Part shown: one piece after another, positions 1-64,000 of the stretch
Layout of the letters: each line of letters opens with the position of its first letter
How positions within the stretch are numbered: position 1 is the first letter of the stretch
Source of the DNA: an uncultured Acidobacteriota bacterium
GTDB taxonomy: Bacteria > Acidobacteriota > Polarisedimenticolia > J045
Direction: 5' to 3'
Length of the DNA: 64,000 nt
Assembly (NCBI GenBank): GCA_963702425.1
Contig: CAVPCQ010000029.1
Span: 20,593 to 84,592 of the forward strand
Translations under genes and position numbers: made by a program
Notes under the pieces: generated by a model
The model's input: only the letters and a program-made list of their open reading frames with translations
Databases searched by the model: none
What the model was told of the DNA's origin: nothing

Positions 1-55
1 CCTTCGTGAAAGGGGTGGTGATCGCGGGCAGGACGCCCTTCCAGCGCATCGTCAT
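1..55 (-). CDS. DapA/dihydrodipicolinate synthase family protein, N-terminus only (likely Delta1-pyrroline-4-hydroxy-2-carboxylate deaminase); runs off window
   Basis: Manual translation from ATG at 55: MTMRWKGVLPAITTPFTK (G..PA..TPF DapA N-terminal motif); ATGA overlap with stop of upstream gene; hydroxyproline operon context. Confidence 0.75.
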   Translation of the reverse strand, partial: MTMRWKGVLPAITTPFTK

Positions 56-1440
56 CGCGTCGGTCCTTCCGCACCGGCCGGCGGGATCTCGCCCGCGGCC
101 GCCAGGCTGTCGAGGCGCACCGGTACGGCCGGCGGCCGCACCGAGTCCGCACCCCATCCGAACAGGAACTCCGTCGCCGCGCCGCAGACGCGCCCCTGGC
201 AGGGGCCCATCCCGCAGCGCGTCCTGAGCTTCGCCGCGCGCCACCCGGGCTGGCCTTCGAGGACCGCGAGGGCGACGTCCTCGCAGCGGCAGACCACCGT
301 GTCGGGCCGTGCGAGCGCGCGCAGATCGTCGCGCAGCGCGAAGGCCTGCGCCATCGCCCGGCCGAAGGCGCGGGCCCGGGCTCGCGCGCGGAGCAGGGAC
401 CCCGGAATGCCGGATGCGCCGGATGCACCGGGCGTGGCGTGCACACCGGCCCCGGACCCCTCCCCGGCGCCGCGGAGCCGCCCCGCCGCCGCGAGCCCGG
501 CGATCTCCCCCTCCGCCAGCGCCGCGTCGAGCCCAGCGATCCCGACGATCTCACCCGCGGCGAAGACACCCGGCACCGAGGTTTCCTGCCGCGCGTCGAC
601 CGGCACCAAGCCCCCGACGACCGAGCACCCGAAGAGTCTCGCCGGTTCGGTGTTCGCGCCCAGTCCGAAGGCGCACGCCAACCGGTCGCACGCGACCTCG
701 CGCGTGCGCCGCCCGTCGGTCAGGAGCACCGCCGACAGCGAGTCCTCGCCGCGCGCCTCGACCGGCCAGGTCCCGGTCCGGTACGGCGTGCCGGCCAGCG
801 CTGCGCGGTACCGGGCCGCATCGGCCAGCTTCGCGGGCCAGCGCCCGAGCGAGGCCGCGAAGCGCGCGACCCGCCGCCACGGCGCCTGCTCGGCCACCAG
901 CAGCACGCGCGCCCCGTGCCGCTTCAGCTCCCGCGCGACCGCGAGCAGCAGCGGGCCGCTCCCGGCCACGACGACGCGGGCGCCCGCGACCGCGGTCCCC
1001 GATTTCACCAGCGCCGCAAGCCCGCCCGCGCCGGTGACGCCCGGCAGCGTCCATCCCGGGAACGGCAGGAACAGCTCGCGCGCGCCGGGGCAGAGCACGG
1101 CGCGGGCGTGGTGCACGGCGAGCGCGCCGCGCGGCGTCTCCGCCAGCGCGAGGCCCGGCGCAGGGCGCGCGAAGAGCCGCGCTCCGGTCATCAGCCGCAC
1201 CGCCGGGTGGTCCAGCGCGGCCAGCCACGGCGCCGCCGCGCGATCGTCGGCCGTGCGACCGACCTTCACGCCGGCGCCGACTCTGCCCACCCCGCGCCAG
1301 ATCTGTCCGCCCGGCGCAGGGTTGTCGTCGAGCACGACGACGCGGCAGCCCGCGCGCGCCGCCGCACCCGCCGCCGCGAGACCGGCCGGGCCGGCGCCGA
1401 CGACGAGCACCTCGCAGGTCAGAGCCGTGGGCGCGCTCAC
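52..1440 (-). CDS. FAD/NAD(P)-binding oxidoreductase, HcnB/OoxA-like subunit of putative D-hydroxyproline dehydrogenase
   Basis: VLVVGAGPAG Rossmann motif; C-terminal CRCE...CGMGPCQGRVC Fe-S motif; GTG at 1440 overlaps upstream TGA. Confidence 0.85.
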   Translation of the reverse strand: MSAPTALTCEVLVVGAGPAGLAAAGAAARAGCRVVVLDDNPAPGGQIWRGVGRVGAGVKVGRTADDRAAAPWLAALDHPAVRLMTGARLFARPAPGLALAETPRGALAVHHARAVLCPGARELFLPFPGWTLPGVTGAGGLAALVKSGTAVAGARVVVAGSGPLLLAVARELKRHGARVLLVAEQAPWRRVARFAASLGRWPAKLADAARYRAALAGTPYRTGTWPVEARGEDSLSAVLLTDGRRTREVACDRLACAFGLGANTEPARLFGCSVVGGLVPVDARQETSVPGVFAAGEIVGIAGLDAALAEGEIAGLAAAGRLRGAGEGSGAGVHATPGASGASGIPGSLLRARARARAFGRAMAQAFALRDDLRALARPDTVVCRCEDVALAVLEGQPGWRAAKLRTRCGMGPCQGRVCGAATEFLFGWGADSVRPPAVPVRLDSLAAAGEIPPAGAEGPTR

Positions 1441-1763
1441 GCGGGCCCCCCGCGCCCGGCTGTGCTCGCGGCCGCCCCCGCGGCCCCGCTCGGGCCCGCG
1501 CCCGCCGCTACGCCCGCGGCGGCTGTCTCGACGCGCATCCCTTCCGCGCATGGCGTCTGGCAGGCCAGGCGGTGCGGCTCGCCGTCGATCGCGACGCGGC
1601 ACTCGTGGCAGATCCCGATCCCGCAGAGCGGCGCCCGCGCGGCGCCCGTGACCGAGTGCCGGAAGCTGACGATCCCCGCCGCGGCGACCGCCGCCGCGAC
1701 GCTGGCGCCGGCGGCCACGGTGACCGGGCGCCCGTCGACGGTGAGCGTCACGCCCGCGGCCAC
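1437..1763 (-). CDS. Small 2Fe-2S subunit (HcnA/OoxB-associated type)
   Basis: LTVDGRPV...[13 protein letters not shown]...RLACQT in the C-terminal part of ORF 1437..2822; GTG start at 1763. Confidence 0.85.
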
Positions 1764-2887
1764 GGGTCCCTCCCCGCGAAACGCGCCGGCAGGTACGGCT
1801 CGCGTGGAATCGGCGACGCGCGCTCGAGCACCTGGTCCGCGATCAGCCGCGCGGTGCCGAAGGCGGTCGTGATCCCCAGCCCCTCGTGGCCGGTCGCGAG
1901 CAGCAGCCCGGCGTGCCCCGGCCACGGCCCGATCAGCGGCTGGCCGTCGGGCGTCGCCGCGCGGAAGCCGGTCCAGGCGCGCAGCGCGTGCATGTCCGCG
2001 ATCCGCGGCAGGTACGACCGCGCGCGCTCCAGCATCCGCGCCAGCAGCCGGTGGTCGATCGCGTCGTCGTCGACCCCCAGCTGCCGCGAGGAGCCGACCA
2101 GCAACTGCCCCGTCGGGCGCGGCTGCACGTTGAACGCGACCGACTCGCTGCCGAAGGTGTGCGCGCTCTTCAGGTACCCCAGCTCGACCAGCTGGTGCCG
2201 CACGAACCCCGGGTAGCGGTCGGTGATGACGAGGTGTCCCTTGCGCCGCCGCACCGGCACGCCGGGCGCCAGCTCCGGCGCCAAGACGCCGGTCGCGAGC
2301 ACGATCCACCGCGCCGCGCGTTCCGAGCCGTCCTCGCAGCGCACGGCGCGCTCCTCGATCCGCGCGACGCGCCGGCCTTCCTCGATCCGCGCCCCGTACC
2401 GGCGCGCCTCGTCCAGCAGCCACGGCACGACACAGGGTGGATAGATGACGGCGTCGTCCGGCACCAGCAGCCCGCCCGCGAGCCCTTCGCGCAGGGCCGG
2501 CTCGGCCGCGGCGAGCTGCCGCGCGTCCAGCACCTCCACCGCCACGCCGCGCGCGTGATAGGACGCACACCGCCGCCCGGCCGCGGCCAGCTCCTCGTCG
2601 TCCGCCGCCACCCACAACGTGCCGGGACGCGAGAACTCCGCTCCCTCCGGCAACTCGGGCGCCAGCGCGTCCCACAGGCCATGCGACAGCTTCGCCAGCC
2701 GGAACTCCGGCTCGTTGTCGTCGAGCACGACGACGTGGCCCATCCCCGCGGCGGTCGCGCCGCCGCCGGCGAGCCCCGCTTCGAGCACCGCCACGCGCAC
2801 CCCGGCGCGCGCCAGCTCCCACGCGCAGGCCGCGCCGACGATCCCCGCCCCGACGACGACCACCTCCGGGGAAGGGGAGCCGCTCAC
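1748..2887 (-). CDS. FAD-dependent D-amino acid oxidase family subunit (HcnC-like; putative D-hydroxyproline dehydrogenase)
   Basis: [42 protein letters not shown] motifs; GTG at 2887 overlaps upstream TGA. Confidence 0.85.
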
Positions 2888-3835
2888 CGGGGAATCCCGT
2901 GCCGGAACGGGTCGCGCGGATCCAGCACGAGCGTCGCCTCGGCGGTCACGAACGCCGCGCCGCGGATCGTCGGGACGATCGCCCCGTCGACGATCTCGAC
3001 GCTCCCGGTGAAGACGCTGCCGACGACGCTCTCCTGGCGCCACGACTGGCCTGGGGCCAGCTTCCCGTCGGCGACCAGGCAGGCCAGCTTGGCGCTCGTC
3101 CCCGTGCCGCAGGGCGAGCGGTCGTAGGCCATTCCCGGGCAGAGCACGAAGTTCCGGCTGTCGGCGCGCTCGGAGGGGCCGAACAGCTCGACGTGATCGA
3201 TCTCGGCGCCGCCCCTCGCCGGTGATCCCCGCGCGCACCAGCGCCTCGCGGATCCGGGTCGCGCAGTCGGTCAGCCTGGGAGCGTTCGCGAGCGCGATCG
3301 TCTGCCCGTGCTCGGACACGAGGAAGAACCAGTTGCCGCCCCAGGCAACGTCGCCCGTCATCTTCCCGTAGCCGGCGACCTCGACCGCCACGCCGCGCCG
3401 GAAGCGGTAGCTGGGAACGTTGCGCACCGAGACCGTCCCGTCGCCGTGCAGCTCCGCCGTCACCGTCCCGACCGGGGTCTCGATCGCGCATCGGCCCGGC
3501 CCGATCCGGCCCAGATGCGCGAGCGTCACGACCAGCCCGATCGCCCCGTGGCCGCACATCCCGAGGTAGCCGACGTTGTTGAAGAAGACGACGCCGGCCG
3601 CGCACGACGGATCGACCGGCTCGACGACGAGCGCCCCGACCAGGACGTCCGACCCGCGCGGCTCGTTGACGACCGCCGAGCGCAGCCAGTCGTGCTCGCG
3701 GCGCAGGATCTCGCGGCACTCGGCGAGCGGAACGCGCGGCAGGTCCGGGCCGCCGGAGACGACGACGCGCGTCGGCTCGCCGCCGGTGTGCGAGTCGATG
3801 ACCCGGAGCGCGCGCGGCCCTTCGGGCACGATCAA
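2884..3835 (-). CDS. 4-hydroxyproline 2-epimerase (proline racemase family), one frameshift near 3213
   Basis: [11 protein letters not shown] and GMCGHG in one frame, [12 protein letters not shown] in another; removing one G in GAGGGGCGG joins them ([15 protein letters not shown]). Confidence 0.88.
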
Positions 3836-5010
3836 TCTCCCGCGCCCGGCGTGCCCAGCGCGCCCGCCAGGCCCTTGACCCGCGCCAGCTCGAGGTACAG
3901 CGCCTCGGTCTGTCGCAGCTGCTCGTCCGCGCTGAACGCCCCGGCGCGCACGCGCGCCGCCTCGGCCATCGCGTCCAGCCGGGCCCGGTCACCCAGCACC
4001 GTCAGCAGCGCCTCGCCCAGCAGGTCCGGCCGGCGCGGCGGCACCAGGATCCCCGCCCCGGAGTCGCCCAGCGCCTCGCGGTTGCCGCCGACGTCGGTGA
4101 CGACCTGCGGGAGGCCCGCAGCCATCGCCTCGAGCAGCACGTTGCTGAACCCTTCACGGTGCGAGGCCATGACGTGCAGCGTCGCCAGGTGGTAGAGGTC
4201 GCGCACATCCTCGCGCATCCCGGTGACGAACAGGTCCTGCGCGAGGCCCAGCGCGGCCGCGCGCTCGTGCAGCGCGGCCGCCGCCGGCCCGTCGCCGACC
4301 CACGCCAGCGCCGCGCGGGGGTGGACGGCGCGCACCCGCGCGAACGCCTCCAGCAGGTCCTCGGGTCCTTTCTGCGCGTGGATCCGCGCGACTGTCATCA
4401 GGACCGGTTCCCGTCCCGCGAGCCCCAGTTCGGCGAGCAGCCGGGCGCGCACCGCCGGCGCCGGCGGCTCGCGGAAGCGGTCGACGTGCACGCCGTTGTA
4501 GATCACCCGGCCGTTGTCGAGCGGCGGGGTGAAGGTCGCCAGGTAGTCGTCGTGGACCGCGCGGCTGACGTGCAGCGTGACGTCGCGCCGCGGCGACCAG
4601 CGCCGCTCCGCGCGGATCTGCGCGCCGGTGAACGCCTCGCCCACGTTGTGGAAGTTGGCGATCCGCACCGGCACGCCCGCCATCGCCCCGGCGCGCGCCG
4701 CGTAGAGCGACGGGACCAGCGTGTGCCCGTGCACGATGTCCGGCCGGAATGCCTTCATGAAGCGCGACAGCTTGAACGCCGACCAGAGCGTCGCCAGGTG
4801 GCCGTGGCAGCGCACGACCGTCACCGGGACGCCGCGCTCCTCGAGCAGTGTGGCGACGGTCCCGGCGCGGCGGATCGAAACCACGCGGACCTCGAAGCGC
4901 GCCCGGTCGAGCCGCGGCAGCAGGTCGAGCAGGCGCATCTCGATCCCGCCGGTGTCGAGCCGGCTGACGACGCGCAGCACGCGCAGCCGTCGGGGCGCGG
5001 GGGCGGTCAC
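3832..5010 (-). CDS. Glycosyltransferase family 4 (GT-B)
   Basis: [37 protein letters not shown] motifs. Confidence 0.9.
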
Positions 5011-5124
5011 GGCCGGTCCTGTGCGGTCACGGGAGTCGATTCTAGCGGCTCTTCCCGGCTCCTCGTCACGGATCCCGGCCCCCCGCTATCATGACCCCGG
5101 CAAGAGCCAGGCCAGGAGCCCCCG

Positions 5125-5961
5125 ATGACGCTTCGCAGGCCGATCCCCCCCGGTCGCACCGAAGAGAGCCTCCGGCGGCAGTACGAAGTCGAGCGCGCGC
5201 TCGCCGACCGGCTGCGCGCCGCCGGCCGGGACGACCGCTCGCGGCTCTACGCCACGATGTACGACGAGCTGTTCCGCGCCGTCCCCGATCACCCCCGACT
5301 CACCGCGGCGGAGGAGCCGGAGCGGCTGGCCGCGAAGAACCGGGACAAGCTCTCGCTGGTCGAGCCCTGGCTGCGGCCCGACGCCGTCTTCGTCGAGTTT
5401 GCTCCCGGCGACTGCTCGTTCGCGACGCTCGTCGCGGGCCGGGTCGGGAAGGTGTACGCGATCGACATCTCCGACCAGCGGCCCGCGGGCGCGCCCCGGC
5501 CGGCGAACCTCGAGCTGGTCATCTACGACGGCTACCGCCTGGCGATCCCGCCGGGAACGGCGGACCTCGTATTCAGCGACCAGTTCCTCGAGCACCTGCA
5601 CCCCGAGGACGTGGGCGAGCACCTGCGGCTGGCCCACGCGCTGCTCCACCCCGGCGGGCTCTACGCCCTGAGGACGCCGCACCGCTTCTTCGGCCCGCAC
5701 GACATCTCTCGTTACTTCGCCGACGAGCCGCACGGGTTCCATCTGAAGGAGTGGACGCACGCGGAGATGGCGGAGGCCCTGCGGGTGGCCGGTTTTGGCG
5801 CGATCCGGGGTGCCCGGCGGGTCCGCGGCCGGTACCGGTCCGTCCCCCTCAGGCCCCTCGTGGTCGCCGAGCGGCTTCTCGGAACGCTGAAGGGGCGCCT
5901 CCGGCAGCGGCTGAGCCGGCCGTTCCTCGCCCGGAACCTGGCGCTGCTCGCGACGCGCTGA
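5125..5961 (+). CDS. Class I SAM-dependent methyltransferase
   Basis: VEFAPGDCSF (motif I variant), DLVFSDQFLEHL, LLHPGG. Confidence 0.8.
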   Translation: MTLRRPIPPGRTEESLRRQYEVERALADRLRAAGRDDRSRLYATMYDELFRAVPDHPRLTAAEEPERLAAKNRDKLSLVEPWLRPDAVFVEFAPGDCSFATLVAGRVGKVYAIDISDQRPAGAPRPANLELVIYDGYRLAIPPGTADLVFSDQFLEHLHPEDVGEHLRLAHALLHPGGLYALRTPHRFFGPHDISRYFADEPHGFHLKEWTHAEMAEALRVAGFGAIRGARRVRGRYRSVPLRPLVVAERLLGTLKGRLRQRLSRPFLARNLALLATR

Positions 5962-6081
5962 GTTCTCCGGTGGAGCTCCGGCCTCGCCCGACCGCTTCGC
6001 GTCCAGCGCGCAGCCGCTCTCCGAGCGACGGTCTGCCCACCCCTCGCGTGCACGGTGACCTCCCGCGCTTGAACTAGTTCG

Positions 6082-7159
6082 ATGCGAGTCGGCGAGCAGC
6101 CGGGCTGGATCGCTACTGGGCTGGCCGCGCTGGCGATTGCGGTTGCATCGGCGTGGCTCGCGGGCGGTCCCGCGCTCCGCACCCGCGCGCAGCGCCTCGC
6201 GCTGCCCGCCGCAGCGCTCGCCCCGGCCGGCGTGGCGCTCGCAGCCCTGCTCCCCGCCACGCCGCGTCGTCCGGGAACCGCCGCCGCGATGCCCGCCGGC
6301 GCGCCGACCGCCGCCCCGAAGTCCGCGACCGTAGAGATACCGCCTTCGGCAAAATCAACGCCCCGGCGGTGATCGAGAACGACTCGCGCGACGTGGACCT
6401 CTACATCGCGCGCTACGACGAGGAGATCGCCTTCACCGATGCCGAGATCGGACGTCTGCTCGACGCGGTCGACCGCCTCGGCCTGCGCGACGACACGCTG
6501 GTCATCCTCACGGCCGACCACGGCGAGAGCATGGCCGAGCACCTGATCTTCTTCACCCACGGGAAGGCGCCGTACGACACCGCGCTGCGCATCCCCCTGA
6601 TCGTCCGCTACCCGAAGGCGATCACCGGGCCGCGCGTGGTCGAGACCGTGGTCGAGACGACCGACCTGGCGCCGACGATCTTGGAGGCGGTCGGCGTGTC
6701 GCGGTCGCCGACCTACGAGGGACAGAGCCTCTGGCCGCTCCTGCTGGGCGAGAGCGGCGCGCCCGCCTCGCGCACCGTCTTCGCCGAGGAAGGTCCCACC
6801 GTCGACTTGCTCTCGCTCGTCGTCAGCGACGAGCGGCACAAGCTGATCTTCAACCCGCGCGGAGCCGCGCTGCCCGGCAGCGCGTTCCGTCCGCAATCGC
6901 TGCTCACCCGGAAGGGCCTGCAGCGGCCCTGTTGGGCCGCGCACGAGGGTCCGGGGGCGAACGAGGCGTGGGAGTTGTACGACCTCGTGGCCGACCCGGG
7001 CGAGACCAGGAACCCGTTCCTGGACCGGCCCGACCTGGTGGCCGCCCTCGAGCCGCCGCTCGCGCGCTGGGAGGCGTCCGCGCCCCCAAGCGGCTCGGGC
7101 TCGAGGACATCTCGGTCGATCAGCTCGAGCAGCTCGAGGAACTCGGGTACGTGAAGTAG
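6082..7159 (+). pseudogene. Sulfatase-family fragment (C-terminal half only, frameshifted)
   Basis: YDEEIAFTD, VILTADHGE, RIPLIVRYP, ELYDLVADPGE in ORF 6153..7154; LEELGYVK tail in another frame; N-terminal C/SxPxR catalytic region not found. Confidence 0.65.
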
Positions 7160-7171
7160 CGCGCGGCCCCG

Positions 7172-9232
7172 TCAGCAGCAGCGCGGGCCCCCCGCCGAGC
7201 GCGGCACGTCGCCCCACGCCGCCGGGGCCGCGGCGCCGCCGGTCCAGGGCGCCGGCGGGTCCGGCTCCAGCGCCAGGTGGCCGCGCAGGATCCGGTGCCA
7301 CTGTCGCACCGCCGACAGGACGACCGTCGCAACCAGCGCCAGGAAGACCAACGCCAGGAACGCATCGAGCCGGGCATTGAAGACCTGGATCCCCTTCGTC
7401 GCCTCGTCCACCGGGAGCGCGCCGCTCGCCATCGCGCTGGCCTTGGCGAGGAACCCGATTCGCGGGTCGGGGTGGAAGACGTACTCGATCCCGGCGGTCA
7501 TCGTCACCGACAGCAGCCAGGCTAGCGGGATCCCGGTGACCCAGGCGTACCGCTTCTTTCCCGTCCGCAGCAGGATCGTCGTGGCGATCGTCAGCGCGGT
7601 GGCGGCGAGCAGCTGGTTGGCGATCCCGAACAGCGGCCACAGCGCGCGGATTCCCCCGTGCGGGTCGATCACCCCGGCGATCACGAAGTAGCCCCACGCG
7701 GAGACGAACAGGGAGCTGGTGATCACGTTCGGGCCCCACCCCGTCCCGGCCAGCTTCGGCGCGACCCGCAGCAGCGCGTCCTGCAGGATGTAGCGCCCGA
7801 CGCGCGTGCCCGCATCGAGCGTGGTCAGAATGAACAGCGCCTCGAACATGATCGCGAAGTGGTACCAGAGCGCGGCCAGCGCCTCGCCGCCGAGGAACCG
7901 GTGGAAGATCTCGGCCATCCCCACCGCCAGGCACGGCGCGCCGCCGGTGCGGGCCTGGACCGTCTTCTCGCCGACCCGCTCGGCGAGCTGCTGCATCTGC
8001 TCGGCCGTGACCGGGAACCCCTGCTGGGTGATCCACTCAAGCGGCTTGGCGGTGTTGATCGCGAAGTACTCGCCCGGCGGGAGCGAGGCGGCGGCGATCA
8101 TCGCCATGATCGCGACGAAGCTTTCCAGCAACATCGCGCCGTAGCCGATGAAGCGCGCGTCGGTTTCGTGCTCGAGCAGCTTGGGCGTCGTGCCGGACGC
8201 GATCAGCGAGTGGAAGCCCGAGATCGCGCCGCAGGCGATCGTGATGAAGCAGAACGGGAAGATCGTCCCGCCGAAGATCGGTCCCGAGCCGTCGGCGAAG
8301 CGGGTCAGGGCGGGGAGGTGCAGCTCGGGCCGTACCGCGAGGATCCCGATCGCCAGCAGGAAGACGGTCCCCAGCTTGACGAAGGTCGAGAGGTAGTCGC
8401 GCGGCGCGAGCAGCAGCCAGACCGGCAGGATCGAGGCCGCCAGGCCGTAGGCGATCACGAGCCAGGCCAGCGGCAGGCGCGCCAGCGTGAAGGCCGGCCC
8501 GAGCGTCGGATGGACCGAGACCCAGTGCCCGCCCCACAGCGCGGCGAGCAGGAAGACCAGCCCGATCGAGGTCGCGATCCAGACCTCGCGCCCGTGGCCG
8601 CCGCGCATGATCAGCCCCATCCCCATCGCGATCGGGATCGTCATCCCGACGGTGAAGAGGCCCCACGGGCTCTCGGCCAGCGCGTTGACCACGACCAGCC
8701 CGAGCACCGCGATCAGGATGATCATGATCAGCAGGATCCCGATCGTCCCGGCGATCGCGCCCCACGGGCCGAGGTAGTCGCTGGCCAGCTTGGCCAGCGA
8801 GCGCCCGTCGCGGCGCGTGCTCATCACGAGCACGACGAAGTCCTGCACCGCGCCCCCGAGGACGCCGCCGATCAGGATCCAGATCGTCCCCGGCAGGTAG
8901 CCGAACTGCGCGGCGAGGATCGGGCCGATCAGCGGGCCCGGCCCCGCGATCGCCGCGAAATGGTGGCCGAAGACGACCCACCGGTTGGTCGGCACGAAGT
9001 CGTGGCCGTCGTCGTGGCGCACCGCCGGTGTGACGTTGGTGTCGCTGAGCCGCAGCACGCGGAAGGCGATGAAGTGCGAGTAGAAGCGGTACGCGATCGC
9101 GTAGGTGCAGACCGCGGCGATGACGACGTAGGCGGCGGAGATCGGCTCGTCGCGCGCGAGAGCGACCGTCGCGAAAGCGGCCGCGCCGGCCAGCGCGACC
9201 GCGACCCAGACCAGCCAGCGAAAGGGCGCCAT
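7172..9232 (-). CDS. cstA: Carbon starvation protein A (peptide/pyruvate transporter)
   Basis: GHHFAAIAGPGPLIGP, LAPRDYLSTF, ACGAISGFHSL, LWPLFGIANQLLA signature motifs; ATG at 9232. Confidence 0.95.
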   Translation of the reverse strand: MAPFRWLVWVAVALAGAAAFATVALARDEPISAAYVVIAAVCTYAIAYRFYSHFIAFRVLRLSDTNVTPAVRHDDGHDFVPTNRWVVFGHHFAAIAGPGPLIGPILAAQFGYLPGTIWILIGGVLGGAVQDFVVLVMSTRRDGRSLAKLASDYLGPWGAIAGTIGILLIMIILIAVLGLVVVNALAESPWGLFTVGMTIPIAMGMGLIMRGGHGREVWIATSIGLVFLLAALWGGHWVSVHPTLGPAFTLARLPLAWLVIAYGLAASILPVWLLLAPRDYLSTFVKLGTVFLLAIGILAVRPELHLPALTRFADGSGPIFGGTIFPFCFITIACGAISGFHSLIASGTTPKLLEHETDARFIGYGAMLLESFVAIMAMIAAASLPPGEYFAINTAKPLEWITQQGFPVTAEQMQQLAERVGEKTVQARTGGAPCLAVGMAEIFHRFLGGEALAALWYHFAIMFEALFILTTLDAGTRVGRYILQDALLRVAPKLAGTGWGPNVITSSLFVSAWGYFVIAGVIDPHGGIRALWPLFGIANQLLAATALTIATTILLRTGKKRYAWVTGIPLAWLLSVTMTAGIEYVFHPDPRIGFLAKASAMASGALPVDEATKGIQVFNARLDAFLALVFLALVATVVLSAVRQWHRILRGHLALEPDPPAPWTGGAAAPAAWGDVPRSAGGPRCC

Positions 9233-9331
9233 GGCGGGGAAATGTACACCAGCGCGTGGTCGTGCGGGGCGCCGCGCCGGGTGGCCGCGCGGTAGCGCCC
9301 CGCGCCGCCGGCGGGCGGGTAGAATGCCGCC

Positions 9332-10147
9332 GTGCCGATCGAGGAACCCAACGCAGTCGTGCTGCACCGCGAGGACCTCTCTCCCGTCCTGATGATCCTC
9401 CGCGTCGCGCCGCGCGGCTGGGAGCTGCCCGACTTCCTCCCCGGGCAGTACGGCACGATCGGACTACCCCCCCTGGCGCCACGCCTGCCCGGCTGCGATC
9501 CCGAGCCGGAGCCGCCGCCGCCGGACAAGCTGATCAAGCGTGCCTACTCGGTCGCCTCGTCGTCGGTCGCGAAGGAGTACCTCGAGCTCTACATCTCGCT
9601 CGTGACCTCCGGCACGCTGACGCCGCGCCTCTGGATGCTCGCGTCGGGCTCGCCGATCTGGCTCGCGCCGCGGATCGTCGGGACCTTCACGCTGCGGGAG
9701 GTCCCCGCGGACAGGAACCTCGTCCTGATCGCGACCGGGACCGGGCTCGCGCCGTACGTCTCGATGCTGCGCACCGAACTCGGCGTGCGGGCCGGAGCCC
9801 GCTTCGCGGTCCTGCACGGGGCCCGGCACTCCTGGGATCTCGGCTACCGGTCCGAGCTGCTGACGATGCAGCGGCTGTCGAAGAACCTGGCCTACATCCC
9901 GGCGATCTCGGCCCCGGACGCCGAGCCGGTCCCGTGGGCGGGGCACAGTGGCTACGTCCAGCACCTCTGGGAGCGCGGCCTCGTCGCCGAGGCGTGGGGC
10001 GCGGAGCCGCGGCCGGAGGACACCCACGTCTTCGTTTGCGGCAACCCGAAGATGATCGAGACGATCCTCCCGATTCTCGCCGCGCAGGGCTTCCGGGAGC
10101 ACACGAAGAAGGCGCCCGGAGAGGTCCACACCGAAAAGTACTGGTAA
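9332..10147 (+). CDS. fpr: Ferredoxin/flavodoxin-NADP+ reductase
   Basis: RAYSVAS, ATGTGLAPY, CGNPKMI, terminal EKYW. Confidence 0.9.
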   Translation: MPIEEPNAVVLHREDLSPVLMILRVAPRGWELPDFLPGQYGTIGLPPLAPRLPGCDPEPEPPPPDKLIKRAYSVASSSVAKEYLELYISLVTSGTLTPRLWMLASGSPIWLAPRIVGTFTLREVPADRNLVLIATGTGLAPYVSMLRTELGVRAGARFAVLHGARHSWDLGYRSELLTMQRLSKNLAYIPAISAPDAEPVPWAGHSGYVQHLWERGLVAEAWGAEPRPEDTHVFVCGNPKMIETILPILAAQGFREHTKKAPGEVHTEKYW

Positions 10148-10282
10148 GTCGCAGCGCCGGCAGCCGCTGGCCGAATCGCCGGAGCCCGCTACAATCCGCC
10201 GCAGGACACCCGCCGGACCGAGTCGGACTGGACCGCGGCGCCGTCCGCGGTACGTTCAGCAGCCGAGAGAGGACCTGCCCGC

Positions 10283-11284
10283 GTGAGCCAGCCGTCCCAC
10301 TACGCCGCCGCCTCCGTCGACCTGCGCCGCGCCCTGGCGAAGGCGATCCCGCAGGACGCGCTGCGCGAGCTGCACCGAACCAGCCCGGCAGCGCACCTGG
10401 CGGTCTTCGGCTGGCAGCTCCTGCTGATCGCGGTCTGCATGACCGGGGCCGCACGGCTCGACGCGTGGTGGCAGTGGCTGCCGTTCTCGATCGTGCTCGG
10501 CTTCACCTTCTTCAACTTCACGGTGATGCTGCACGAGGTCGTGCACGACGCGGTCTTCACGAAGAAGCAGACGCGCGCCAACTCGCTGCTGGGGCTGGTC
10601 TACGCGTTTCCTTCGGGTATCTCGCGCACCCAGTTCACGAAGTGGCACCTGGATCACCACGCCCAGCTCGGCGACGGCGAGGCCGACCCGAAGCGCCACC
10701 ACCTCTCGCCGAAGCGCAACGCGCGCTGGTACAAGCTGCTCTACATGACGCCGGCGCTGTTCTTCATCTACTTCCGCGCCGCGGCGCGCGAGACGGCGAC
10801 CTACCCGCCGGAGCTGCAGAAGACGATCCGGATCGAGCGCACCGTGACGATCCTCGGCCAGCTCGGGATCCTGCTCGCGATCGGCGTCTTCGCCGGCTGG
10901 TGGATCGCGTTCAAGGTCTACATGGTGCCGTACTTCGTCGTCTTCCCGGTGGCGTTCACGCTCAACCGCCTCGGCCAGCACTACAACATCGACCCGGCCG
11001 ACCCCGCGAAGTGGTCGACCCTGATCAGGCCGTCGCGCTTCTGGGACGTGGCCTATCTCTGGTCGGCCTATCACCTCGAGCACCACTACTTCCCGCGCGT
11101 GCCGTTCTACCGCCTGCGCCGGCTGCACCTGATGCTGCGGCCGTTCTACCGGGAAATCGGCCTCCAGCCGGTGACCTACCGGGCCCTGGTCTGGAACTGG
11201 TTCGTCCTGAACCGCCCGCCCCACACCAACTGGTCGGTCCCGGACCTGGACCAGGCCGGGATCGCGCACCAGTCGGCGCACTAG
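10283..11284 (+). CDS. Membrane fatty acid desaturase family protein
   Basis: Three His boxes HEVVH, HLDHH, HLEHH with hydrophobic segments. Confidence 0.88.
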   Translation: MSQPSHYAAASVDLRRALAKAIPQDALRELHRTSPAAHLAVFGWQLLLIAVCMTGAARLDAWWQWLPFSIVLGFTFFNFTVMLHEVVHDAVFTKKQTRANSLLGLVYAFPSGISRTQFTKWHLDHHAQLGDGEADPKRHHLSPKRNARWYKLLYMTPALFFIYFRAAARETATYPPELQKTIRIERTVTILGQLGILLAIGVFAGWWIAFKVYMVPYFVVFPVAFTLNRLGQHYNIDPADPAKWSTLIRPSRFWDVAYLWSAYHLEHHYFPRVPFYRLRRLHLMLRPFYREIGLQPVTYRALVWNWFVLNRPPHTNWSVPDLDQAGIAHQSAH

Positions 11285-11447
11285 TGTCCCGATTCCGTCT
11301 TGGGTTGACAACCAAGGCCGCCGAAGCGCCCGCGGGGCAAGGCGCGAGGACGCCGGCGTACTCCCGCCGTACGCCAAGGACGAGCAACGCCGCCCTGCGG
11401 GATGCAGCGGCGGCCGACTGTCAAGCCAAGAGGAGTCGGGACACTAG
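11281..11447. mobile_element. MITE-like palindromic element, 167 bp
   Basis: Imperfect terminal inverted repeats CTAGTGTCCCGATTCCGTCTTGGGTTGACA / TGTCAAGCCAAGAGGAGTCGGGACACTAG, CTAG at both ends, internal CGTAC..GTACG hairpin. Confidence 0.7.
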
Positions 11448-11478
11448 CGGTATCCTTCCCCCCGGAAGGGGGTATCCG

Positions 11479-11805
11479 ATGAGACGAGCCGTTCTTGGAA
11501 CCACCGTGCTGCTCGGCACGGTGGCTCTGCTCGCGTCCTGCGAGCCGATCCGCCCGCCAGGGCACGCCATCACGCCGCTCGGCCGCGAAGTCCTGGCGGC
11601 CGACAACCGCATCCCGAAGGAATTCGGGCGCGTCTTCGGCGCCTCGACGTCCGACTCCTACCCCGGCTGGAGCCAACTCTACTTCGAGGACGACGCGGGC
11701 ATCATCCGGATCGTGTTCGTGTCCTTCACCGACCGGGCGCTCGAACCGAAGGTCCTGACGATCCCGCGCGGCGACGAGCCGGCGCGGCCGGAGAACCCGC
11801 GATGA
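11479..11805 (+). CDS. Hypothetical lipoprotein
   Basis: MRRAVLGTTVLLGTVALLASC signal peptide with lipobox; purine-rich RBS; ATGA overlap with next gene. Confidence 0.65.
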   Translation: MRRAVLGTTVLLGTVALLASCEPIRPPGHAITPLGREVLAADNRIPKEFGRVFGASTSDSYPGWSQLYFEDDAGIIRIVFVSFTDRALEPKVLTIPRGDEPARPENPR

Positions 11806-12014
11806 ACCGCCGCCTCGGAAGCCTGCCCGGCGTCTTTACCGCGATCGGTGCGCTGGCCGCGATCGGTGCCGTCGCGCAGCGGATCGCGAACATGCGCAAC
11901 CAGCGGATCACCCTGCTGCCGTCGACGGAGCTGCTCTACGAGTGGGCGGTGCTGGCGCTGCTGTTCGCGGCGGTCGGGTTGCTCTGGCAGATCAGGGATC
12001 GGACCCACCCCTAG
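11802..12014 (+). CDS. Small hypothetical membrane protein (2 TM)
   Basis: Two hydrophobic stretches; translationally coupled to upstream gene. Confidence 0.6.
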   Translation: MNRRLGSLPGVFTAIGALAAIGAVAQRIANMRNQRITLLPSTELLYEWAVLALLFAAVGLLWQIRDRTHP

Positions 12015-12051
12015 AAGCGGGGACCGTTCGGCCCCGGCGCGCCCGGGGAGT

Positions 12052-12399
12052 TCAAGGGAGCACCCGCGGGTCGACCTCTTCGGCCCACCCGTAGATCCCT
12101 CCGCGCAGGTTGCGGACGTGGGCGAACCCCGCGCGCCGCAGGAAGTCCACCGCCCAGGCGCTGCGCTCCCCCACCTTGCAGTAAGCGACGATTTCGCGCG
12201 CGGGGTCGAGCTCCTCGAACCGGTCCGGCAACTCCGGCAGCGGCAGCAGGGCCGAGCCGGGGATCCGGGCGTAGGCGTGCTCCCAGGGTTGGCGCACGTC
12301 GAGGAGCAGGATCTCCTCGCCCCGGTCGAGGCGCACCTTCAGCTCGGCCGCGCCGATCTCGAAGGGGAGGTTCGTGGCGGGGGGCTGGGGATGGCTCAT
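12052..12399 (-). CDS. Rhodanese-like domain protein
   Basis: LLDVRQPWE, YCKVGERS, NLRGGI..W...VDP (MoeB C-terminal rhodanese type). Confidence 0.9.
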   Translation of the reverse strand: MSHPQPPATNLPFEIGAAELKVRLDRGEEILLLDVRQPWEHAYARIPGSALLPLPELPDRFEELDPAREIVAYCKVGERSAWAVDFLRRAGFAHVRNLRGGIYGWAEEVDPRVLP

Positions 12400-12412
12400 C
12401 GTCGGCTTCCGT

Positions 12413-12442
12413 CGGCTGCGGCTGCGGCTGCGGCTGCGGCTG
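12413..12442. repeat. (CGGCTG)5 microsatellite
   Basis: Five perfect hexamers followed by one inverted copy CAGCCG at 12443-12448. Confidence 0.9.
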
Positions 12443-12632
12443 CAGCCGCGGAAGCGGAGTATGCAGCCGCACCGCGGGCCGCGCCGGTCGCCGCCGGGCG
12501 GGGAACCGCGGCAGTCAGGGCGTCGCCGCGAGCGCCCCTCCGTGGTTTGACAAGGCTCTTCCCGGGGGCTCTAGTACCCGCTCCGGGCGCCGCCCCGGAG
12601 CGCGCCATCCCGCGGCGCCGGGAGGTCCTCCG

Positions 12633-13712
12633 ATGATCCTCGACCCGTCGACCGTGAACGCCGTCTACGAGACGATGCGGGCCAAGCTGGGGGACGTCGT
12701 GCCCGACGTCGAACTGCGGCTCAAGGCCCCGCTGGTCGTCGAGATCCAGCAGCTCAAGCGCGAGCGCAACGCGGTCATCCTGGGGCACAACTACATGGAG
12801 CCGGCCCTCTACCACACGGTGCCGGACTTCAAGGGCGACTCGCTGGAGCTGGCGCGCCGCGCGGCGGAGTCGACCGCCGACGTGATCGTCTTCTGCGGCG
12901 TCCGCTTCATGGCCGAGACGGCGAAGATCCTGAACCCCTCCCGCACGGTGCTGCTGCCGACGCCGAAGGGCGGCTGCTCGCTGGCCGAGAGCATCAACGG
13001 GGCGGACGTCCGCGCGCTCAAGGAGAAGTACCCGGGCGTCCCGGTGGTCTGCTACATCAACACCTCGGCCGAGGTGAAGGCGGAGTGCGACGTCTGCTGC
13101 ACCTCCGGCAACGCGGCGGCGATCGTTCGCGCGCTCGGGCCGGGGCCCGTGATCTTCGTGCCGGACGAGTTCCTGGCCGGCAACGTGGCCCGCGAGACCG
13201 GCCGGGAGATCATCTTCCCGAGCGCGGCGCCCCGCGCGGCAGCGGCGCAGAACCCGCGCCTGACCTACGAGATCGTGGGCTGGCAGGGACGCTGCGAGGT
13301 CCACGAGAAGTTCACGACCGACGACATCCGCCGCGTGCGCGAGCAGTTCCCCGACGCGGTCGTGGTCGCCCACCCGGAGTGCCGTCCGGAAGTCACGGCC
13401 GCCGCCGACTTCACGGGAAGCACCTCGGCGGCGATCCGGTTCGTCCGCGAGAGCGGGGCGAAGCGCTACCTCCTGCTGACCGAGTGCGCGATGGGCGACA
13501 ACATCGCCGCAGACAACCCGGGCAAGGAGATGCTCCGGCTCTGCAGCGTGCGCTGTCCGCACATGAACGAGATCACGCTGGAGCAGACCCGTGACGCGCT
13601 GCTTCACTCGCGCTACGTGATCGACGTACCGGAGGAGGTCCGCGCGCGCGCCCGCCGCTGTCTCGACCGGATGCTCGAGATGTCCGCGTCGCTGCTCGCG
13701 AACGCCGGGTAG
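12633..13712 (+). CDS. nadA: Quinolinate synthase
   Basis: ILGHNYM, FCGVRFMAETAKIL, CYINTSA, AHPEC, CPHMNEITL. Confidence 0.95.
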   Translation: MILDPSTVNAVYETMRAKLGDVVPDVELRLKAPLVVEIQQLKRERNAVILGHNYMEPALYHTVPDFKGDSLELARRAAESTADVIVFCGVRFMAETAKILNPSRTVLLPTPKGGCSLAESINGADVRALKEKYPGVPVVCYINTSAEVKAECDVCCTSGNAAAIVRALGPGPVIFVPDEFLAGNVARETGREIIFPSAAPRAAAAQNPRLTYEIVGWQGRCEVHEKFTTDDIRRVREQFPDAVVVAHPECRPEVTAAADFTGSTSAAIRFVRESGAKRYLLLTECAMGDNIAADNPGKEMLRLCSVRCPHMNEITLEQTRDALLHSRYVIDVPEEVRARARRCLDRMLEMSASLLANAG

Positions 13713-14630
13713 ATGAACGCCTCGTTCGACCTCTCCCGCTACGGTGTGATCGCGATCGACGGTCCCGACGCCGCGAAGTTCCTGCAGGGCCTCTCGACCG
13801 CCGACATCCGGATCGTGACCCCCGCGCGCTCGACGCTCGGTGCGTTCTGCCAGGTGAACGGGCGCGTCTCCGTCGTCTTCCGTGTCTTCGAGCGCGGCGG
13901 CGAGCTGGTCCTGCGGTTGCCCGGGGCGCTCGTCCCGGAGACGCTCGAGCGCCTGCGCCGGGTGGTCTTCCGGTCCCGCGTGAAGGTCGCGGACGCGGGC
14001 GCGGAGCTGGCGCGGGCCGGCGTGGCCGGCGCGGCGGCGGCTGAGGCCCTGGCGAAGCAGGCCGGCGTGCTCCCGGCGGCCGCGGACGCCGCGACGACGG
14101 CCGGATCGTGCACGATCATCCGGGTTCCCGGCGAGTTGCCGCGCTTCGAGATCTACGCACCGCACGCCGACCTCGCGCGGCTGCTCGTCGCACTCGAGGC
14201 CGCAGGGTTCGCGCGCGCCGCCGACGGGCTGTGGACTCTCCTCGAGGTCCGGGCCGGCCTGCCGGAGGTCGAGCCGCCGACGGTCGACGCGTTCCTGCCG
14301 CAGAATCTCGAGTTGGAGCGGTTCTCCGGCCTGTCGTTCTCGAAGGGCTGCTACCCCGGCCAGGAGGTCGTCGCGCGCACGCAGCACCTGGGCGAGCTCA
14401 AGCGCCGGCTGTTCCGTGGTCGCACGGGTGGTGGCGAGGTCCCGGCACCCGCCACGCCGCTGCGCGCGATCGAGGCGGGGCGCGAGCGCGACGGCGGCAA
14501 GGTGGTCCGCGCGGCCGCGGCGCCGGACGGGACGATCGAACTGCTGGCGGTGATCCCGGTCGCGGAGGTCGCGTCCGGTGCGCTGCTCGCGCTCGGGCAC
14601 GCCGCCGGCGAGACGGTCACGCTGGTTTGA
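13713..14630 (+). CDS. ygfZ: Folate-binding Fe-S cluster repair protein YgfZ/GcvT family
   Basis: KGCYPGQEVVAR signature; GPDAAKFLQGL N-terminus. Confidence 0.9.
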   Translation: MNASFDLSRYGVIAIDGPDAAKFLQGLSTADIRIVTPARSTLGAFCQVNGRVSVVFRVFERGGELVLRLPGALVPETLERLRRVVFRSRVKVADAGAELARAGVAGAAAAEALAKQAGVLPAAADAATTAGSCTIIRVPGELPRFEIYAPHADLARLLVALEAAGFARAADGLWTLLEVRAGLPEVEPPTVDAFLPQNLELERFSGLSFSKGCYPGQEVVARTQHLGELKRRLFRGRTGGGEVPAPATPLRAIEAGRERDGGKVVRAAAAPDGTIELLAVIPVAEVASGALLALGHAAGETVTLV

Positions 14631-16197
14631 CCAGCACGATCCGTTCGGGCCAGCGCGCCATGTCGCGGGCCGCCTGCACCACCCGTGGTACGTCCTCCCT
14701 GGTGCGGGCGTAGATCCAGAGGACCGGTGCGCCACTCTCGCGCCGCAGCGGAACGAGCGCGCCGACGGCCTCCATGGTGAGCGGCGGCGGGGAGGCCGTC
14801 GCCTCCTCGAGGCCCGGCAGCGGCGGCTCGCCGGCGATCGACAGGACCGCGAGCGGCAGGCAGCCGTACCGCACCAGGAAGCTGCGCCCCTCCGCCGTAT
14901 CGGCCGCCACGCGCCACTGCCTGCGTCCACCGACGTCGGCCAGCAGGGGGTCGAGCAGCGGGAGCATCCCGCCCGTTGCGGAGAAGCCGGCCTCGCTCAG
15001 GAAGAGCAGGGCCGGCGTCTCCGCGAGCGTCATGTCGTCCAGTGCGCCGATCACCTGCGCCGGCGGAATCCCGGAGAACAGCTGCCCGGAATCGAAGGCC
15101 CGCGAGACCAGCGGCAGCAGGGCGTGCGCATAGCGGTCGACCGACTCGAGGTGGTACCAGGGATGCTCGGGACGGTACGAGTCGGGCGCCAGCCGCAACT
15201 GCGCCAGCCCCTGGCCGAGCGACGTGGGGAGCGCCTCGCGCAGCAGGCTGAACGCCGTCGCGCCGCGATAACCCTGGCTCACGTACCGGCCGGCGAGCTC
15301 GGCTCGCTCGGCCTGGGGAACCCTCCGCTGGAAGTCGTGCACCAGCTCGTGGAAGATCACTGGCACCTGCTCGGCGATCGTGTCGTCGGGACGCACCTCG
15401 AGCAGCAGCGTTCTTTCGCTCGCCTCGGCGTGCGTTCCGTACTCCTGGCTGGGGACGGCGACGAAGCTGAAGAGCGTCGGTGCGGTCGACGACGCGCCCG
15501 CGCCGGTGAACCGGGCCATCGCCGCGACCCACTGTCGCGTCACCGGTTCAGCGAGGAACTGGTCGAAGCGCCGCTGGAAGGCCTGGAGCCAGTCGAACTC
15601 GGCCCAGAGGAACTCGAACCGCTCGGCGAAGTGAGTGAGCGTTGCGCCGACGGCTTCGGCCTCCTCGGGCAGGAGAAAGGCGCGCGTGCGCTGCACGAGG
15701 TCCGGAATGCTCCGCGCCTGCAGAGCCGCCACATTCAGCATCTGCCGCCGCGAGAGCGTGTCGGGCTCGGAGGGCAGGCAGCCGCTCCCCGCGGCCTCGT
15801 CCGTGGCCGGGCGTGGCTTGAACTCGCGCAGGCGGACCTTCCGGAAGGCGGCGAGCAGTTCGCGGTCGCCCCTGTCGAGCGGGCCGAAGCGGGCGAACCA
15901 CGCCCGGTAGTACGCCGGCTGGGTCAGCCCGTTGGAGGTCTCGGCGAGGTTGTCGACCCAGTGGAAGAGGTTCGCGACGTACGAAACCTCGGTGACGATC
16001 GGAGAGGCGCTCCGGCCGTCCTGGGACGCGGCGGTGGGCGGCTGATTCGCCGTCGGTGGCGGCGGCGCGAGCGGTGTCGAGGCGCAGCCGGAGAGCGCGG
16101 CCCAGCCGGTCGCGAGCGCGACCCACGTGCCGAAGCGCGCCAGCGCGCTGCGGCGCGGGCGGGTGGGTCGAGCGCGGCGGGGCGGCGTCGGTCTCAC
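14617..16197 (-). CDS. Hypothetical lipoprotein with HEXXH motif (putative zinc metallopeptidase); start uncertain
   Basis: Lipobox LSGC; FHELVH motif followed by a downstream Glu (LLREAL). Confidence 0.6.
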   Translation of the reverse strand: MRPTPPRRARPTRPRRSALARFGTWVALATGWAALSGCASTPLAPPPPTANQPPTAASQDGRSASPIVTEVSYVANLFHWVDNLAETSNGLTQPAYYRAWFARFGPLDRGDRELLAAFRKVRLREFKPRPATDEAAGSGCLPSEPDTLSRRQMLNVAALQARSIPDLVQRTRAFLLPEEAEAVGATLTHFAERFEFLWAEFDWLQAFQRRFDQFLAEPVTRQWVAAMARFTGAGASSTAPTLFSFVAVPSQEYGTHAEASERTLLLEVRPDDTIAEQVPVIFHELVHDFQRRVPQAERAELAGRYVSQGYRGATAFSLLREALPTSLGQGLAQLRLAPDSYRPEHPWYHLESVDRYAHALLPLVSRAFDSGQLFSGIPPAQVIGALDDMTLAETPALLFLSEAGFSATGGMLPLLDPLLADVGGRRQWRVAADTAEGRSFLVRYGCLPLAVLSIAGEPPLPGLEEATASPPPLTMEAVGALVPLRRESGAPVLWIYARTREDVPRVVQAARDMARWPERIVLVKPA

Positions 16198-16316
16198 GGT
16201 CCTCGGATCCTGCGGCGGGGCGGCGGCGGTTGGCCGCGCGCAACCCACCCTGTAGCATACCCGGCGCGCCGCAGGAAGCCCGCTGCCAGGGCCGGGATCG
16301 CGGGCGCGGGGATTGC

Positions 16317-16706
16317 ATGGGCCGTTCCATCGCCACCACCGACGGGATCAAGGTCGAGGTCACGAGCCGGTACGTGCCGGAGCGGTCCGCTCCGCCGGAG
16401 GACCTGTACTTCTTCGCGTACAAGGTGAAGGTGAGCAACGACGGGCGCGAGGCGGCCCGCCTGGTCAATCGGCACTGGATCATCACCGACGCCGAAGGAG
16501 AGGTCGAACAGGTGCGCGGGCCCGGCGTGGTCGGCGAGCAGCCGCGACTCGAGCCGGGAGAGTCATTCGAGTACACCAGCGGCTGTCCGCTGCCGACCCC
16601 GCGGGGATCGATGCGGGGCACCTACGAGATGTGGCGCGACGACGGCCGCCGCTTCAAGGCGGAGATCGCGCCGTTCGCGCTCGAGATGCCGCACACGCTG
16701 AACTGA
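16317..16706 (+). CDS. apaG: ApaG protein
   Basis: RHWIITD, GPGVVGEQP, FEYTSGCPL, GSMRGTY. Confidence 0.95.
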   Translation: MGRSIATTDGIKVEVTSRYVPERSAPPEDLYFFAYKVKVSNDGREAARLVNRHWIITDAEGEVEQVRGPGVVGEQPRLEPGESFEYTSGCPLPTPRGSMRGTYEMWRDDGRRFKAEIAPFALEMPHTLN

Positions 16707-16723
16707 ATGGAAGGGGAGGGGGC

Positions 16724-17200
16724 ATGGACCCCAAGCTGAGGAAGGACGTGCTCCGCAACATCACCTATGGACTCTACGTGACCACGACCGCGCACGGCGA
16801 CAGCGTGGCGGCGGCCGGAGTCTCGTGGCTTTCGCAGTGCTCGTTCGAGCCGCCGCTCGTGATGATGGCGCTGCGCAAGGACGGTTCGCTCTGCGCGCTC
16901 CTGCGCCGGAGCGGACGCGGCGTCGTTCACATCCTGGGCGACGGACAGGCGGCGATCGCCAAGACCTTCTTCGGACCGACGCAACACGAAGACGGCATGA
17001 TCAACGGCCAGCCGTACCGGCTCGAGGACGGACAGCCGGTCCTCACCACCCTGCCGTGGTACTTCCACTTCGAGGTCAGGGAATGGGTTGACCGCGGCGA
17101 CCACGCGATCGCGGTGGCGGCCGTCACCGGCGCCGGCGCGCCCGGTGGGGCGACGGCGCCGCTGGCGCTGCGCGACACCAGCTGGTCCTACAGCGGGTAG
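16724..17200 (+). CDS. Flavin reductase-like domain protein
   Basis: YGLYVTT, SWLSQCSFEPPLV, GDHAI motifs; GGAGG RBS. Confidence 0.85.
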   Translation: MDPKLRKDVLRNITYGLYVTTTAHGDSVAAAGVSWLSQCSFEPPLVMMALRKDGSLCALLRRSGRGVVHILGDGQAAIAKTFFGPTQHEDGMINGQPYRLEDGQPVLTTLPWYFHFEVREWVDRGDHAIAVAAVTGAGAPGGATAPLALRDTSWSYSG

Positions 17201-17286
17201 CGGCGGCGGGGACAGCAACCGCGAATCGGTCAGTCCGCCCGGCGAGCGGAAGCAACCGGACGCGCTCCTTCGGCCGATTGGCCGAC

Positions 17287-17700
17287 CTACGGTTGCCGTT
17301 CCCGGTTCCGGAAGGTGGGGACGGGGATCGGCTCGTCGTCCGCTTCCACCTCCAGCGCTGGCGCCTCCGGGAGCGGCGCGTCCGGCTCGCGCTTCAGCAC
17401 CTCGCGGAGGGCGAACTTCAGCTCCGTCGAGAGGGTGGTCAGCGCCATCTCGTCCTTCACCACGAGGCAGCAGCCCCGGCCCTTACGGTCCGCGGTGTCG
17501 CCGGGAAGGCGGTAGTAAACGCGGCAGTTGCCGCATTCGTTGTTCCAGCAGAATCGGCCGCGCGAGATCCCATCGGGCGCCACCGACTGCAGACCGCGCA
17601 GGAGCGTGTTGTTGTCCGGTACCTCGACGGTGCGGCCGATGACCGTGAGCTTCAGGAACCGCGACCACGGTCGCAGCAGGTCCGCGTTGACGGGCTTCAC
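17287..17700 (-). CDS. 2Fe-2S cluster-binding protein
   Basis: FCWNNECGNC...GCC cysteine pattern after VEVP...TLL. Confidence 0.7.
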   Translation of the reverse strand: MKPVNADLLRPWSRFLKLTVIGRTVEVPDNNTLLRGLQSVAPDGISRGRFCWNNECGNCRVYYRLPGDTADRKGRGCCLVVKDEMALTTLSTELKFALREVLKREPDAPLPEAPALEVEADDEPIPVPTFRNRERQP

Positions 17701-17803
17701 GAGCGCTCCGCGGGGCGTCGGGAGCCCCGGGGCCGGAATATAGACTCCCTTTCCACCGGTTGCCGCCGCACGCGGACCGGGGCTCGGCGGCCGCGCCGAC
17801 GGT

Positions 17804-19417
17804 CTAGGGGCAGGTGGCCGGCGACAGCTGGCGCTGCGGGCCGCCGGTCGCGGTCAGGTCGCCCGCGGCGTTCCGTCCGATCACGAGGTAGAACAGGGCC
17901 GCCCCGGCCGAGGGCTTGACCGTATCGCCCCCGGTCCAGCGGGGCGTCGTGCTCTTGAAGATGCAGGTGTACTGCCCGGTCGCCTGGCCGTTGCGGTAGA
18001 CCCGGTACTCGGCCACGGGGACCTGCGCGCTGGAGAGCAGGTTCTCCCAGGTCCACTCCGTCCTCTGGAGCAGGAACATGTCGGCCGCACCCTTGCCGGA
18101 AACCTCCATCGCCGTGAAGGGCGGCACGATGACCCGGACCGAGCCGCCCTGGTCCACGATGTAGATCTCCTTCTGCGCGTCCTGGCCGAAGCTCGACAGG
18201 CTGCCGGGAAGCAGTCCCTGCGGGTCGAGCTGCGCGGTGCGGTCCTGCTGATCGGTGACCACCCCGCCGCTGATCCGGAACGAGCGGACGAACCCCGCGC
18301 AGTAGTCCCCGTAGAAATAGGTCCCGCGCAGGCTCGGCATCCGGCAGCCGCGGTAGACGAAGCCGCCGGTGATCGAACAGGCCCCGCCGGTATGGCCGTA
18401 CTCGAGGACGGGCCTGGTCATCGACGCGTCGTTGCACTTCGGAGTGCAGGGGGTGGTGTCGACCGGCGGCGTGCAGCTCGTGCTGGAGGGGTTGTAGCAC
18501 TTCGTCGCCTCCATCTGCCGCCAGCCGTAGTTGCGCCCACTCGCCGTCGCGGCGGAGACCCAGTTGACCTCCTCCCAGCAGTTCTGCCCGACATCGGCGA
18601 TGTACCAGTCACCGGTCGCGGGGTCGATGCTGCCGCGCCACGGGTTGCGCAGTCCGAAGGCCCAGATCTCCTCGCAGACGCTCGACTGTCCGACCAGCGG
18701 GTTGGTCGACGGGATGCGGTAGTTCGCCCCCGACGCGCCGCAGTCCGGAGCCCGTGAAGCGGGGTCGACGCCGAGCACGTCGAGGCGCAGCGCCTTGCCG
18801 AGCAGCACGTTCCTGTTCTGGCCGTTGCCGCAGGTGCCGCCGGTGCTGTCGCCGCCGCCGCCGCCGTCCCCGGTGAAGACGTAGAGGAAGCCGTCGTTGC
18901 CGAAGGTGAGGTAGCCGCCATTGTGGTTGTCCGACGGCTGGGAGAAGCGGAGGATCCGCAGCTCGCTGGCCGCGTCGGCGACGTCGGGGTTGGCGCTCAC
19001 GCGGTAGCGCGCGACGACTGTCCAGGCGTTGTTCCCCGCGTCGACCTCGGTGTAGTTCACGAAGAAGTAGCCCGAGGTCGCGTAGTCCGGCGCGAAGGCG
19101 AGTCCGAGCAGGCCCATCTCGTTGCCGCGCGTACTGACCTTCGTGCGCAGGTCGAGGAACGTCGTCCAGGTGGCGGTCGCGGTGCCGCGCTTGTGCAGGC
19201 GGATGTAGCCGTCCTGCTCGACGATGAGCTGCCGAGTGTTGTCAGCCGGCGGCGTGACGAGCAGCAACGGACGATTGACGAAGCCGGTCGCGATCGCGAC
19301 CGAGCGCAGGCTCGTCGTGTCCACCGGGGAGATGCCGAGGCAGGGATCGGTTTGAGCGAGGGCGTTTGCCGACCACGCGCAGAGCGCGAGGGCTGCGAGT
19401 CGGGGGCGGACCGTCAT
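17804..19417 (-). CDS. Secreted PQQ-dependent sugar (glucose/sorbosone) dehydrogenase with extra C-terminal domain
   Basis: Signal peptide; EMGLLGLAFAP, NHNGG, GLRNPWR, SITGGFVYRG, SSFGQD motifs; C-terminal ~100 aa ending CP. Confidence 0.9.
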   Translation of the reverse strand: MTVRPRLAALALCAWSANALAQTDPCLGISPVDTTSLRSVAIATGFVNRPLLLVTPPADNTRQLIVEQDGYIRLHKRGTATATWTTFLDLRTKVSTRGNEMGLLGLAFAPDYATSGYFFVNYTEVDAGNNAWTVVARYRVSANPDVADAASELRILRFSQPSDNHNGGYLTFGNDGFLYVFTGDGGGGGDSTGGTCGNGQNRNVLLGKALRLDVLGVDPASRAPDCGASGANYRIPSTNPLVGQSSVCEEIWAFGLRNPWRGSIDPATGDWYIADVGQNCWEEVNWVSAATASGRNYGWRQMEATKCYNPSSTSCTPPVDTTPCTPKCNDASMTRPVLEYGHTGGACSITGGFVYRGCRMPSLRGTYFYGDYCAGFVRSFRISGGVVTDQQDRTAQLDPQGLLPGSLSSFGQDAQKEIYIVDQGGSVRVIVPPFTAMEVSGKGAADMFLLQRTEWTWENLLSSAQVPVAEYRVYRNGQATGQYTCIFKSTTPRWTGGDTVKPSAGAALFYLVIGRNAAGDLTATGGPQRQLSPATCP

Positions 19418-19566
19418 GGCTGTTCCTCGTCGTGGAGCGTGGGCCCGCCACATCCGCGGGCGCTGCTGGTCGGGCGCTGCATGGACGAACGGTGTACCGC
19501 GCAAACCGTGGAATCCGCAAGAAACAACCCCGTTAACAGGCGTCCTCAGCCAACCTCGGGGGCGCC

Positions 19567-19595
19567 TTGACAGCGGCGGCGGGGAGAGGTACCTT
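19567..19595 (+). promoter_or_regulatory. Putative sigma70 promoter of apbE operon
   Basis: TTGACA (19567) - 17 bp - TACCTT (19590). Confidence 0.6.
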
Positions 19596-19605
19596 CCGGT
19601 TAGTT

Positions 19606-19624
19606 AATGCGAGCCATTCGCAAC
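19606..19624. promoter_or_regulatory. Palindromic operator box 1 (Fur-family-like)
   Basis: AATGCGAGCCATTCGCAAC; TGCGA-N5-TCGCA dyad just downstream of the -10. Confidence 0.55.
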
Positions 19625-19749
19625 TAGAGTATGTGAGGACTGAACTTCCGATCGGGAAGATCCCCACAAACCCCCGACAGAGCGCCCACCTTGGGCCTGG
19701 CGGACCGTGCGGAATGCCGCTCGGGCGCCGTTTGGGTGCGACCCTCTTC

Positions 19750-19766
19750 TGCGACTCATTCGCAAC
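19750..19766. promoter_or_regulatory. Palindromic operator box 2
   Basis: TGCGACTCATTCGCAAC, 15/17 identical to box 1 core. Confidence 0.55.
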
Positions 19767-19796
19767 AAAGACCCGGCGCCGAAGGCTGCAGGAGCC

Positions 19797-20810
19797 ATGA
19801 AACCGCATCCGAAAAAAGTCAGGACCGTGACCGCGGCAGGCTGGCTTGCCCTCGCGGCCGGGGTCCTTCCCGCGGACGCGGCGGCACCCGCGGCCGTCTC
19901 CTCCCCCCCGGTCGTCCGAGCCCGTTGGCTGATGGGGGCGCCGTGCGAGATCCGTGCCTTCGGCTCGCCGGACCGCGTCGGTCCGCAGCTCGACAACGCG
20001 CTGGATCGGATCGCCCAACTCGAACAGGTCATGACCACCTGGCGTCCCGACGGCGAGCTGGCGCGGCTCAACGCGCGCTGCGCGGGGTCCGCGGCGCACG
20101 CCCTGCCGATCCCGGTCTCGCCGGAACTCGCCCGCGCGCTCGCGGTCGCGCGCGACTTCGCGATGCGAACGGGGGGCGCGTTCGACCCCTCGGTCGGCGC
20201 GCTCCTCGATGCCTGGGGCGCGAAGTCCGGCGGGCGCGAACCGTCCCGGGACGAGCTGGCCGGCGCCCTTTCCCGCTCCGGCTGGGAGAACTTCGTGGTT
20301 GCCACCCAGCCGCCGGCCGTGACCTGCCGGCGCGACGGGATGGCCTTCGACCTCGGCGCCATCGGGAAGGGGATGGCGCTCGACGAGGCCGCGGCGATCC
20401 TGCGCGCGGCCGGCGTGACACGCGCGCTGCTCAACTTCGGCGGCCAGGTCCTGGCCCTCGACGCGCCGCCGGGAAGCGACGGGTGGATCGTCGACGTCGC
20501 GGATCCGTCGGACCGCGCGCGCGCGGCGCGCACGCTGACGCTCGTCCGCGCCAGCCTGGCGGTCACCGGCAACGCGGAGCGCGCGATCGAAGCCGGAGGC
20601 CGGCGTCGCGGCCACGTGATCGACCCGCGCACCGGCGAGCCCGTCGACCGGACGTCCGCCGTCGCCGTGATCGCGCCGACCGCGACCGCCGCCGACGCGC
20701 TCTCCACCGCGCTGTTCGTGCTCGGTCCCGGACCCGACGCCGACGCCGTCGCCCTCGCCGGCGACGCGACATTCGTGTTCATGGAGAAGGAGACACTCGA
20801 TGTTCCGTGA
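19797..20810 (+). CDS. apbE: FAD:protein FMN transferase (ApbE)
   Basis: LMG, GAFDPSVG, FDLGAIGKG, GHVIDPRTG, ADALSTALFVLG; GGAG RBS. Confidence 0.92.
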   Translation: MKPHPKKVRTVTAAGWLALAAGVLPADAAAPAAVSSPPVVRARWLMGAPCEIRAFGSPDRVGPQLDNALDRIAQLEQVMTTWRPDGELARLNARCAGSAAHALPIPVSPELARALAVARDFAMRTGGAFDPSVGALLDAWGAKSGGREPSRDELAGALSRSGWENFVVATQPPAVTCRRDGMAFDLGAIGKGMALDEAAAILRAAGVTRALLNFGGQVLALDAPPGSDGWIVDVADPSDRARAARTLTLVRASLAVTGNAERAIEAGGRRRGHVIDPRTGEPVDRTSAVAVIAPTATAADALSTALFVLGPGPDADAVALAGDATFVFMEKETLDVP

Positions 20811-22155
20811 CAGGTTCCAACACGCCCTCGTCGCGGCCGCGCTCTCCCTGGCTGCGGGGAGTCTGCCGCTCTTCGCCCAGGAGACACCCGCGCCGCCTGC
20901 TCCGTCCGCGGAGGAGCTGGCGAACAGGAAGAGGATCGAGGAGCTGGAGCGCAAGCTGGCGGTCCTGGCCGAGGAGCTGCAGGCGCTGCGCGCCGGCGAG
21001 AAAGCCGACGCCGCGCCGACGCCAACGCCGACCCCCGACGAGCCGACGCCGGAAGGGGCCACCGGGCTCGCGCCGGCGGCCTCGAAGGTCTACACCAAGA
21101 CCCGCGGCGTCTCGATCGGCGGCTACGGCGACATGATCTACGAGAACTACGACGCCAGCCGGGACGACGGCACGCCGTCCGACGCGCGCGACCAGATCGA
21201 CTTCCTGCGGGCCGTGTTCTACTTCGGCTACAAGTTCAACGACCGGATCGTCTTCAACTCCGAGATCGAGTACGAGCACGCGACGACGGACGACGAGGGA
21301 GAGGTCGCCGTCGAGTTCGCGTACCTCGACTTCCTCTTCAACGACTACGCCAATGTCCGGGCGGGCCTGGTCCTGGTACCGGTCGGGATCATCAACGAGA
21401 TCCACGAGCCGCCGACCTACCTGGGCGTCAAGCGGCCGGGCGTGGACGGCGTGATCATGCCCACGACGTGGAGCGAACCGGGCGTCGGCGTGCACGGGCG
21501 GTTCGGGCTGTTCAGCTACCAGGCCTACCTGCTGGACGGCCTCGACAGCGAGGGTTTCACCGCATCGGCCGGGATCCGCGGCGGCCGCCAGGCCGGATCC
21601 AAAGCCCTGGCCGAGGACCTCGCGGTGGCGCTGCGCCTCGATCTCACGGGCGTCCCGGGCCTGCTGGCCGGCGTCTCGTTCTACCGCGGCGACTCGGGCC
21701 AGGGGCGCGTGGTGGACGGCCAGACCATCAAGGGCCCGGTCACGCTGTACGACGTGCACGCCGACTGGAAGTGGCGGGGGCTGTGGCTGCGCGGCGTCTG
21801 GTCCGCGGTCGACATCGGTGACGCCGGGCTGATCAGCATCCAGACCGACCAGGCGATCGGCTCCGAGCTGCGCGGCGGGTACGCCGAAGCCGGCTTCGAC
21901 CTGCTCTCGCTGACGAGCGCCCGCAACCAGTCGCTCTACCCGTACGTGCGCTACGAGCGCTACGACACCCAGTCCGAGGTCGCGCCGGGATACCAGTCCG
22001 ACGTCACCGGGGCCAACGACCGCACCGCGATCAGCTACGGGGTGATGTACCGGCCGATCCCCCAGGTCGCGATCAAGGCCGAGTACCAGGACCTGAAGAA
22101 CGCGGCCGGCACCGGCGTGGACCAGTTCAATGCGTCGCTCGGCTACCTGTTCTGA
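20800..22155 (+). CDS. Outer-membrane porin-like beta-barrel with N-terminal coiled coil
   Basis: Signal peptide, coiled coil, IGGYGD, FNSEIEYEHA, VEFAYLDF, terminal GYLF. Confidence 0.8.
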   Translation: MFRDRFQHALVAAALSLAAGSLPLFAQETPAPPAPSAEELANRKRIEELERKLAVLAEELQALRAGEKADAAPTPTPTPDEPTPEGATGLAPAASKVYTKTRGVSIGGYGDMIYENYDASRDDGTPSDARDQIDFLRAVFYFGYKFNDRIVFNSEIEYEHATTDDEGEVAVEFAYLDFLFNDYANVRAGLVLVPVGIINEIHEPPTYLGVKRPGVDGVIMPTTWSEPGVGVHGRFGLFSYQAYLLDGLDSEGFTASAGIRGGRQAGSKALAEDLAVALRLDLTGVPGLLAGVSFYRGDSGQGRVVDGQTIKGPVTLYDVHADWKWRGLWLRGVWSAVDIGDAGLISIQTDQAIGSELRGGYAEAGFDLLSLTSARNQSLYPYVRYERYDTQSEVAPGYQSDVTGANDRTAISYGVMYRPIPQVAIKAEYQDLKNAAGTGVDQFNASLGYLF

Positions 22156-22159
22156 GCGC

Positions 22160-22711
22160 GTGCGCCGCGCCGGGGCGGCGCTCTTCGTGCTGGCCGTGCT
22201 GGTCGCGGCCGGCACGGGGAGCGCGCCCGCCGGCGTCCTCGTCGAGGCCGAAGCCGCGCTGCAGCGGGTCTTCCCGCCGCCGCTCGTCGTCGCGAAGAAG
22301 ACCGCGTTCCTCGACGCGGCGCAGGCGGCCCGCGTCGAGCAGCTCGCCGGCCAGAAGCCGCCCAGCAAGGTCGTCGCCTACTACGCCGCGACCGACCCGG
22401 CGACCGGGAAGCCCGCAGGCTGGGCCTTCGTCGACACCCACATCGTGCGCACGCTGCCCGAGACGGTGCTGGTCGTGCTCGACCCGGCCGGCACGGTCAG
22501 CCGGGTCGAGATCCTCTCGTTCAACGAGCCGCCCGAGTACATGCTCACGGCACCGTGGCTGGCGCAGCTCGGGGGGCGCGCGCTCGACGGCGAGCTGCGG
22601 CTCCAGCGCGGGATTCGCACGATGGCGGGCGCGACGCTCTCGTCGGTCGCGATGACCGATGCGGTGCGCCGCGTGCTCGCGCTGCACCAGGTCCTGGAGG
22701 CCACACCGTGA
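22160..22711 (+). CDS. Exported FMN-binding domain protein (likely ApbE substrate)
   Basis: Signal peptide; flavinylation-type motif AGATLSS near C-terminus; GTG at 22160. Confidence 0.8.
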   Translation: MRRAGAALFVLAVLVAAGTGSAPAGVLVEAEAALQRVFPPPLVVAKKTAFLDAAQAARVEQLAGQKPPSKVVAYYAATDPATGKPAGWAFVDTHIVRTLPETVLVVLDPAGTVSRVEILSFNEPPEYMLTAPWLAQLGGRALDGELRLQRGIRTMAGATLSSVAMTDAVRRVLALHQVLEATP

Positions 22712-23403
22712 CGACGGTACAGCGACTCGCGCTCTGGAGCGCGTCGGCGGTGGCCGGCGCGTCCGGGCTGGCGTACGCGGCGATGAAGTACCTGCTGCCG
22801 CGGAACGACCCGTTCTCGGCCTACGGTCACCCGCTCCAGCCGCACGCGCTGAAGATCCACGTGCTGGCGGTGCCGATCCTCGTCTTCGTCGTCGGCTGGC
22901 TCTACGGTGCGCACGCGCAGCAGCAGCTTCGCGGCGGCGCCGCCTCGGGGCGCGCGAGCGGGCGCGCGATCCTGGCCCTGACGTTCGTGCTCGCACTGTC
23001 GGGGACCCTGGTCCAGGCGTTCGCCGACGCGAGGTGGCGCCCGGCCGCGGCGTGGGTCCACGGGATCACGGGGACAGCGTTCGTCGCCTCGCTGGCGGCG
23101 CACGCGTGGGCCGGTCGGCGCCGCCGGGCGGCCGTCGAGGCCCCGGCGACCCCCTCGACCCCCGCGCCGCGGCGGCCGGCCTATCTGCGGCCGATCGCCT
23201 TTCCGCGGCCGGCAGCCGGCTCCCCTGCGTCGCCGGGGCGCCGCGGCGACGCCCCGGCCGCCGCGCACGGCGAGCCCCGCCACGGCCTCGACGCGGACGG
23301 CTGCGGGGCCTGCCGGGGCTGCGGGATCGCCCTCGTGACGGGCACTCCCGGGCCCGCGGTGCCCGGCTCGGAGCGACCTCACCCGCGAGCTAATCGCGAC
23401 TAA
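22708..23403 (+). CDS. Hypothetical 4-TM membrane protein with intramembrane His residues
   Basis: Four hydrophobic segments with His (KIHV, GAH, WVHG, AAH); GTGA overlap with upstream gene. Confidence 0.65.
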   Translation: MTTVQRLALWSASAVAGASGLAYAAMKYLLPRNDPFSAYGHPLQPHALKIHVLAVPILVFVVGWLYGAHAQQQLRGGAASGRASGRAILALTFVLALSGTLVQAFADARWRPAAAWVHGITGTAFVASLAAHAWAGRRRRAAVEAPATPSTPAPRRPAYLRPIAFPRPAAGSPASPGRRGDAPAAAHGEPRHGLDADGCGACRGCGIALVTGTPGPAVPGSERPHPRANRD

Positions 23404-23495
23404 GGCGAAGTTCGCTTCGCTGGGGACTCGACGCTAAGATCACCTCGATCCCCCCGGCCTCCGACCCGGGGCGCACCTGGAGGCGCAGGTCCCCC

Positions 23496-25883
23496 ATGAG
23501 CGTTGCGAACTTCCCGGCCGGCGTCCCGCGCCGTTCCGCGGCCCCGGTCAAGTCCTGGTGGCTGCGCCTGGTGGACGCGATCGGCAGCGTGACCTTCGGC
23601 ATCTCGATGATGGTCGCCCTGCTGGTCTACTCGTGGCTCGGATCGGCCGGCCTGCAGCCGTTCTACGACTGGTTCCCGCGCCAGAGCGTCGAGCTGACCG
23701 AGATGGAGTGGTTCAACTGGTGGCCGTTCCACCTGATCTGCGCGCTACTCGCGCTCTCGCTGGTTCTCGTCACGATCCGCCGCATCCCGCTCAACCTGCC
23801 GAACCTCGGCGTCTGGACGGTCCACGTCGGGATCCTCGTGCTGATGCTCGGCTGCGTGATCTACTTCGGGCTCAAGCGCGAAGGGGACATGGCGGTCTTC
23901 CGTCGGCAGGCGATCGTGCAGCTGCCGGGCGGTTCGCCGGTCGTGCTGACGCTGCAGCCTGACGAGGAAGCGATCGTGAGCGGCAACGGCCGCGCATACC
24001 GCGTCACGGTCGGCGACCTCAACTCCAGCTACGAGCTGCTCACCGGGACCGACAAGGGTAAGAAGACCCTCTCCGCGCAGCTCGGCTTCCAGCCGCTGTC
24101 GGGCGGTGGGCAGCCCTTCATCCGCCAGCTGCTCGTGGGCTACCCCGAATACACGGAGGACGTCGTCCCCGGCCAGGGGCGCGCGATCAAGCTGCTCGGC
24201 CGGAAGCTGATTGACGACAGCGTGGCGGTCTCGCTCGACTACGCGCCGAACGACCGGATCTTCCTCTACGACCGTGCGGCGCTGATGCTGCGCATGCCGG
24301 GGACCGCCGAGTGGAGCGAATATCCCTTGCGTGGCTTGCCGCGCTACCGGGAGTACGTCGGGTCACCGGATGCCGCGTCCGTCAGCCCGGGCGAGACGCC
24401 GCTGCCCGCGCGCCCGCTGGCCCTCGCACCGCGCCTCAAGGGGACCCCGGCCCCGGGGTTGGAGCAGGTCTCCGCGCGCGTCACGGGCTTCCTCCCCTAC
24501 GCGATGCTCAGCGAGGCGTGGGAAGCCGGCGGTACGGCCTTCAACCCGTACCTGCGCTTCACGGTCCAGGTCGGCAACAGCTCGATGTCCGAGGTCCTGC
24601 TGGCCAACGACCCGGCCCGCAACCACGTGAGGCTCGGCGACAACCTCTTCGACGCGCGCTTCGACTGGGTCGACGACCCGGCCGTGCTCGAGCGGCTCCG
24701 CAGCCCCGGCGCGCCCCGCCTGCGCGCCCGCGCCGGCGCGACCGAGCACGAGTTCCCGCTGGGCGAGGTCGTCGGCAGGGAGTTCGCGCTCGCCGGCACG
24801 CCCTACACGCTGCAGGGGCTCCAGTTCTTTCCGGAGTGGGTCCCGCCCGGCACGCCCGAGGGGGAGCACGGCTCGATGGTGCTGGTCCGCGTGAAGGGCC
24901 CGAAGGGGACCTTCCTGCGCGCGGTCACCGCACCCGACGCGCGGCTCACGCGGGACCTCGACGGCGAGGGGCGCCCGCTCGCGGCGCTGGTCGACGACGG
25001 CATCGTGCTCGAAGCGGGCGGCCTCGTGGAATCCGGGCTGCGGATCGTGGGCGGACGGAACGGCCTCATCGCGCTGCTCGTCAGCGACGGCGGGCAGGTG
25101 ATCGAGCGGCCGCTGACGCCTGGCCAGCCGGTCGAGTTCCTGGACGGCGCGATGAAGCTGACCGTCTGGGAGGCCGGTCCCAACTCGCGCCTGGTGTCTA
25201 AGCCGCGCGTCGTGCCGCGGCACGAGCGGGACTCCAAGTCCGGGCCCCACTACTCGCTGATCCAGGTCGAGTTGGCCGAGGCGGGTCAGCCGCCGGAAAC
25301 GCAGTGGGTCGAGTACAGCCACTACGCGCACCCGAGCCGCGTCGGCTACTACCCGCGCCGCGTGACGCTCGCTTCCGGTCGGCCGGTCGAGCTGCTCTAC
25401 TCGCGCGAGACGCTTCGGCTCCCGGCGCCGGTCGCGCTCGAGGAGTTCCAGCTCGAGGTCTACCCCGGCGGCGAGAAGGAGCGCGACTACAAGAGCCTCG
25501 TGCGCTTCTACGAGAACGGCCGCTGGTCCGACCTGGAAGAGGTCCACAGCAACAACCCGACCGAGCACGCCGGGTGGTGGTACTTCCAGAGCACGTGGGA
25601 CCCGCCCGACGAGCGAGCCGGCTACGCGGGGATGAACTACACCGGGCTCGGGGTCGGCAACCGGCACGGGGTGGGCACGATGCTGCTGGGCTCGGTGCTG
25701 ACCGTGCTCGGCACGCTCTGGGCCTTCTACGTGAAGCCGGTCATCGTGCGCCGGCGGCTCGGCGAGCACCGCGCGGAGATCGCCGGCGCGCCGGAGGACC
25801 TGCCCGACACCACGCGCTTCCCGGCGCAGCCGGCGGCCGCATCCGGCGCCGCGCGCACCCGACTCACGGAGACCGAAGCATGA
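23496..25883 (+). CDS. Cytochrome c biogenesis protein ResB/Ccs1-like (system II)
   Basis: Three N-terminal TMs incl. VHVG, large periplasmic domain, NNP...FQSTW and C-terminal TM; adjacent to ccsA. Confidence 0.8.
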   Translation: MSVANFPAGVPRRSAAPVKSWWLRLVDAIGSVTFGISMMVALLVYSWLGSAGLQPFYDWFPRQSVELTEMEWFNWWPFHLICALLALSLVLVTIRRIPLNLPNLGVWTVHVGILVLMLGCVIYFGLKREGDMAVFRRQAIVQLPGGSPVVLTLQPDEEAIVSGNGRAYRVTVGDLNSSYELLTGTDKGKKTLSAQLGFQPLSGGGQPFIRQLLVGYPEYTEDVVPGQGRAIKLLGRKLIDDSVAVSLDYAPNDRIFLYDRAALMLRMPGTAEWSEYPLRGLPRYREYVGSPDAASVSPGETPLPARPLALAPRLKGTPAPGLEQVSARVTGFLPYAMLSEAWEAGGTAFNPYLRFTVQVGNSSMSEVLLANDPARNHVRLGDNLFDARFDWVDDPAVLERLRSPGAPRLRARAGATEHEFPLGEVVGREFALAGTPYTLQGLQFFPEWVPPGTPEGEHGSMVLVRVKGPKGTFLRAVTAPDARLTRDLDGEGRPLAALVDDGIVLEAGGLVESGLRIVGGRNGLIALLVSDGGQVIERPLTPGQPVEFLDGAMKLTVWEAGPNSRLVSKPRVVPRHERDSKSGPHYSLIQVELAEAGQPPETQWVEYSHYAHPSRVGYYPRRVTLASGRPVELLYSRETLRLPAPVALEEFQLEVYPGGEKERDYKSLVRFYENGRWSDLEEVHSNNPTEHAGWWYFQSTWDPPDERAGYAGMNYTGLGVGNRHGVGTMLLGSVLTVLGTLWAFYVKPVIVRRRLGEHRAEIAGAPEDLPDTTRFPAQPAAASGAARTRLTETEA

Positions 25884-27670
25884 GCCGCCGCCTGGTGATC
25901 GCCTTCCTCGCCGTCCTGGCGCTGGGCACCGCGGCCGCTCCGGCGCGGGCTGCCGACGCGCCGATCCAGCTCTCGGTCGGCAGCGCGTTCGCGGACTCCG
26001 TCGACCTGGCGGCGATCCGCGTCAGCGCGGTCCAGGAGGACGGCCGCGTCAAGACTTTCGACTCGCTGGCCCGCGAGCGGCTGAAGCTGGTCAACAGCTC
26101 GCGCGCGATGCGCGAGATCGACCCGGTGCTGCTCTACCTGGACATGGTCCTGGTCCCCGAGCACTACGCCGGCACGAACGTCATCTTCGTCAAGAAGCCG
26201 ATGATCCGGACGCAGATCACGCAGGGCGTGCGCAGCATCGTGCTGCCCGAGAACCGCCAGGGCGTGATCGCTGAGACCGAGCTGCAGCGGATCGAGCAGA
26301 CCGGGCTGGTGTCGCCGATCTTCCTCGACCAGCCCGCGGTCCGGCAGGTGCTCGCGGCAATGGAGCGCGACCTGATGCGCACCAGCCGCGAGGTCAACGC
26401 GATTCAGGCCGCCCGCAGCCTGTCCGACGCGGGCGTGCTGTTGTCGCTCTGGCGCCCGGTGCCGCCGGTCGGGGGCAGCGAGACCGATCCCTGGCTGACG
26501 GTGGCGCAGGCCGCCCGCGGGATGATGAGCGCGCCGGGGCGCGCGATCCCGGCCGCGACCGGGCTCGCCGAGCGGAGCGCGGCGATCGGCGCAGCCTGGC
26601 AGTCGCTCGAGAACGCCTGGCGCTTCCAGGACGCCGCGGCCGCCGGCCAGGCGCTCAACACGCTGGCGCAGACCTTCGCGCTGGTGGAGCCGAGGCTCTA
26701 TCCGGCGGCGGCGCGCCTGTCGTGGGAGCACTGGTACTACAAGAACGACAAGCTGACGATGGTCTGGCTGGTCTATTTCCTGGCCCTGCCGTTCCTGCTG
26801 ATGGCCACGGTCTACCGGTTCCGCTGGGCGCGGGTCGCCGGGCTGACGCTCTTCGTCACCGGCTTCGCGCTCCAGACCTTCTCGATCGTCCTGCGCTGGT
26901 GGCTGGCCGGGCGGATCCCGAACTCCAACATGTTCGAGGCGGTGACCGCCTCGGCGTGGTTCGGCGCGCTGCTGGCGATCGTGCTGGAGCTCGTCCTGCG
27001 GCGCTGGCCGGTCAAGAACCTGCCCGCGCTCGCGGCCTCCACCTATGCGATGTTCGCGCTGATGCTCGGGCACTTCATGCCGGTCACGCTCAACTCCGAC
27101 ATCTCCACCGTCATGCCGGTGCTCGACCGCACGATCTGGCTCTACATCCACACCAACATGGTCATCGCCTCGTATGCGCTGATCTTCTTCGGCGGGGTGA
27201 CGGCGATCCTCTATCTCGCGGGCCGGGCGCTGAACTCGTGGGCGACGTCGCCGCGCCTCGCCGAGGCCTGGGCCGGCACCGGCGGCACCGGGGCGATCCG
27301 TGGCGGCGCGGGCTCCCTGATCCTCGGGCGCGGCCTGGCCCCCGGCGACGAGAACCGCTCGGGGCTGGCCAAGTCGCTCGACGGCGCGACGATGATCTTC
27401 CTCGAGCTGGCCTTCATCACGCTCTGGGTCGGGACGATCCTCGGCGCGGTCTGGGCCTACTTCTCGTGGGGCCGTCCGTGGGGCTGGGATCCCAAGGAGG
27501 TCTTCGCGCTCAACACCTGGCTGGTCTTCCTGGTGCTGTTGCACGTCCGCTACAAGGTCAAGGACAAGGCGCTCTGGACCGCGATCCTGGCGGTGATCGG
27601 CTGCGCGGTGATGATCTTCAACTGGGTCGCCGTCAACTTCGTGATCGTCGGCCTGCACAGCTACGCGTAG
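25880..27670 (+). CDS. ccsA: Cytochrome c biogenesis protein CcsA/ResC with N-terminal periplasmic domain
   Basis: WWD motif WGRPWGWDPKE, WLYIH, LLHVR, terminal GLHSYA. Confidence 0.92.
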   Translation: MSRRLVIAFLAVLALGTAAAPARAADAPIQLSVGSAFADSVDLAAIRVSAVQEDGRVKTFDSLARERLKLVNSSRAMREIDPVLLYLDMVLVPEHYAGTNVIFVKKPMIRTQITQGVRSIVLPENRQGVIAETELQRIEQTGLVSPIFLDQPAVRQVLAAMERDLMRTSREVNAIQAARSLSDAGVLLSLWRPVPPVGGSETDPWLTVAQAARGMMSAPGRAIPAATGLAERSAAIGAAWQSLENAWRFQDAAAAGQALNTLAQTFALVEPRLYPAAARLSWEHWYYKNDKLTMVWLVYFLALPFLLMATVYRFRWARVAGLTLFVTGFALQTFSIVLRWWLAGRIPNSNMFEAVTASAWFGALLAIVLELVLRRWPVKNLPALAASTYAMFALMLGHFMPVTLNSDISTVMPVLDRTIWLYIHTNMVIASYALIFFGGVTAILYLAGRALNSWATSPRLAEAWAGTGGTGAIRGGAGSLILGRGLAPGDENRSGLAKSLDGATMIFLELAFITLWVGTILGAVWAYFSWGRPWGWDPKEVFALNTWLVFLVLLHVRYKVKDKALWTAILAVIGCAVMIFNWVAVNFVIVGLHSYA

Positions 27671-27792
27671 GCGAGCCGGGGGCGCCGCTTCCGGCCGCGG
27701 GCATACCCCCGATGGCGAACGACGGGGGTACGCTGGTAAGGTCTTGCCTCCCCGAGACCCGCGCCGGTCCTGCCGGGCGACCCACGGAGCGC

Positions 27793-30144
27793 ATGGCGGT
27801 GACGACGCAAGAACCCCACGATCCCGAGTCCAGCCGGAAGCGTATCGAGGAGGCGCTCGAAGCGTTTCCGGGGCTCGCGGAGATGTTCGCGCGCGCGCTG
27901 ATGGTAAGCCTGCACGCGCGCGGGGTAGCGACGGTCGACGAGATCTACGCCGAAGCACGCCGCCGGGCCGGCGGGGCGGGCGAGGACGAGCCGACGGACC
28001 TCTCCGACGACAACGTGCAAGTTGCCCGGCGCTGGGACGAACTCGAGCGCCGGGAGATCGAGAACCTCACCGTCGAGAAGGCCGCCGCGACTTTCACGCC
28101 GGACGAGATTGACGACCTCGTCAACCTGACCCGAAAACGCGACGAGGCCCAGAGCCTGGAGGAGATCGCGAATCTCTCGCAGGTGTCGATCCGCATGCTC
28201 GCCGAGGCTGTCAACCGGTTCTGCCGCTTTCCCGAGGGGCAGACGCAGATCCCCGAGTGGGAGTCGCTCGGGGTCCGCGTGGCGCTGATCCGTCACATCA
28301 TCTCTGACCAGCTCGAGTTCATCGGTCTCGCCAAGAAGCACTTCCGGATTCGTGACTTCCAGGATCTCCTCGAGCGGACCATCGGCGATGACCACCGCAT
28401 GGGCCGGATCGGCGGCAAGGCGGCCGGGATGATCCTCGCCAAGAGCATCCTCGAGCGCGCGCGCGCGGAGGATCCCAGCGCCCCCCAGATCCCGATCGCG
28501 CTCCCAGATTCCTACTACCTGCGCTCGGACGTCATCGAGCAGTTCATGGATCACAACCAGCTCCATGAGCTGCAGAGCCAGAAGTACAAGCCGATCGAGA
28601 CGATCCGCCAGGAATACCCGGTCATCCTGAACCTCTTCAAGAACGGCGAGTTCCCGGGTCACCTGATTGAGAAGTTGCGGCGGTTGCTCGGCAAGGTGGG
28701 TGACTCGCCGCTGATCGTGCGCTCCTCGTCGCTGCTCGAGGACCGCTTCGGCGCCACCTTCGCGGGGAAGTATCGCAGCGTCTTCCTTCCGAACCAGGGA
28801 CCACACGAGGGCCGCCTCGTCCAGTTGATCGGCGCGATCTGCGAGGTCTTCGCAAGCATCTTCGCCCCCGACCCGATCAGCTACCGGCGCCGCCACAACC
28901 TGATCGACTACGACGACCTCATGGCGGTACTGATCCAGACGGTTGTCGGGCTGCGCTACGGCCCGTATCTGCTGCCGAGCTGGGCCGGTGTGGCGTTCTC
29001 CAGCAACGAGTACCGCTGGAGCGCCAGGATCCGCCGCCAGGACGGGCTGGCCCGCGTCGTCTTCGGGCTCGGAACCCGCGCCGTGGACCGTGTCGCCTCG
29101 GACTTTCCGCGGATGCTCGCGCTCGGCATGCCGTCGCTGCGGCCGGTCGCCAGCCCGGCCGAGATCCGGCGCTACTCGCAGCGCTACGTCGACGCGATCA
29201 ACATCGAAGAGAACCGCTTCGAGACCGTCCCGTTCACCGAGTTGCTCTCGCACGGTTCGTTCCCGGGCCTCGACCAGTTCGTGTCGATCTCCGGGGAGGA
29301 CGGCTTCTACAAGCCCACTGGCACACGGATCGACGCAGCGCCATCGGAGCTGGTCCTGACGTTCGACCGCTTCGCTCAGGAGTCGCCCTACCCGGCGTTC
29401 CTGAAGTGGATGCTGACCACACTCGAGAGGGCCTACGGCTGCCCGATGGACATCGAGTTCGCCCACGACGGCGAGAAATTTCACCTCTTGCAGTGCCGGC
29501 CCCAGGCCTGGCACGAGGAGGAGCGCGCGGTCTACATCCCGCGCAACATCCCCTCCGAGCGCCGGGTCTTCAGCGCGTCGCGTAACATCACCACCGGCTC
29601 CGTGCACGGGATCCAGTACGTCGTCCTCGTCGATCCGCGCGACTACGATTCGATCCAGACGGCGACTGAGCGGCAGCAGGTGGCACGCGTGATCGGACTG
29701 CTCAACGAGGAGCTCAAGGAGAAGGGCTTCATCCTGATGGGACCGGGGCGCTGGGGGTCGAACGACCTGCGGCTGGGGATCAAGATCGGTTACGCCGACA
29801 TCAACAACGCACGGATGCTGATCGAGATTGCGCGCGCGAAGGGGGATCAGGTCCCAGAAGTGTCGTTCGGAACGCACTTCTTCCAAGACCTCGTGGAGTC
29901 GGATATCCGCTACCTGGCGCTCTACCCCGACGATCCGGGCAGCGACTTCAACGAGCGCTTCCTCCACGGCTCTACCAACATGCTTCCGCAGTTTCTGCCG
30001 GAGCAGGCCGAGTGGGCGGGGGTCGTGAAGGTCGTGGATGTGCGGCGCGCCAGCGATGGCCTGTCACTCAACGTGGACATGGACGGCGACAGCCAGCAGG
30101 CGCTCGCGTACCTCGCTCCGGCAGACGACGCGCACCACCACTGA
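27793..30144 (+). CDS. PEP synthase/PPDK N-terminal (ATP-grasp) domain protein, paralogue 1
   Basis: IGGKAAG, IVRSSSLLED, FAGKYRS, GLGTRAVD, DIEFA, LLQCRP, GPGRWG, SFGTHFFQD; ATG at 27793. Confidence 0.85.
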   Translation: MAVTTQEPHDPESSRKRIEEALEAFPGLAEMFARALMVSLHARGVATVDEIYAEARRRAGGAGEDEPTDLSDDNVQVARRWDELERREIENLTVEKAAATFTPDEIDDLVNLTRKRDEAQSLEEIANLSQVSIRMLAEAVNRFCRFPEGQTQIPEWESLGVRVALIRHIISDQLEFIGLAKKHFRIRDFQDLLERTIGDDHRMGRIGGKAAGMILAKSILERARAEDPSAPQIPIALPDSYYLRSDVIEQFMDHNQLHELQSQKYKPIETIRQEYPVILNLFKNGEFPGHLIEKLRRLLGKVGDSPLIVRSSSLLEDRFGATFAGKYRSVFLPNQGPHEGRLVQLIGAICEVFASIFAPDPISYRRRHNLIDYDDLMAVLIQTVVGLRYGPYLLPSWAGVAFSSNEYRWSARIRRQDGLARVVFGLGTRAVDRVASDFPRMLALGMPSLRPVASPAEIRRYSQRYVDAINIEENRFETVPFTELLSHGSFPGLDQFVSISGEDGFYKPTGTRIDAAPSELVLTFDRFAQESPYPAFLKWMLTTLERAYGCPMDIEFAHDGEKFHLLQCRPQAWHEEERAVYIPRNIPSERRVFSASRNITTGSVHGIQYVVLVDPRDYDSIQTATERQQVARVIGLLNEELKEKGFILMGPGRWGSNDLRLGIKIGYADINNARMLIEIARAKGDQVPEVSFGTHFFQDLVESDIRYLALYPDDPGSDFNERFLHGSTNMLPQFLPEQAEWAGVVKVVDVRRASDGLSLNVDMDGDSQQALAYLAPADDAHHH

Positions 30145-30201
30145 CGGATCGACGGCGCGACACGAGGCGCGCGGCGACCGGTCCGGAGGCAAGGGGCACC
30201 C

Positions 30202-31038
30202 GTGACGCGCTGCGCGTTCGTTTCGGATCTTCACGGCCGCGAGGCGCGGTATCAGGCGCTCTTCCGCTTCCTGTCCGATGCGCAGCCCGACGCGCTGTTC
30301 CTGGGAGGCGACCTGTTGCCGCGCGGTGCCAGCGCAGAGCGCTTCCTCGACGACCTGCTGGAGCCCGCCCTTCGGTCCGTCGGGGCCTCTGCCGACGACA
30401 GGACGCGCGTCTTCCTGCTGCTCGGGAACGACGACCCGGCGATCTACGAGGATGCCGCGCGCCGCGGCGAGGAACGCGGGGCGTGGACCTATCTCCACGC
30501 GCGTCGTGCGCGGCTCGCGGGCCGGGCGGTCTACGGTTACGCCTGCGTCCCGCCGACGCCATTCCTGTTGAAGGACTGGGAGCGATACGACGTCTCGCGT
30601 CATACCGATCCCGGTTGCGTGTCGCCGGAAGCGGGGCGGCGTACCGTGCCGGTCGCGGAGAACGAGGTGCGCCACGGAACGATCGCCAAGGATCTTGACC
30701 GTCTGGCGGGAGGCGATGACCTGTCCGGCTCGGTCTGGCTGTTCCACTCTCCGCCGTGGAACTCACGTCTCGATCGCGCAGCGCTCGACGGGATGACCGT
30801 CGCGGGCGTGCCGCTCGACCTTCACGTCGGGAGCGTCGCGATCCGCCGCTTCCTCGAGCGTCACGCCGTGCACCTGGCGCTCCACGGCCACGTCCACGAG
30901 TCGGCACGACTCACCGGCGCGTGGTGCGACCTGGTGGGGCCGACGACCTGCCTGTCCGCGGCGCACGACGGGCCAGAGCTGGCCGTGGTGCAATTCGACC
31001 TCGAGGCGCCCGGGGAAGCGACCCGCGCGCTGCTCTGA
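30202..31038 (+). CDS. Calcineurin-like metallophosphoesterase
   Basis: SDLHG, GGDL, GNDD, HSPP, HGHVHE motifs. Confidence 0.9.
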   Translation: MTRCAFVSDLHGREARYQALFRFLSDAQPDALFLGGDLLPRGASAERFLDDLLEPALRSVGASADDRTRVFLLLGNDDPAIYEDAARRGEERGAWTYLHARRARLAGRAVYGYACVPPTPFLLKDWERYDVSRHTDPGCVSPEAGRRTVPVAENEVRHGTIAKDLDRLAGGDDLSGSVWLFHSPPWNSRLDRAALDGMTVAGVPLDLHVGSVAIRRFLERHAVHLALHGHVHESARLTGAWCDLVGPTTCLSAAHDGPELAVVQFDLEAPGEATRALL

Positions 31039-31064
31039 GATGCCCCGGCTGCGTGACGGACCCG

Positions 31065-34000
31065 TCAGAGGGGCCGCGCGGCGTCGGTCACCGCGCCGAT
31101 CTTCACAGCGAAGCTGGTCCCCCGCGCGATGTCGTCGTCGGTGACCAGGTGGACGTCGAGCAGCCCGTTCGAGCGGTAGCCCGTGCGCAGGAAGTTCATC
31201 TCGTCGAGCGCACGGCTCCAGCCGTCCAGCCAGAGGCGGAGCGCGTCGATCTGCTCGGTCGAGGCCCGGTGGTGGACGAGCAGGTCGATGTCGCTGGCCG
31301 GCCCTGCGGTCGCATTCTTCGTGCTGCCGATCAGGTAGACCTTCACGACACCGAACCGTTCCAGGTCCAGCTCGCTCGCGATCCGCTGCGCCATCGCCAG
31401 TCGCCAGCGCCAGTGTGGTTCCGAGGCTCTTTCGCCACGTCCGGACGGCTCCTCTTCCGAGGCCGAAGTGGTTGCCGGCGAGGTCAGGTAGGCGACGGCA
31501 CTGTCGAGTGCGGCGTTCATCAGGACGCGCGCGACGAGCCCGCCCGACGAGGCCGGAACGTCGATCACGCGGAGCACCCCGGCGAGGTGGGCGTACTCGG
31601 GGAGAATGCCGGCCAGGAGGTTGTCGGCGGCGTGCAGCCAGCGCTCGTTGAAAACGGCCCCCTCGTCGTCCGGATAGAGCGGCAGGTAGCGGATCCGCGC
31701 CTCGACGAGATCCTGGAAGAAGTGCGTCCCGAACGACAGGTCCGGCGCGTAGCCATCACGCCGGCGTGCCACCTCGACCAGCAAGGCGCAGTGCGAGATG
31801 TCGGAATAGGAGACGCTGACGCCCAGCTTGATATCGCCGCGGCTGCCCCAGCGGCCGGGTCCGATCAGCGCGAACTGCCGCTTGGGGAGCAGTTGGTTCA
31901 GGCGGCCGACCGCACGGCCGATCGCCAGCAGATCGGCCCTGTCCTGGACCTGGGTGTAGGCCGCAGCATCGACGTAGACGAGGTGCGTCAGGTCGGGTAC
32001 GCGGCCGTTCGACACGAAGCGATTCGCGGTGAACAGGACCCGCTCCGTGGGGAGGTCCTGCGGGATCGGCGAGGGGCGACTCTCGTCGGTGTCGCTCTGC
32101 GGGCGGCACTGGAGCAGGTAGATGTCCGTTCCGTCCGACGCGAACTCGATGTCCACCGGGACGCCCAGCGCGCGCTCCAGCGTCTCGAGAACCGCCCTCA
32201 TCTCGCCCAGGAACGGCGTGTCGGAAATCAGCCCCTCGAACGTCCAGACCAGATCTTCGCGCTCGAAGTCGACGCGGGTCCCCAGCGGCTTGCGCACATG
32301 CCCTGCGCTGTGCAGGGAGACCATGCGCGCCACCCCGGGTACCGCAGCGCCGTACTCGCGCAGGAGCGCGTCCACTCGGACCGTCTCGAAGCGATTGGTC
32401 TCGAGATTCAGCACGTCGAGCTTGCGCGGGGCGTAGTGCAGGACCTCGTCCGGCGTGCTGTTGGTGCGTAACCCCGGCTGGCCGGGCGCCACGAGCACCG
32501 GATAGTCGTCGGCCAGGCGATCGACCGCCCGGGTCCCGAGCCCCGGGACCAGCCGCAGCAGGCCGTCCTCGCGCCGGATCCGCGGCGACCAGCGAAACTC
32601 GTTGCGTGAGAATCCCACACCGGCGAAGGTCGGAGCGAAGTAGGGACCGATCCGCGTCCCCACCACCTCCTGGATCATGATGCCCATCTCCTCCTGGAAG
32701 TCGGACAGGCCGCGCTCCATGCGGTACTGGATCGGGTCGGGGCCGAAAGTCGAGGCGTAGACCTCGGCGACCGCGCCGGCGAGCGCCGCGAGGCGCTCCC
32801 CCTTGGCCCCCTGGTTGGCCAGGAAGAGGCTCTTGTACTTGCCCGGGAAGGCTGAGCCGGCGTGGTCCTCGAGCAGGCTCGAGCTGCGCACGATCACCGG
32901 GTGCTCGCCGACCTCGTCGAGCACCTGCGCGAGACCCCGCACGATCTCGGGAGGGAAGGGGCAGCTCTTGAAGGTATCGATGATGTGTGAGTACTCGAGC
33001 CGAACCTGGTTGATCTCCTTGTACTTCTGCTCCACGACGTCGTCGAGGTGGTTGTAGTGGATGAAGTCGAGAAGCACGTCGGAGGTGATGTACCACGTCC
33101 GCGGGACCCGGATGCGTCCCAGCGCCGGGATCTCGGCCGCCGCGCGATCGAGCACCTTTGCGGCCAGGAAGAGCCCGGCGCTCTTGCCGCCCAGCTTCCC
33201 CTGGCTCGCGCTCGTGAAGATCGTTCCCTGCAGCAGGCGGAAGAAGTCCTCGACCTCGAGGTAGCGCTTGGCGACATTGAGGTACTCGAGGTGCTCGGTG
33301 AAGAAGCGTCGTGCCAGAGCGACGATGACACTGCGCTCGGATGACTCCGGCAGCCTGGCCCCCTCCGGCGTCAGCTGGTGGTACCGGCGCAGCGCATCGG
33401 CGACCTCGGGCAGCGGGTGGTTGCGGTTGACGACCGCCTCCACCAGGAAGCTGAGCTTGTCGTTCTGGATCAGCCGCTGCAGGTACGCGAGCGTCTCGTC
33501 GTCGCCGAGATGGCTTGCCGCCAGCTCGACGATCCGGGTGCCGGTGGCGTCGTCGACCACCGAGAGCACGCGGCCGGTATCGGGACGATTCTCGTCGCGC
33601 TCCGTCCCGGCCTCGTCCGCGGGGACCCCCTCCCCCAGCTGGGCGCGCAGCTGCTCCGCCTCCTTGACCCCGCTCCAGCACAGGTGGTTGAGCACCTTGA
33701 GCGCGATCGAGCGGAACAGCGCGCGGTCCGTCTCGCGCAGCAGGTCAAGCACCACGCGCCACGCTACCTGGCGCTGCGCGGAGAGGTCCGCGCTCGCGAT
33801 CTCGACGCCCTGGAGCACGTGCTTCATCCGCGCGAACATCACGAAGAAGCCGAGGCGCTCCGCGATCGTGGCGATCAGCTTGGTCTCCTCGGCGAGGAAG
33901 GGCCCTTCGTCCGCCGGTGGGGCGCTGCGGGTGTAGCCGACCGTCAGGTCGCCGAGGTGCTGCCCGTGTACGTGGATGTCGGCCCGCTGCTGCCACGGGG

Positions 34001-34235
34001 TCTCGGCCCAGTTGTCCGTCCGGTAGACGCTGTCCTCGAACTGCACCCGCGCGGCGCACCAGTCGGGAAACTGCCAGCCTGGCGGGATCGCGTTCACCAC
34101 GGCGTGGAAGATGTCGTCGAGCGGGATCTCCGGGTGCGCGAGAATCTCCTCGATCCGGTACAGGCACTGGAGTTCCTTGTGGCGCTCGCGCAGAAACCAG
34201 ATCAGCTTGTCCAGCGGCGGCTCGGGTCCAGTCAT
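31065..34235 (-). CDS. PPDK-N-like paralogue 2 with N-terminal GAF-like region and C-terminal nucleotidyltransferase domain
   Basis: LRERHKELQCLY..IPPGWQFP..GPFLAEE N-terminus; RSSSLLED, GPGRWG, SFGTHFFQD; C-terminal YLIGS...SDIDLLV. Confidence 0.85.
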   Translation of the reverse strand: MTGPEPPLDKLIWFLRERHKELQCLYRIEEILAHPEIPLDDIFHAVVNAIPPGWQFPDWCAARVQFEDSVYRTDNWAETPWQQRADIHVHGQHLGDLTVGYTRSAPPADEGPFLAEETKLIATIAERLGFFVMFARMKHVLQGVEIASADLSAQRQVAWRVVLDLLRETDRALFRSIALKVLNHLCWSGVKEAEQLRAQLGEGVPADEAGTERDENRPDTGRVLSVVDDATGTRIVELAASHLGDDETLAYLQRLIQNDKLSFLVEAVVNRNHPLPEVADALRRYHQLTPEGARLPESSERSVIVALARRFFTEHLEYLNVAKRYLEVEDFFRLLQGTIFTSASQGKLGGKSAGLFLAAKVLDRAAAEIPALGRIRVPRTWYITSDVLLDFIHYNHLDDVVEQKYKEINQVRLEYSHIIDTFKSCPFPPEIVRGLAQVLDEVGEHPVIVRSSSLLEDHAGSAFPGKYKSLFLANQGAKGERLAALAGAVAEVYASTFGPDPIQYRMERGLSDFQEEMGIMIQEVVGTRIGPYFAPTFAGVGFSRNEFRWSPRIRREDGLLRLVPGLGTRAVDRLADDYPVLVAPGQPGLRTNSTPDEVLHYAPRKLDVLNLETNRFETVRVDALLREYGAAVPGVARMVSLHSAGHVRKPLGTRVDFEREDLVWTFEGLISDTPFLGEMRAVLETLERALGVPVDIEFASDGTDIYLLQCRPQSDTDESRPSPIPQDLPTERVLFTANRFVSNGRVPDLTHLVYVDAAAYTQVQDRADLLAIGRAVGRLNQLLPKRQFALIGPGRWGSRGDIKLGVSVSYSDISHCALLVEVARRRDGYAPDLSFGTHFFQDLVEARIRYLPLYPDDEGAVFNERWLHAADNLLAGILPEYAHLAGVLRVIDVPASSGGLVARVLMNAALDSAVAYLTSPATTSASEEEPSGRGERASEPHWRWRLAMAQRIASELDLERFGVVKVYLIGSTKNATAGPASDIDLLVHHRASTEQIDALRLWLDGWSRALDEMNFLRTGYRSNGLLDVHLVTDDDIARGTSFAVKIGAVTDAARPL

Positions 34236-35953
34236 CGGCGAATCACCCCCTGGCCGGTTCGCCCGTCGACGCGGATCGCCAACGGTGCGGGAAGTCGGAT
34301 CCAGCGCAGCCGCGCCGTCTCGCGCAGCGCGGGCTGCGCGTCGAGCCAGTCCCAGTCGATGCTTCCGTCGGTCGCGGAGAAATAGAGCACGCGGAAGCTG
34401 GTGACATTGTGGAAGAAGTGCGCTCCCTGGCTCGGCCGGAACGCCATCCCTGGCAGCATCGCCTCGACGATCACGCGCGCCCCCGAGATCTGTGCGAACG
34501 CGACCGGGACGCCGCCTGCCGGGTCGGAGGTTCCCCAGCGGCCGAAGCCGACGAGCAGGTAAGGCCGGCCGGCGGCCAGCAACTCCTGGTTCAACGCGTC
34601 GAGTTCCTGCGCGATGCCGGGCGTATCGCCGGCCTCGAACGCCTCGCGCCGAACGACGACCACGTCGGCAACGTCCGGCGCCGCACCGTTGCCCAGCACA
34701 CCGTGCGCGGCGAGCAGCAACCCGGCCGGCTCGAGATCCGCGGCCGAGATCTCGACGCGCTCCGCCGAGACCATCATCGGCCGCACCTGCAGGAGGCCCA
34801 GCCGTGCAGCGGACCCGCCTTCCGGGTCGAGCGTGAAAGCCAGTTCGATCTCGACGTCAATGGCGAATTCGGCTCGCGCGGCGTCGAGCAGGGCGACGAC
34901 GGCGTCGCTGAACGGGAGCATGCGCGTCTGCCGCAGTGGTGCGAAGTCGAGCATCCGCGGCCCCGGGCGCGAGATCCCGGGGACGAGGCGGTCATCCGCG
35001 GCGAGGTATGTCGACGCCGTCCAGGTCAGCGTGCCGTCGCTCTCGGCTGCGGCGAGGTCGGCCTGGACGAGGAACTCGGTCTCGTGCGTCGGGTCGTACG
35101 CGGGGGGCTTTCCCATGTTGACGGCCCAGAACGCCGTTTGCCCCTCTTTCACCAGGGCGCGCAGCGAGGTGTAGGGAGGGGCCGTACGGGGGTAGCGCGG
35201 GCAGTAGGCCCATCCCACGCCGTCGTCGACGATCGTGCGGCCCAGCCCGAGTGCCAGTTCCGCGACGCCATCGTCCGGCTTCGCGTGCCCCGACGGATAG
35301 AAGTTGAAAGACCGTCCGACGGCGGAGACGTCGGGGTAGAAACGCTCTCCGTGACGGCGCCCGACCACTTCCTGGACGATCACGGCCATCCGTTCTTCGG
35401 TCGGGTCGCGGCGCGTGGCAGCGATGTACTGGCGCGCGTCCCGGAACCACGTCGACGCGAAGACGAGCTTGATCGCCTCGACCAGTCCGCGGAAGCGTGA
35501 CGCCGCGTCCGGCTGGTTGTTGGCGATCATCTTCGTGGCGTAGACGCCGGCGAACGGCTGCTCGAGCGCGTCCTCGAGCAGGCTCGACGAGCGGACGGCG
35601 AGCGGCGCTCTCGCCTCCGTCGCAAGCGCCTGCAGGTCGCCCAGCAGATCGGTCGGGAGCCGGCCGCGCTGGAAGGCCATCGCGATCACGTCGTCCCGCT
35701 CGTCGCGCAACCCGGCGACCGCGTCCAAGCCGTTCAGCTCGAGGAAGCGCTCGAAGCAGTCGGCGGCGAGGACCGTCATCCGCGGGATCGAGATCTCGAG
35801 CCCTTCCGGGGCGAACCGCTCGGCCAGCGAGGCGACGACCCGCTGCGCGCGCACGAGTCCCGAGGCCTTTCCGCCCAAGGGGCCGTCGCCCAGCCGCGTG
35901 ATCGCCGGACCGCGGAGGAACCCCCCTCGGGACAGGCGCGGAATTCCGTCCAC
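34232..35953 (-). CDS. PPDK-N-like paralogue 3 (core only); start 35953 or 36004
   Basis: LGGKASGL, AVRSSSLLED, PFAGVY, ALGLGRTIVD, LLQVRP, GRWGTSD, SQGAHFFHN. Confidence 0.85.
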   Translation of the reverse strand: MDGIPRLSRGGFLRGPAITRLGDGPLGGKASGLVRAQRVVASLAERFAPEGLEISIPRMTVLAADCFERFLELNGLDAVAGLRDERDDVIAMAFQRGRLPTDLLGDLQALATEARAPLAVRSSSLLEDALEQPFAGVYATKMIANNQPDAASRFRGLVEAIKLVFASTWFRDARQYIAATRRDPTEERMAVIVQEVVGRRHGERFYPDVSAVGRSFNFYPSGHAKPDDGVAELALGLGRTIVDDGVGWAYCPRYPRTAPPYTSLRALVKEGQTAFWAVNMGKPPAYDPTHETEFLVQADLAAAESDGTLTWTASTYLAADDRLVPGISRPGPRMLDFAPLRQTRMLPFSDAVVALLDAARAEFAIDVEIELAFTLDPEGGSAARLGLLQVRPMMVSAERVEISAADLEPAGLLLAAHGVLGNGAAPDVADVVVVRREAFEAGDTPGIAQELDALNQELLAAGRPYLLVGFGRWGTSDPAGGVPVAFAQISGARVIVEAMLPGMAFRPSQGAHFFHNVTSFRVLYFSATDGSIDWDWLDAQPALRETARLRWIRLPAPLAIRVDGRTGQGVIRR

Positions 35954-35969
35954 TGGCCGGCCCCCGTTC

Positions 35970-37277
35970 TCAGGCCCAGCCGCGCTCGCGGCAGGCCTCG
36001 GCAACGCGCGCCACGGCGATGACCAGCGCTGCCTCGCGCAACGGCAGCCGATCGCGGCGCGCCGCTGCGAATACCGCGTGCGCGGCGGTCGTCATCCGGG
36101 TGTCGAGCCGCGCCAGCACCTCGTCCTTCTCCCAGTAGAAGTTCGCGTTGCTCTGCACCTGCTCGAAGTAGCTGCAGGTGACGCCGCCGGAGTTCGCCAG
36201 CGCATCGGGGATCACGGTGACCCCCCGTTCGGCGAGCACGGCGCCGGCCTCGGCCGAGGTCGGCGCATCGGCTCCCTCGAGCACGAAGCGCACCGCCGGA
36301 TGGACCTTGGCGACGTTCTCCGCCGTCAGCTGGTTCTCGATCGCGGCCGGGATCAGCACGTCCACTGGCTGCTCGAGCCACGCGGCGCCCGGGAGCAGTT
36401 CATATCCCAGGTCCCGCGCCGCGTCGCGATCGATGGATCCGAAACGATCGGCGACGCCGCGCAGCACCGCCAGGTCCACCCCCTGCTCACGACGGAAGCA
36501 GACCGCCTCGCCGGCGGCCTGGTCCCAGCACGACACCGCGAGGACCTTGCCGCCGACCTGTGTCAGCAGTTCGATCGCGTGCTGGGCGACGTTCCCGAAC
36601 CCCTGCACGCTGGCGGCGACGTTCCGGATCGGCTGCCCCAACTCGGCCAGGGCCTCGCGCAGCACGAAGACCAGCCCGTATCCGGCGGCCTCGGTCCGAC
36701 CGAGCGAGCCTCCCAGCGCGACCGGCTTGCCGGTGATGAACCCCGGATCGCGCCGCCCGGCCATCGTCTCGTACTCGTCGAGCATCCAGAGCATGTGGGG
36801 CGCGCCGGTCATGATGTCGGGCGCGGCGACATCGACCCGCGGGCCGAGCTCGCGGAACAACGCACGCACCCAGCCGCGGCAGAGCCGCTGCAGCTCCGCT
36901 GCCGACAGGTCGTGCGGGTCGCAGGCTACCCCGCCGTGGCTGCCGCCGAGCGGGATGTCCACGATCGCGCTCTTCCACGACATCCCCATCGCCAGCGCGC
37001 GCGCGGCGTCGAGCGACTCCTGTGGGTGGAAACGGATTCCCCCCTTGGCCGGACCGCGCGCGTCGTTGTGCTGGACGCGGAAACCGCGGAAGACGCGCGT
37101 CCGGCCGTCGTCCATGGCGACCGGAACCGCGAACCGGTGCTCGCGCAGCGGCCAGCGCAGCAGTTCGCGGAGCGACTCGTCGAGGCCGAGGAAGGTCGCA
37201 ACCCGGTCGAACTGGTCCTGCGCGGCGTGGAAGAACTGGTAGGGTGCCGGATGTCCGTCGCTCATGGCCGTATCCAT
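35970..37277 (-). CDS. Glu/Leu/Phe/Val dehydrogenase family protein lacking canonical catalytic Lys
   Basis: KGGIRFHP, APD, ITGKP, QGFGNV, NSGGV; GGSHGG in place of GGGKGG. Confidence 0.85.
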   Translation of the reverse strand: MDTAMSDGHPAPYQFFHAAQDQFDRVATFLGLDESLRELLRWPLREHRFAVPVAMDDGRTRVFRGFRVQHNDARGPAKGGIRFHPQESLDAARALAMGMSWKSAIVDIPLGGSHGGVACDPHDLSAAELQRLCRGWVRALFRELGPRVDVAAPDIMTGAPHMLWMLDEYETMAGRRDPGFITGKPVALGGSLGRTEAAGYGLVFVLREALAELGQPIRNVAASVQGFGNVAQHAIELLTQVGGKVLAVSCWDQAAGEAVCFRREQGVDLAVLRGVADRFGSIDRDAARDLGYELLPGAAWLEQPVDVLIPAAIENQLTAENVAKVHPAVRFVLEGADAPTSAEAGAVLAERGVTVIPDALANSGGVTCSYFEQVQSNANFYWEKDEVLARLDTRMTTAAHAVFAAARRDRLPLREAALVIAVARVAEACRERGWA

Positions 37278-37321
37278 CCTCCGCCAGGGCGAACCCGCCG
37301 GTCGCTTACCAGACAGGGTAG

Positions 37322-38839
<1,518 letters not shown>

Positions 38840-38867
38840 TCGCTGGCTTGGGAAGGCTCGTGGGGGG

Positions 38868-38899
38868 GGGGCGGCCGGCGACGGCCGCCCCTTCTCTTT
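38868..38899 (+). terminator. Intrinsic terminator after gdhA
   Basis: GGGGCGGCCG-GCGA-CGGCCGCCCC followed by TTCTCTTT. Confidence 0.75.
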
Positions 38900-38902
38900 G
38901 CG

Positions 38903-41878
38903 TCAAGGCTTCAGGATCACGCCGCGCCCCGAGCGCCCGTCGATCCGCACGTCGAGCGGGTCGCCGAGCCGCACGTGGCGCAGGTACGCGGTCTCGGTCT
39001 CCGCGCGGTGAGCCGCCAGCCAGTCGAAGTCCACGAACCCGCTTCCGCGGCGCTGATGGACGGTCAGGTAACCGGTGCCGAAGGACGTGATGTTGTGGAA
39101 GAAGTGGCTTCCCTCCGACGGCGTCACCTCGACGTCGTCGAGGTCGGTCTCGATGATCGCGCGTGCCCCGGCGATCATCCGCCACTCGACCGGGATCCCC
39201 AGCCAGTTGTCCGAAGTTCCCCAGCGGCCGGGTCCGATCAACAGGTAGGGGCGATTCTCCGCGACCAGCCGGCGATTGATCGTCTCGACCTCGCGCGCGA
39301 TGTCGACCGTCCGGGCGCGGTCGAACGCCTCTCCCCGGATGTAGACGATGTCCCGGATCTCGGCCACGTGCCCGCGGCCGAGAGCCTGCGGCGAGTCGCA
39401 GAGCACCGCCTCGCGGCCGCTGTTCTCGAGCAGCCGGTCGATGTCGTCGGATCCGACATCGACCACCAGCGGCCGGATCTGCAGGACGCCGAACTCCGCC
39501 GGCTCGTCCGTCGTTTCGGGCAGGTTGACCGCGAACTCGATCTCGACCGGGCAGCTCATCGCCTGCTGGCCGAGCGCGAGAAGTGTCCGCAACACCGCGG
39601 CCAGCGGGAAGAGCCGCATCCGGAGGATCGGGTCGAAGGTGACGACGCGGATCCCGGCCCGGCCGACGCCGGGGTAGAAGGCGTCGTCGTCGCGCGAGTA
39701 GGTCGAGGCGACGCGGCCGAGCGTGCCGTCGCGCTCGGCGTGTGCGAGATCGAGGCGCACCAGGGCATCCTCATGCGTCCGGTCGGGGAAGTCGGCCCCG
39801 GCTGACATGTCCAGCGCCCAGAACTGGCGCTGCGAGCTCTTCAGCGTGTTGGCGGTCCCGGCGAACTGCAGCACGGCGCGCGGCGCGCCGGGGGAGAAGC
39901 GCACGGCTCGGCCGCCGTCCACGACCGTGCGCCCCAGCCCCAGCGCCACCGCCGCGACGCCATCCTCCGGCTCGAGCCCGAGCATCGGGTAGTAGTTGTA
40001 GGACTGCGCCACGCCGGCGAAGTCGGGATAGAAGTGCGTGCCGCGCGCGCGCCCCACGAGCTGCTGCACGACGACCGCCATCTTCTCCTCTTCGACGCGG
40101 TGGGGGGTCTGCTGCAGGTAGGCCTTGGAGCTCCACGAGTAGGTCGAGGCGTAGACCAGTTTGATCGCGCCGGCGAGCTGCCGCAGGCGCACCTCCGGGT
40201 CGTCCGCGTTGTTGGCCAACATGATCGTCCGGAAGATTCCGGCGAACGGCTGGTCGTGCGAGTCCTCGAGCAGGCTCGAGGAGCGGACCGCGAGCGGGTA
40301 GCGCGCCGTCTCGAGGAAGGCGACGAGGTCCCGTTCGATCGGCGGGGGGAGCGGCGCGGCGAGAAACGCGGCCTCGATCTCCTCGTCCGGCGCGTCGGAG
40401 AAGGCCAGCCGTCCCAGCCCCGGGGTCTGCATGAACTCGCCGAACACCCCGGTCCCCAGCACCGTCGTCGGCGGCACGAACAGGCGCACCCCGGGCGGGA
40501 CGTGCCCCTCGCGCTGCCGCCCGAGCAACGAGTGGATGAACCCCAGGCCGCGCCCCTTCCCCCCCATCGAGCCGCTCCCGAGCCGGCTGAACGCCTCGGC
40601 GTCGGCCGGCGCCTGCCGCGCGAAGTCGGCGACGACGCCACGGCGCGTCTCGGCCAGCAGGCCCGAGAAGGCCTCGATCAGGTACCGACGCAGCGCGTCC
40701 GTGCTCTCGAACTCCGACACCTTGCGCGGGCGGAACCGGGCGGCCAGCGCGAACTCCGTGCGCGCCATGCACCAGTTCGAGAAGTGGTTGCGCGAGGCGT
40801 GATAGCGCAGCGACGCCTCGGGGACCTGCGCCAGCGCGCCGGGCATCGCAGCCAGGTCCTTGACGCGCAGCAACTCGTGGCCGGTCGGCGGGTCGACGAA
40901 TACGAAATCGCCGAAGCCGAGGTTCCGGCGGATGAAGTGGCGCAACTCCTCGAGCAGTCGCGGCGAGCGCTTGCTCGAGAAGCCCGCCCCCAGCGCGAGG
41001 GCCTTCTCGCGCAGGCCGGCGTCGGAGGACTGCACCAGGACCGGGAGGTCGGGGACAGCCTGGCGGACCTGCCGCAGCAGTTCGATCCCCGCCTCGGGAT
41101 CGGACCGCCCGCCGCGCGGGAAGCGGGCGTCGGTGATGATCCCCAGGATCGAGGGCCGGTAGCGCTCGAACAGGTCGCGGGCCTCCTCGAACGTCTCCGC
41201 CAGCAGGATCTTCGGCCGCGCCCGCATCCGCCGCAGCCGCTCGCGCGCGTTGACGCCGTCGGCCAGCAGCGCCTGCCCCTGCGCGACCAGCTCGGTGTAG
41301 AGCATCGGCAGGTACGAGGAGTAGAAGCGCACCGAGTTCTCGACCAGCAGGATCATCCGCACGCCGGCGAGGGCGATGTCGCGCTCGGTGTTCCGCTGGT
41401 CTTCGATGTACTTGACGATCGCCAGGAACAGCGCCACGTCGCCGCGCCAGACGAACACCTGGTCGACCGCGGGCGGACCGGGCTGCGCCTTGACGCGGTG
41501 CGCCTCGCGCTGGTTGTCGGCGAGCATCACGACCGGCAAGTCGGGGAAGCGGGCCTTCACCTGCTCGCTGAACTGCCGGACCTCCATCCCGCCGAGCCGG
41601 GCCATCGTGATGACCAGGTCGAACGGCCGAGCTTCGAGCAGCGCGAGCGCCTCCTCGGCCGTCGCGGCCAGCGTGATGCGCGGCGCGAAGCTCAGCTTCA
41701 GCTCGTAGAACTCGGCGTCGAGGCTCTCGGAGAGCTGCCCGTCCTCTTCGAGGATGAACGAGTCGTAGAGGCTGGCGACCAGCAGGACCTCGTGGACCCG
41801 GAACGCCATCAGCTGGCGGAAGACCGCCTCTTCGGGGTCGATCTCGTGCGCCGTCCGTCCGAGGGGTTCCTCGCTCAT
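38903..41878 (-). CDS. PPDK-N-like paralogue 4 with N-terminal receiver-like domains
   Basis: Receiver-like segments (PFDLVIT; GIITDARFP..AGIELL..PVLVQS), HFSNW segment, MGGKGRGL, RSSSLLED, GPGRWG, SEGSHFFHN; ATG at 41878. Confidence 0.85.
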   Translation of the reverse strand: MSEEPLGRTAHEIDPEEAVFRQLMAFRVHEVLLVASLYDSFILEEDGQLSESLDAEFYELKLSFAPRITLAATAEEALALLEARPFDLVITMARLGGMEVRQFSEQVKARFPDLPVVMLADNQREAHRVKAQPGPPAVDQVFVWRGDVALFLAIVKYIEDQRNTERDIALAGVRMILLVENSVRFYSSYLPMLYTELVAQGQALLADGVNARERLRRMRARPKILLAETFEEARDLFERYRPSILGIITDARFPRGGRSDPEAGIELLRQVRQAVPDLPVLVQSSDAGLREKALALGAGFSSKRSPRLLEELRHFIRRNLGFGDFVFVDPPTGHELLRVKDLAAMPGALAQVPEASLRYHASRNHFSNWCMARTEFALAARFRPRKVSEFESTDALRRYLIEAFSGLLAETRRGVVADFARQAPADAEAFSRLGSGSMGGKGRGLGFIHSLLGRQREGHVPPGVRLFVPPTTVLGTGVFGEFMQTPGLGRLAFSDAPDEEIEAAFLAAPLPPPIERDLVAFLETARYPLAVRSSSLLEDSHDQPFAGIFRTIMLANNADDPEVRLRQLAGAIKLVYASTYSWSSKAYLQQTPHRVEEEKMAVVVQQLVGRARGTHFYPDFAGVAQSYNYYPMLGLEPEDGVAAVALGLGRTVVDGGRAVRFSPGAPRAVLQFAGTANTLKSSQRQFWALDMSAGADFPDRTHEDALVRLDLAHAERDGTLGRVASTYSRDDDAFYPGVGRAGIRVVTFDPILRMRLFPLAAVLRTLLALGQQAMSCPVEIEFAVNLPETTDEPAEFGVLQIRPLVVDVGSDDIDRLLENSGREAVLCDSPQALGRGHVAEIRDIVYIRGEAFDRARTVDIAREVETINRRLVAENRPYLLIGPGRWGTSDNWLGIPVEWRMIAGARAIIETDLDDVEVTPSEGSHFFHNITSFGTGYLTVHQRRGSGFVDFDWLAAHRAETETAYLRHVRLGDPLDVRIDGRSGRGVILKP

Positions 41879-41901
41879 CGCGCCTCCGCAACGTGCCCGT
41901 G

Positions 41902-44166
41902 CTACTTCGCGGCGGCACCCTCCGGCCGCAGATAGCGCTCCAGTTGCTCGGCGATCCGGCGGTGCAGGTGCAGCCGTGCCGGGTTGCCCGGGATCCCGTG
42001 ATTCTTGTTGGGGTAGAGCTGCAGGTCGTACGGTTTCCCGGCCAGGTAGAGCTTCTCGGCCAGCTGGAGCGTGTTCTGCACGTGCACGTTGTCGTCGCTG
42101 GTGCCGTGGATCAGCAGCAGCGCGCCGCCGAGCTTGTCGGCCTGGTTGACGGACGACGAGTCGCGGTAGCCGTCGGGGTTCCCGGAGGGCAGCTTCAGGT
42201 AGCGCTCGGTGTAGGCCGAGTCGTACAGCAGCCAGTTGGTCACCGGCGCGACTGCGGCGCCGACCTTGAAGACCCCCGGCGCGTTGGTCAGCGCGTAGGT
42301 CGTCATGTAGCCGCCGTACGACCAGCCCCAGATTCCGATCCGCTCGCCGTCCACGAAGGGGAGCGACTTGAGGTACTCGACGCCGACCAGCTGGTCCTCC
42401 AGCTCGATCTTGCCGAAGCGCTTCAGCAGGGCCCGCTCGAAGGCCCGCTCGCGGCCGCCGGAGCCGCGGTTGTCGATCGAGAAGACGAGGGTACCGCGCC
42501 CGGCGAGGTAGCTGTGGAACATCGTGTACGAGCGCGCCCAGGCGTCGGAGACGACCTGCGGGCCGGGGCCGCCGTAGACGTAGACGACGACCGGGTACTT
42601 CTTCGCCGGGTCGAAGTCGGCGGGCTTGAGCAGGCTGGCGTGCAGCGTGGTGCCGTCCTTCGCCTTCAGGGTGAGGAACTCCTGCGTCCCGATCGCGTAC
42701 TCGAACCACGGCGCCTTGCCGTTGTCGATCAGCGTCGCCTTGCGCCGCCCCGCGGCGTCGATCAGGTAGGTCGACGGGGGGACGAGCGCCGCGGAGAAGC
42801 TGTCGACCGCGAAGCGGTTCCCCGGCGCCATCTCGGTGACGTAGTGGGTGCCCTTTTCTTCGGTCAGGCGCTTGAAGCCGGAGCCGTCGAGCTGCACGCG
42901 GTAGAGTTGCAGCTCGAGCACGTTCTTCTGCTTCCCGACGAAGAAGACCGTGCCCGCGGCCTCGTCGAGGCCGACGACGGCAGAGACGTTCCACGGTCCG
43001 GAGGTGAGCTGCCGGATCGGCCTGCCGGCGGCGTCATGGAGACAAAGGTGCCGGTTGCCGTCGCGCTCGGAGGACCACAGGAAGCGCCCGTCGGCGAGAA
43101 AACGCAGGTCGTCGTGCAGGTTGATCCACGCGGCGTCGGTCTCGACGAGCAGCGGCGTCGAGACGCCGGTCGCACGGTCGAGCAGCGTCAGCTGCAGCCG
43201 CGTCTGGAGCCGGTCGATGACCTGGTACCAGGCCGCGTTGCCGTTCGGCGTCCAGCCGACGCGCACGAGGTAGGTCTCGCCATTCGGCCACTTCAGCTCG
43301 TGGGCCAGGGCGCGCCCGTCGGGCTCCGGGACGACGGAGACGACGCGCAGCGACGGGATCGGGTTCGGGTCTCCGGCCTTCGGGTAGGGGCTCGAGGTGA
43401 CGACCGGCTGGACGCTCATCTCGTCGATCAGCGGGTAGCGCGGCACCGGGGTCTGGTCGAGCGAGACGTAGGCGATCGCGCGCGAGTCGGGCGACCAGAC
43501 GTAGGCCGGCGTCCCCGGCCCGGCCAGCTCCTCGCCGTAGAGCCAGTCCCACTGCGCGTTGATCCGGTTGTCGCCGCCGTCGGTCGAGAGTCGGATCTCT
43601 CTCCCCGAGGCCAGTTCGAGCGCGTACAGGTCATGGTCGCGCACGAAGGCGAGGAAGCGGCCGTCGGGCGAGAACTTCGGGTCCTCCTCCGCGGCCGGCG
43701 AGTCGGTCAAGCGACGCACCGCGCTGCTCGCGAGGTCGAACAGGAACAGGTCCGCCCCGCCGGTGAGGAGCAGCGCCTTGCCGTCTGGCGCCCAGCGGTA
43801 GCCGCGCAGCGACGGCTTCACCGCCGCGTCGCCGGCACCGAACGCCGGCAGGTCCTTTTCCGCAAGCAGCGTCGTCTTCGCGCCCGTGGCGGCGACGATC
43901 GCGACCAGCGTTCCCGGGGCATCGCGTTCCGTCCCGGCGCGCTCGATCAGCGCGACGCGCGAGCCGTCGGGCGCCCACGCCACCCCTTCGGCGACGGTGC
44001 CGCCCAGCGGCGGGTCGGCGAAGATCCGCTCCAGCGTCAGCTCCTTGCCGCCGGCCCCTGGCGCAGACGCGGAGAGGCCGGCGGCGGAGAGCGCAGCGAG
44101 CACGCTGAGCGCGATGCGAGGAACGAGCGTCACGAGAAATCCGGCACGACGGCGAACGCGGCGCAT
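41902..44166 (-). CDS. S9 family dipeptidyl peptidase IV
   Basis: Signal peptide, beta-propeller, GWSYGG nucleophile, DDNVH, NKNHGI; GGAGG RBS. Confidence 0.93.
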   Translation of the reverse strand: MRRVRRRAGFLVTLVPRIALSVLAALSAAGLSASAPGAGGKELTLERIFADPPLGGTVAEGVAWAPDGSRVALIERAGTERDAPGTLVAIVAATGAKTTLLAEKDLPAFGAGDAAVKPSLRGYRWAPDGKALLLTGGADLFLFDLASSAVRRLTDSPAAEEDPKFSPDGRFLAFVRDHDLYALELASGREIRLSTDGGDNRINAQWDWLYGEELAGPGTPAYVWSPDSRAIAYVSLDQTPVPRYPLIDEMSVQPVVTSSPYPKAGDPNPIPSLRVVSVVPEPDGRALAHELKWPNGETYLVRVGWTPNGNAAWYQVIDRLQTRLQLTLLDRATGVSTPLLVETDAAWINLHDDLRFLADGRFLWSSERDGNRHLCLHDAAGRPIRQLTSGPWNVSAVVGLDEAAGTVFFVGKQKNVLELQLYRVQLDGSGFKRLTEEKGTHYVTEMAPGNRFAVDSFSAALVPPSTYLIDAAGRRKATLIDNGKAPWFEYAIGTQEFLTLKAKDGTTLHASLLKPADFDPAKKYPVVVYVYGGPGPQVVSDAWARSYTMFHSYLAGRGTLVFSIDNRGSGGRERAFERALLKRFGKIELEDQLVGVEYLKSLPFVDGERIGIWGWSYGGYMTTYALTNAPGVFKVGAAVAPVTNWLLYDSAYTERYLKLPSGNPDGYRDSSSVNQADKLGGALLLIHGTSDDNVHVQNTLQLAEKLYLAGKPYDLQLYPNKNHGIPGNPARLHLHRRIAEQLERYLRPEGAAAK

Positions 44167-44267
44167 GAATCCTCCGGGACGAGGCGGCATGAGTATCCCC
44201 CATCCCGGGGGGCGGGGCAGCCAGTGCGCGGCGCCCGTCCGCCCGGACCGTTCGCGGACGATCCGGA

Positions 44268-45926
44268 CTAGCGTGCAGCGCGCGGCACCGCGACCCCGAG
44301 CGTCGTGACCGTCCCCGCGACCAGATCGACGACGCGCACGCGGTGGTTGTTCGTGTCGGCGACGTAGATCAGGTTTCCGGCGACGGCGAGCCCCCCCGGC
44401 TCCGAGAACGACGCCGAGGCCAGCGGCCCGTCGGCCGCGCCCGGTTTCCCCGTGCCGGCGACGGTCACGATTTCGCCCGTTGCCGGGTCGAGGCGCTTGA
44501 CCCGGTGGTTGTAGCTGTCGGCGACGAAGACCGTCCCGTCCGGCGCGGCGGTCACGCCGAGCGGGTGCTGCAGCTTGGCCGCCATCCCGCGTCCGTCGGC
44601 GTCGCCGAACGAGAACAGGTCCTGCGCGATCGGGCTCGCGCCGGCGAGCGTGACGACCTTGCCGGCGTCGAGGTCGACCGCGCGGATGCTCGACGACTCG
44701 CTGTCGGCGAAGACCAGCCGCCGCCCCGCGAGCGCCAGGCCCGACGGCTGCGCCAGCGCGGCGGTCGCGAGTGGCCCGTCCATGCGGGCTTCGCGCCCGC
44801 TGCCGGCGAAGGCGCGGGCGGTCCCCGCGGCGAGGTCGATCGTCCAGATCTGGTGCGTCCCGGCCATCGCGACGTAGAGCGTCGAGCCGTCGAGCAGCAG
44901 GTCCCAAGGCGAGGCGAGGTCCAGGATCGCGGCCGGGCGCCCCCCGATCCGATCCTGGCCCTGCCGCCCGGTCCCCGCGATCGTCGTCACGCTGCGTGCC
45001 GCCAGGTCGACCCGGCGCACGGCGTGGTTGCCGGTGTCGGCGACATAGAGCACGCCGTCGCCGAGCGCGAGCCCCTGCGGCTTTCTGAAACGCGCGGCCT
45101 CGTATCCGCCGTCCGCCAGCCCGGGCGCGCCGCTGCCGATCGTCTCGAGCACCCGGCCGTCCAGCCCCATCACGAGCAGCCGGTCGTGGGACGAATCGGC
45201 GACGAACAGCCGCCCGCCCGTGGGGTCGGCGACGATCTTCCCGGGGAATGCCAGCTCCCCCGGCGCCTGCCGCGCGCGCTCGGGCGCCAGCGGCAGCGGC
45301 CGCGGGGCGAGCTTCCCCTTCGCACGGTAGATGTCGAGCGCGACCGCGATGATCCGCTCCAGCTCGTCCCGGTGTCCCTCGCCCGACATCGCGGCGAGGA
45401 CGTAGCCGTCGGGGCCTACCACCATCAGCGTCGGCCAGGCGCCGGCGCCGTAGCGCTGCCAGATGTCGAACCCCGGGTCGCTGACCACTGGGTGCTCGAT
45501 CCCGTAGCGCAGCACCGCCTGGCGGATGTTGTCGGCGTCGCGCTCGTTCTCGAACTTCGCCGAGTGGATCCCGACCACGACGAACGGGTCGTCCGCGAAG
45601 CGCTGCTCGAGGTAGGCGAGATCGGGCAGGATCTGGATGCAGTTGATGCAGCAGAAGGTCCAGAAGTCGAGCAGCACGACGCGCCCGGCCAGGTCCTCCT
45701 TCAGCGACAGCGGGCGGCTGACGTTGAACCAGTCCTTGCCGTCGCCGAACTCCGGCGCGCGGATCCCCTGGCGGATGGTGCGTTCGATGCTGTCCCTGGT
45801 CTGCGCGATCTCGAATTCGGTCATCGGTGGCGTGGTCGCTTTCGGAGGGGAGGGAGGAGCGGGGCAGGCAGCGGCGGTCACGGCCAGGGCCGCGGCGAGA
45901 AGGGACGCATGGGGGGTGGTCGTCAA
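44268..45926 (-). CDS. Thioredoxin-like + NHL repeat protein (NHLRC2/SOQ1-like), probable lipoprotein
   Basis: DFWTFCCINC, HSAKFENE, repeated YVADTxNH motifs. Confidence 0.88.
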   Translation of the reverse strand: MTTTPHASLLAAALAVTAAACPAPPSPPKATTPPMTEFEIAQTRDSIERTIRQGIRAPEFGDGKDWFNVSRPLSLKEDLAGRVVLLDFWTFCCINCIQILPDLAYLEQRFADDPFVVVGIHSAKFENERDADNIRQAVLRYGIEHPVVSDPGFDIWQRYGAGAWPTLMVVGPDGYVLAAMSGEGHRDELERIIAVALDIYRAKGKLAPRPLPLAPERARQAPGELAFPGKIVADPTGGRLFVADSSHDRLLVMGLDGRVLETIGSGAPGLADGGYEAARFRKPQGLALGDGVLYVADTGNHAVRRVDLAARSVTTIAGTGRQGQDRIGGRPAAILDLASPWDLLLDGSTLYVAMAGTHQIWTIDLAAGTARAFAGSGREARMDGPLATAALAQPSGLALAGRRLVFADSESSSIRAVDLDAGKVVTLAGASPIAQDLFSFGDADGRGMAAKLQHPLGVTAAPDGTVFVADSYNHRVKRLDPATGEIVTVAGTGKPGAADGPLASASFSEPGGLAVAGNLIYVADTNNHRVRVVDLVAGTVTTLGVAVPRAAR

Positions 45927-46033
45927 AGGGAGGGGGCTCGTCGAGAGCCGGACAGTTAACAGCGAACCGGCTGCGGATGCTACATTGCCGCCCTCCGGGC
46001 CCCCGGCCCGGTCCGCTGCGAAAGGAAACGGCC

Positions 46034-46369
46034 ATGAGCGATCTCGAGGACCGGCACTGCCGGCCGTACGAAGGGGCGCCGGAGGGGCGGCTTTCCCCGG
46101 CCCGCGTCCAGGAACTGCTCGCGCAGGTCCGCGGCTGGAGCGTCGACGCGGACGGCGCCGGGATCCGCCGGGAATTCAAGTTCCCCGACTTCTATCGCAC
46201 GATGAACTTCATCAACGCGGTCGCCTGGATCGCCAACGCCGAGGATCACCACCCGGACGTCGAGCTGGGCTACAACTACGCGCGGGTGCGCTTCTCGACC
46301 CACTCGGTGAAGGGGCTGTCCGAGAACGACTTCATCTGCGCGGCGAAGATCGACGCGCTGGTCGGCTGA
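46034..46369 (+). CDS. phhB: Pterin-4-alpha-carbinolamine dehydratase
   Basis: EDHHPD, THSVKGLSENDFICAAKID. Confidence 0.92.
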   Translation: MSDLEDRHCRPYEGAPEGRLSPARVQELLAQVRGWSVDADGAGIRREFKFPDFYRTMNFINAVAWIANAEDHHPDVELGYNYARVRFSTHSVKGLSENDFICAAKIDALVG

Positions 46370-46416
46370 GCGGCGACCCTCGGCCGCGGCCCCGCCCGCG
46401 GCGGGCGCGGAAGGAA

Positions 46417-46493
<77 letters not shown>

Positions 46494-46533
46494 GCGCGGA
46501 CCTGACGCCCGGCGGCCTTCGGCGGGCGCGGCC

Positions 46534-46561
46534 AGTATAGGAACGGCGCCGGGGGTGTCAA
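46534..46561 (-). promoter_or_regulatory. Sigma70 promoter for tRNA-Glu
   Basis: TTGACA - 16 bp - TATACT on minus strand. Confidence 0.7.
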
Positions 46562-46582
46562 CGCGCGGGCCCCCGGCGAGCC

Positions 46583-47557
46583 GTGGACCCGCCCCTCGTT
46601 GAGACTACAATCCGCCCCGTGACGACCCGCTTCGCGCGACCGCTCGCCGCCGCCGCCCTGGTTGCGACCCTCCTCGCGTTCGCCGGCCTGGGCGCACCCG
46701 TCGCCGCCGCCTCTCCCCAGGCGGCGCCGTCCCCGCCGCCCGCGCCCACGCCGTCGACCCCCGCGCCGCCGGCGAGCCCACCGCCCACGACGCCCCCGGC
46801 CCCCGCTCCGGCCGCCCCGGCGCCCGCCGCGAGCACCGCCTTCCGCGTCGTGATCGACCCCGGCCACGGCGCGACCGAGGACGGGGCGATCGGGCCGTCG
46901 GGCCTCAAGGAAAAGGACCTCGCGCTCGACATGGCGCGCCGCCTCGCGGCGCTGCTCAAGGCCGACGGCTTCGAGGTCGTCCTGACCCGCGAGGGGGACG
47001 ACGGTCCGACGCTCGACCAGCGCGCCGAGGTCGCCAACGTCCAGCGCGCCGACGTCTTCCTCTCGCTCCACGCCAACGCCTCGCGCTCGTCGAAGGCGCG
47101 CGGCGCCGAAACCTACTTCCTGTCGCGCGACTCGACCGATGACGCGGCACGCACCGTCGCCGCGATCGAGAACGACGCAGCCGGCGTCAACGGCGGGGTT
47201 TCGGCGGGGACCGTCCCGGGCGACGGGGACGGCGCGATCCCACTGATCCTCTGGGACATGGCGCAGACGATCTACCTCGAGCAGAGCTCGCAGCTGGCGG
47301 AGATCGTGCAGCGCGAGCTGAACGGCGCGCTCGCGATCACCGACCGCGGCGTGCGGCAGGCGCCGTTCCGCGTGCTGGTCGGGGCGACGATGCCGGCGGT
47401 GCTGGTCGAGCTGGGTTTCCTCACCAACCCGGAGGAAGAGAAGCGCCTGGCCGACGGCGAGTACCGCCGCAAGCTCTCCGAGGCGCTGCTGGCCGCGCTC
47501 AAGCAGTATCGCACCCGGGTCGGAGCCCGCGGCGCCGCACCCGGGACCGCCCGGTGA
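46583..47557 (+). CDS. N-acetylmuramoyl-L-alanine amidase (Amidase_3); start may be 46619
   Basis: IDPGHG, EKDLAL, SLHANAS, MPAVLVELGFLTN; signal peptide and Pro-rich linker. Confidence 0.9.
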   Translation: MDPPLVETTIRPVTTRFARPLAAAALVATLLAFAGLGAPVAAASPQAAPSPPPAPTPSTPAPPASPPPTTPPAPAPAAPAPAASTAFRVVIDPGHGATEDGAIGPSGLKEKDLALDMARRLAALLKADGFEVVLTREGDDGPTLDQRAEVANVQRADVFLSLHANASRSSKARGAETYFLSRDSTDDAARTVAAIENDAAGVNGGVSAGTVPGDGDGAIPLILWDMAQTIYLEQSSQLAEIVQRELNGALAITDRGVRQAPFRVLVGATMPAVLVELGFLTNPEEEKRLADGEYRRKLSEALLAALKQYRTRVGARGAAPGTAR

Positions 47558-48219
47558 ACCGCAAGGCGGCGATCGCACTGGGTCTCGCGGTGGGTGTCCT
47601 CGGCGGCCTGCTGATCCTGGCCGGACTGTGGATCACCTCGTGTGGGCGTGCTCCACGCGGCCGTTCCGGGGAAACGGGCGCCGCACCCGGCGATGTCGCG
47701 ACGCCCGCGGCCGCCGCCGTCCCGGAAACCGAGGTCGCGTACGAGGAGGTGACGATCTACCTGCGCGCTCCGGACGAGGCGCTCGCCCTGGCCGCGGTGC
47801 CGGCGCGAATCGTCTACTTTCCGTCGCCGGTGGAGCGCGCGCGGCAGATCGCGCGGCTGGTGCTCGACGGCGTCCCGGAGGCGACGGGCGCCGTCGCGCC
47901 GGTGCGCGGTGGCGTGCGGCTGCGCGAGGTGCTGGTCGACGACCGGAGCATCGCGTGGGTCGACCTCGAGGGGCCCAGCCTGCGTGCGGTCGGTGGCTCC
48001 GACGAGGAAATGGCGCTGATCGCGGCGCTGGCGCGCTCGCTGAACGAGAACCTGGAGGAAGTCGAGCGCGTCGGCTTCCTGGTGTCGGGCGACCCGGTCG
48101 AGACGCTGGCCGGCCACGTCGACGCGACGCGCACCTACACCGGCTACGAGTGGCCCGGGCCGCCGCCTCCGTCTCCGCTGTTGCCGCCGTCGCAAGCCAC
48201 GCCGCAGGCCACGCCGTGA
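47554..48219 (+). CDS. GerMN domain protein
   Basis: N-terminal TM; GGSDEE...V.FLVSG...TLAGHVD; located between amidase and murI. Confidence 0.75.
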   Translation: MNRKAAIALGLAVGVLGGLLILAGLWITSCGRAPRGRSGETGAAPGDVATPAAAAVPETEVAYEEVTIYLRAPDEALALAAVPARIVYFPSPVERARQIARLVLDGVPEATGAVAPVRGGVRLREVLVDDRSIAWVDLEGPSLRAVGGSDEEMALIAALARSLNENLEEVERVGFLVSGDPVETLAGHVDATRTYTGYEWPGPPPPSPLLPPSQATPQATP

Positions 48220-49044
48220 AGTGGGGCGTCTTCGACTCCGGCGTCGGCGGCCTGACGGTCGTGCACGCGCTCAAGGAACTGCTGCCCGACGATCCACTCG
48301 ACTACCTCGGCGACACCGCGCGCGTTCCGTACGGCATCCGCTCGGTCGAGACGGTGCGGCGCTACGCGCACGAGGCGGCGGAGTTCCTCGCCGGCCGCGG
48401 CGCGGACGGGCTGATCGTCGCCTGCAACACCGCCTCGGCGTTGGCGCTGGACGTCTTCCGCGACCTCTTTCCGGGGCCGGTGCTGGGGGTGGTCGAGCCG
48501 GGGGTGCAGGAGGCGCTGGCGGCGACGGCGAGCGGGCGCATCGGCGTGATCGGCACGCCGGCGACGATCCGCTCCGACGCCTACGGCCGCCGGCTGCGCG
48601 AGCTGCGCCCGGGGATCGAGGTCCACTCCGCGGCCTGCCCGCTCTTCGTGCCGCTGGCCGAGGAGGGCTGGACGGAAGGCGCAGATCCCGGCGCTGGTCG
48701 CGGAGCGCTACCTCGCGCCGCTGCGCGCGCGTGGAATCGACGCGCTGGTGCTGGGCTGCACGCACTACCCGCTGCTGGCGGCGACGATCCGCGAGGTGAT
48801 GGGGCCCTCCGTGACGCTGGTCGACTCCGCCGCGGCGGTGGCGCGCGCGGCGGCGGCGCACGAGGGGAAGCCGCTCGCCGCGCCGGCCGGACGCGGCGCG
48901 CCGCGCGACGGCGGGCTGCTGCGGCCGGGGCGCGACCGGATCTTCGTCACCGACCCGGGTGGCTCGTTCCGCGGCGTGGCGGACCGGTTCCTCGGCGCGC
49001 CGCTGCCGGAGCCGGAGGTCGCGGTGCTGGGGCCGCACGCATGA
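48216..49044 (+). CDS. murI: Glutamate racemase, one frameshift near 48680
   Basis: [33 protein letters not shown] then [11 protein letters not shown] in next frame. Confidence 0.9.
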
Positions 49045-49074
49045 GACGCGCGGCGGCCCGCGCCGCAGCCACGC

Positions 49075-49972
49075 CTACTCGAGCTTGAAGTTCATGACGA
49101 CCGTGAAATAGACGGTGACCGGCACACCGTTGCGCGTCGCCGGGGCGTACTTCCACCGCGAGACGGCGTCCACGACCGCGGCTGCCAGGTCCTCGCACCC
49201 CTCGGGGACCTTGAGCAGTGTCGGCGCACGCACGTGACCCTGCGTGTCGATGACCGCCTGGATGATCACCTTGCCCTGGCGGCCTTCCTTGCGCGCCGTG
49301 GGCGGGTAGTCCGGGTCGACCTTCTCGAGCAGCGTGGGCGGTTCGATCTCGCCTGCGACGAGTTCGATCGGCCCTTCGGCCGCGATCCGTCGCTCGGCCT
49401 CCGAAGGCGCGAGCGCGGTCACCGCAAGCACGAGCCATTCGCCGGCCAGCGGTGACGGCGCCGCGATCGCGACCGTACGGTGAGGTGCGGCCAGAACGCG
49501 CGCCTCGGCCAGCGCCACGCCGCCGTCCATCGGCAACAGCTCGAGTGACAGATCGTGCGGAGCGTCGCTGTCAACCGGCGCCTTCCCGGCGAAGCGCAAC
49601 CGCACGCTGGTCTCTCCCGGGTAGAGGGTGGCCTCGAAGCGGGCCGTGCCGGAAGGGTCCGGCCTGACGATGTAGCCGGTCACCGGCACGGCCCGCGCGC
49701 CGCCCAGCCCCTTCGCCAGCGCGTCGAGTTGCGCCGGCGTGCCCCAGGCTTCCTCGGCTGGGCGCGACGATCGGCCGGCCGCAGAAACCGTCGCAGCGCA
49801 CCGCCGCACCGCGCGAGGCGTCGGCGCCGGTCACGCGCACGACGCGCAGGTGGTAGTAGGGCGTGGCCGAGGCCACGGAGATTGACGAGGCCGGGTCGGG
49901 CGGGCCGGCGATCACGACGCCGGACGCAGCAACGACGAACACCATCAGCACGAGCAGCGCAGCGACTCTCAT
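49075..49972 (-). CDS. TonB C-terminal domain protein, frameshift near 49765
   Basis: PDYPPTAR..QGKVII.AVID..G.V..WKYAPA; signal/TM N-terminus in another frame. Confidence 0.75.
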
Positions 49973-50472
49973 GAAGCACCTCCGGGGAGCGCAGTTCCGT
50001 CCGGGCCCGGCGGGGTCTTCGGACCCCGCGGAGCCGGCGGGACCTGCTCCCGTCCGACCTGCGGGATGACCAGCACCGAGCCGGCACCCTGCGGCGCGAC
50101 GACCGACGCCGGCACCGACCGCCCGCGCACGCGGAACAGCTCGACGCGCAGCTCGCTCTCCGCGACCCGCGCGCCGCCGCCGGCCGGCCCGCGCGCGCCG
50201 ATCATCCAGGCGACGCCTGCGGCCGCGACCAGCACCGCCGCCGCCGCTGCGAACGCGGGCCAGCGCGCCGTCCAGGCCGTCCGCGACGTGAGCGCGCGCC
50301 CCGACGCGATCTCGTCCCGCCGCTCCGGCAGCCCCGCCGCCACGCGCTCCACCGCCTCGCGCAGCAGCTCCACCCCGGCGCGGTCGTCACCGTTCCCGGT
50401 GCCGCCGTCCCCGCCGTCGCCGTTCCCGCCGTCGCCGAAGCGCGGCAGCCGTTCGCGATCGTGGTCGCTCAT
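49969..50472 (-). CDS. Putative anti-sigma factor (single TM)
   Basis: ATGA-coupled to ECF sigma; RWPAFAAAAAVLVAAAGVAW TM segment. Confidence 0.6.
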   Translation of the reverse strand: MSDHDRERLPRFGDGGNGDGGDGGTGNGDDRAGVELLREAVERVAAGLPERRDEIASGRALTSRTAWTARWPAFAAAAAVLVAAAGVAWMIGARGPAGGGARVAESELRVELFRVRGRSVPASVVAPQGAGSVLVIPQVGREQVPPAPRGPKTPPGPDGTALPGGAS

Positions 50473-51080
50473 CGTCGTGCCTCCTGGTCGTGCGCTGCGA
50501 GGCGCTGCGCTTCCTGCGTCAGGCGCCGGCGTGCGTCGCGCGCGATCGACCGCACCGTGGTCGGCGCGATCCCCAGCGCGGCCGCGACCTCCTCCGCGCT
50601 CCACTCCGCGATCTCGTACAGCGCGACGATCTCGCGCTGCTCGGCGGTCAGCCCGGCCAGCAGCCGCGTGAGCGTCAGCCGCGCGTCGAGCGCGGCGACG
50701 TCGTCCGGAACACGCGCGTCGACGCGGGCGCGCCCGGCGCGCGGCCGGCCGAAGGCGGCCAGCGCCCGCGCCATGCGGCTGCGCCCGCGGGCGAAGTTGC
50801 GAATGCGGCGGACGAGGATCGTCGCCGCCCAGGCCTCGACCCGCCCGCGCTCCGGATCGAAGCGCGGCAGCGCGCGGTGCGCCGCGACCAGCGTCTCCTG
50901 GACCAGGTCGGGCACGTCGTCGGGCGGTGCGCCGACGGCCAGGGCGATGCGCGTCAGCCGCGGGCGCAGGGCGGCGAAAAGCTGCTCCGCCGCCTCGGCG
51001 TCCCCGCACCCGGCCTCGGACGCGAGCGCCGCCAGCGGGTCGGCCGCACCCGTGCCGGCGCGGCGGCCTGCGTCACCCAT
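50469..51080 (-). CDS. ECF sigma-70 factor
   Basis: [14 protein letters not shown]...W, region 4 [19 protein letters not shown]. Confidence 0.85.
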
Positions 51081-51301
51081 CTCCCGGCCGGCGAGGCTGC
51101 TCGTCGCCCGCGTCCCCGCCGCCCTCCCAGGGGGATGGGTCGCCGACCTGCCACGCCCGGGAGCCGGCGCCGTCGTCCATGCTCGCCTCCTCTCCATGTC
51201 TACACCGCATCGGGGCCGCGCGTGCGGCCCGCGCCCCGATTTCCCGGATAGACTCTCCCGGTCCGCCCGAGCCCCGCGGGGCCGGGCCTTCCGAGGTCCC
51301 C

Positions 51302-52051
51302 GTGAGCGTCCGTTCCTTCCAGCGCGCCCCCGACGCGCTCCGCTCGTTCGAGATCGTCCCCGGCGTCAACCGCCACGCCGAGGGATCGTGCCTGGTCAAG
51401 GCCGGCGACACGCACGTCCTCTGCATGGCCTCGATCGAGACCCGCACCCCGCCGTTCCTGCAGGGGCGCGGGGAGGGCTGGGTGACGGCGGAATACGGGA
51501 TGCTGCCGCGCGCCACGCACGACCGGATGCCGCGCGACCGGCAGGGGAAGACGGCCGGGCGCACGCACGAGATCCAGCGCCTGATCGGCCGCTCGCTGCG
51601 CGCGGTCGTCGATCGCAAGGTGTTCGGCGAGCGTTCGATCGTGGTCGACTGCGACGTGCTGCAGGCCGACGGCGGGACGCGCTGCGCGTCGATCACCGGC
51701 GGCTTCGTGGCGCTGGCGCTGGCGTTCGAGGCGTTGCGCGGTCAGCGCGTGCTGAACGGCTATCCGCTGATCGATACGGTGGCCGCGGTGTCGGCCGGGA
51801 TCGTGGCGGGCGACCTGCTGCTGGATCTCGACTACGAAGAGGACGCGGCCGCCGAGGTGGACATCAACATCGTGCGGACCGGCGGCGGGCGCTACGTCGA
51901 GGTGCAGGGGACGGCCGAGGAGCACCCGTTCGGGCGCGAGCGGCTGGTGCAGATGCTCGACCTCGCCGACCAGGGGATCGCGCAGCTGATCGAGGTGCAG
52001 CGCGCGGCGCTGGGCGACGTGCTGCGCGGGCTGCTGCGGCCGCGGCCGTGA
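51302..52051 (+). CDS. rph: Ribonuclease PH
   Basis: [40 protein letters not shown]; GTG at 51302. Confidence 0.96.
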
Positions 52052-52082
52052 CCGGCGCGGGAAGGGAAGAGGACGACCGGCG

Positions 52083-53345
52083 ATGAGCCCCCCGAACAAG
52101 ACCGGCGGCCGGCCGCCGCGCCGTCCGACCGGCGGGCCCGGCGGCGGGCCGCGGAAGAAGTCCGGACCGGGCGGGCCGAAGCGGCCGGGCGGGCCGGGCG
52201 GGCCGGGTGGGCCGAAGCGTCCGTGGAAGCCGGATGGTCCGAAGCGGCCGGGCGGGCCGGGCGGGCCGAGGAAGCCTTGGGAGCCGGGAAGTCCGAAGCG
52301 GCCGAGCGGACCGGGCGGTCCGGGCGGTCCGAAGAAGCCGTGGGAGCCGGGGGGGCCGAAGCGGCCGAGCAGGCCGAGCGGTCCCAAGAAGCCGTGGGAG
52401 CCGGGCGGTCCGAAGCGGCCGAGCGGTCCGGGCGGCCCGAAGCGGCCGAGCGGACCGGCCGGTCCGAAAAAGCCTTGGGAGCCGGGCGGTCCGAAGCGGC
52501 CGAGCGGACCGAAGCGGCCCGGCGCCCCCGGCCCTCGCCCCGGCGCGCCGGGACGCCCGCCCCGTCCCGGGGCAGGCCCCAGCCGGTCGACCGGTCCGGC
52601 CAGGATCCAGCGCCGGAAACTCGCCCCGGGGATCGCTCCGCCGCGGCCCCGGCCCCGCCCGCGGGTCGCAGAGGAACCCCAGGCGGTCCGTCCGGTCAGC
52701 CCGCGGCGCGTCAATCCGAACCGTCCGGCGCTCATCGTCGCCTCCCGGAACCCCGGGAAGGTGGCCGAGATGGCGGCAATCCTCGGCCAGACCGGGATCC
52801 AGGTCGTCGGGCCCGAGGTCCTGAACAAGCTCCCGGCCCCGCACGAGGACGGCGCCACCTTCGTCGCCAACGCGCGCAAGAAGGCGATCCACTACAGCCG
52901 CTACGTGCTCTTCCCGGTGATCGCCGACGACAGCGGGCTGTGCGTCGACGCGCTGGACGGGCAGCCGGGGGTGCGATCGGCCCGGCTCGGGGGGCCTGCA
53001 GCGACCGATGGTGACCGCATTCGATTGGTGCTGCGCAAGCTCGAGGGCGTGCCGTGGGAGGCGCGCACGGCGCGCTTCGTCTGCGTGCTCGCCGTGGCGC
53101 TGCGGGGCGACGTGCTGGCGACGTTCGAAGGCGAGGTGGAGGGGGTGATCGACTTCGAGCCGAAGGGATCGGGCGGCTTCGGCTACGATCCCGTCTTCTA
53201 TTACCCGCCCGCCGAAAAGACTTTTGCCGAATTGGACGCCGGGGAGAAAGAGCACGTTTCGCACCGCGGACAGGCCCTTGCGCGGGCCGTTGGCTGGCTG
53301 GCCGAGAACCTGCGCGGGGCTCCGGAGGAGCTTCCGGAATCGTGA
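52083..53345 (+). CDS. rdgB: RdgB/HAM1 non-canonical purine NTP pyrophosphatase with ~215 aa N-terminal low-complexity extension
   Basis: [35 protein letters not shown]; directly after rph. Confidence 0.92.
52134..52520 (+). repeat. Degenerate coding tandem repeats ([15 protein letters not shown] units)
   Basis: Recurring CCGAAGCGGCCG and AAGCCNTGGGAGCCGGG blocks; five PW-containing units. Confidence 0.85.
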
Positions 53346-53528
53346 CCTGATTCAACTCGGGAATTGTTCCGAAAAGGCCCTGATGCTTGCGAGGATGGGA
53401 GATAAACCGGATTGCTACGGAGGGTGGACTGGCGTAGACTTCCGACTGGAAGGTCACCCCGAGTCACCGGCCTTCACCTGCATCGGGCGACGAGATGTGG
53501 CTGTAGCGTGCACGCGCTGTGGCCCACG

Positions 53529-53712
53529 GAAGTCGAGGAGGACGTACTCAGGATCGGATCGGGGCCACTCCCCCGGGCATTGCACCCCAACCAAACACCG
53601 TCGGCGCACTCCCCCCCTGCCGACCGCACGCCCGGGAGAGGGCCGATGCTGTGGCGTTCTCCTCGACACTTCAAAGCGCCGCCCTACTCCCCCAGGGCGG
53701 CGCTTCCTTTTT
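53529..53712 (+). ncRNA. Candidate structured sRNA with C-rich loops
   Basis: GTCGAGGAG/CTCCTCGAC, CCCGGGC/GCCCGGG and GTCGGC/GCCGAC nested pairings ending in a terminator; no convincing ORF. Confidence 0.45.
53674..53712 (+). terminator. Intrinsic terminator
   Basis: AAGCGCCGCCCT-ACTCCCCC-AGGGCGGCGCTT followed by CCTTTTT. Confidence 0.8.
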
Positions 53713-53739
53713 GTGGCGGAGGCGGGCTGGCCGCACGAA

Positions 53740-53768
53740 TTGACACCCCCGGAGGCGGGCGGTATTTT
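53740..53768 (+). promoter_or_regulatory. Sigma70 promoter for tRNA-Asn
   Basis: TTGACA - 17 bp - TATTTT. Confidence 0.7.
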
Positions 53769-53786
53769 CTCCGGGCTTCCACGGGT

Positions 53787-53862
53787 TCCGGGGTAGCTCA
53801 GCCGGTAGAGCAGCTGGCTGTTAACCAGCGGGTCGGGGGTTCGAGTCCCTCCCCCGGAGCCA
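53787..53862 (+). tRNA. tRNA-Asn(GTT)
   Basis: TCCGGGG..TAGCTCAG..GCTGG-CTGTTAA-CCAGC..GGTTCGAGTCC..CCCCGGAGCCA. Confidence 0.96.
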
Positions 53863-54294
53863 ATCCTCCACTTTTCGAACTTCCGGCGGGGCGGTTAACG
53901 GGGAAGGTGTGTTCGGGGGGCGGCCGGGGGGCCGGAGAGGCGCGAGGGGGCGCGGGGAGGCGGGCGCCGGTCGGCGGGCGACGGCTCTCTGCGGGCTGCC
54001 TGGACGCGAGGCCGGCTGAGGCTCCTGTCGGCGCCGGGGCTGGAGCGCTCTCTTCCTCTCTGCGATAGTCGAGAGAGCCGTGCACCGGCGCATCGCCCGT
54101 TTCCGCGTCCTCGCGGGTTGCGAGGCGAGAGCCCACCCGGGAATGCGCATCGCCGTGAAGCGGGGACCTCGCCGAATCATTGAAAGACGGCATGGAGACC
54201 ACCACCACGCTTGGCTTCCCAACCGTGGCAGGCGTGCTACTCCACGTCTTGACCCCGCTCACCAACAAAGGCCCACGCCGCCAGCCGGAGTGAC

Positions 54295-55962
54295 CTAAGG
54301 ACACACATTCATTCTGGGCCGCGGAGTTCTCGCCGTTCCTGCGCCGCCGCACCGTTCCCGCGGACTCACCGACTCACCAAGGGTGCTCTCTCCACTCGCA
54401 CTCCTTGCCGATACGAGATAGTAGAAGCCGACAGCCGGACGCTCATCGTCCTCTGCACTCGGTGTACTTAGCGCGGCATACAGACAGTCGTGGTCGTACT
54501 GCCACGGACCGCCTGTCAGCGTCCCGCGGTAGAGAGAATAGGCATTCGTGATCCGCGACCTAGCCCATACAAGGCCGGAAGGGCTTGCAAAGCGCAGGTT
54601 CTGGATCTCATAGGGAACCCAGTCACAGGCACCCGGCCCGCCGTGCGCTCCCATATCTGAACGGACGAGTCCTCGCGACGGCGGGAAGCATGCATCGTCC
54701 CGCGTCGGATCCGGGTTCCCGGTGTCGATGCATGGAGATCCCGCGACGATCACAATGTCGGTCGGATCACACCCGACACCGGAGAAGACGGGGTTGAAGC
54801 TGATGTTCCCCTCTCCTTGGAACCCTCCCTGAATATCCGAATAGACGATCGAGGGCGAGCCTTCCACTTGCAAGCCGTCGGCGTTGTTGAAAAAGACGAT
54901 CGAGTCCTCGATGCTCATGCTGGCGCCGGTGACGAGCTTCACAGCCGTGCCGATCGGGTTCCGAGCGATGGTGCAGTTGTGCAATGAGGCGGAACCGGCG
55001 TTGAGGAAAAGGCCGGCGCCACCGTTGTAGGCCCCTGCCGTCACATTGCAGGAGAAGACGGTGTTGCTAAGCGTTACGCTGCCAGCATATACGTAGAGCG
55101 CGGCTCCATGGCTCGAAGCGCTGCTACAAGCCTGCCAAGCATCCGTCTTGTTCTTGGTGAAGACGCTGTTCCGAACGCTCATAGCGCCATTCCCATCAAA
55201 GTAAACGGCTCCGCCTCTTGCGGATGAATAACTGTAGTCGACGCACCAGGCATAGCTGACGTTGCCATCGAATCGGGTGTTCGAGATGGCCAGATCTCCG
55301 GCTTCAATCCAGATGGCGCCACCGCGAGAACTGTCCGTCCGTCCGGGATTGCTCGTGGAGTTCTCGACAAAGCTAGAGCCACTGATCCGAAGAGTGCGTC
55401 CGGGAGCAAGCCGAGCGTGCAGCGCGCCTCCACCCTCGCGGGCGGTGTTTCCGTCGAACACGCAGCCGTTGAGGTCGAGATCGCTGTCGAGGAGTGTGGC
55501 GTCGATCGCCCCTCCCGTTGTCGGCGAACTGTTGTGACGGAAGACTACCGATTCCAGCACGGGTGGGCTGGCCGATGTCAGCGACATTCCGCCACTGTCG
55601 GAGTCCTCGATGATGCAGTGTCGAAACGAAGAACCTGGCGGCGTATACTGAAATCGGATCCCCGCCCAGCATGTCCCCGGCGTTCTGACGCCGAATCGGA
55701 TCGGACTCGTCACGGTGCCATCAGCAGCAATGGTCGACAAGACTTCGATCTCATGATGGCCGTCGGCGAGCACTTCGACTCCCGGGTCGATTGTCAGAAG
55801 GCTCACCTGGATCGAGCCCGTGAGGCAGTACGGCGAGTTCTCGACTGTCCAGTGCTCTTCCTCGACTAGTCCAGCCGAAACGAAGGTCCTGCAGTCTGAG
55901 GACTGACTTGCGAACGCAACGGTCGATCCGAATGCAAGAGTGAGTACGAGCAGATGCCTCAT
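54295..55962 (-). CDS. Secreted right-handed beta-helix (pectin-lyase/PMP-like repeat) protein with C-terminal CP-ending domain
   Basis: Signal peptide; repeated F..N...GGA[ILV] motifs; SPCIDTG..DMGAHGG; C-terminal YYLVSAR..GE..LG..CP. Confidence 0.8.
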   Translation of the reverse strand: MRHLLVLTLAFGSTVAFASQSSDCRTFVSAGLVEEEHWTVENSPYCLTGSIQVSLLTIDPGVEVLADGHHEIEVLSTIAADGTVTSPIRFGVRTPGTCWAGIRFQYTPPGSSFRHCIIEDSDSGGMSLTSASPPVLESVVFRHNSSPTTGGAIDATLLDSDLDLNGCVFDGNTAREGGGALHARLAPGRTLRISGSSFVENSTSNPGRTDSSRGGAIWIEAGDLAISNTRFDGNVSYAWCVDYSYSSARGGAVYFDGNGAMSVRNSVFTKNKTDAWQACSSASSHGAALYVYAGSVTLSNTVFSCNVTAGAYNGGAGLFLNAGSASLHNCTIARNPIGTAVKLVTGASMSIEDSIVFFNNADGLQVEGSPSIVYSDIQGGFQGEGNISFNPVFSGVGCDPTDIVIVAGSPCIDTGNPDPTRDDACFPPSRGLVRSDMGAHGGPGACDWVPYEIQNLRFASPSGLVWARSRITNAYSLYRGTLTGGPWQYDHDCLYAALSTPSAEDDERPAVGFYYLVSARSASGESTLGESVSPRERCGGAGTARTPRPRMNVCP

Positions 55963-55986
55963 CGCTACGCCTCTCCCGCGATCACG

Positions 55987-58013
55987 CTACGGACATGGCT
56001 GGCCATTCTCTCGGACTGTCCCACTCGAATCGCTGCCCAACGGGCCCTCGCCGAGAGCGTTCTTGGCGGTGACCAGGTAGTAGGAGGCACTCCCGGCCGC
56101 CGGGCGCTCAACGTCCTCTGCAAGCGGCGCAGGAACTCCGGGCTGAATACACAGCGGCGGGGCCCCGGCAGCGAGCGTCCCAGCATCTCCGCGATAGAGG
56201 TTGAAGACCTCGGCATTACTTCGTCGCGGCTTCCCAAGAAAGAAGGTCCGTGGACTCGAAGGTCAGCGGCACCGCCGCACCAGGAGGCGAGACTTCCTTC
56301 GGGGCGGATGTCGCAGACTGTCGAGTAGGAGCTACCGTAGCTCGTGAAGCTGCCAAGGGAAGACTGCGAGCCGCCGACGACACGCACCTCAACCTCCTGC
56401 TGGACATTCACGCTCGACGGAGAATCGACTACCATGGGAAGCACACCACTGCCGGCGCAGTTTCCTGCGACGAGACCCGTCTCGGTGGCCTTCATGACCC
56501 ATGCATCCGCCGTCACAGACCCGAATGACTTCGCGTACCCGGCAAGGACCAGGGCACCATCAGCAGAGGTGATCACCGCGCTGAATCGATCGGCGTTGGC
56601 ACCACCATAGTGTCGTGCCCAAGCGAGGTGCCCCATGTCGTCGATCTTGACGAGCATTCCGTCGTAGTTGCCCGCCGTCGCTGAGTCGCTATAACCCGCA
56701 ATCGCACAGCCACCGTCCGCCGTCGCCGTTGCACTCAAGGCACGGTCATCACCCGGTCCGACGAGCGCGATTTCCCATTGCGTCACGCCCTGATCGCTGA
56801 GTTTGACGACCCAGATGTCCCCGAAGGCAGGAGGCTCGTCCACCGTCGTAGACCCAATGACCAACGTGCTTCCATCGCGGAATGGAACAAGAGCGCGAGC
56901 CTGGTCATCTCCTGCGCGGCCGATCGTCCGAATCCACACTCGATTGCCCTGCGAGTCGAGGCGCGCGACGAGAGCGTCCTTTCCTCCCTCTCCCCAGGTG
57001 GTCGTGTATCCTGCAAGAATAGTTCCGTCATCTGCGGTCGCCGCTACTGCATAGAACTCTTCGTCCCCTGGCCCCCCGACTGCGCGTTGCCATTCGATGC
57101 TCGCGTCCGTCGACAAGCGATAGACCCACGCGTCGACTCCGCCACTGCTCTCGCTTGTCGACGATCCTGCAATCGTAAAGTCGCCGCTGCTGGTGACGAC
57201 GATGGCATATGAGTAGTCGTCTCCGGGTCCGCCGAGAGTCCTCTGCCAACGCATGGGTCCGGTCACTTCGCGATTGAAGACAAACGAGTCGTACCCGCTG
57301 CCCCAGTAGTCCGTTCCACCTACCGCCACGTGTCCGCCCTGGGTGTCGAGCGCAAGGGCGTGAGGGATGTTGTTGGCGAATAGTCCAGTCCCGTAGGGCT
57401 GCTGGCCTGACCCCTCCGGGGAGAACGAGGGAAACCAGAAGTCGGTCTTCGTCGACCGTACGTACCGGCCGACAGTGAGGAAATCTCCATCTCGCTCCTG
57501 CACAAGCGCGACGGCGTCCTCCCACGGGCTTTCGCCCGCGGTTCGGACCCAGAGGCTGCATGCTGAAATGTCGCCGCTGAGCCGGAGGTCATACTCGCGT
57601 CGCGAGCCGACCGAAGCATCGGCTTGGCGAACGCGCACGTGATGCGTCCCGGTCTGCGTTGCGGTCCAGGTCAGACGAGATGCAAAGAAACCGCCACCAT
57701 CGTCGTCAGAGGCCAGCAATTGGGTGGCACTAGGGTTGTACAGGTCGAGAATCGTGTCAGCGAGATCGCCAAGGTTCGCTGTCTCAATCAAATAGGTGCG
57801 CCCTGCGCACGCCGGGAAGCCGACCCAGTCATCGGTGTCATCGCAGAAGTTCCGCGACTGCACCTCCCCGTTTCGGATGAGATGCGGGGTAGAGAACGGC
57901 AGATCGTCAGGCTCGTACTGATCGGGGCAGGCGAAAGGCTGCTCGGGACCGCCGGCGAAGGTCACGGGCGACAAGATGAGGAGCGCGACGAGGACTACGA
58001 CCGATCGGCGCAT
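55987..58013 (-). CDS. Secreted protein: PPC-like domain + beta-propeller-like repeats + C-terminal CP-ending domain (two frameshifts near 56300 and 56220)
   Basis: Signal peptide; DQYEPDD, DDDGGG..SRL; repeats W.R..GG.GDD; alternate frames give EVSPPGAAVPL..LSWE and FNLYRG..YYLVTAKNALGEGPLG..QPCP-TAG. Confidence 0.75.
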
Positions 58014-58300
58014 GACGGCATCCCTTGGGCGCGGAGTGTAAGCGGGATGCGAGCTTACGAGAGATGGCCGGGTCAGTAAGATGCGCCCCCCGCCGGGTTG
58101 GAGGCGGCCCGGTCGGCCGCCGCTAGCCGGGGCGCGGGAACATCATCGCCTGTCGCGACCGGGGTATCCCCGCGACCAGGGCAGTTCATCGAAGCCGGGT
58201 TGTGCGGGTTGGAGTTGTGCACTTCGGCGACCGACCGCTCTTCCCCGTGCGAACGAGTCAGCGAGCATCGGCTCGTTGCTCAGCTGCCTTGTCGCGCGAC

Positions 58301-60212
58301 CTAGCAGCGAGGCGGACCAGGCCAGCGCCGGGTGATGAAGCCATCGCCGTCTTGGGACGCCTCGGGACCACCCTCAAGGAAGGAGCTGTGAGTACGGCGG
58401 GCTCCGACGTTCGTTCGGCCTGACCTTGCCGTCGGCCCTCGCCGGCGCCTTGACCAGGTGCAGAAGAGGTACTTCTTCGCTCTAGTCATGGCCACATAGA
58501 GCAGTCTTCGTTCTTCGTCTAGCGCCCCATCTGGCCGCGGCACTAGTCCTTCCTCGCATGCGGCGACGCCGTCGCCTGGACGGTAAGACCCTTCGAGCCA
58601 CTCATCGACATGAAGCGGACGCCATTGGCGGGCCGGGGCTCGGTCGGTCCCGAGCGGTGCGATCTGGCTCAGGAACCGGCCGAGGTCCTCGGCGTCGCCG
58701 ATCTCGTCAAGCTCGCGAATGACCTCGCTGAGTTCAGCGCTGAAAGGAGGCAGGACGCGGCCGTCGGCTAGGCCGGTCAGCCAGTGGCCCCAACCCTCTT
58801 CTGGTTCGGCCAGCGGCGGTTCGTGGGCGTCGAGCCATGCCATGACGGTCTGCATGATGGCCACGGCCTTCTTGGACGACCTGGGCCCGTCGGGGAAGCG
58901 CGCCTCGTATGCCGCGAGAAGTGCCTTGCCGAAGCCCATCCTGGCGATGCGCGCGCGGTCGTAGATGTAGGACTCAATTGACCGCCCGACACCATCCGTG
59001 AGCGCAAAGAGCGTGGCCCACGCGAGAGATCCTCGGGGTCGACCATGAGGCGGAAGATCGCAATGGCCCGCCGGTTGTCCGGTTCTTCCAGAGCGCGCCG
59101 CACAACGTCGGGGTCCGACACTGCAATGCCTGCTTGATGCAGCCGCTCCTTGATCGGGCCACTGAACAACCCAGATCGGTCGCCTCGGAACAGGACCAGG
59201 ATCTCGCTCGGTGGCACCGCTTCGTCCCGAATGAGGTGCTGGACTAGCCTGGCGACGCCGACCGACTCGGTGTCGTTATCAGGGAATGTGAACAGTGCGA
59301 CCTCACCCTCAGGCGATCTTCTGCGGCGGTAAGTGGGTTGCGGTCTGCGGACGATGCGGATCCCCTTGGATCACGAAGCGCGCCCAGTTGACGATGCGCC
59401 GACCGCAACGCTGTGTGATTGTCAATCCATACGCAGCGCTGTTCGGGTAGTCCTGACCGAATCGGCGGATACCCTCGAGGCGCTGCCTTGCGGAACGAGT
59501 AGATCGACTGATCGTCGTCGCCGGCCGCTAGGATCGAGCAGCCCCTCTTGCCTAGGCTGTGCAGCGCCTCGATGTCGCACGCGTTCAGATCTGTATTCGT
59601 CCACGATCAGCAGGTCGTAATCGATCCCTGTCAGGTCGGGATGATCGCGAAGTGCTTGGCGGAGCAGGTCGGGGAGTTCGGCCAGGAGCGTGTAGCCATA
59701 CACATACCGGTGCTCGCGCCAGACTCCTAGGAACCTGGCACGCACATCGGCTCCCATCTCAGGATCCTCTTCCGGTCGCAAGGACTGCCAGTTGCCTTCC
59801 ATTTCGCGCATCAAGGTCTTGATCATCCTGAGGCCGACACCCATGCGAGCTGCCAAGGCCTTTCGCACGATGACATCAGTCTCCCACTCGTCGGCGAGCC
59901 GGAGAGGTAGCGGAAACGAGGCGCTGCCAGGGTTCTTTAGCAGGACTGAAATGGCGAAGGAGTGAATCGTGCTCGGTCGCTCCGCCGCGGCCTGTGGATG
60001 CTCCGTGACACCTTCCCCGACAGCTCGCTGGTTGCGGCGCGAGTGAAGGTCAGCAGCCTGATCCTCGGTGTGGGGTTCCTCCGCGCCAACCGTTCGATCA
60101 GCGCCACGACCGTTGCGCTCTTTCCGGTGCCGGGGCCTGCAAGGATCACTCCGTGCCGGTCCGGTCCGTGCTTAAGGATCTCGTCCTGCTCTGGGGTGGG
60201 CGCGTAGGTCAC
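58301..60212 (-). pseudogene. UvrD/Rep-like SF1A helicase, split by several frameshifts
   Basis: AGPGTGKS (Walker A), LTFTRAA, LLIVDEY (Walker B), EERRLLYVAMTRAK (motif VI) in correct order over four ORFs. Confidence 0.8.
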
Positions 60213-60900
60213 TGGGTCACCTCAGCGGTCGATTCGCGGACCCGCGGGCAGTGACTATACACAAAGCGAGCATCCGGCCGGGAGCGCGTGGCTGAACGTC
60301 GCGGTCGTCACGCGCCCTCAGGCTCAGCGGGGCTGTGTTAGACCACCATCTTGGGTCGCGGCGAGTGGCCGTGTTCGGACTTGCACACAGGCCTTCGGCC
60401 CGCCGCGGGTGGACGAGGTGTTCGTCCGAGTCGCCAACGGGGCGCGAGCGATGCATGCGGTCGGTTGCCGCGATCCGGACCGGGCCAGGGAGAGGGCATG
60501 GAGAATCGCCGAGCGGGCGCATCGGGGCCAACGCGGAGGGAGAGCACGCTCGTCGCGAGCGTCGTTGGATAGCAGGTGCCCCCGCAGGGACTCGGCTTCG
60601 ACCTCCCGAGAGGTACGAGAGTCCCTGCAAGATAAGGACATGCTCCACGGGACGCGCTGCGGAAAAGTGGTGGCACAAGACACGCGATGGCGGTGCGGGC
60701 GAACATGAGCGGCGACGGCTGAATCGCAATCGTTGCTGAGCAGGAGGTTGGTCAGAGGGGCTTGTGGAACGCTACTGAGCCGGAGGGGTGCCATGCGAGC
60801 GGCTTCTGCACCGTCAGGATTCCCACACTCCCGAGTGCCGCCGGGCTCGTGCTGCAAGTCGATACGGGACTGTGGCAAGCTACAGCGTCTCGCCGGCCGC

Positions 60901-61354
60901 GTGCTATTGACATGCGCACTCGCGTCGTGTGGGGCGGCCTCTCAGGGAACGCCGCCCACAATGCCGGAACCTCCCAGCAGAGACCTCAAAGCGAGTTTTC
61001 CCGATTGCCCTGAAGGCCAGGACGCAGTGAACCTGCAAGTGCTTAAGCGATGCAAGGGAGACCTTGAGGCATATCGTATCGGGGTACTCGAGCCATACAA
61101 TGCCTCTGTGGCCGTGTACAGCCAAAGACTTACAGAGCTTGATGCGAGGCTGCGTACCGATGCCGGCGCTGGCAGAAGTTCTTGGGAATCCTATGAAGTA
61201 TGGAAAAGAAGATTCAGGCTGCGCTTGACAGCGCCAAGATAGGGGGCCAGTTGATGGCCCCGTACCAGGAGTGGTTTGAGAGGTACAGGCAGCGAATCAG
61301 ATTCGTGATTGGCGAGATTAATCTTTGCGAAACAGATCCGAGGCGGCCATGCTA
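60901..61354 (+). CDS. Hypothetical lipoprotein-like protein (probable frameshift near 61215)
   Basis: VLLTCALASC lipobox-like start in ORF 60733..61242; plausible continuation in another frame; no family recognised. Confidence 0.3.
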
Positions 61355-61722
61355 GAGCAAGCGGTCATCGGTTCCTTGGCGGACTCGAAAGTATTCTCTG
61401 CGATTCCGCGTGCGGTGGAGGCTGCGGCGCTCGCTTTGGTGTTCTTGGTTCCGCCGCTCACGTTCCTGTTTGTGTCAACACTGGGAGCGGCTTTCCTTGG
61501 CGGCAGGAATGTTCCAGATATTCCCCGCAGCAGAGTGTCAGGTTACCTACTCGGGTTTGCCGTATTCGGCTCGCGTTTGGGTCGTTGGCCGGGTGGCCCG
61601 CGGACCCTCTCCTAGAAGCTCCTCTCTCCGTTCCTCGCGTTGTTTACGGCGTTCACCACGTATCTGACGAACAAGGAGACGCCACGGGAGCTGAAGGTAT
61701 TGGTTCCCTATTCAGTTGTTGA
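61349..61722 (+). CDS. Hypothetical membrane protein, probably frameshifted
   Basis: Hydrophobic segments in ORF 61325..61615; boundaries uncertain. Confidence 0.25.
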
Positions 61723-62159
61723 TTTCCCCTCCTATGCGTGCTATTTACGTTCTTTTACATGCGCTTCTACTGAGCAGGTGTGGTAGGCCACGCGCGCCGG
61801 GGGCAGACCAGGTCCGTTGATGCAGCAGGTGTGTAGACGGCCACCGATCTTGCACCGCGCCTGGGCGCGGCTTTCGGCATCGAGAGGGTTGTTGCAACGC
61901 TCACTCAGTGCGGCGAAGTCGGACCGAGCGTGAGCACCGGGACGGAGATTGCTCGTCGAGCGACCGGCTGGGCGGCACCAGCGCAGACGGCGGCCTCGGC
62001 CGAAACAGAACTGCACATGTCGCCGTCACGCCGCGCGAGTCAGCGCGACGACGGGAAGGTGCGCTCGAGCTCCGAGGAATCGAACCACTTGCGTACAGCT
62101 CAGGCCCAGCTGACCACGGAGCCCGGCCCCGGCACTTCGAGAGGCCGAGTGAGTGCCTA

Positions 62160-62742
62160 TCAGCAGTTGAGGGCCCTCACGCCGCGCTGGAGATCGTCGT
62201 CCGACGGGTGCGTATAGACGATCTCGTCAGGGGCGACGCATGCCGTGCGAAGCGCTGCGCGAGGAAGAGGTTGCGTGACGCGCGATAGATGCTCGTGACG
62301 GCGGTGTGTCGAAGCAGTGGAACGAGTAGTGTCGGTCGAAGCCCGCCACGGCCTGCCAGGGGAACCACGCTGTCTGGACCCGGCGTTGGCAATCCGGCGC
62401 CGAGATGGAAGCAGAACACCGGCGCGTCGGGCGCCAGGTTCTCGGTACGCTGGCGCTTGTGGGCCCAGAGCCGCCGCAGCTTCGGCAGGAGCTTCTCCGG
62501 CAGGAAGACATCGGCCGCCCGACGGCCCTTCGCAATAGCGGCGCGGACATGGATTCGGGGCCTCGGCTTGCCGTCCGGCGTAAAGACATCGCCCACATTC
62601 GAGGCCGACGATCTCGGCGAGGCGGAGACCGGTACCCAGCGCGATCGAGATGATGGCGTGGTCGCGGGGGTGGTCTCGCGTGGTCCGCAGGATGGCCTTC
62701 TGCTCGGCCGGCAGTCAGGGTCGGAGGGCAGAGGTAGGGCAT
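62160..62742 (-). pseudogene. Short tyrosine recombinase (catalytic domain only), frameshifted
   Basis: Across frames: RDHAII..GTGLRLAE, AKG, SFH.LRHT, AQRFARH, YTH: R-K-HxxR-H-Y catalytic set. Confidence 0.8.
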
Positions 62743-62749
62743 GGCGTCC

Positions 62750-63149
62750 TCCGAGGGCCGGAGATGAGCCCAAAGGCGACGCTGGGCGCTCCAGTCCGGC
62801 TCCGCGACGAGGGGGCGCAGGGCCCGCTCCGGGAGCGGGTCGCGGCCTCGCCTGAATGGCGGGAGCGAGAGGATCGCTTCCTGGATGTCCGGGGCGAGGA
62901 GAAGCAGGCCGAGGATCTGAGTGACGCGGGGCCGGGTAAGGCCAGCCTGCCGGGCGACCGTCGCGAGGTCCGGCAGTTCGCCGTCCCGCAGCCTCCGGTT
63001 GATCTCGTGAGCGAACGCGAGCTGGACCACGACGCGGGGCAGGCGCCCGGGAAATGTCCCCGGTGGCGCAGGGGCGTTGGCACTGTGCCTGTCGCGGCCG
63101 AACGCGACCCTGCGGATCGTGGTCGGCCCCGGCGCGCTCCGTGCCTCAC
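62750..63149 (-). CDS. Small HTH-like accessory protein downstream of serine recombinase (frameshifted ends)
   Basis: LATVARQAGLTRPRVTQILGLLLLAPDIQEAIL helix-turn-helix-like segment. Confidence 0.65.
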
Positions 63150-64000
63150 GAGGCCTCCTCGGTCGCGACCTCGGTCGCCAGATGCGCCAGGCCCACGAGG
63201 CGGTAGCTGATGCGCATCGATCCGTCACGGCCGTCGTAGTCGATCCGCTCGATCAGCATCCGGATGACGCGCTCCCGCTCCGGGACGGTGAGGACCTTCC
63301 ACAAGGGGAGGGACTCCACGAGAGCGCGGCGGAGGTCGGACTCGTCGATCTCCTGGGCCTCCACGACAGCGAGGCTCCGCCGGATCTCCGTCAGCCGCCG
63401 CTCGGAGGAGATCCGACGCTGCTCCCGCTCCTCGATCCCGGCAGTCACGGCGGCGGTGGCGGCCGTCGCGCTCGCCAACTGACCGACCAGACCTGCGGGC
63501 TCGCGGCGGAGGGCCGCGAGGTCCCTCTCCAGGCGACTGAGCTTCTGCGGCCAGCGCCCGACGCTCGGCCCGAGCCTGCGCGATCACCTGCCGGAAGGTC
63601 TCGCGCCGAAGGCCCGGTCGCCCCGATTGCGGCGATCCGCTCGACGACGAACTCCTCGATCTCGCCTGCCGGGATCGAGCGCGTCGGGCACGCCGACCGA
63701 CCCAGCTTCTGGGCGTGGGTGCAGGTGTAGTAGCGGATCGCGCCCGGCCTTCCGGGTTCAGCGGTGAACCATCGCGGCGTCGCAGGCCGCGCAGCGCAGC
63801 AGCTCACGCAGGAGGGCGCCGGTCTGGTTGCGATGCGTGGCGCCCGAGGTCCGGCGATTCTCGGCCAGGATCCGCTGTGCCTCCTGGAACAGCGCCTTCG
63901 GGACGATGCCTTCGTGCTCGCCGCGAAGGTCTCGCCCCGCAGTTTCTGGAGGCCGGCGTAGATTGGGTCGGAGACGGCCTGGCGGACGCTCGCCTTGTCC
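63146..64000 (-). pseudogene. Large serine recombinase, C-terminal part (frameshifted; N-terminus outside window)
   Basis: DPIYAG recombinase-domain motif, zinc-ribbon-like YYTC..C..RSIPAGEIEEFV, coiled coil, LIERIDYDG. Confidence 0.75.

Follow-up and report, generated by a model that had tools for sequence, protein, structure and literature searches.

A gene arrangement conserved across phyla pairs glutamate dehydrogenases with putative half-dikinases

Why should four dikinase-like proteins be encoded around two genes for glutamate dehydrogenase (GDH)? The question is raised by positions 27793-41878 of the window, a stretch of 64,000 nucleotides from a contig of an uncultured Acidobacteriota bacterium. 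GDH stands where the metabolism of carbon meets that of nitrogen, and to our knowledge its control is essentially unknown in Acidobacteriota, Gemmatimonadota, Planctomycetota, Bacteroidota, Ignavibacteriota and other environmental phyla. A first-pass annotation of the window had proposed that the four proteins are sensor-controlled enzymes acting on GDH or on a nitrogen or carbon signal, and that a neighbouring phosphoesterase reverses their action. We use the term half-dikinase for their shared layout, in which an ATP-grasp nucleotide domain is followed by what appears to be a diverged swivelling domain with one invariant His, and the third, acceptor-substrate domain has been lost. The second domain, which spans about 170 aa, carries GRWG...SxGxHFF and is common to all four proteins, is referred to as the C-dom. 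The genes and their domains are:

A, 27793-30144, plus strand, 783 aa (ATG start codon, TGA stop codon): half-dikinase of the B type; about 200 N-terminal residues of no known family, then PPDK_N (Pfam, E 3.4e-52, residues 205-581), then a C-dom with SFGTHFF (His695)
PE, 30202-31038, plus strand, 278 aa: calcineurin-like metallophosphoesterase (Pfam Metallophos, E 2.5e-12, covering profile positions 2-190 of 191), downstream of A and convergent with B
B, 31065-34235, minus strand, 1056 aa: half-dikinase with PPDK_N (E 4.5e-58) and NTP_transf_2 (E 2.8e-06; both Pfam)
N-terminal putative sensor region of B, 33201-34235, minus strand, about 345 aa
PPDK_N of B, about 32052-33197, minus strand
C-dom of B, 31467-32060, minus strand, GRWG/SFGTHFF, His838
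C-terminal minimal nucleotidyltransferase (NTase) of B, 31068-31490, minus strand
C, 34232-36004, minus strand, 590-aa open reading frame from TTG 36004: half-dikinase with PPDK_N (E 2.4e-25, residues 43-416)
C-dom of C, 34235-34747, minus strand, His529 in the numbering of the open reading frame
GDH2, 35970-37277, minus strand, 435 aa: GDH (Pfam ELFV_dehydrog and ELFV_dehydrog_N), first gene of the GDH2-C-B operon
gdhA, 37493-38839, plus strand, 448 aa: canonical GDH of the NADP type (NF006929 of NCBIfam, 779.9 bits, cut-off 536) that keeps GGGKGG and runs divergently from GDH2 and convergently with D
D, 38903-41878, minus strand, 991 aa: half-dikinase with Response_reg (E 3.2e-09) and PPDK_N (E 8.3e-34; both Pfam)
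Receivers of D, within 40574-41878, minus strand
C-dom of D, 38918-39433, minus strand, His925

The true start of C is likely GTG 35953, which would give a protein of 573 aa; P0001, a protein 95% identical to C, has exactly this length. The stop codon of C and the start ATG of B overlap as ATGA.

All four proteins were confirmed to contain the ATP-grasp domain PPDK_N, with E-values from 2.4e-25 to 4.5e-58, and the motifs GGK, RSSSLLED, [DE]IE[FL]A, LQxRP, GRWG and SxGxHFF were found in each of them at the expected spacing. The canonical phosphocarrier motif was absent, as the first-pass annotation had reported: neither PF00391 nor the regular expression [TS][SC]H[AT]A matched any of the four, and the same was true of the PEP/pyruvate barrel (PF02896). 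The C-dom forms the last domain of A, C and D, and the NTase that of B. The division into two subtypes is real, with A and B sharing SFGTHFFQD and 42% identity, while S[QE]G[AS]HFFHN is found in C and D, whose identity to A is 27-28%. C is the minimal form, consisting of PPDK_N and the C-dom and nothing more; its PPDK_N ends at residue 416 and its C-dom begins at about residue 425, without the large substrate-binding domain that kinases of the rifampin phosphotransferase type have between the ATP-grasp and His domains. An AlphaFold model of C (pLDDT 85.7) gave as its best Foldseek matches rifampin phosphotransferase (5hv3, E 6.1e-12), HpeI, PEP synthase and PPDK, with 9goj at E 1.1e-09. At least 7941 homologues of C exist, which public databases label 'hypothetical', 'PEP/pyruvate-binding domain-containing protein' or 'pyruvate phosphate dikinase-like enzyme'. 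The motifs are well retained among orthologues: GGK, RSS..ED and S.G.HFF are present in all 54 full-length orthologues of B, and the motifs of C in 76-79 of 79. In three fusion proteins of C and B (P0121-P0123), two C-doms and two PPDK_N domains occur in one chain.

The C-dom directly followed PPDK_N in all eight diverse proteins checked, and its family comprises 2427 clusters at 50% identity, with members in 145 of 301 sampled genomes of the window's phylum. In VIA-align, the predicted fold (pLDDT 93.9) was closest to swivelling phospho-His domains: PPDK 2fm4 aligned over 114 of 128 residues at an rmsd of 3.5 with Z 8.0, in a range that the tool calls common, followed by the C-domain of pyruvate kinase (2e28, Z 7.2), RPH (5hv1 756-865, Z 7.2), maize PPDK (1vbg 386-510, Z 7.1) and Enzyme I (Z 6.2-6.5). 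In the comparison with the swivelling His domain that the first-pass annotation had called for, the best fold matches were of this kind, at Z 7-8. The sequence profile showed no such likeness: the C-dom profile (alignment A3) reached an hhalign probability of 0.3% against 28 canonical PEP-utilizer domains (A4), and a Foldseek search with the C-dom model returned nothing at E<=0.001 (best E 0.097). The hhalign register came from a forced local alignment in which the canonical His loop fell into a gap; it was set aside as being at odds with the structural alignment. A likeness to the VAMP7 longin domain in a profile search against PDB sequences (E 0.01-0.027, all others above 0.3) was taken as chance. 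On these best matches, the C-dom would belong to the fold class of the swivelling phospho-His domain, at Z-values within the tool's common range. In that beta/beta/alpha fold, the carrier His stands at the N-terminus of the helix that comes after the fourth strand. The predicted models place the invariant His of the C-dom where a helix begins, following a strand and loop, and from this order of secondary structure and the 114/128 coverage we infer that the His of SxGxHFF corresponds to the carrier His of PPDK.

The four proteins differ in their additional domains. In D, a pseudo-receiver and a canonical receiver are followed by a weak DUF5752-like linker and then by PPDK_N and the C-dom. Of the receiver-like domains noticed earlier, D has two, and a phospho-acceptor set is kept in the second alone: in an alignment of 40 sequences, this domain showed the two acidic residues, the acceptor Asp, the Ser and the Lys (vED, isD..fP..G, lqS, F..K.S), and the first was devoid of a conserved acceptor Asp. 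The C-terminus of B, which matched NTP_transf_2 with E 2.1e-07 (Pfam) when searched in isolation, contains the pattern G-[ST]-x(6-16)-D-x-D of Pol-beta-type nucleotidyltransferases, and the motif G[ST]..DxD was found in 51 of its 54 full-length orthologues; A has no NTase domain. The receiver and the NTase of the original description stand, while for a GAF-like N-terminus of B there was only a weak lead. Residues 1-345 of B matched no Pfam family at E<=1, and in the Protein Atlas they matched their own family and a weak cluster (score 0.80) with GAF in 20% of its members. The N-terminal region of A likewise had no Pfam match at E<=1.

GDH2, which had been described as a pseudo-GDH, does have the GDH fold with His114 (codon 36936-36938) in place of the catalytic Lys. 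It reads GGSHGG, whereas GG[GAS]KGG is found in 60 of 69 orthologues and in gdhA; the Lys of this motif is the catalytic one in GDHs. Its EGAN motif reads EGAD. GDH2 falls into the class of hexameric GDHs of about 420 aa, scoring 378.5 bits to GdhA_Arch (NCBIfam), below the cut-off of 750, and its best solved relatives are GDHs (E 1e-105). Besides the GDH2 of the window, nine of the 69 orthologues have lost the Lys. The operon is retained where Lys114 is lost, and the loci L041 and L059 are also without the Lys of the KGG motif. As this residue is lost while the motifs of C are kept in nearly all orthologues, C and B do not depend on catalysis by GDH2. An adjacent gdhA was found at 6 of 9 loci with a Lys-less GDH2 and at 6 of 60 with a Lys-bearing one (naive Fisher p 5e-4), a difference that comes down to no more than 2-4 independent contrasts and loses its significance once the tree is taken into account.

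The main result concerns gene order. Enrichment beside gdh had been set beforehand as a check on the proposed link, and the tie proved very strong, with GDH2 next to C and gdhA near D. At 64 of 69 loci, GDH2 is the gene immediately upstream of C and shares its strand, and at 69 of 74 the gene immediately downstream of C is B. The order GDH2->C->B is kept across many phyla, as judged from record titles, at protein identities of 45-56%. A second module, gdhA->D, has a gdhA-type gene less than 9 kb from D at 34 of 40 loci, and at 27 of 40 the two follow each other in this order on one strand, less than 700 nt apart. An orthologue of PE follows B within 5.2 kb at 38 of the 57 loci with enough flank; PE is mostly absent from gdhA-D modules, although it is the last gene of the gdhA-D operon at some loci (e.g., L050, L069, L124, L138 and L139). 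When the ORFs surrounding 80 C loci and 40 D loci were clustered, no other conserved neighbour emerged, and the next-largest cluster occurred at 11 of 80; this clustering was crude, using stop-to-stop ORFs and single linkage, and merged GDH2, C, B and D into one cluster. Genes of this kind may also lie between the two gdh genes of Bacteroides thetaiotaomicron, a point that was given no weight here. Since the synteny crosses phyla, a chance arrangement is excluded, and from this synteny we infer that GDH is the partner of the half-dikinases. A literature search for the C-dom family beside GDH or linked to it found nothing, PADLOC returned only generic NTase and metallophosphoesterase matches and no sign of a defence system, and PE had no match below E 0.1 among PDB sequences.

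Taken together, the conserved cluster suggests that a central enzyme of nitrogen metabolism is controlled by an ATP-driven system not yet characterised. It is best read as one idea carried out twice, in which a GDH gene is combined with its own half-dikinase (gdhA-D and GDH2-C-B). Our leading reading, a tentative one in which we have somewhat less than even confidence, is that A to D are half-dikinases under sensor control, which phosphorylate themselves on the conserved His and have GDH as the object of their action. In such a system, the ATP-grasp domain would split ATP and load a phosphoryl group onto the His, and the loaded domain would then act on the partner GDH hexamer and alter its activity, either by passing on the phosphate or by binding in a phosphorylation-dependent manner. 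The input would enter through the receiver domain of D in the gdhA-D module and through the N-terminal region of B in the GDH2-C-B module. The NTase of B could provide a second modification, and PE would be the likely reversing enzyme.

[quoted passage not shown] Like VadK as described there, the half-dikinases would combine an ATP-grasp domain with a His swivel domain, lack the PEP/pyruvate domain, have a central metabolic enzyme as partner, and serve a regulatory rather than a metabolic role; autophosphorylation, demonstrated for VadK, is presumed for them. They differ from VadK, whose His domain is of the canonical PEP-utilizer type, in that the C-dom is unrecognisable by sequence, about 50 residues longer and marked by the invariant GRWG..D and SxGxHFF. 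They also carry receiver, N-terminal and NTase domains, include the paralogue pair C and B, occur in very different phyla and have GDH as a partner by synteny alone. VadK belongs to another sequence family, as illustrated by the 20.5 bits of A against PRK05878 (short PPDK; NCBIfam cut-off 456). VadK is a closer precedent than GlnD and GlnE, to which the first-pass annotation had likened the system. Those remain a functional analogy, as sensor-coupled nucleotidyltransferases that modify an enzyme or regulator of nitrogen assimilation; B has a Pol-beta-type NTase, but beyond this generic fold there is no similarity, and neither GlnD nor GlnE has anything that corresponds to the dikinase module.

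Several observations count against this reading. The C-dom has no detectable sequence similarity to the mobile domains of PEP-utilizers, and the Z-values of its structural matches are of a common size. PE is convergent to B and lies outside its operon, and it accompanies B at 38 of 57 loci and few gdhA-D loci. VadK aside, the characterised dikinases of the PPDK family known to us act on small molecules or glucans. None of five long GDH2 relatives contained PPDK_N as a GDH-dikinase fusion, which is weak evidence. A complex prediction for GDH2 with C (residues 30-590; alignments A5 and A2) scored 0.00 against a mark of 0.32, which gave no verdict and counts neither for nor against the reading.

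One alternative, that these are ordinary PEP synthase or PPDK isozymes placed beside gdh by descent without functional coupling, is very improbable. It would account for the PPDK_N matches and for the public 'PEP/pyruvate-binding' and 'pyruvate phosphate dikinase-like' labels, and the proteins do share with these enzymes a homologous ATP-grasp domain (E down to 4.5e-58), the same domain order and probably, on the structural matches at Z 7-8, the fold class of the second domain. However, they are without the third domain, the T-S/C-H-A-A motif and any profile similarity in the second domain; neither the PEP/pyruvate barrel nor PF00391 is present, NCBIfam scores were 16-61 bits against cut-offs of 456-1063, and a canonical PPDK with GGMTSHAA is encoded on another contig of the genome. 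The GDH synteny, kept across many phyla at 45-56% protein identity, speaks against it as well. Ordinary PEP synthase or PPDK function was rejected on domain content, and the original statement that these are not metabolic PEP synthases was borne out. A doubtful but appreciable possibility is that they are small-molecule dikinases, passing the His-phosphate to 2-oxoglutarate, glutamate, an intermediate or a coenzyme, free or bound to GDH; the product would be a phosphorylated metabolite or signal, with GDH supplying or holding the substrate. 2-Oxoglutarate is, like pyruvate, an alpha-keto acid. The best-characterised relatives among the Foldseek matches of C (RPH, HpeI and PEP synthase) use small molecules, and its top NCBIfam matches were the prodigiosin ligases PigC (E 2e-12) and RedH (E 3e-11), both far below cut-off. 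The GDH proteins are the only conserved partners, and split dikinases with a separate substrate-binding protein do exist, as reported for HpeHI (PMC12167813). Rifampin phosphotransferase and HpeHI, both close to full-length C in structure, reuse the ATP-grasp and His module with the acceptor site on another domain or protein; C differs from the former in having no rifampin-binding-type domain (NF041857, 14-40 bits against a cut-off of 999). No substrate-binding domain or extra pathway enzyme is conserved nearby, however, receiver and putative sensor domains fused to enzymes are more typical of signalling, and the operon outlasts the loss of Lys114 in GDH2. A bolder version, which we consider quite unlikely, has the GDH hexamer as the missing third domain of the dikinase in trans, so that the His-phosphate domain would dock and phosphorylate a ligand in the active site, for instance by activating the 2-oxoglutarate carbonyl so that ammonia can attack it. 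It was considered because the GDH proteins are the sole conserved partners, the half-dikinases have no acceptor domain, and PigC-type carbonyl chemistry is known: in PigC, phosphorylation of a carbonyl oxygen drives a condensation. If true, GDH would become an ATP-coupled, high-affinity ammonium-assimilating machine, switched on via the receiver of D.

The half-dikinases might instead control GDH purely by binding, as energy-charge sensors that bind adenine nucleotides and possibly autophosphorylate. Each GDH type is indeed paired one-to-one with its own partner, and the working model for VadK invokes competition over binding of the target enzyme (PMC13400623). Thermus GDH offers a second precedent, in which an inactive APRT homologue confers AMP activation on the enzyme (PMC9570180). 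The retention of the ATP-grasp motifs and the His loop (54 of 54 in B, 76-79 of 79 in C) and of the NTase catalytic motif (51 of 54) speaks for chemistry, however, and we regard control by binding alone as unlikely. The Thermus system also bears on GDH2, as it includes a catalytically inactive, regulatory GDH subunit: in the GdhA/GdhB hetero-hexamer of Thermus thermophilus, an inactive paralogue stands beside an active one, as do GDH2 and gdhA here at the level of genes, and GDH is coupled to adenine nucleotides by an accessory protein that derives from an enzyme (PMC9570180). The class of about 420 aa to which GDH2 belongs also includes Thermus GDH (3aoe, E 1.3e-92), and with its Lys lost GDH2 is probably a regulatory or adaptor subunit beside active gdhA, like Thermus GdhA. 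The accessory proteins of the two systems are unrelated, and the catalytic Lys is kept in most GDH2 orthologues.

The main new result is genomic, namely the cross-phylum modules GDH2->C->B and gdhA->D. If half-dikinases loaded on their conserved His do act on GDH, truncated dikinases as regulators of enzymes would be extended from a single actinobacterial case to a widespread, sensor-coupled system, with the target enzyme named by genomics alone. As the target is named in this way, the hypothesis would be directly testable with a few purified proteins.

Because the G+C content of the window is approximately 70%, long spurious ORFs are common in it, and real genes were chosen among the ORFs by family matches. 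The cluster encodes four paralogs with a PPDK_N (ATP-grasp) domain, here named A to D, along with two glutamate dehydrogenases (GDHs) and a phosphoesterase (PE):

27793-30144, + strand: A, 783 aa
30202-31038, + strand: PE, calcineurin-like phosphoesterase, 278 aa
31065-34235, - strand: B, 1056 aa
34232-36004, - strand: C, 590-aa ORF
35970-37277, - strand: GDH2, the second GDH, 435 aa
37493-38839, + strand: gdhA, full-length NADP-type GDH, 448 aa (779.9 bits against a cut-off of 536)
38903-41878, - strand: D, 991 aa

GDH2, C, and B form a single operon. C likely starts at GTG 35953, 16 nt past the GDH2 stop (35953-35972), which gives a protein of 573 aa, matching the length of the 95%-identical homolog P0001. 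Its stop is joined to the start of B by an ATGA overlap (34232-34235), which, together with the 16-nt spacing, suggests translational coupling along GDH2-C-B. The functions encoded in the flanks are unrelated (cytochrome c assembly proteins, a DPP-IV-type peptidase, and an amidase, among others), so that the cluster ends where the first-pass annotation had placed its limits. The cytochrome c assembly genes (ResB-like and CcsA-like) lie directly upstream of A (23496-27670), and spurious long ORFs of both strands overlap the CcsA ORF, a typical effect of such G+C. Between 54001 and 62000, G+C falls to 0.61-0.65 versus 0.69-0.79 in the rest of the window, and this segment may have been acquired.

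All four paralogs matched PPDK_N in Pfam (E 2.4e-25 to 4.5e-58), and none matched PF00391 (mobile His domain) or PF02896 (PEP/pyruvate barrel). A pattern search for [TS][SC]H[AT]A returned zero occurrences in A to D. The absence of the canonical phosphocarrier motif and of the barrel had been read from the sequence before, and every motif named at that stage was found. Scores against the equivalog models for PEP synthase, PPDK, rifampin phosphotransferase (RPH), and PigC were 14-61 bits, versus cut-offs of 456-1700. With such a domain content, an ordinary PEP synthase role is ruled out. The genome contains five PPDK_N genes: A to D and, on a different contig, a canonical PPDK that has GGMTSHAALVARG.

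Two of the add-on types reported earlier were also present: B carries a carboxyl-terminal Pol-beta-type nucleotidyltransferase (NTase), and D carries receiver domains, the second of which has a complete set of phospho-acceptor residues. No confirmation was obtained for the label “GAF-like” given to the N-terminus of B. Within the N-terminus of D (40574-41878), the first receiver-like domain lacks the conserved acceptor Asp, while the second has all canonical residues. Between its receivers and PPDK_N, D has a weak DUF5752-like stretch (E 0.093), for which P0140 and P0208 gave E 1e-4 to 1e-5.

The 170-aa carboxyl-terminal domain common to A to D was aligned for 42 examples drawn from all four subtypes. 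Invariant positions were an early Gly, L..G.GR(W)G..D...G, one Glu, and S.G.HFF. Its AlphaFold model was confident (pLDDT 93.9), and Foldseek returned no match for it at E<=0.001; the first row was the PPDK phosphoryl-carrier domain (E 0.097). In an exhaustive VIA-align search, that domain was again the top match (2fm4, Z 8.0, rmsd 3.5, 114/128 residues), followed, at Z 7.2 each, by the C-domain of Bacillus pyruvate kinase, which is PEP-utilizer-like, and the RPH His domain (5hv1 756-865), and then by maize PPDK 386-510 (Z 7.1) and Enzyme I (Z 6.2-6.5), all values within the tool's “common” range. We trust this match because the top rows belong to one family, the whole domain is covered, and the domain directly follows the ATP-grasp (8/8 diverse proteins), as the swivel domain does in PPDK and RPH. 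The predicted order of strands and helices corresponds one-to-one with the canonical domain, which would put the invariant His where the canonical carrier His lies, at the N-terminus of the helix that follows strand four. By sequence, the domain falls outside PF00391, and hhalign against 28 canonical domains gave a probability of 0.3%; the similarity to the swiveling His domain, a comparison that the first-pass annotation had proposed, lies in the predicted fold and not in the sequence. In the full-length model of C (pLDDT 85.7), the ATP-grasp part was most like RPH, HpeI, PEP synthase, and PPDK. Consisting of a nucleotide domain and a much-diverged swivel domain, and having no acceptor domain, A to D are “half-dikinases”.

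At least 7941 homologs of C exist, annotated solely as PF01326 or hypothetical. A profile search with the carboxyl-terminal domain gave 2427 cluster representatives at E<=0.001, the best three of which are C-B fusions (P0121, P0122, and P0123; 1523-1654 aa) with two such domains each; P0121, the one run against Pfam, has two PPDK_N stretches. In a sample of 301 genomes of the window's phylum, 145 carry the domain (1-5 copies per genome) and 103 the receiver region of D.

Gene neighborhoods were compared for the best 80 loci with a C relative (44-55% identity), whose titles name Acidobacteriota, Gemmatimonadota, Planctomycetota, Ignavibacteriota, Bacteroidota, Calditrichota, Zixiibacteriota, Eisenbacteria, Chloroflexota, Spirochaetota, and others. 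In those loci whose flank measured 1.5 kb or more, a GDH2 ortholog (>50% identity) lay directly upstream of C on the same strand in 64/69, and two of the other five carried GDH2 elsewhere in the locus. A B ortholog lay directly downstream in 69/74, and PE within 5.2 kb in 38/57. For D, 19 kb was cut around the gene in 40 of the 103 matching genomes. A gdhA-type gene (61-79% identity) was found in 34/40: in 27 it immediately preceded D on the same strand, in 2 it was divergent, and in 5 it was placed otherwise; the 6 loci without it within 9 kb were L111, L112, L113, L119, L132, and L134. Enrichment beside gdh, on which the first-pass reading had been made to depend, is therefore clear. ORF clustering of both locus sets revealed no other conserved neighbor, and the window thus comprises two modules, GDH2-C-B(-PE) and gdhA-D, plus A as a lineage-specific paralog of B. 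A B/A-like gene lacking the NTase lies between D and gdhA in L117 (10464-13202) and L148 (11919-14204), indicating that A-type paralogs arise in other lineages too. A cluster of ~585-aa ORFs was seen ~5.7 kb upstream of C in 11/80 loci (e.g., L003 4305-5927, - strand). The literature searched contained no description of a link between half-dikinases and GDH.

The GG[GAS]KGG motif of its relatives, whose Lys we take to be the catalytic Lys of GDH, reads GGSHGG in GDH2. This Lys is kept in 60/69 GDH2 orthologs and replaced by M, E, S, N, T, A, or Q in the other 9. In two of these 9, L041 and L059, the Lys residues of both GG.KGG and KGG.RFH are lost; these genes are intact full-length ORFs within intact operons. 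In a FastTree phylogeny of 70 GDH2 sequences, accounting for the non-Lys state took 4-5 changes, of which at least 3 fell on supported branches, and GDH2 of the window belonged to a supported 7-row clade in which 6 rows are non-Lys. A gdhA gene occurred within 10 kb of 6/9 non-Lys loci versus 6/60 Lys loci (naive Fisher p 5e-4), a hint rather than a result, since only 2-4 contrasts are phylogenetically independent. The motifs of C and B were retained throughout, so that their function does not require GDH2 catalysis. In Thermus, an inactive GDH is described as serving as a regulatory subunit (PMC9570180).

The closest working precedent for the half-dikinases is mycobacterial VadK. This truncated PPDK is described as autophosphorylating on His422, recovering methylcitrate synthase and dehydratase in pull-downs, and tuning methylcitrate-cycle flux (PMC13400623).

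Support for all functional readings comes from architecture, fold, and synteny. The GDH and the half-dikinase are the only conserved parts, the ATP-grasp is intact, the swivel domain holds a single invariant His within an elaborate conserved surface, and input domains are fused to two of the four half-dikinases. Ranked on these features and on the VadK precedent, regulation through binding alone is improbable, and passage of the phosphate to a small molecule, possibly GDH-bound, is a rather unlikely but more serious candidate. Tentatively, we favor GDH-directed regulatory kinases. In such kinases, the ATP-grasp would move phosphate from ATP to the swivel-domain His, and the loaded half-dikinase would then act on the GDH hexamer, through either phosphotransfer or phospho-dependent binding. 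A second modification might be added by the NTase of B, and PE might reverse one of the modifications.

Follow-up and report, generated by a model that had tools for sequence, protein, structure and literature searches.

The window, a 64-kb stretch of DNA, contained three genes on the minus strand whose products begin with a signal peptide and end in a similar tail of approximately 100 residues closed by Cys-Pro and a stop codon. Gene 1 (54295..55962) encodes 555 residues with the signal peptide MRHLLVLTLAFGSTVAFA and a Chlam_PMP/right-handed β-helix core (Pfam Beta_helix, E-value of 1.9e-15; Chlam_PMP, 8.2e-10). Its C-terminus reads ...YSLYRG...DHDC...FYYLVSARSASGESTLG...NVCP in front of the stop codon at 54295-54297. 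The tail domain of this protein, hereafter FN3-CP, spans 110 residues (54298..54627, minus strand), matched fibronectin type III (FN3) modules in its predicted structure, and carries a private insertion of about 20 residues ahead of the final Cys-Pro. Gene 3 (17804..19504, minus strand; 566 residues) encodes a PQQ-dependent glucose/sorbosone dehydrogenase (GSDH) core, which matched Pfam GSDH with an E-value of 4.5e-34, followed by an FN3-CP domain at 17807..18097 (minus strand; tail-profile E-value of 7e-42) that ends in ...EYRVYRNG...YTC...LFYLVIGRNAAGD...ATCP. Eight of nine acidobacterial loci with 54-91% identity to gene 3 could be aligned up to the last residue, 566.

The tail of gene 2 was found outside its main reading frame. 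The main frame (55965..58013, minus strand) encodes a signal peptide, a PPC-like region and an SBBP/delta-60-type propeller, for which the NCBIfam delta-60 and SBBP matches were under their cut-offs, and it degenerates to junk past about position 56300. A second frame (56216..56407, minus strand) contains the first strands of FN3-CP (...PPGAAVPLTFESTDLLSWEAATK-stop) and terminates in ...VPLTFESTDLLSWEAATK-stop, and a third frame (55987..56262, minus strand) contains the remainder of the domain and reads ...NAEVFNLYRGDAG...PLC...YYLVTAKNALGEGPLG...QPCP-stop, with a tail-profile E-value of 4.1e-33. Since the tail is split over two frames other than the main one, the two frameshifts described previously are real in the present assembly. 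In a single related contig from public data (163 nt, depth of 3.5), two extra bases behind position 56300 let the main frame continue into the 56216..56407 frame. Read-derived contigs, which were short and of low depth, came from two of four runs and aligned on 56274-56624 only; none of the contigs from the four runs covered the second frameshift or the Cys-Pro tail. Pairwise BLASTP comparison of the tail of gene 1 with those of genes 2 and 3 gave E-values of 6e-12 and 2e-4, respectively. All three tails named in the preliminary description, including that on the PQQ dehydrogenase at 17804, were thus located.

We searched the corresponding genome, which comprises 5.1 Mb with a G+C content of 71% and is 91% complete, for further copies of the domain. 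A profile built from the three window tails hit 73 genomic places at E ≤ 10, and the A2 profile revealed 94 FN3-CP copies in 89 reading frames. The counts given here were obtained with the non-iterated A2 profile, as the iterated profile drifted into a second, shorter FN3 subtype; this subtype ends in C-G-Q-E-G-P. Genome-wide searching yielded numerous and mostly terminal copies: 82 of the 94 lay within 30 residues of the stop codon, 64 ended in Cys-Pro, and 86 of the 89 carriers contained a single copy. The paralogous copies shared only 20-37% identity with one another. Conversely, Cys-Pro closed 86 of the 12,038 reading frames of at least 200 residues, and 60 of these 86 contained FN3-CP, far more than chance would give. 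The other 26 were mostly junk-like, which is what would be expected if the tails were a chance or compositional artefact, as high-GC genomes yield many spurious frames rich in Ala, Gly, Pro and Arg. However, this explanation is already refuted by profile E-values that reach 1e-28, by the conserved Cys, Trp and Tyr columns, by retention of the domain in other genomes and by a confident AF2 model.

The AF2 model of a canonical FN3-CP copy showed a pLDDT of 89.9 (88 over its final 10 residues), while that of the gene 1 domain showed a pLDDT of 75.5 with low confidence at residues 86-104. The predicted architecture consists of an FN3 sandwich of about 85 residues and an extension of about 14 residues that ends in Cys-Pro; the G strand is nearly absent. 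All 50 listed VIA matches of the canonical model were FN3-type modules or FN3-containing proteins, and the best of them showed Z-scores of 8.6-9.0 and rmsds of 2.1-2.3 Å over 78-82 aligned residues. These structural alignments stopped at approximately residue 95 of the 110 in the model, which left the Cys-Pro tail over as an extra piece. The gene 1 domain likewise matched FN3 structures, with Z-scores of about 8. The closest bacterial structures were the Fn3-like module of C. thermocellum (PDB 3mpc) and the FN3 domain of the arabinoxylanase CtXyl5A, and Foldseek aligned the canonical model with 3mpc at an E-value of 3.9e-4. The Ig/FN3-like fold that had been suggested as a possibility, and for which a Foldseek comparison had been proposed, is consequently borne out by the predicted models as a seven-strand β-sandwich of FN3 topology.

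We also asked whether FN3-CP belongs to a known generic FN3 or carbohydrate-binding family, which the preliminary description had regarded as a reason to abandon its interpretation, and the answer was divided. The A2 profile detected a similarity to generic FN3 modules that was weak but genuine, namely to 3mpc (E-value of 0.004) and the FnIII domain of chitinase A1 (1k85, 0.02), and it gave each repeat of giant proteins described by Pfam as fn3 arrays 13-25 bits. In contrast, the three tails matched no Pfam or NCBIfam model at E ≤ 10, fn3 (PF00041) included, and of the 47 families that 40 carriers showed at a threshold of 1e-5, the 25 commonest did not include Pfam fn3. FN3-CP is a divergent and hugely expanded FN3-family C-terminal module that is new to Pfam and NCBIfam. 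The portions of the literature on Acidobacteria sorting, FN3, thrombospondin type 3 and Polarisedimenticolia that were accessible to us held no published account of such a domain.

Two cysteines accompany each other in FN3-CP. The one in the middle of the domain, on the C' strand, was present in 88 of the 94 copies, and a near-end cysteine was found in all of these 88 (84 were scored by a script, and the other four were read by eye from the tails). A cysteine was also located within the last six residues of all 82 terminal copies. This co-occurrence suggests that the terminal cysteine most probably forms a disulfide with the C'-strand cysteine and so clamps the C-terminus onto the domain. The genome encodes two DsbA-type thioredoxins, and VKOR was not found in the 91%-complete genome.

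The strict C-terminal position for which a test had been proposed was not observed, since 12 of the 94 copies were internal and internal copies also occurred in database proteins. Seven of the 12 led directly into repeats similar to thrombospondin type-3 (TSP_3) repeats. The same Cys-Pro closes these internal copies ahead of the TSP_3 repeats, which indicates that it marks a domain boundary and not a signal at the free C-terminus. An unchanged boundary of this kind is what would be expected of a commonplace FN3 module that merely spaces or stabilizes, has no shared partner and came to stand last through module shuffling, its disulfide-clamped, Pro-ended C-terminus guarding long extracellular proteins against unfolding and carboxypeptidases, many of which are known to be resisted by a C-terminal proline. 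The fold and weak profile similarity resemble those of generic FN3, giant fn3 arrays were among the representative matches, conservation falls mainly on core residues (W, Y, C, YLV, G and P), and no machinery was found. Nevertheless, such a module leaves unexplained why about 90 unrelated proteins per genome each carry one copy, placed last, why the domain has been retained in every genome of the class, and why homologues of one carrier enzyme in other phyla bear a secretion or docking tag at the corresponding position. We therefore consider this explanation somewhat doubtful.

The proteins that carry FN3-CP are exported by way of Sec, and their extracytoplasmic cores are unrelated to one another. 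N-termini resembling signal peptides were found in 59 of 86 carriers compared with 38% of controls by a crude heuristic, in agreement with the co-occurrence that had been proposed. Out of 79 eligible carriers, a scan of 40 revealed TSP_3, BNR, MopE, FG-GAP, subtilase S8, M14, M4 and M23 peptidases, GDSL lipase, VWA and CBM96, among other families. Oxidoreductases (GSDH and multicopper oxidases) are carriers as well. TSP_3 (PF02412) was present in six of the 40 scanned carriers, its motif was detected by regular expression in 12 of 97 carriers, and it was also present in the database proteins P0014, P0047 and P0072; many database proteins showed the order FN3-CP, TSP_3, FN3-CP. TSP_3 is thus a frequent but not constant neighbour of FN3-CP.

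These carriers also bear on whether FN3-CP binds a polymer, for example a polysaccharide, EPS or organic matter attached to minerals, and thereby holds enzymes on their substrate, as carbohydrate-binding modules and X-modules do, with no role in secretion. Many carriers are hydrolases, Ca-binding TSP_3 repeats frequently stand beside the domain, and the relatives noted above, namely 3mpc and the CtXyl5A FN3 domain by structure and the chitinase A1 FnIII domain by sequence, are in keeping with such a role. However, the oxidoreductases, propellers and β-helix adhesin-like proteins among the carriers have no obvious common substrate, and a single ligand site is not evident because the paralogues are only 20-37% identical. 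Polymer binding consequently appears rather unlikely.

As evident from a survey of the phylum, FN3-CP was present in all 31 genomes of the class, with 7-149 matches each and best E-values that reached 1e-28, compared with 16 of 184 other Acidobacteriota sampled, which confirmed the proposed lineage specificity. The carrier-rich class lies near Ca. Polarisedimenticolaceae, and each of its genomes encodes about 90 carriers. Among 26 matches in the protein database, 24 ended in Cys-Pro with FN3-CP as the last domain, and among the 20 top matches from 10 other genomes, Cys-Pro was followed by the stop codon in 17. Two GSDH homologues from other phyla carry different modules in this place: in the one from Bacteroidota, which has 472 residues, Por_Secre_tail occupies residues 398-470, and the one from Phycisphaerales has Dockerin_1 at its C-terminal end.

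No cognate apparatus for FN3-CP was identified, with one neighbouring family, F1, the only conserved one, having been tested. F1 is a secreted family of 560-1300 residues that starts with INYQGVLRD after the signal peptide, ends in VLVMLR and has no Pfam match. It was present in 12 of 14 loci, and in eight of the 14 a small protein of about 190-220 residues, composed of a signal peptide and FN3-CP, directly adjoined it. The F1 C-terminal profile matched 27 of 201 genomes of the phylum. We rejected F1 as a general FN3-CP machinery, as it was absent from seven domain-bearing genomes of the same class (from 9 to at least 24 FN3-CP matches each) and also occurred in 10 genomes without FN3-CP. The phylogenetic profiling that had been suggested as a route to an outer-membrane apparatus accordingly gave no candidate, since the sole neighbour tested does not co-distribute with the domain.

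We also compared the genome and the tails with known sorting systems. The 91%-complete genome contained no match to SprA (TIGR04189), for which the control genomes were equally silent, none to exosortase (PF09721), for which the control rang in M. jannaschii, and none to PEP-CTERM (PF07589), for which the control rang nowhere. The three tails did not match Por_Secre_tail (TIGR04183/PF18962) at E ≤ 10; the whole genome gave one sub-cut-off Por_Secre_tail match (18.1 bits), which lay outside the tails. A link to the type IX secretion system (T9SS) was not supported by these SprA and Por_Secre_tail results, which, with the SprA control silent, amount to weak evidence. The genome encodes two secretins. 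By sequence inspection, none of the three tails, which end in ...G..R......CP, contained a hydrophobic helix, and the earlier view that the tails are not of the sortase type holds.

Taken together, we tentatively favor, with a probability of about 0.4, the interpretation that FN3-CP is a lineage-specific common handle, that is, a folded domain recognised by one shared partner that sets the fate of its cargo. Carriers are exported by Sec, and in FN3-CP the Cys-Cys clamp would hold the C-terminus. The shared partner, whether a polymer of the cell surface or a component for export or attachment at the outer membrane, would recognise the folded domain and decide whether the cargo is released across the outer membrane or retained on the cell surface. 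The handle would work like a T9SS C-terminal domain (CTD) or a dockerin while belonging to neither family. A sorting or anchoring role is plausible by analogy with the T9SS CTD in the same place on the Bacteroidota homologue. Internal copies, the lack of any machinery found, the predominance of core residues among the conserved positions and the frequent occurrence of FN3 modules as passive parts in the extracellular enzymes of bacteria count against a shared handle. Of the original proposal, the conserved and mostly terminal domain on diverse exported proteins holds, whereas the internal copies and the failure to find a cognate apparatus speak against its suggested role as a sorting or anchoring signal. 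In a more specific version, Polarisedimenticolia-like Acidobacteriota would possess an undescribed pathway for secretion across the outer membrane or attachment to the surface, functionally analogous to the Bacteroidota T9SS, with FN3-CP as its cargo tag, or FN3-CP would be a dedicated structural signal that the type II secretin of this lineage reads; we consider this version unlikely.

Acidobacteriota abound in soils and sediments, but little is known of the ways in which their extensive repertoires of hydrolases and adhesins are exported and displayed. One uncatalogued domain that closes about 90 exported proteins per genome throughout a class provides a ready exoproteome marker for these uncultured bacteria, a well-defined family for Pfam or NCBIfam and a concrete handle toward the export or anchoring partner. 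If FN3-CP were a secretion tag, a major phylum would recognise cargo by a new principle, and with FN3-CP as a pathway tag or secretin signal about 2% of the proteome would be handled in this way. If it were only a stability cap, the annotation of thousands of 'hypothetical' C-termini would still be corrected.

Upon comparison with known systems, FN3-CP was most similar in structure to FN3 modules (PF00041; 3mpc and 1k85), with which it shares the β-sandwich fold (Z-scores of 8-9), weak profile similarity and the core pattern L.W...Y.vYR...YYLV.A.N..G that is common to bacterial FN3 modules. Unlike Pfam fn3, it has an invariant C'-strand cysteine, a 14-residue extension that ends in Cys-Pro and almost no G strand, and it nearly always stands last and occurs in a single copy per protein, in contrast to FN3 modules, which tend to lie inside proteins or to form arrays. 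PEP-CTERM/exosortase, LPXTG/sortase and GlyGly-CTERM/rhombosortase systems likewise place paralogous C-termini on many exported proteins of environmental bacteria, but these tags combine a short motif with a transmembrane helix and a basic tail, unlike FN3-CP, which forms a soluble, folded domain and lacks any hydrophobic helix. Dockerins are also C-terminal modules on many secreted enzymes, and Dockerin_1 ends the Phycisphaerales GSDH homologue in the corresponding place; FN3-CP often adjoins Ca-binding, Asp-rich TSP_3 repeats. However, a dockerin is an EF-hand-like helix pair and FN3-CP is a β-sandwich, for which we know of no cohesin-like partner. The T9SS CTD differs from FN3-CP in that the two show no sequence match, belong to different phyla, and FN3-CP also occurs internally, whereas genuine sorting tags, T9SS CTDs and PEP-CTERM among them, are found strictly at the terminus. 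The two are nonetheless alike as β-sandwiches of about 80-100 residues at the extreme C-terminus of dozens to over a hundred Sec-exported proteins with unrelated cores within one lineage, and the Bacteroidota GSDH homologue has its T9SS CTD where the enzyme of this genome has FN3-CP.

Three genes of the window, all on the minus strand, encode signal-peptide proteins that close with a related tail. Gene 1 (54295..55962) encodes a 555-aa protein with a clear signal peptide and a core matching Beta_helix (1.9e-15) and Chlam_PMP (8.2e-10) in Pfam, and gene 3 (17804..19504) encodes a 566-aa protein with a signal peptide and a PQQ glucose/sorbosone dehydrogenase core (Pfam GSDH 4.5e-34). The main frame of gene 2 (55965..58013) encodes an SBBP/delta-60-type propeller behind a signal peptide, with NCBIfam scores for the propeller under the cut-offs of those models, and then degenerates into junk. 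The tail was found in two other minus-strand frames, 56216..56407, which ends in VPLTFESTDLLSWEAATK and a stop codon, and 55987..56262, which reads NAEVFNLYRGDAG, then YYLVTAKNALGEGPLG and finally QPCP before the stop; the preliminary description had correctly placed it behind two frameshifts. No homopolymer was present at the second frame change. One public metagenome contig (163 nt, depth 3.5) carried two additional bases behind 56300, with which the main frame would continue into the next frame in the source of that contig; this hints weakly at a strain-specific first break or at a fault of the assembly. The likeness of the three tails on unrelated cores, noticed earlier by eye, was significant (BLASTP E 6e-12 and 2e-4), and no Pfam or NCBIfam model matched the tails even at E ≤ 10.

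In the region 53787-62500, tRNA-Asn (GTT; 53787-53862, plus strand) is followed by a stretch of about 8.5 kb that holds genes 1 and 2 and has a G+C content of 58-67% compared with 71-79% upstream; the GC3 of gene 1 was 0.68, against ~0.9 typical of the genome. The stretch resembles an island that integrated next to the tRNA gene, and gene 2 may be decaying within it. Upstream, a 420-aa ORF (52083-53345, plus strand) begins with ~200 residues of basic Pro/Gly repeats such as GPGGPKRP, and its second half, judged by eye, looks like an RdgB/HAM1-type NTP pyrophosphatase.

A non-iterated profile, A2, was built from 22 diverse tails of the genome holding the window (G000; 5.10 Mb, 42 contigs, 71% G+C, 91% completeness). 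It revealed 94 copies of the domain, FN3-CP, across 89 reading frames, 86 of which carried one copy only. A stop codon followed within 30 aa for 82 copies and within 10 aa for 78; 64 of the 82 terminal copies ended exactly in Cys-Pro, all 82 had a Cys among the last six residues, and 81 distinct tails were present. Among 12,038 frames of at least 200 aa, 86 ended in CP, and 60 of these carried FN3-CP. An iterated profile gave 121 copies in 108 frames (97 terminal) and also drew in a shorter FN3 subtype ending CGQEGP. This second C-terminal subtype, picked up by the iterated profile only, ends YF/YYxVRxVNxCGQEGP-stop, lacks the mid-domain Cys and often follows 'AENDETC.SGP.NGG' (for example, C18:179992-182304, C16:91828-96840, C16:98654-100624, C10:62123-68314 and C35:39117-42722). 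Identical or near-identical carriers on separate contigs (C13:136-3489 and C14:5430-8783; C1:8061-8756 and C25:776-1471) suggest that the carriers duplicated recently or that the bin, with 5.85% contamination, contains redundant contigs; if the contigs are redundant, the copy numbers are slightly too high.

The A2 alignment, with the pattern L.W....Y.vYRG....C....D...P..G..fYYLVrA.N..G.G.lG..S.G..R.....CP, contained five invariant columns: Trp, the mid-domain Cys, Tyr, the final Cys and the final Pro. AlphaFold2 predicted the window's own copy with a pLDDT of 75.5 and a low-confidence private insertion; for a canonical copy, modelled from an alignment with 48 paralogues, the pLDDT was 89.9 (88 over the final ten residues) and the pTM 0.80. 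The 50 structural matches listed per model were all FN3-type modules or FN3-containing proteins, the best with Z-scores of 8.6-9.0 and an rmsd of ~2.2 Å over ~80 residues, and Foldseek matched the Clostridium thermocellum Fn3-like protein 3mpc with an E of 3.9e-4; the Ig/FN3-like fold suspected beforehand was thus recovered in the models. Profile matches to generic FN3 domains were weak but real (E 0.004 to 3mpc and 0.02 to the chitinase A1 FnIII domain). From these fold and profile matches, we place FN3-CP within the FN3 superfamily as a divergent form, set apart by two extra features, a C'-strand Cys and a ~14-residue tail ending in Cys-Pro; the structural alignments end around residue 95 of 110.

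The mid-domain Cys was present in 88 of the 94 copies, and the six others were fragments or misalignments; all 88 also contained the late Cys (84 by script, four read from printed tails). From this co-occurrence we infer a disulfide, which would staple the C-terminus onto the sandwich. A passive stability cap, clamped by such a disulfide and ended by Pro, is a live rival reading of the domain, somewhat less probable than the address or anchor reading given below. Two DsbA-type thioredoxins are encoded in G000, and one such match (PF13462, C19:172452-172931) lies directly upstream of a carrier (C19:173196-176216). A half-MopE-like motif, 'DC.D.d...w..PgEv', is frequent just upstream of FN3-CP in many carriers and accompanies an extra Cys in an 'N.CG' FG loop (16/94 and 14/94 copies in the two columns), which suggests a second, subtype-specific disulfide.

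A crude signal-peptide heuristic was positive for 59 of 86 carriers and 625 of 1,639 control frames, in line with the expected co-occurrence. The Pfam scan of 40 of the 79 eligible carriers, chosen evenly across length, revealed 47 different families. Among them were TSP_3 (6 carriers), BNR_2 (5), the MopE motif (3), FG-GAP, subtilase S8 with P-domain, sortilin-type and PD40 propellers, M14, M4 and M23 peptidases, GDSL lipase, VWA, laminin-G and CBM96. The cores are truly unrelated, and every one is of extracytoplasmic type. A substrate- or matrix-binding module is a second live rival reading, judged less probable than the stability cap.

A strictly C-terminal position, as first envisaged, held for the 82 terminal copies and failed for the other 12, which were internal; seven of these pass directly into Asp-rich D.D.DG..D..DNCP repeats. 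Among the best-scoring representative proteins, 48 of 73 strong copies (35 proteins) were internal, a share biased by a list favouring multi-copy proteins; most closed with CP, some with just C, followed by the same repeats, which were Pfam TSP_3 in all three database proteins scanned (P0014, P0047 and P0072). CP is a domain boundary rather than a free-end motif.

A profile search of 1.84 billion representatives gave 15,308 matches at E ≤ 1e-3, 3,607 at ≤ 1e-10 and 81 at ≤ 1e-30. The top consisted mostly of giant proteins at just 13-25 bits per repeat, both of those scanned by Pfam being fn3 arrays; true members scored 50-80 bits across the full profile and ended in CP. On a less biased list, ranked by single-domain similarity, the domain was last with a CP end in 24 of 26 proteins, whose cores included aminopeptidase N, multicopper oxidases, GH39, VCBS/FG-GAP proteins and NosD-like beta-helices and whose source names were 'hypothetical protein' or that of the core. 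A protein-language-model atlas returned only unnamed acidobacterial clusters at 0.95-0.96 and no named cluster above 0.85. One database match was labelled Verrucomicrobiae. All 31 genomes searched in the class of G000 (Polarisedimenticolia), counting G000 itself, matched, with 7-149 matches each at E ≤ 1e-3. Of 201 genomes sampled evenly across the phylum, 33 were positive at E ≤ 1e-10, namely G000, 16/16 other class genomes and 16/184 outside the class, the latter concentrated in a few families (for example, f32 with 8/14 and f16 with 2/2); without the unpublished genome G030, the tallies are 30/30 and 32/200. This distribution agrees with the proposed lineage specificity. Twenty top matches were taken from 10 other genomes, a selection that favours good matches; in 17 of them CP was immediately followed by a stop.

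Fourteen loci drawn from several families were compared for F1, an uncharacterised family of large secreted proteins (560-1300 aa). F1 occurred at 12 of these loci, and at eight a small secreted FN3-CP protein (~190-220 aa; signal peptide, ~80-aa 'SASFKL.E...GG' region, FN3-CP) was called as its immediate neighbour. This conserved gene pair occurs at C21:60829-63618, C1:4331-10909 and C17:135357-139021 in G000 and at loci L111-L113 and L116-L119. F1 gave no Pfam match; it begins 'INYQGVLRD', has an optional 'FVQNHP...GLRIGFE' block, ends 'GDLLV.SP.PGHAM...VLVMLR' and is arranged as tandem paralogues. F1, the one candidate partner tested, was ruled out as general FN3-CP machinery because of its patchy distribution: it was present in just 27/201 phylum genomes, absent from seven class genomes with FN3-CP and found in 10 phylum genomes without it. 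Since the pair is retained in phylum families with only 1-7 FN3-CP copies, it may be the ancestral carrier.

FN3-CP, with ~90 copies per genome throughout an acidobacterial class, has no entry in either Pfam (2025 copy) or NCBIfam 20.0, which answers whether it was already catalogued, and the titles and abstract openings found in a literature search gave no account of it. The fold is ordinary; the family itself seems to be new. Exosortase and PEP-CTERM were not found in G000 (91% complete), and Por_Secre_tail gave a single sub-cut-off match, which leaves FN3-CP, by a wide margin, as the commonest C-terminal feature that its proteins share; two secretins are encoded. We tentatively read FN3-CP as a shared address or anchor module, with a probability of about 40%, because it occurs as a single copy, in last position, on a hundred unrelated cargoes, with class-wide retention. 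The sorting or anchoring role first proposed is a plausible reading; the internal copies, conservation mainly at core residues and the lack of a partner among our results count against it.

The GSDH enzyme provides a positional analogy, which also favours the address or anchor reading. Eight of nine acidobacterial loci (54-91% identity) aligned right up to the final tail residue. The homologue from a Bacteroidota member closes with the T9SS sorting domain Por_Secre_tail (residues 398-470 of 472, E 4.6e-14), and the one from a Phycisphaerales member with Dockerin_1. Lineage-specific C-terminal beta-sandwich tags are already known as an idea from T9SS.
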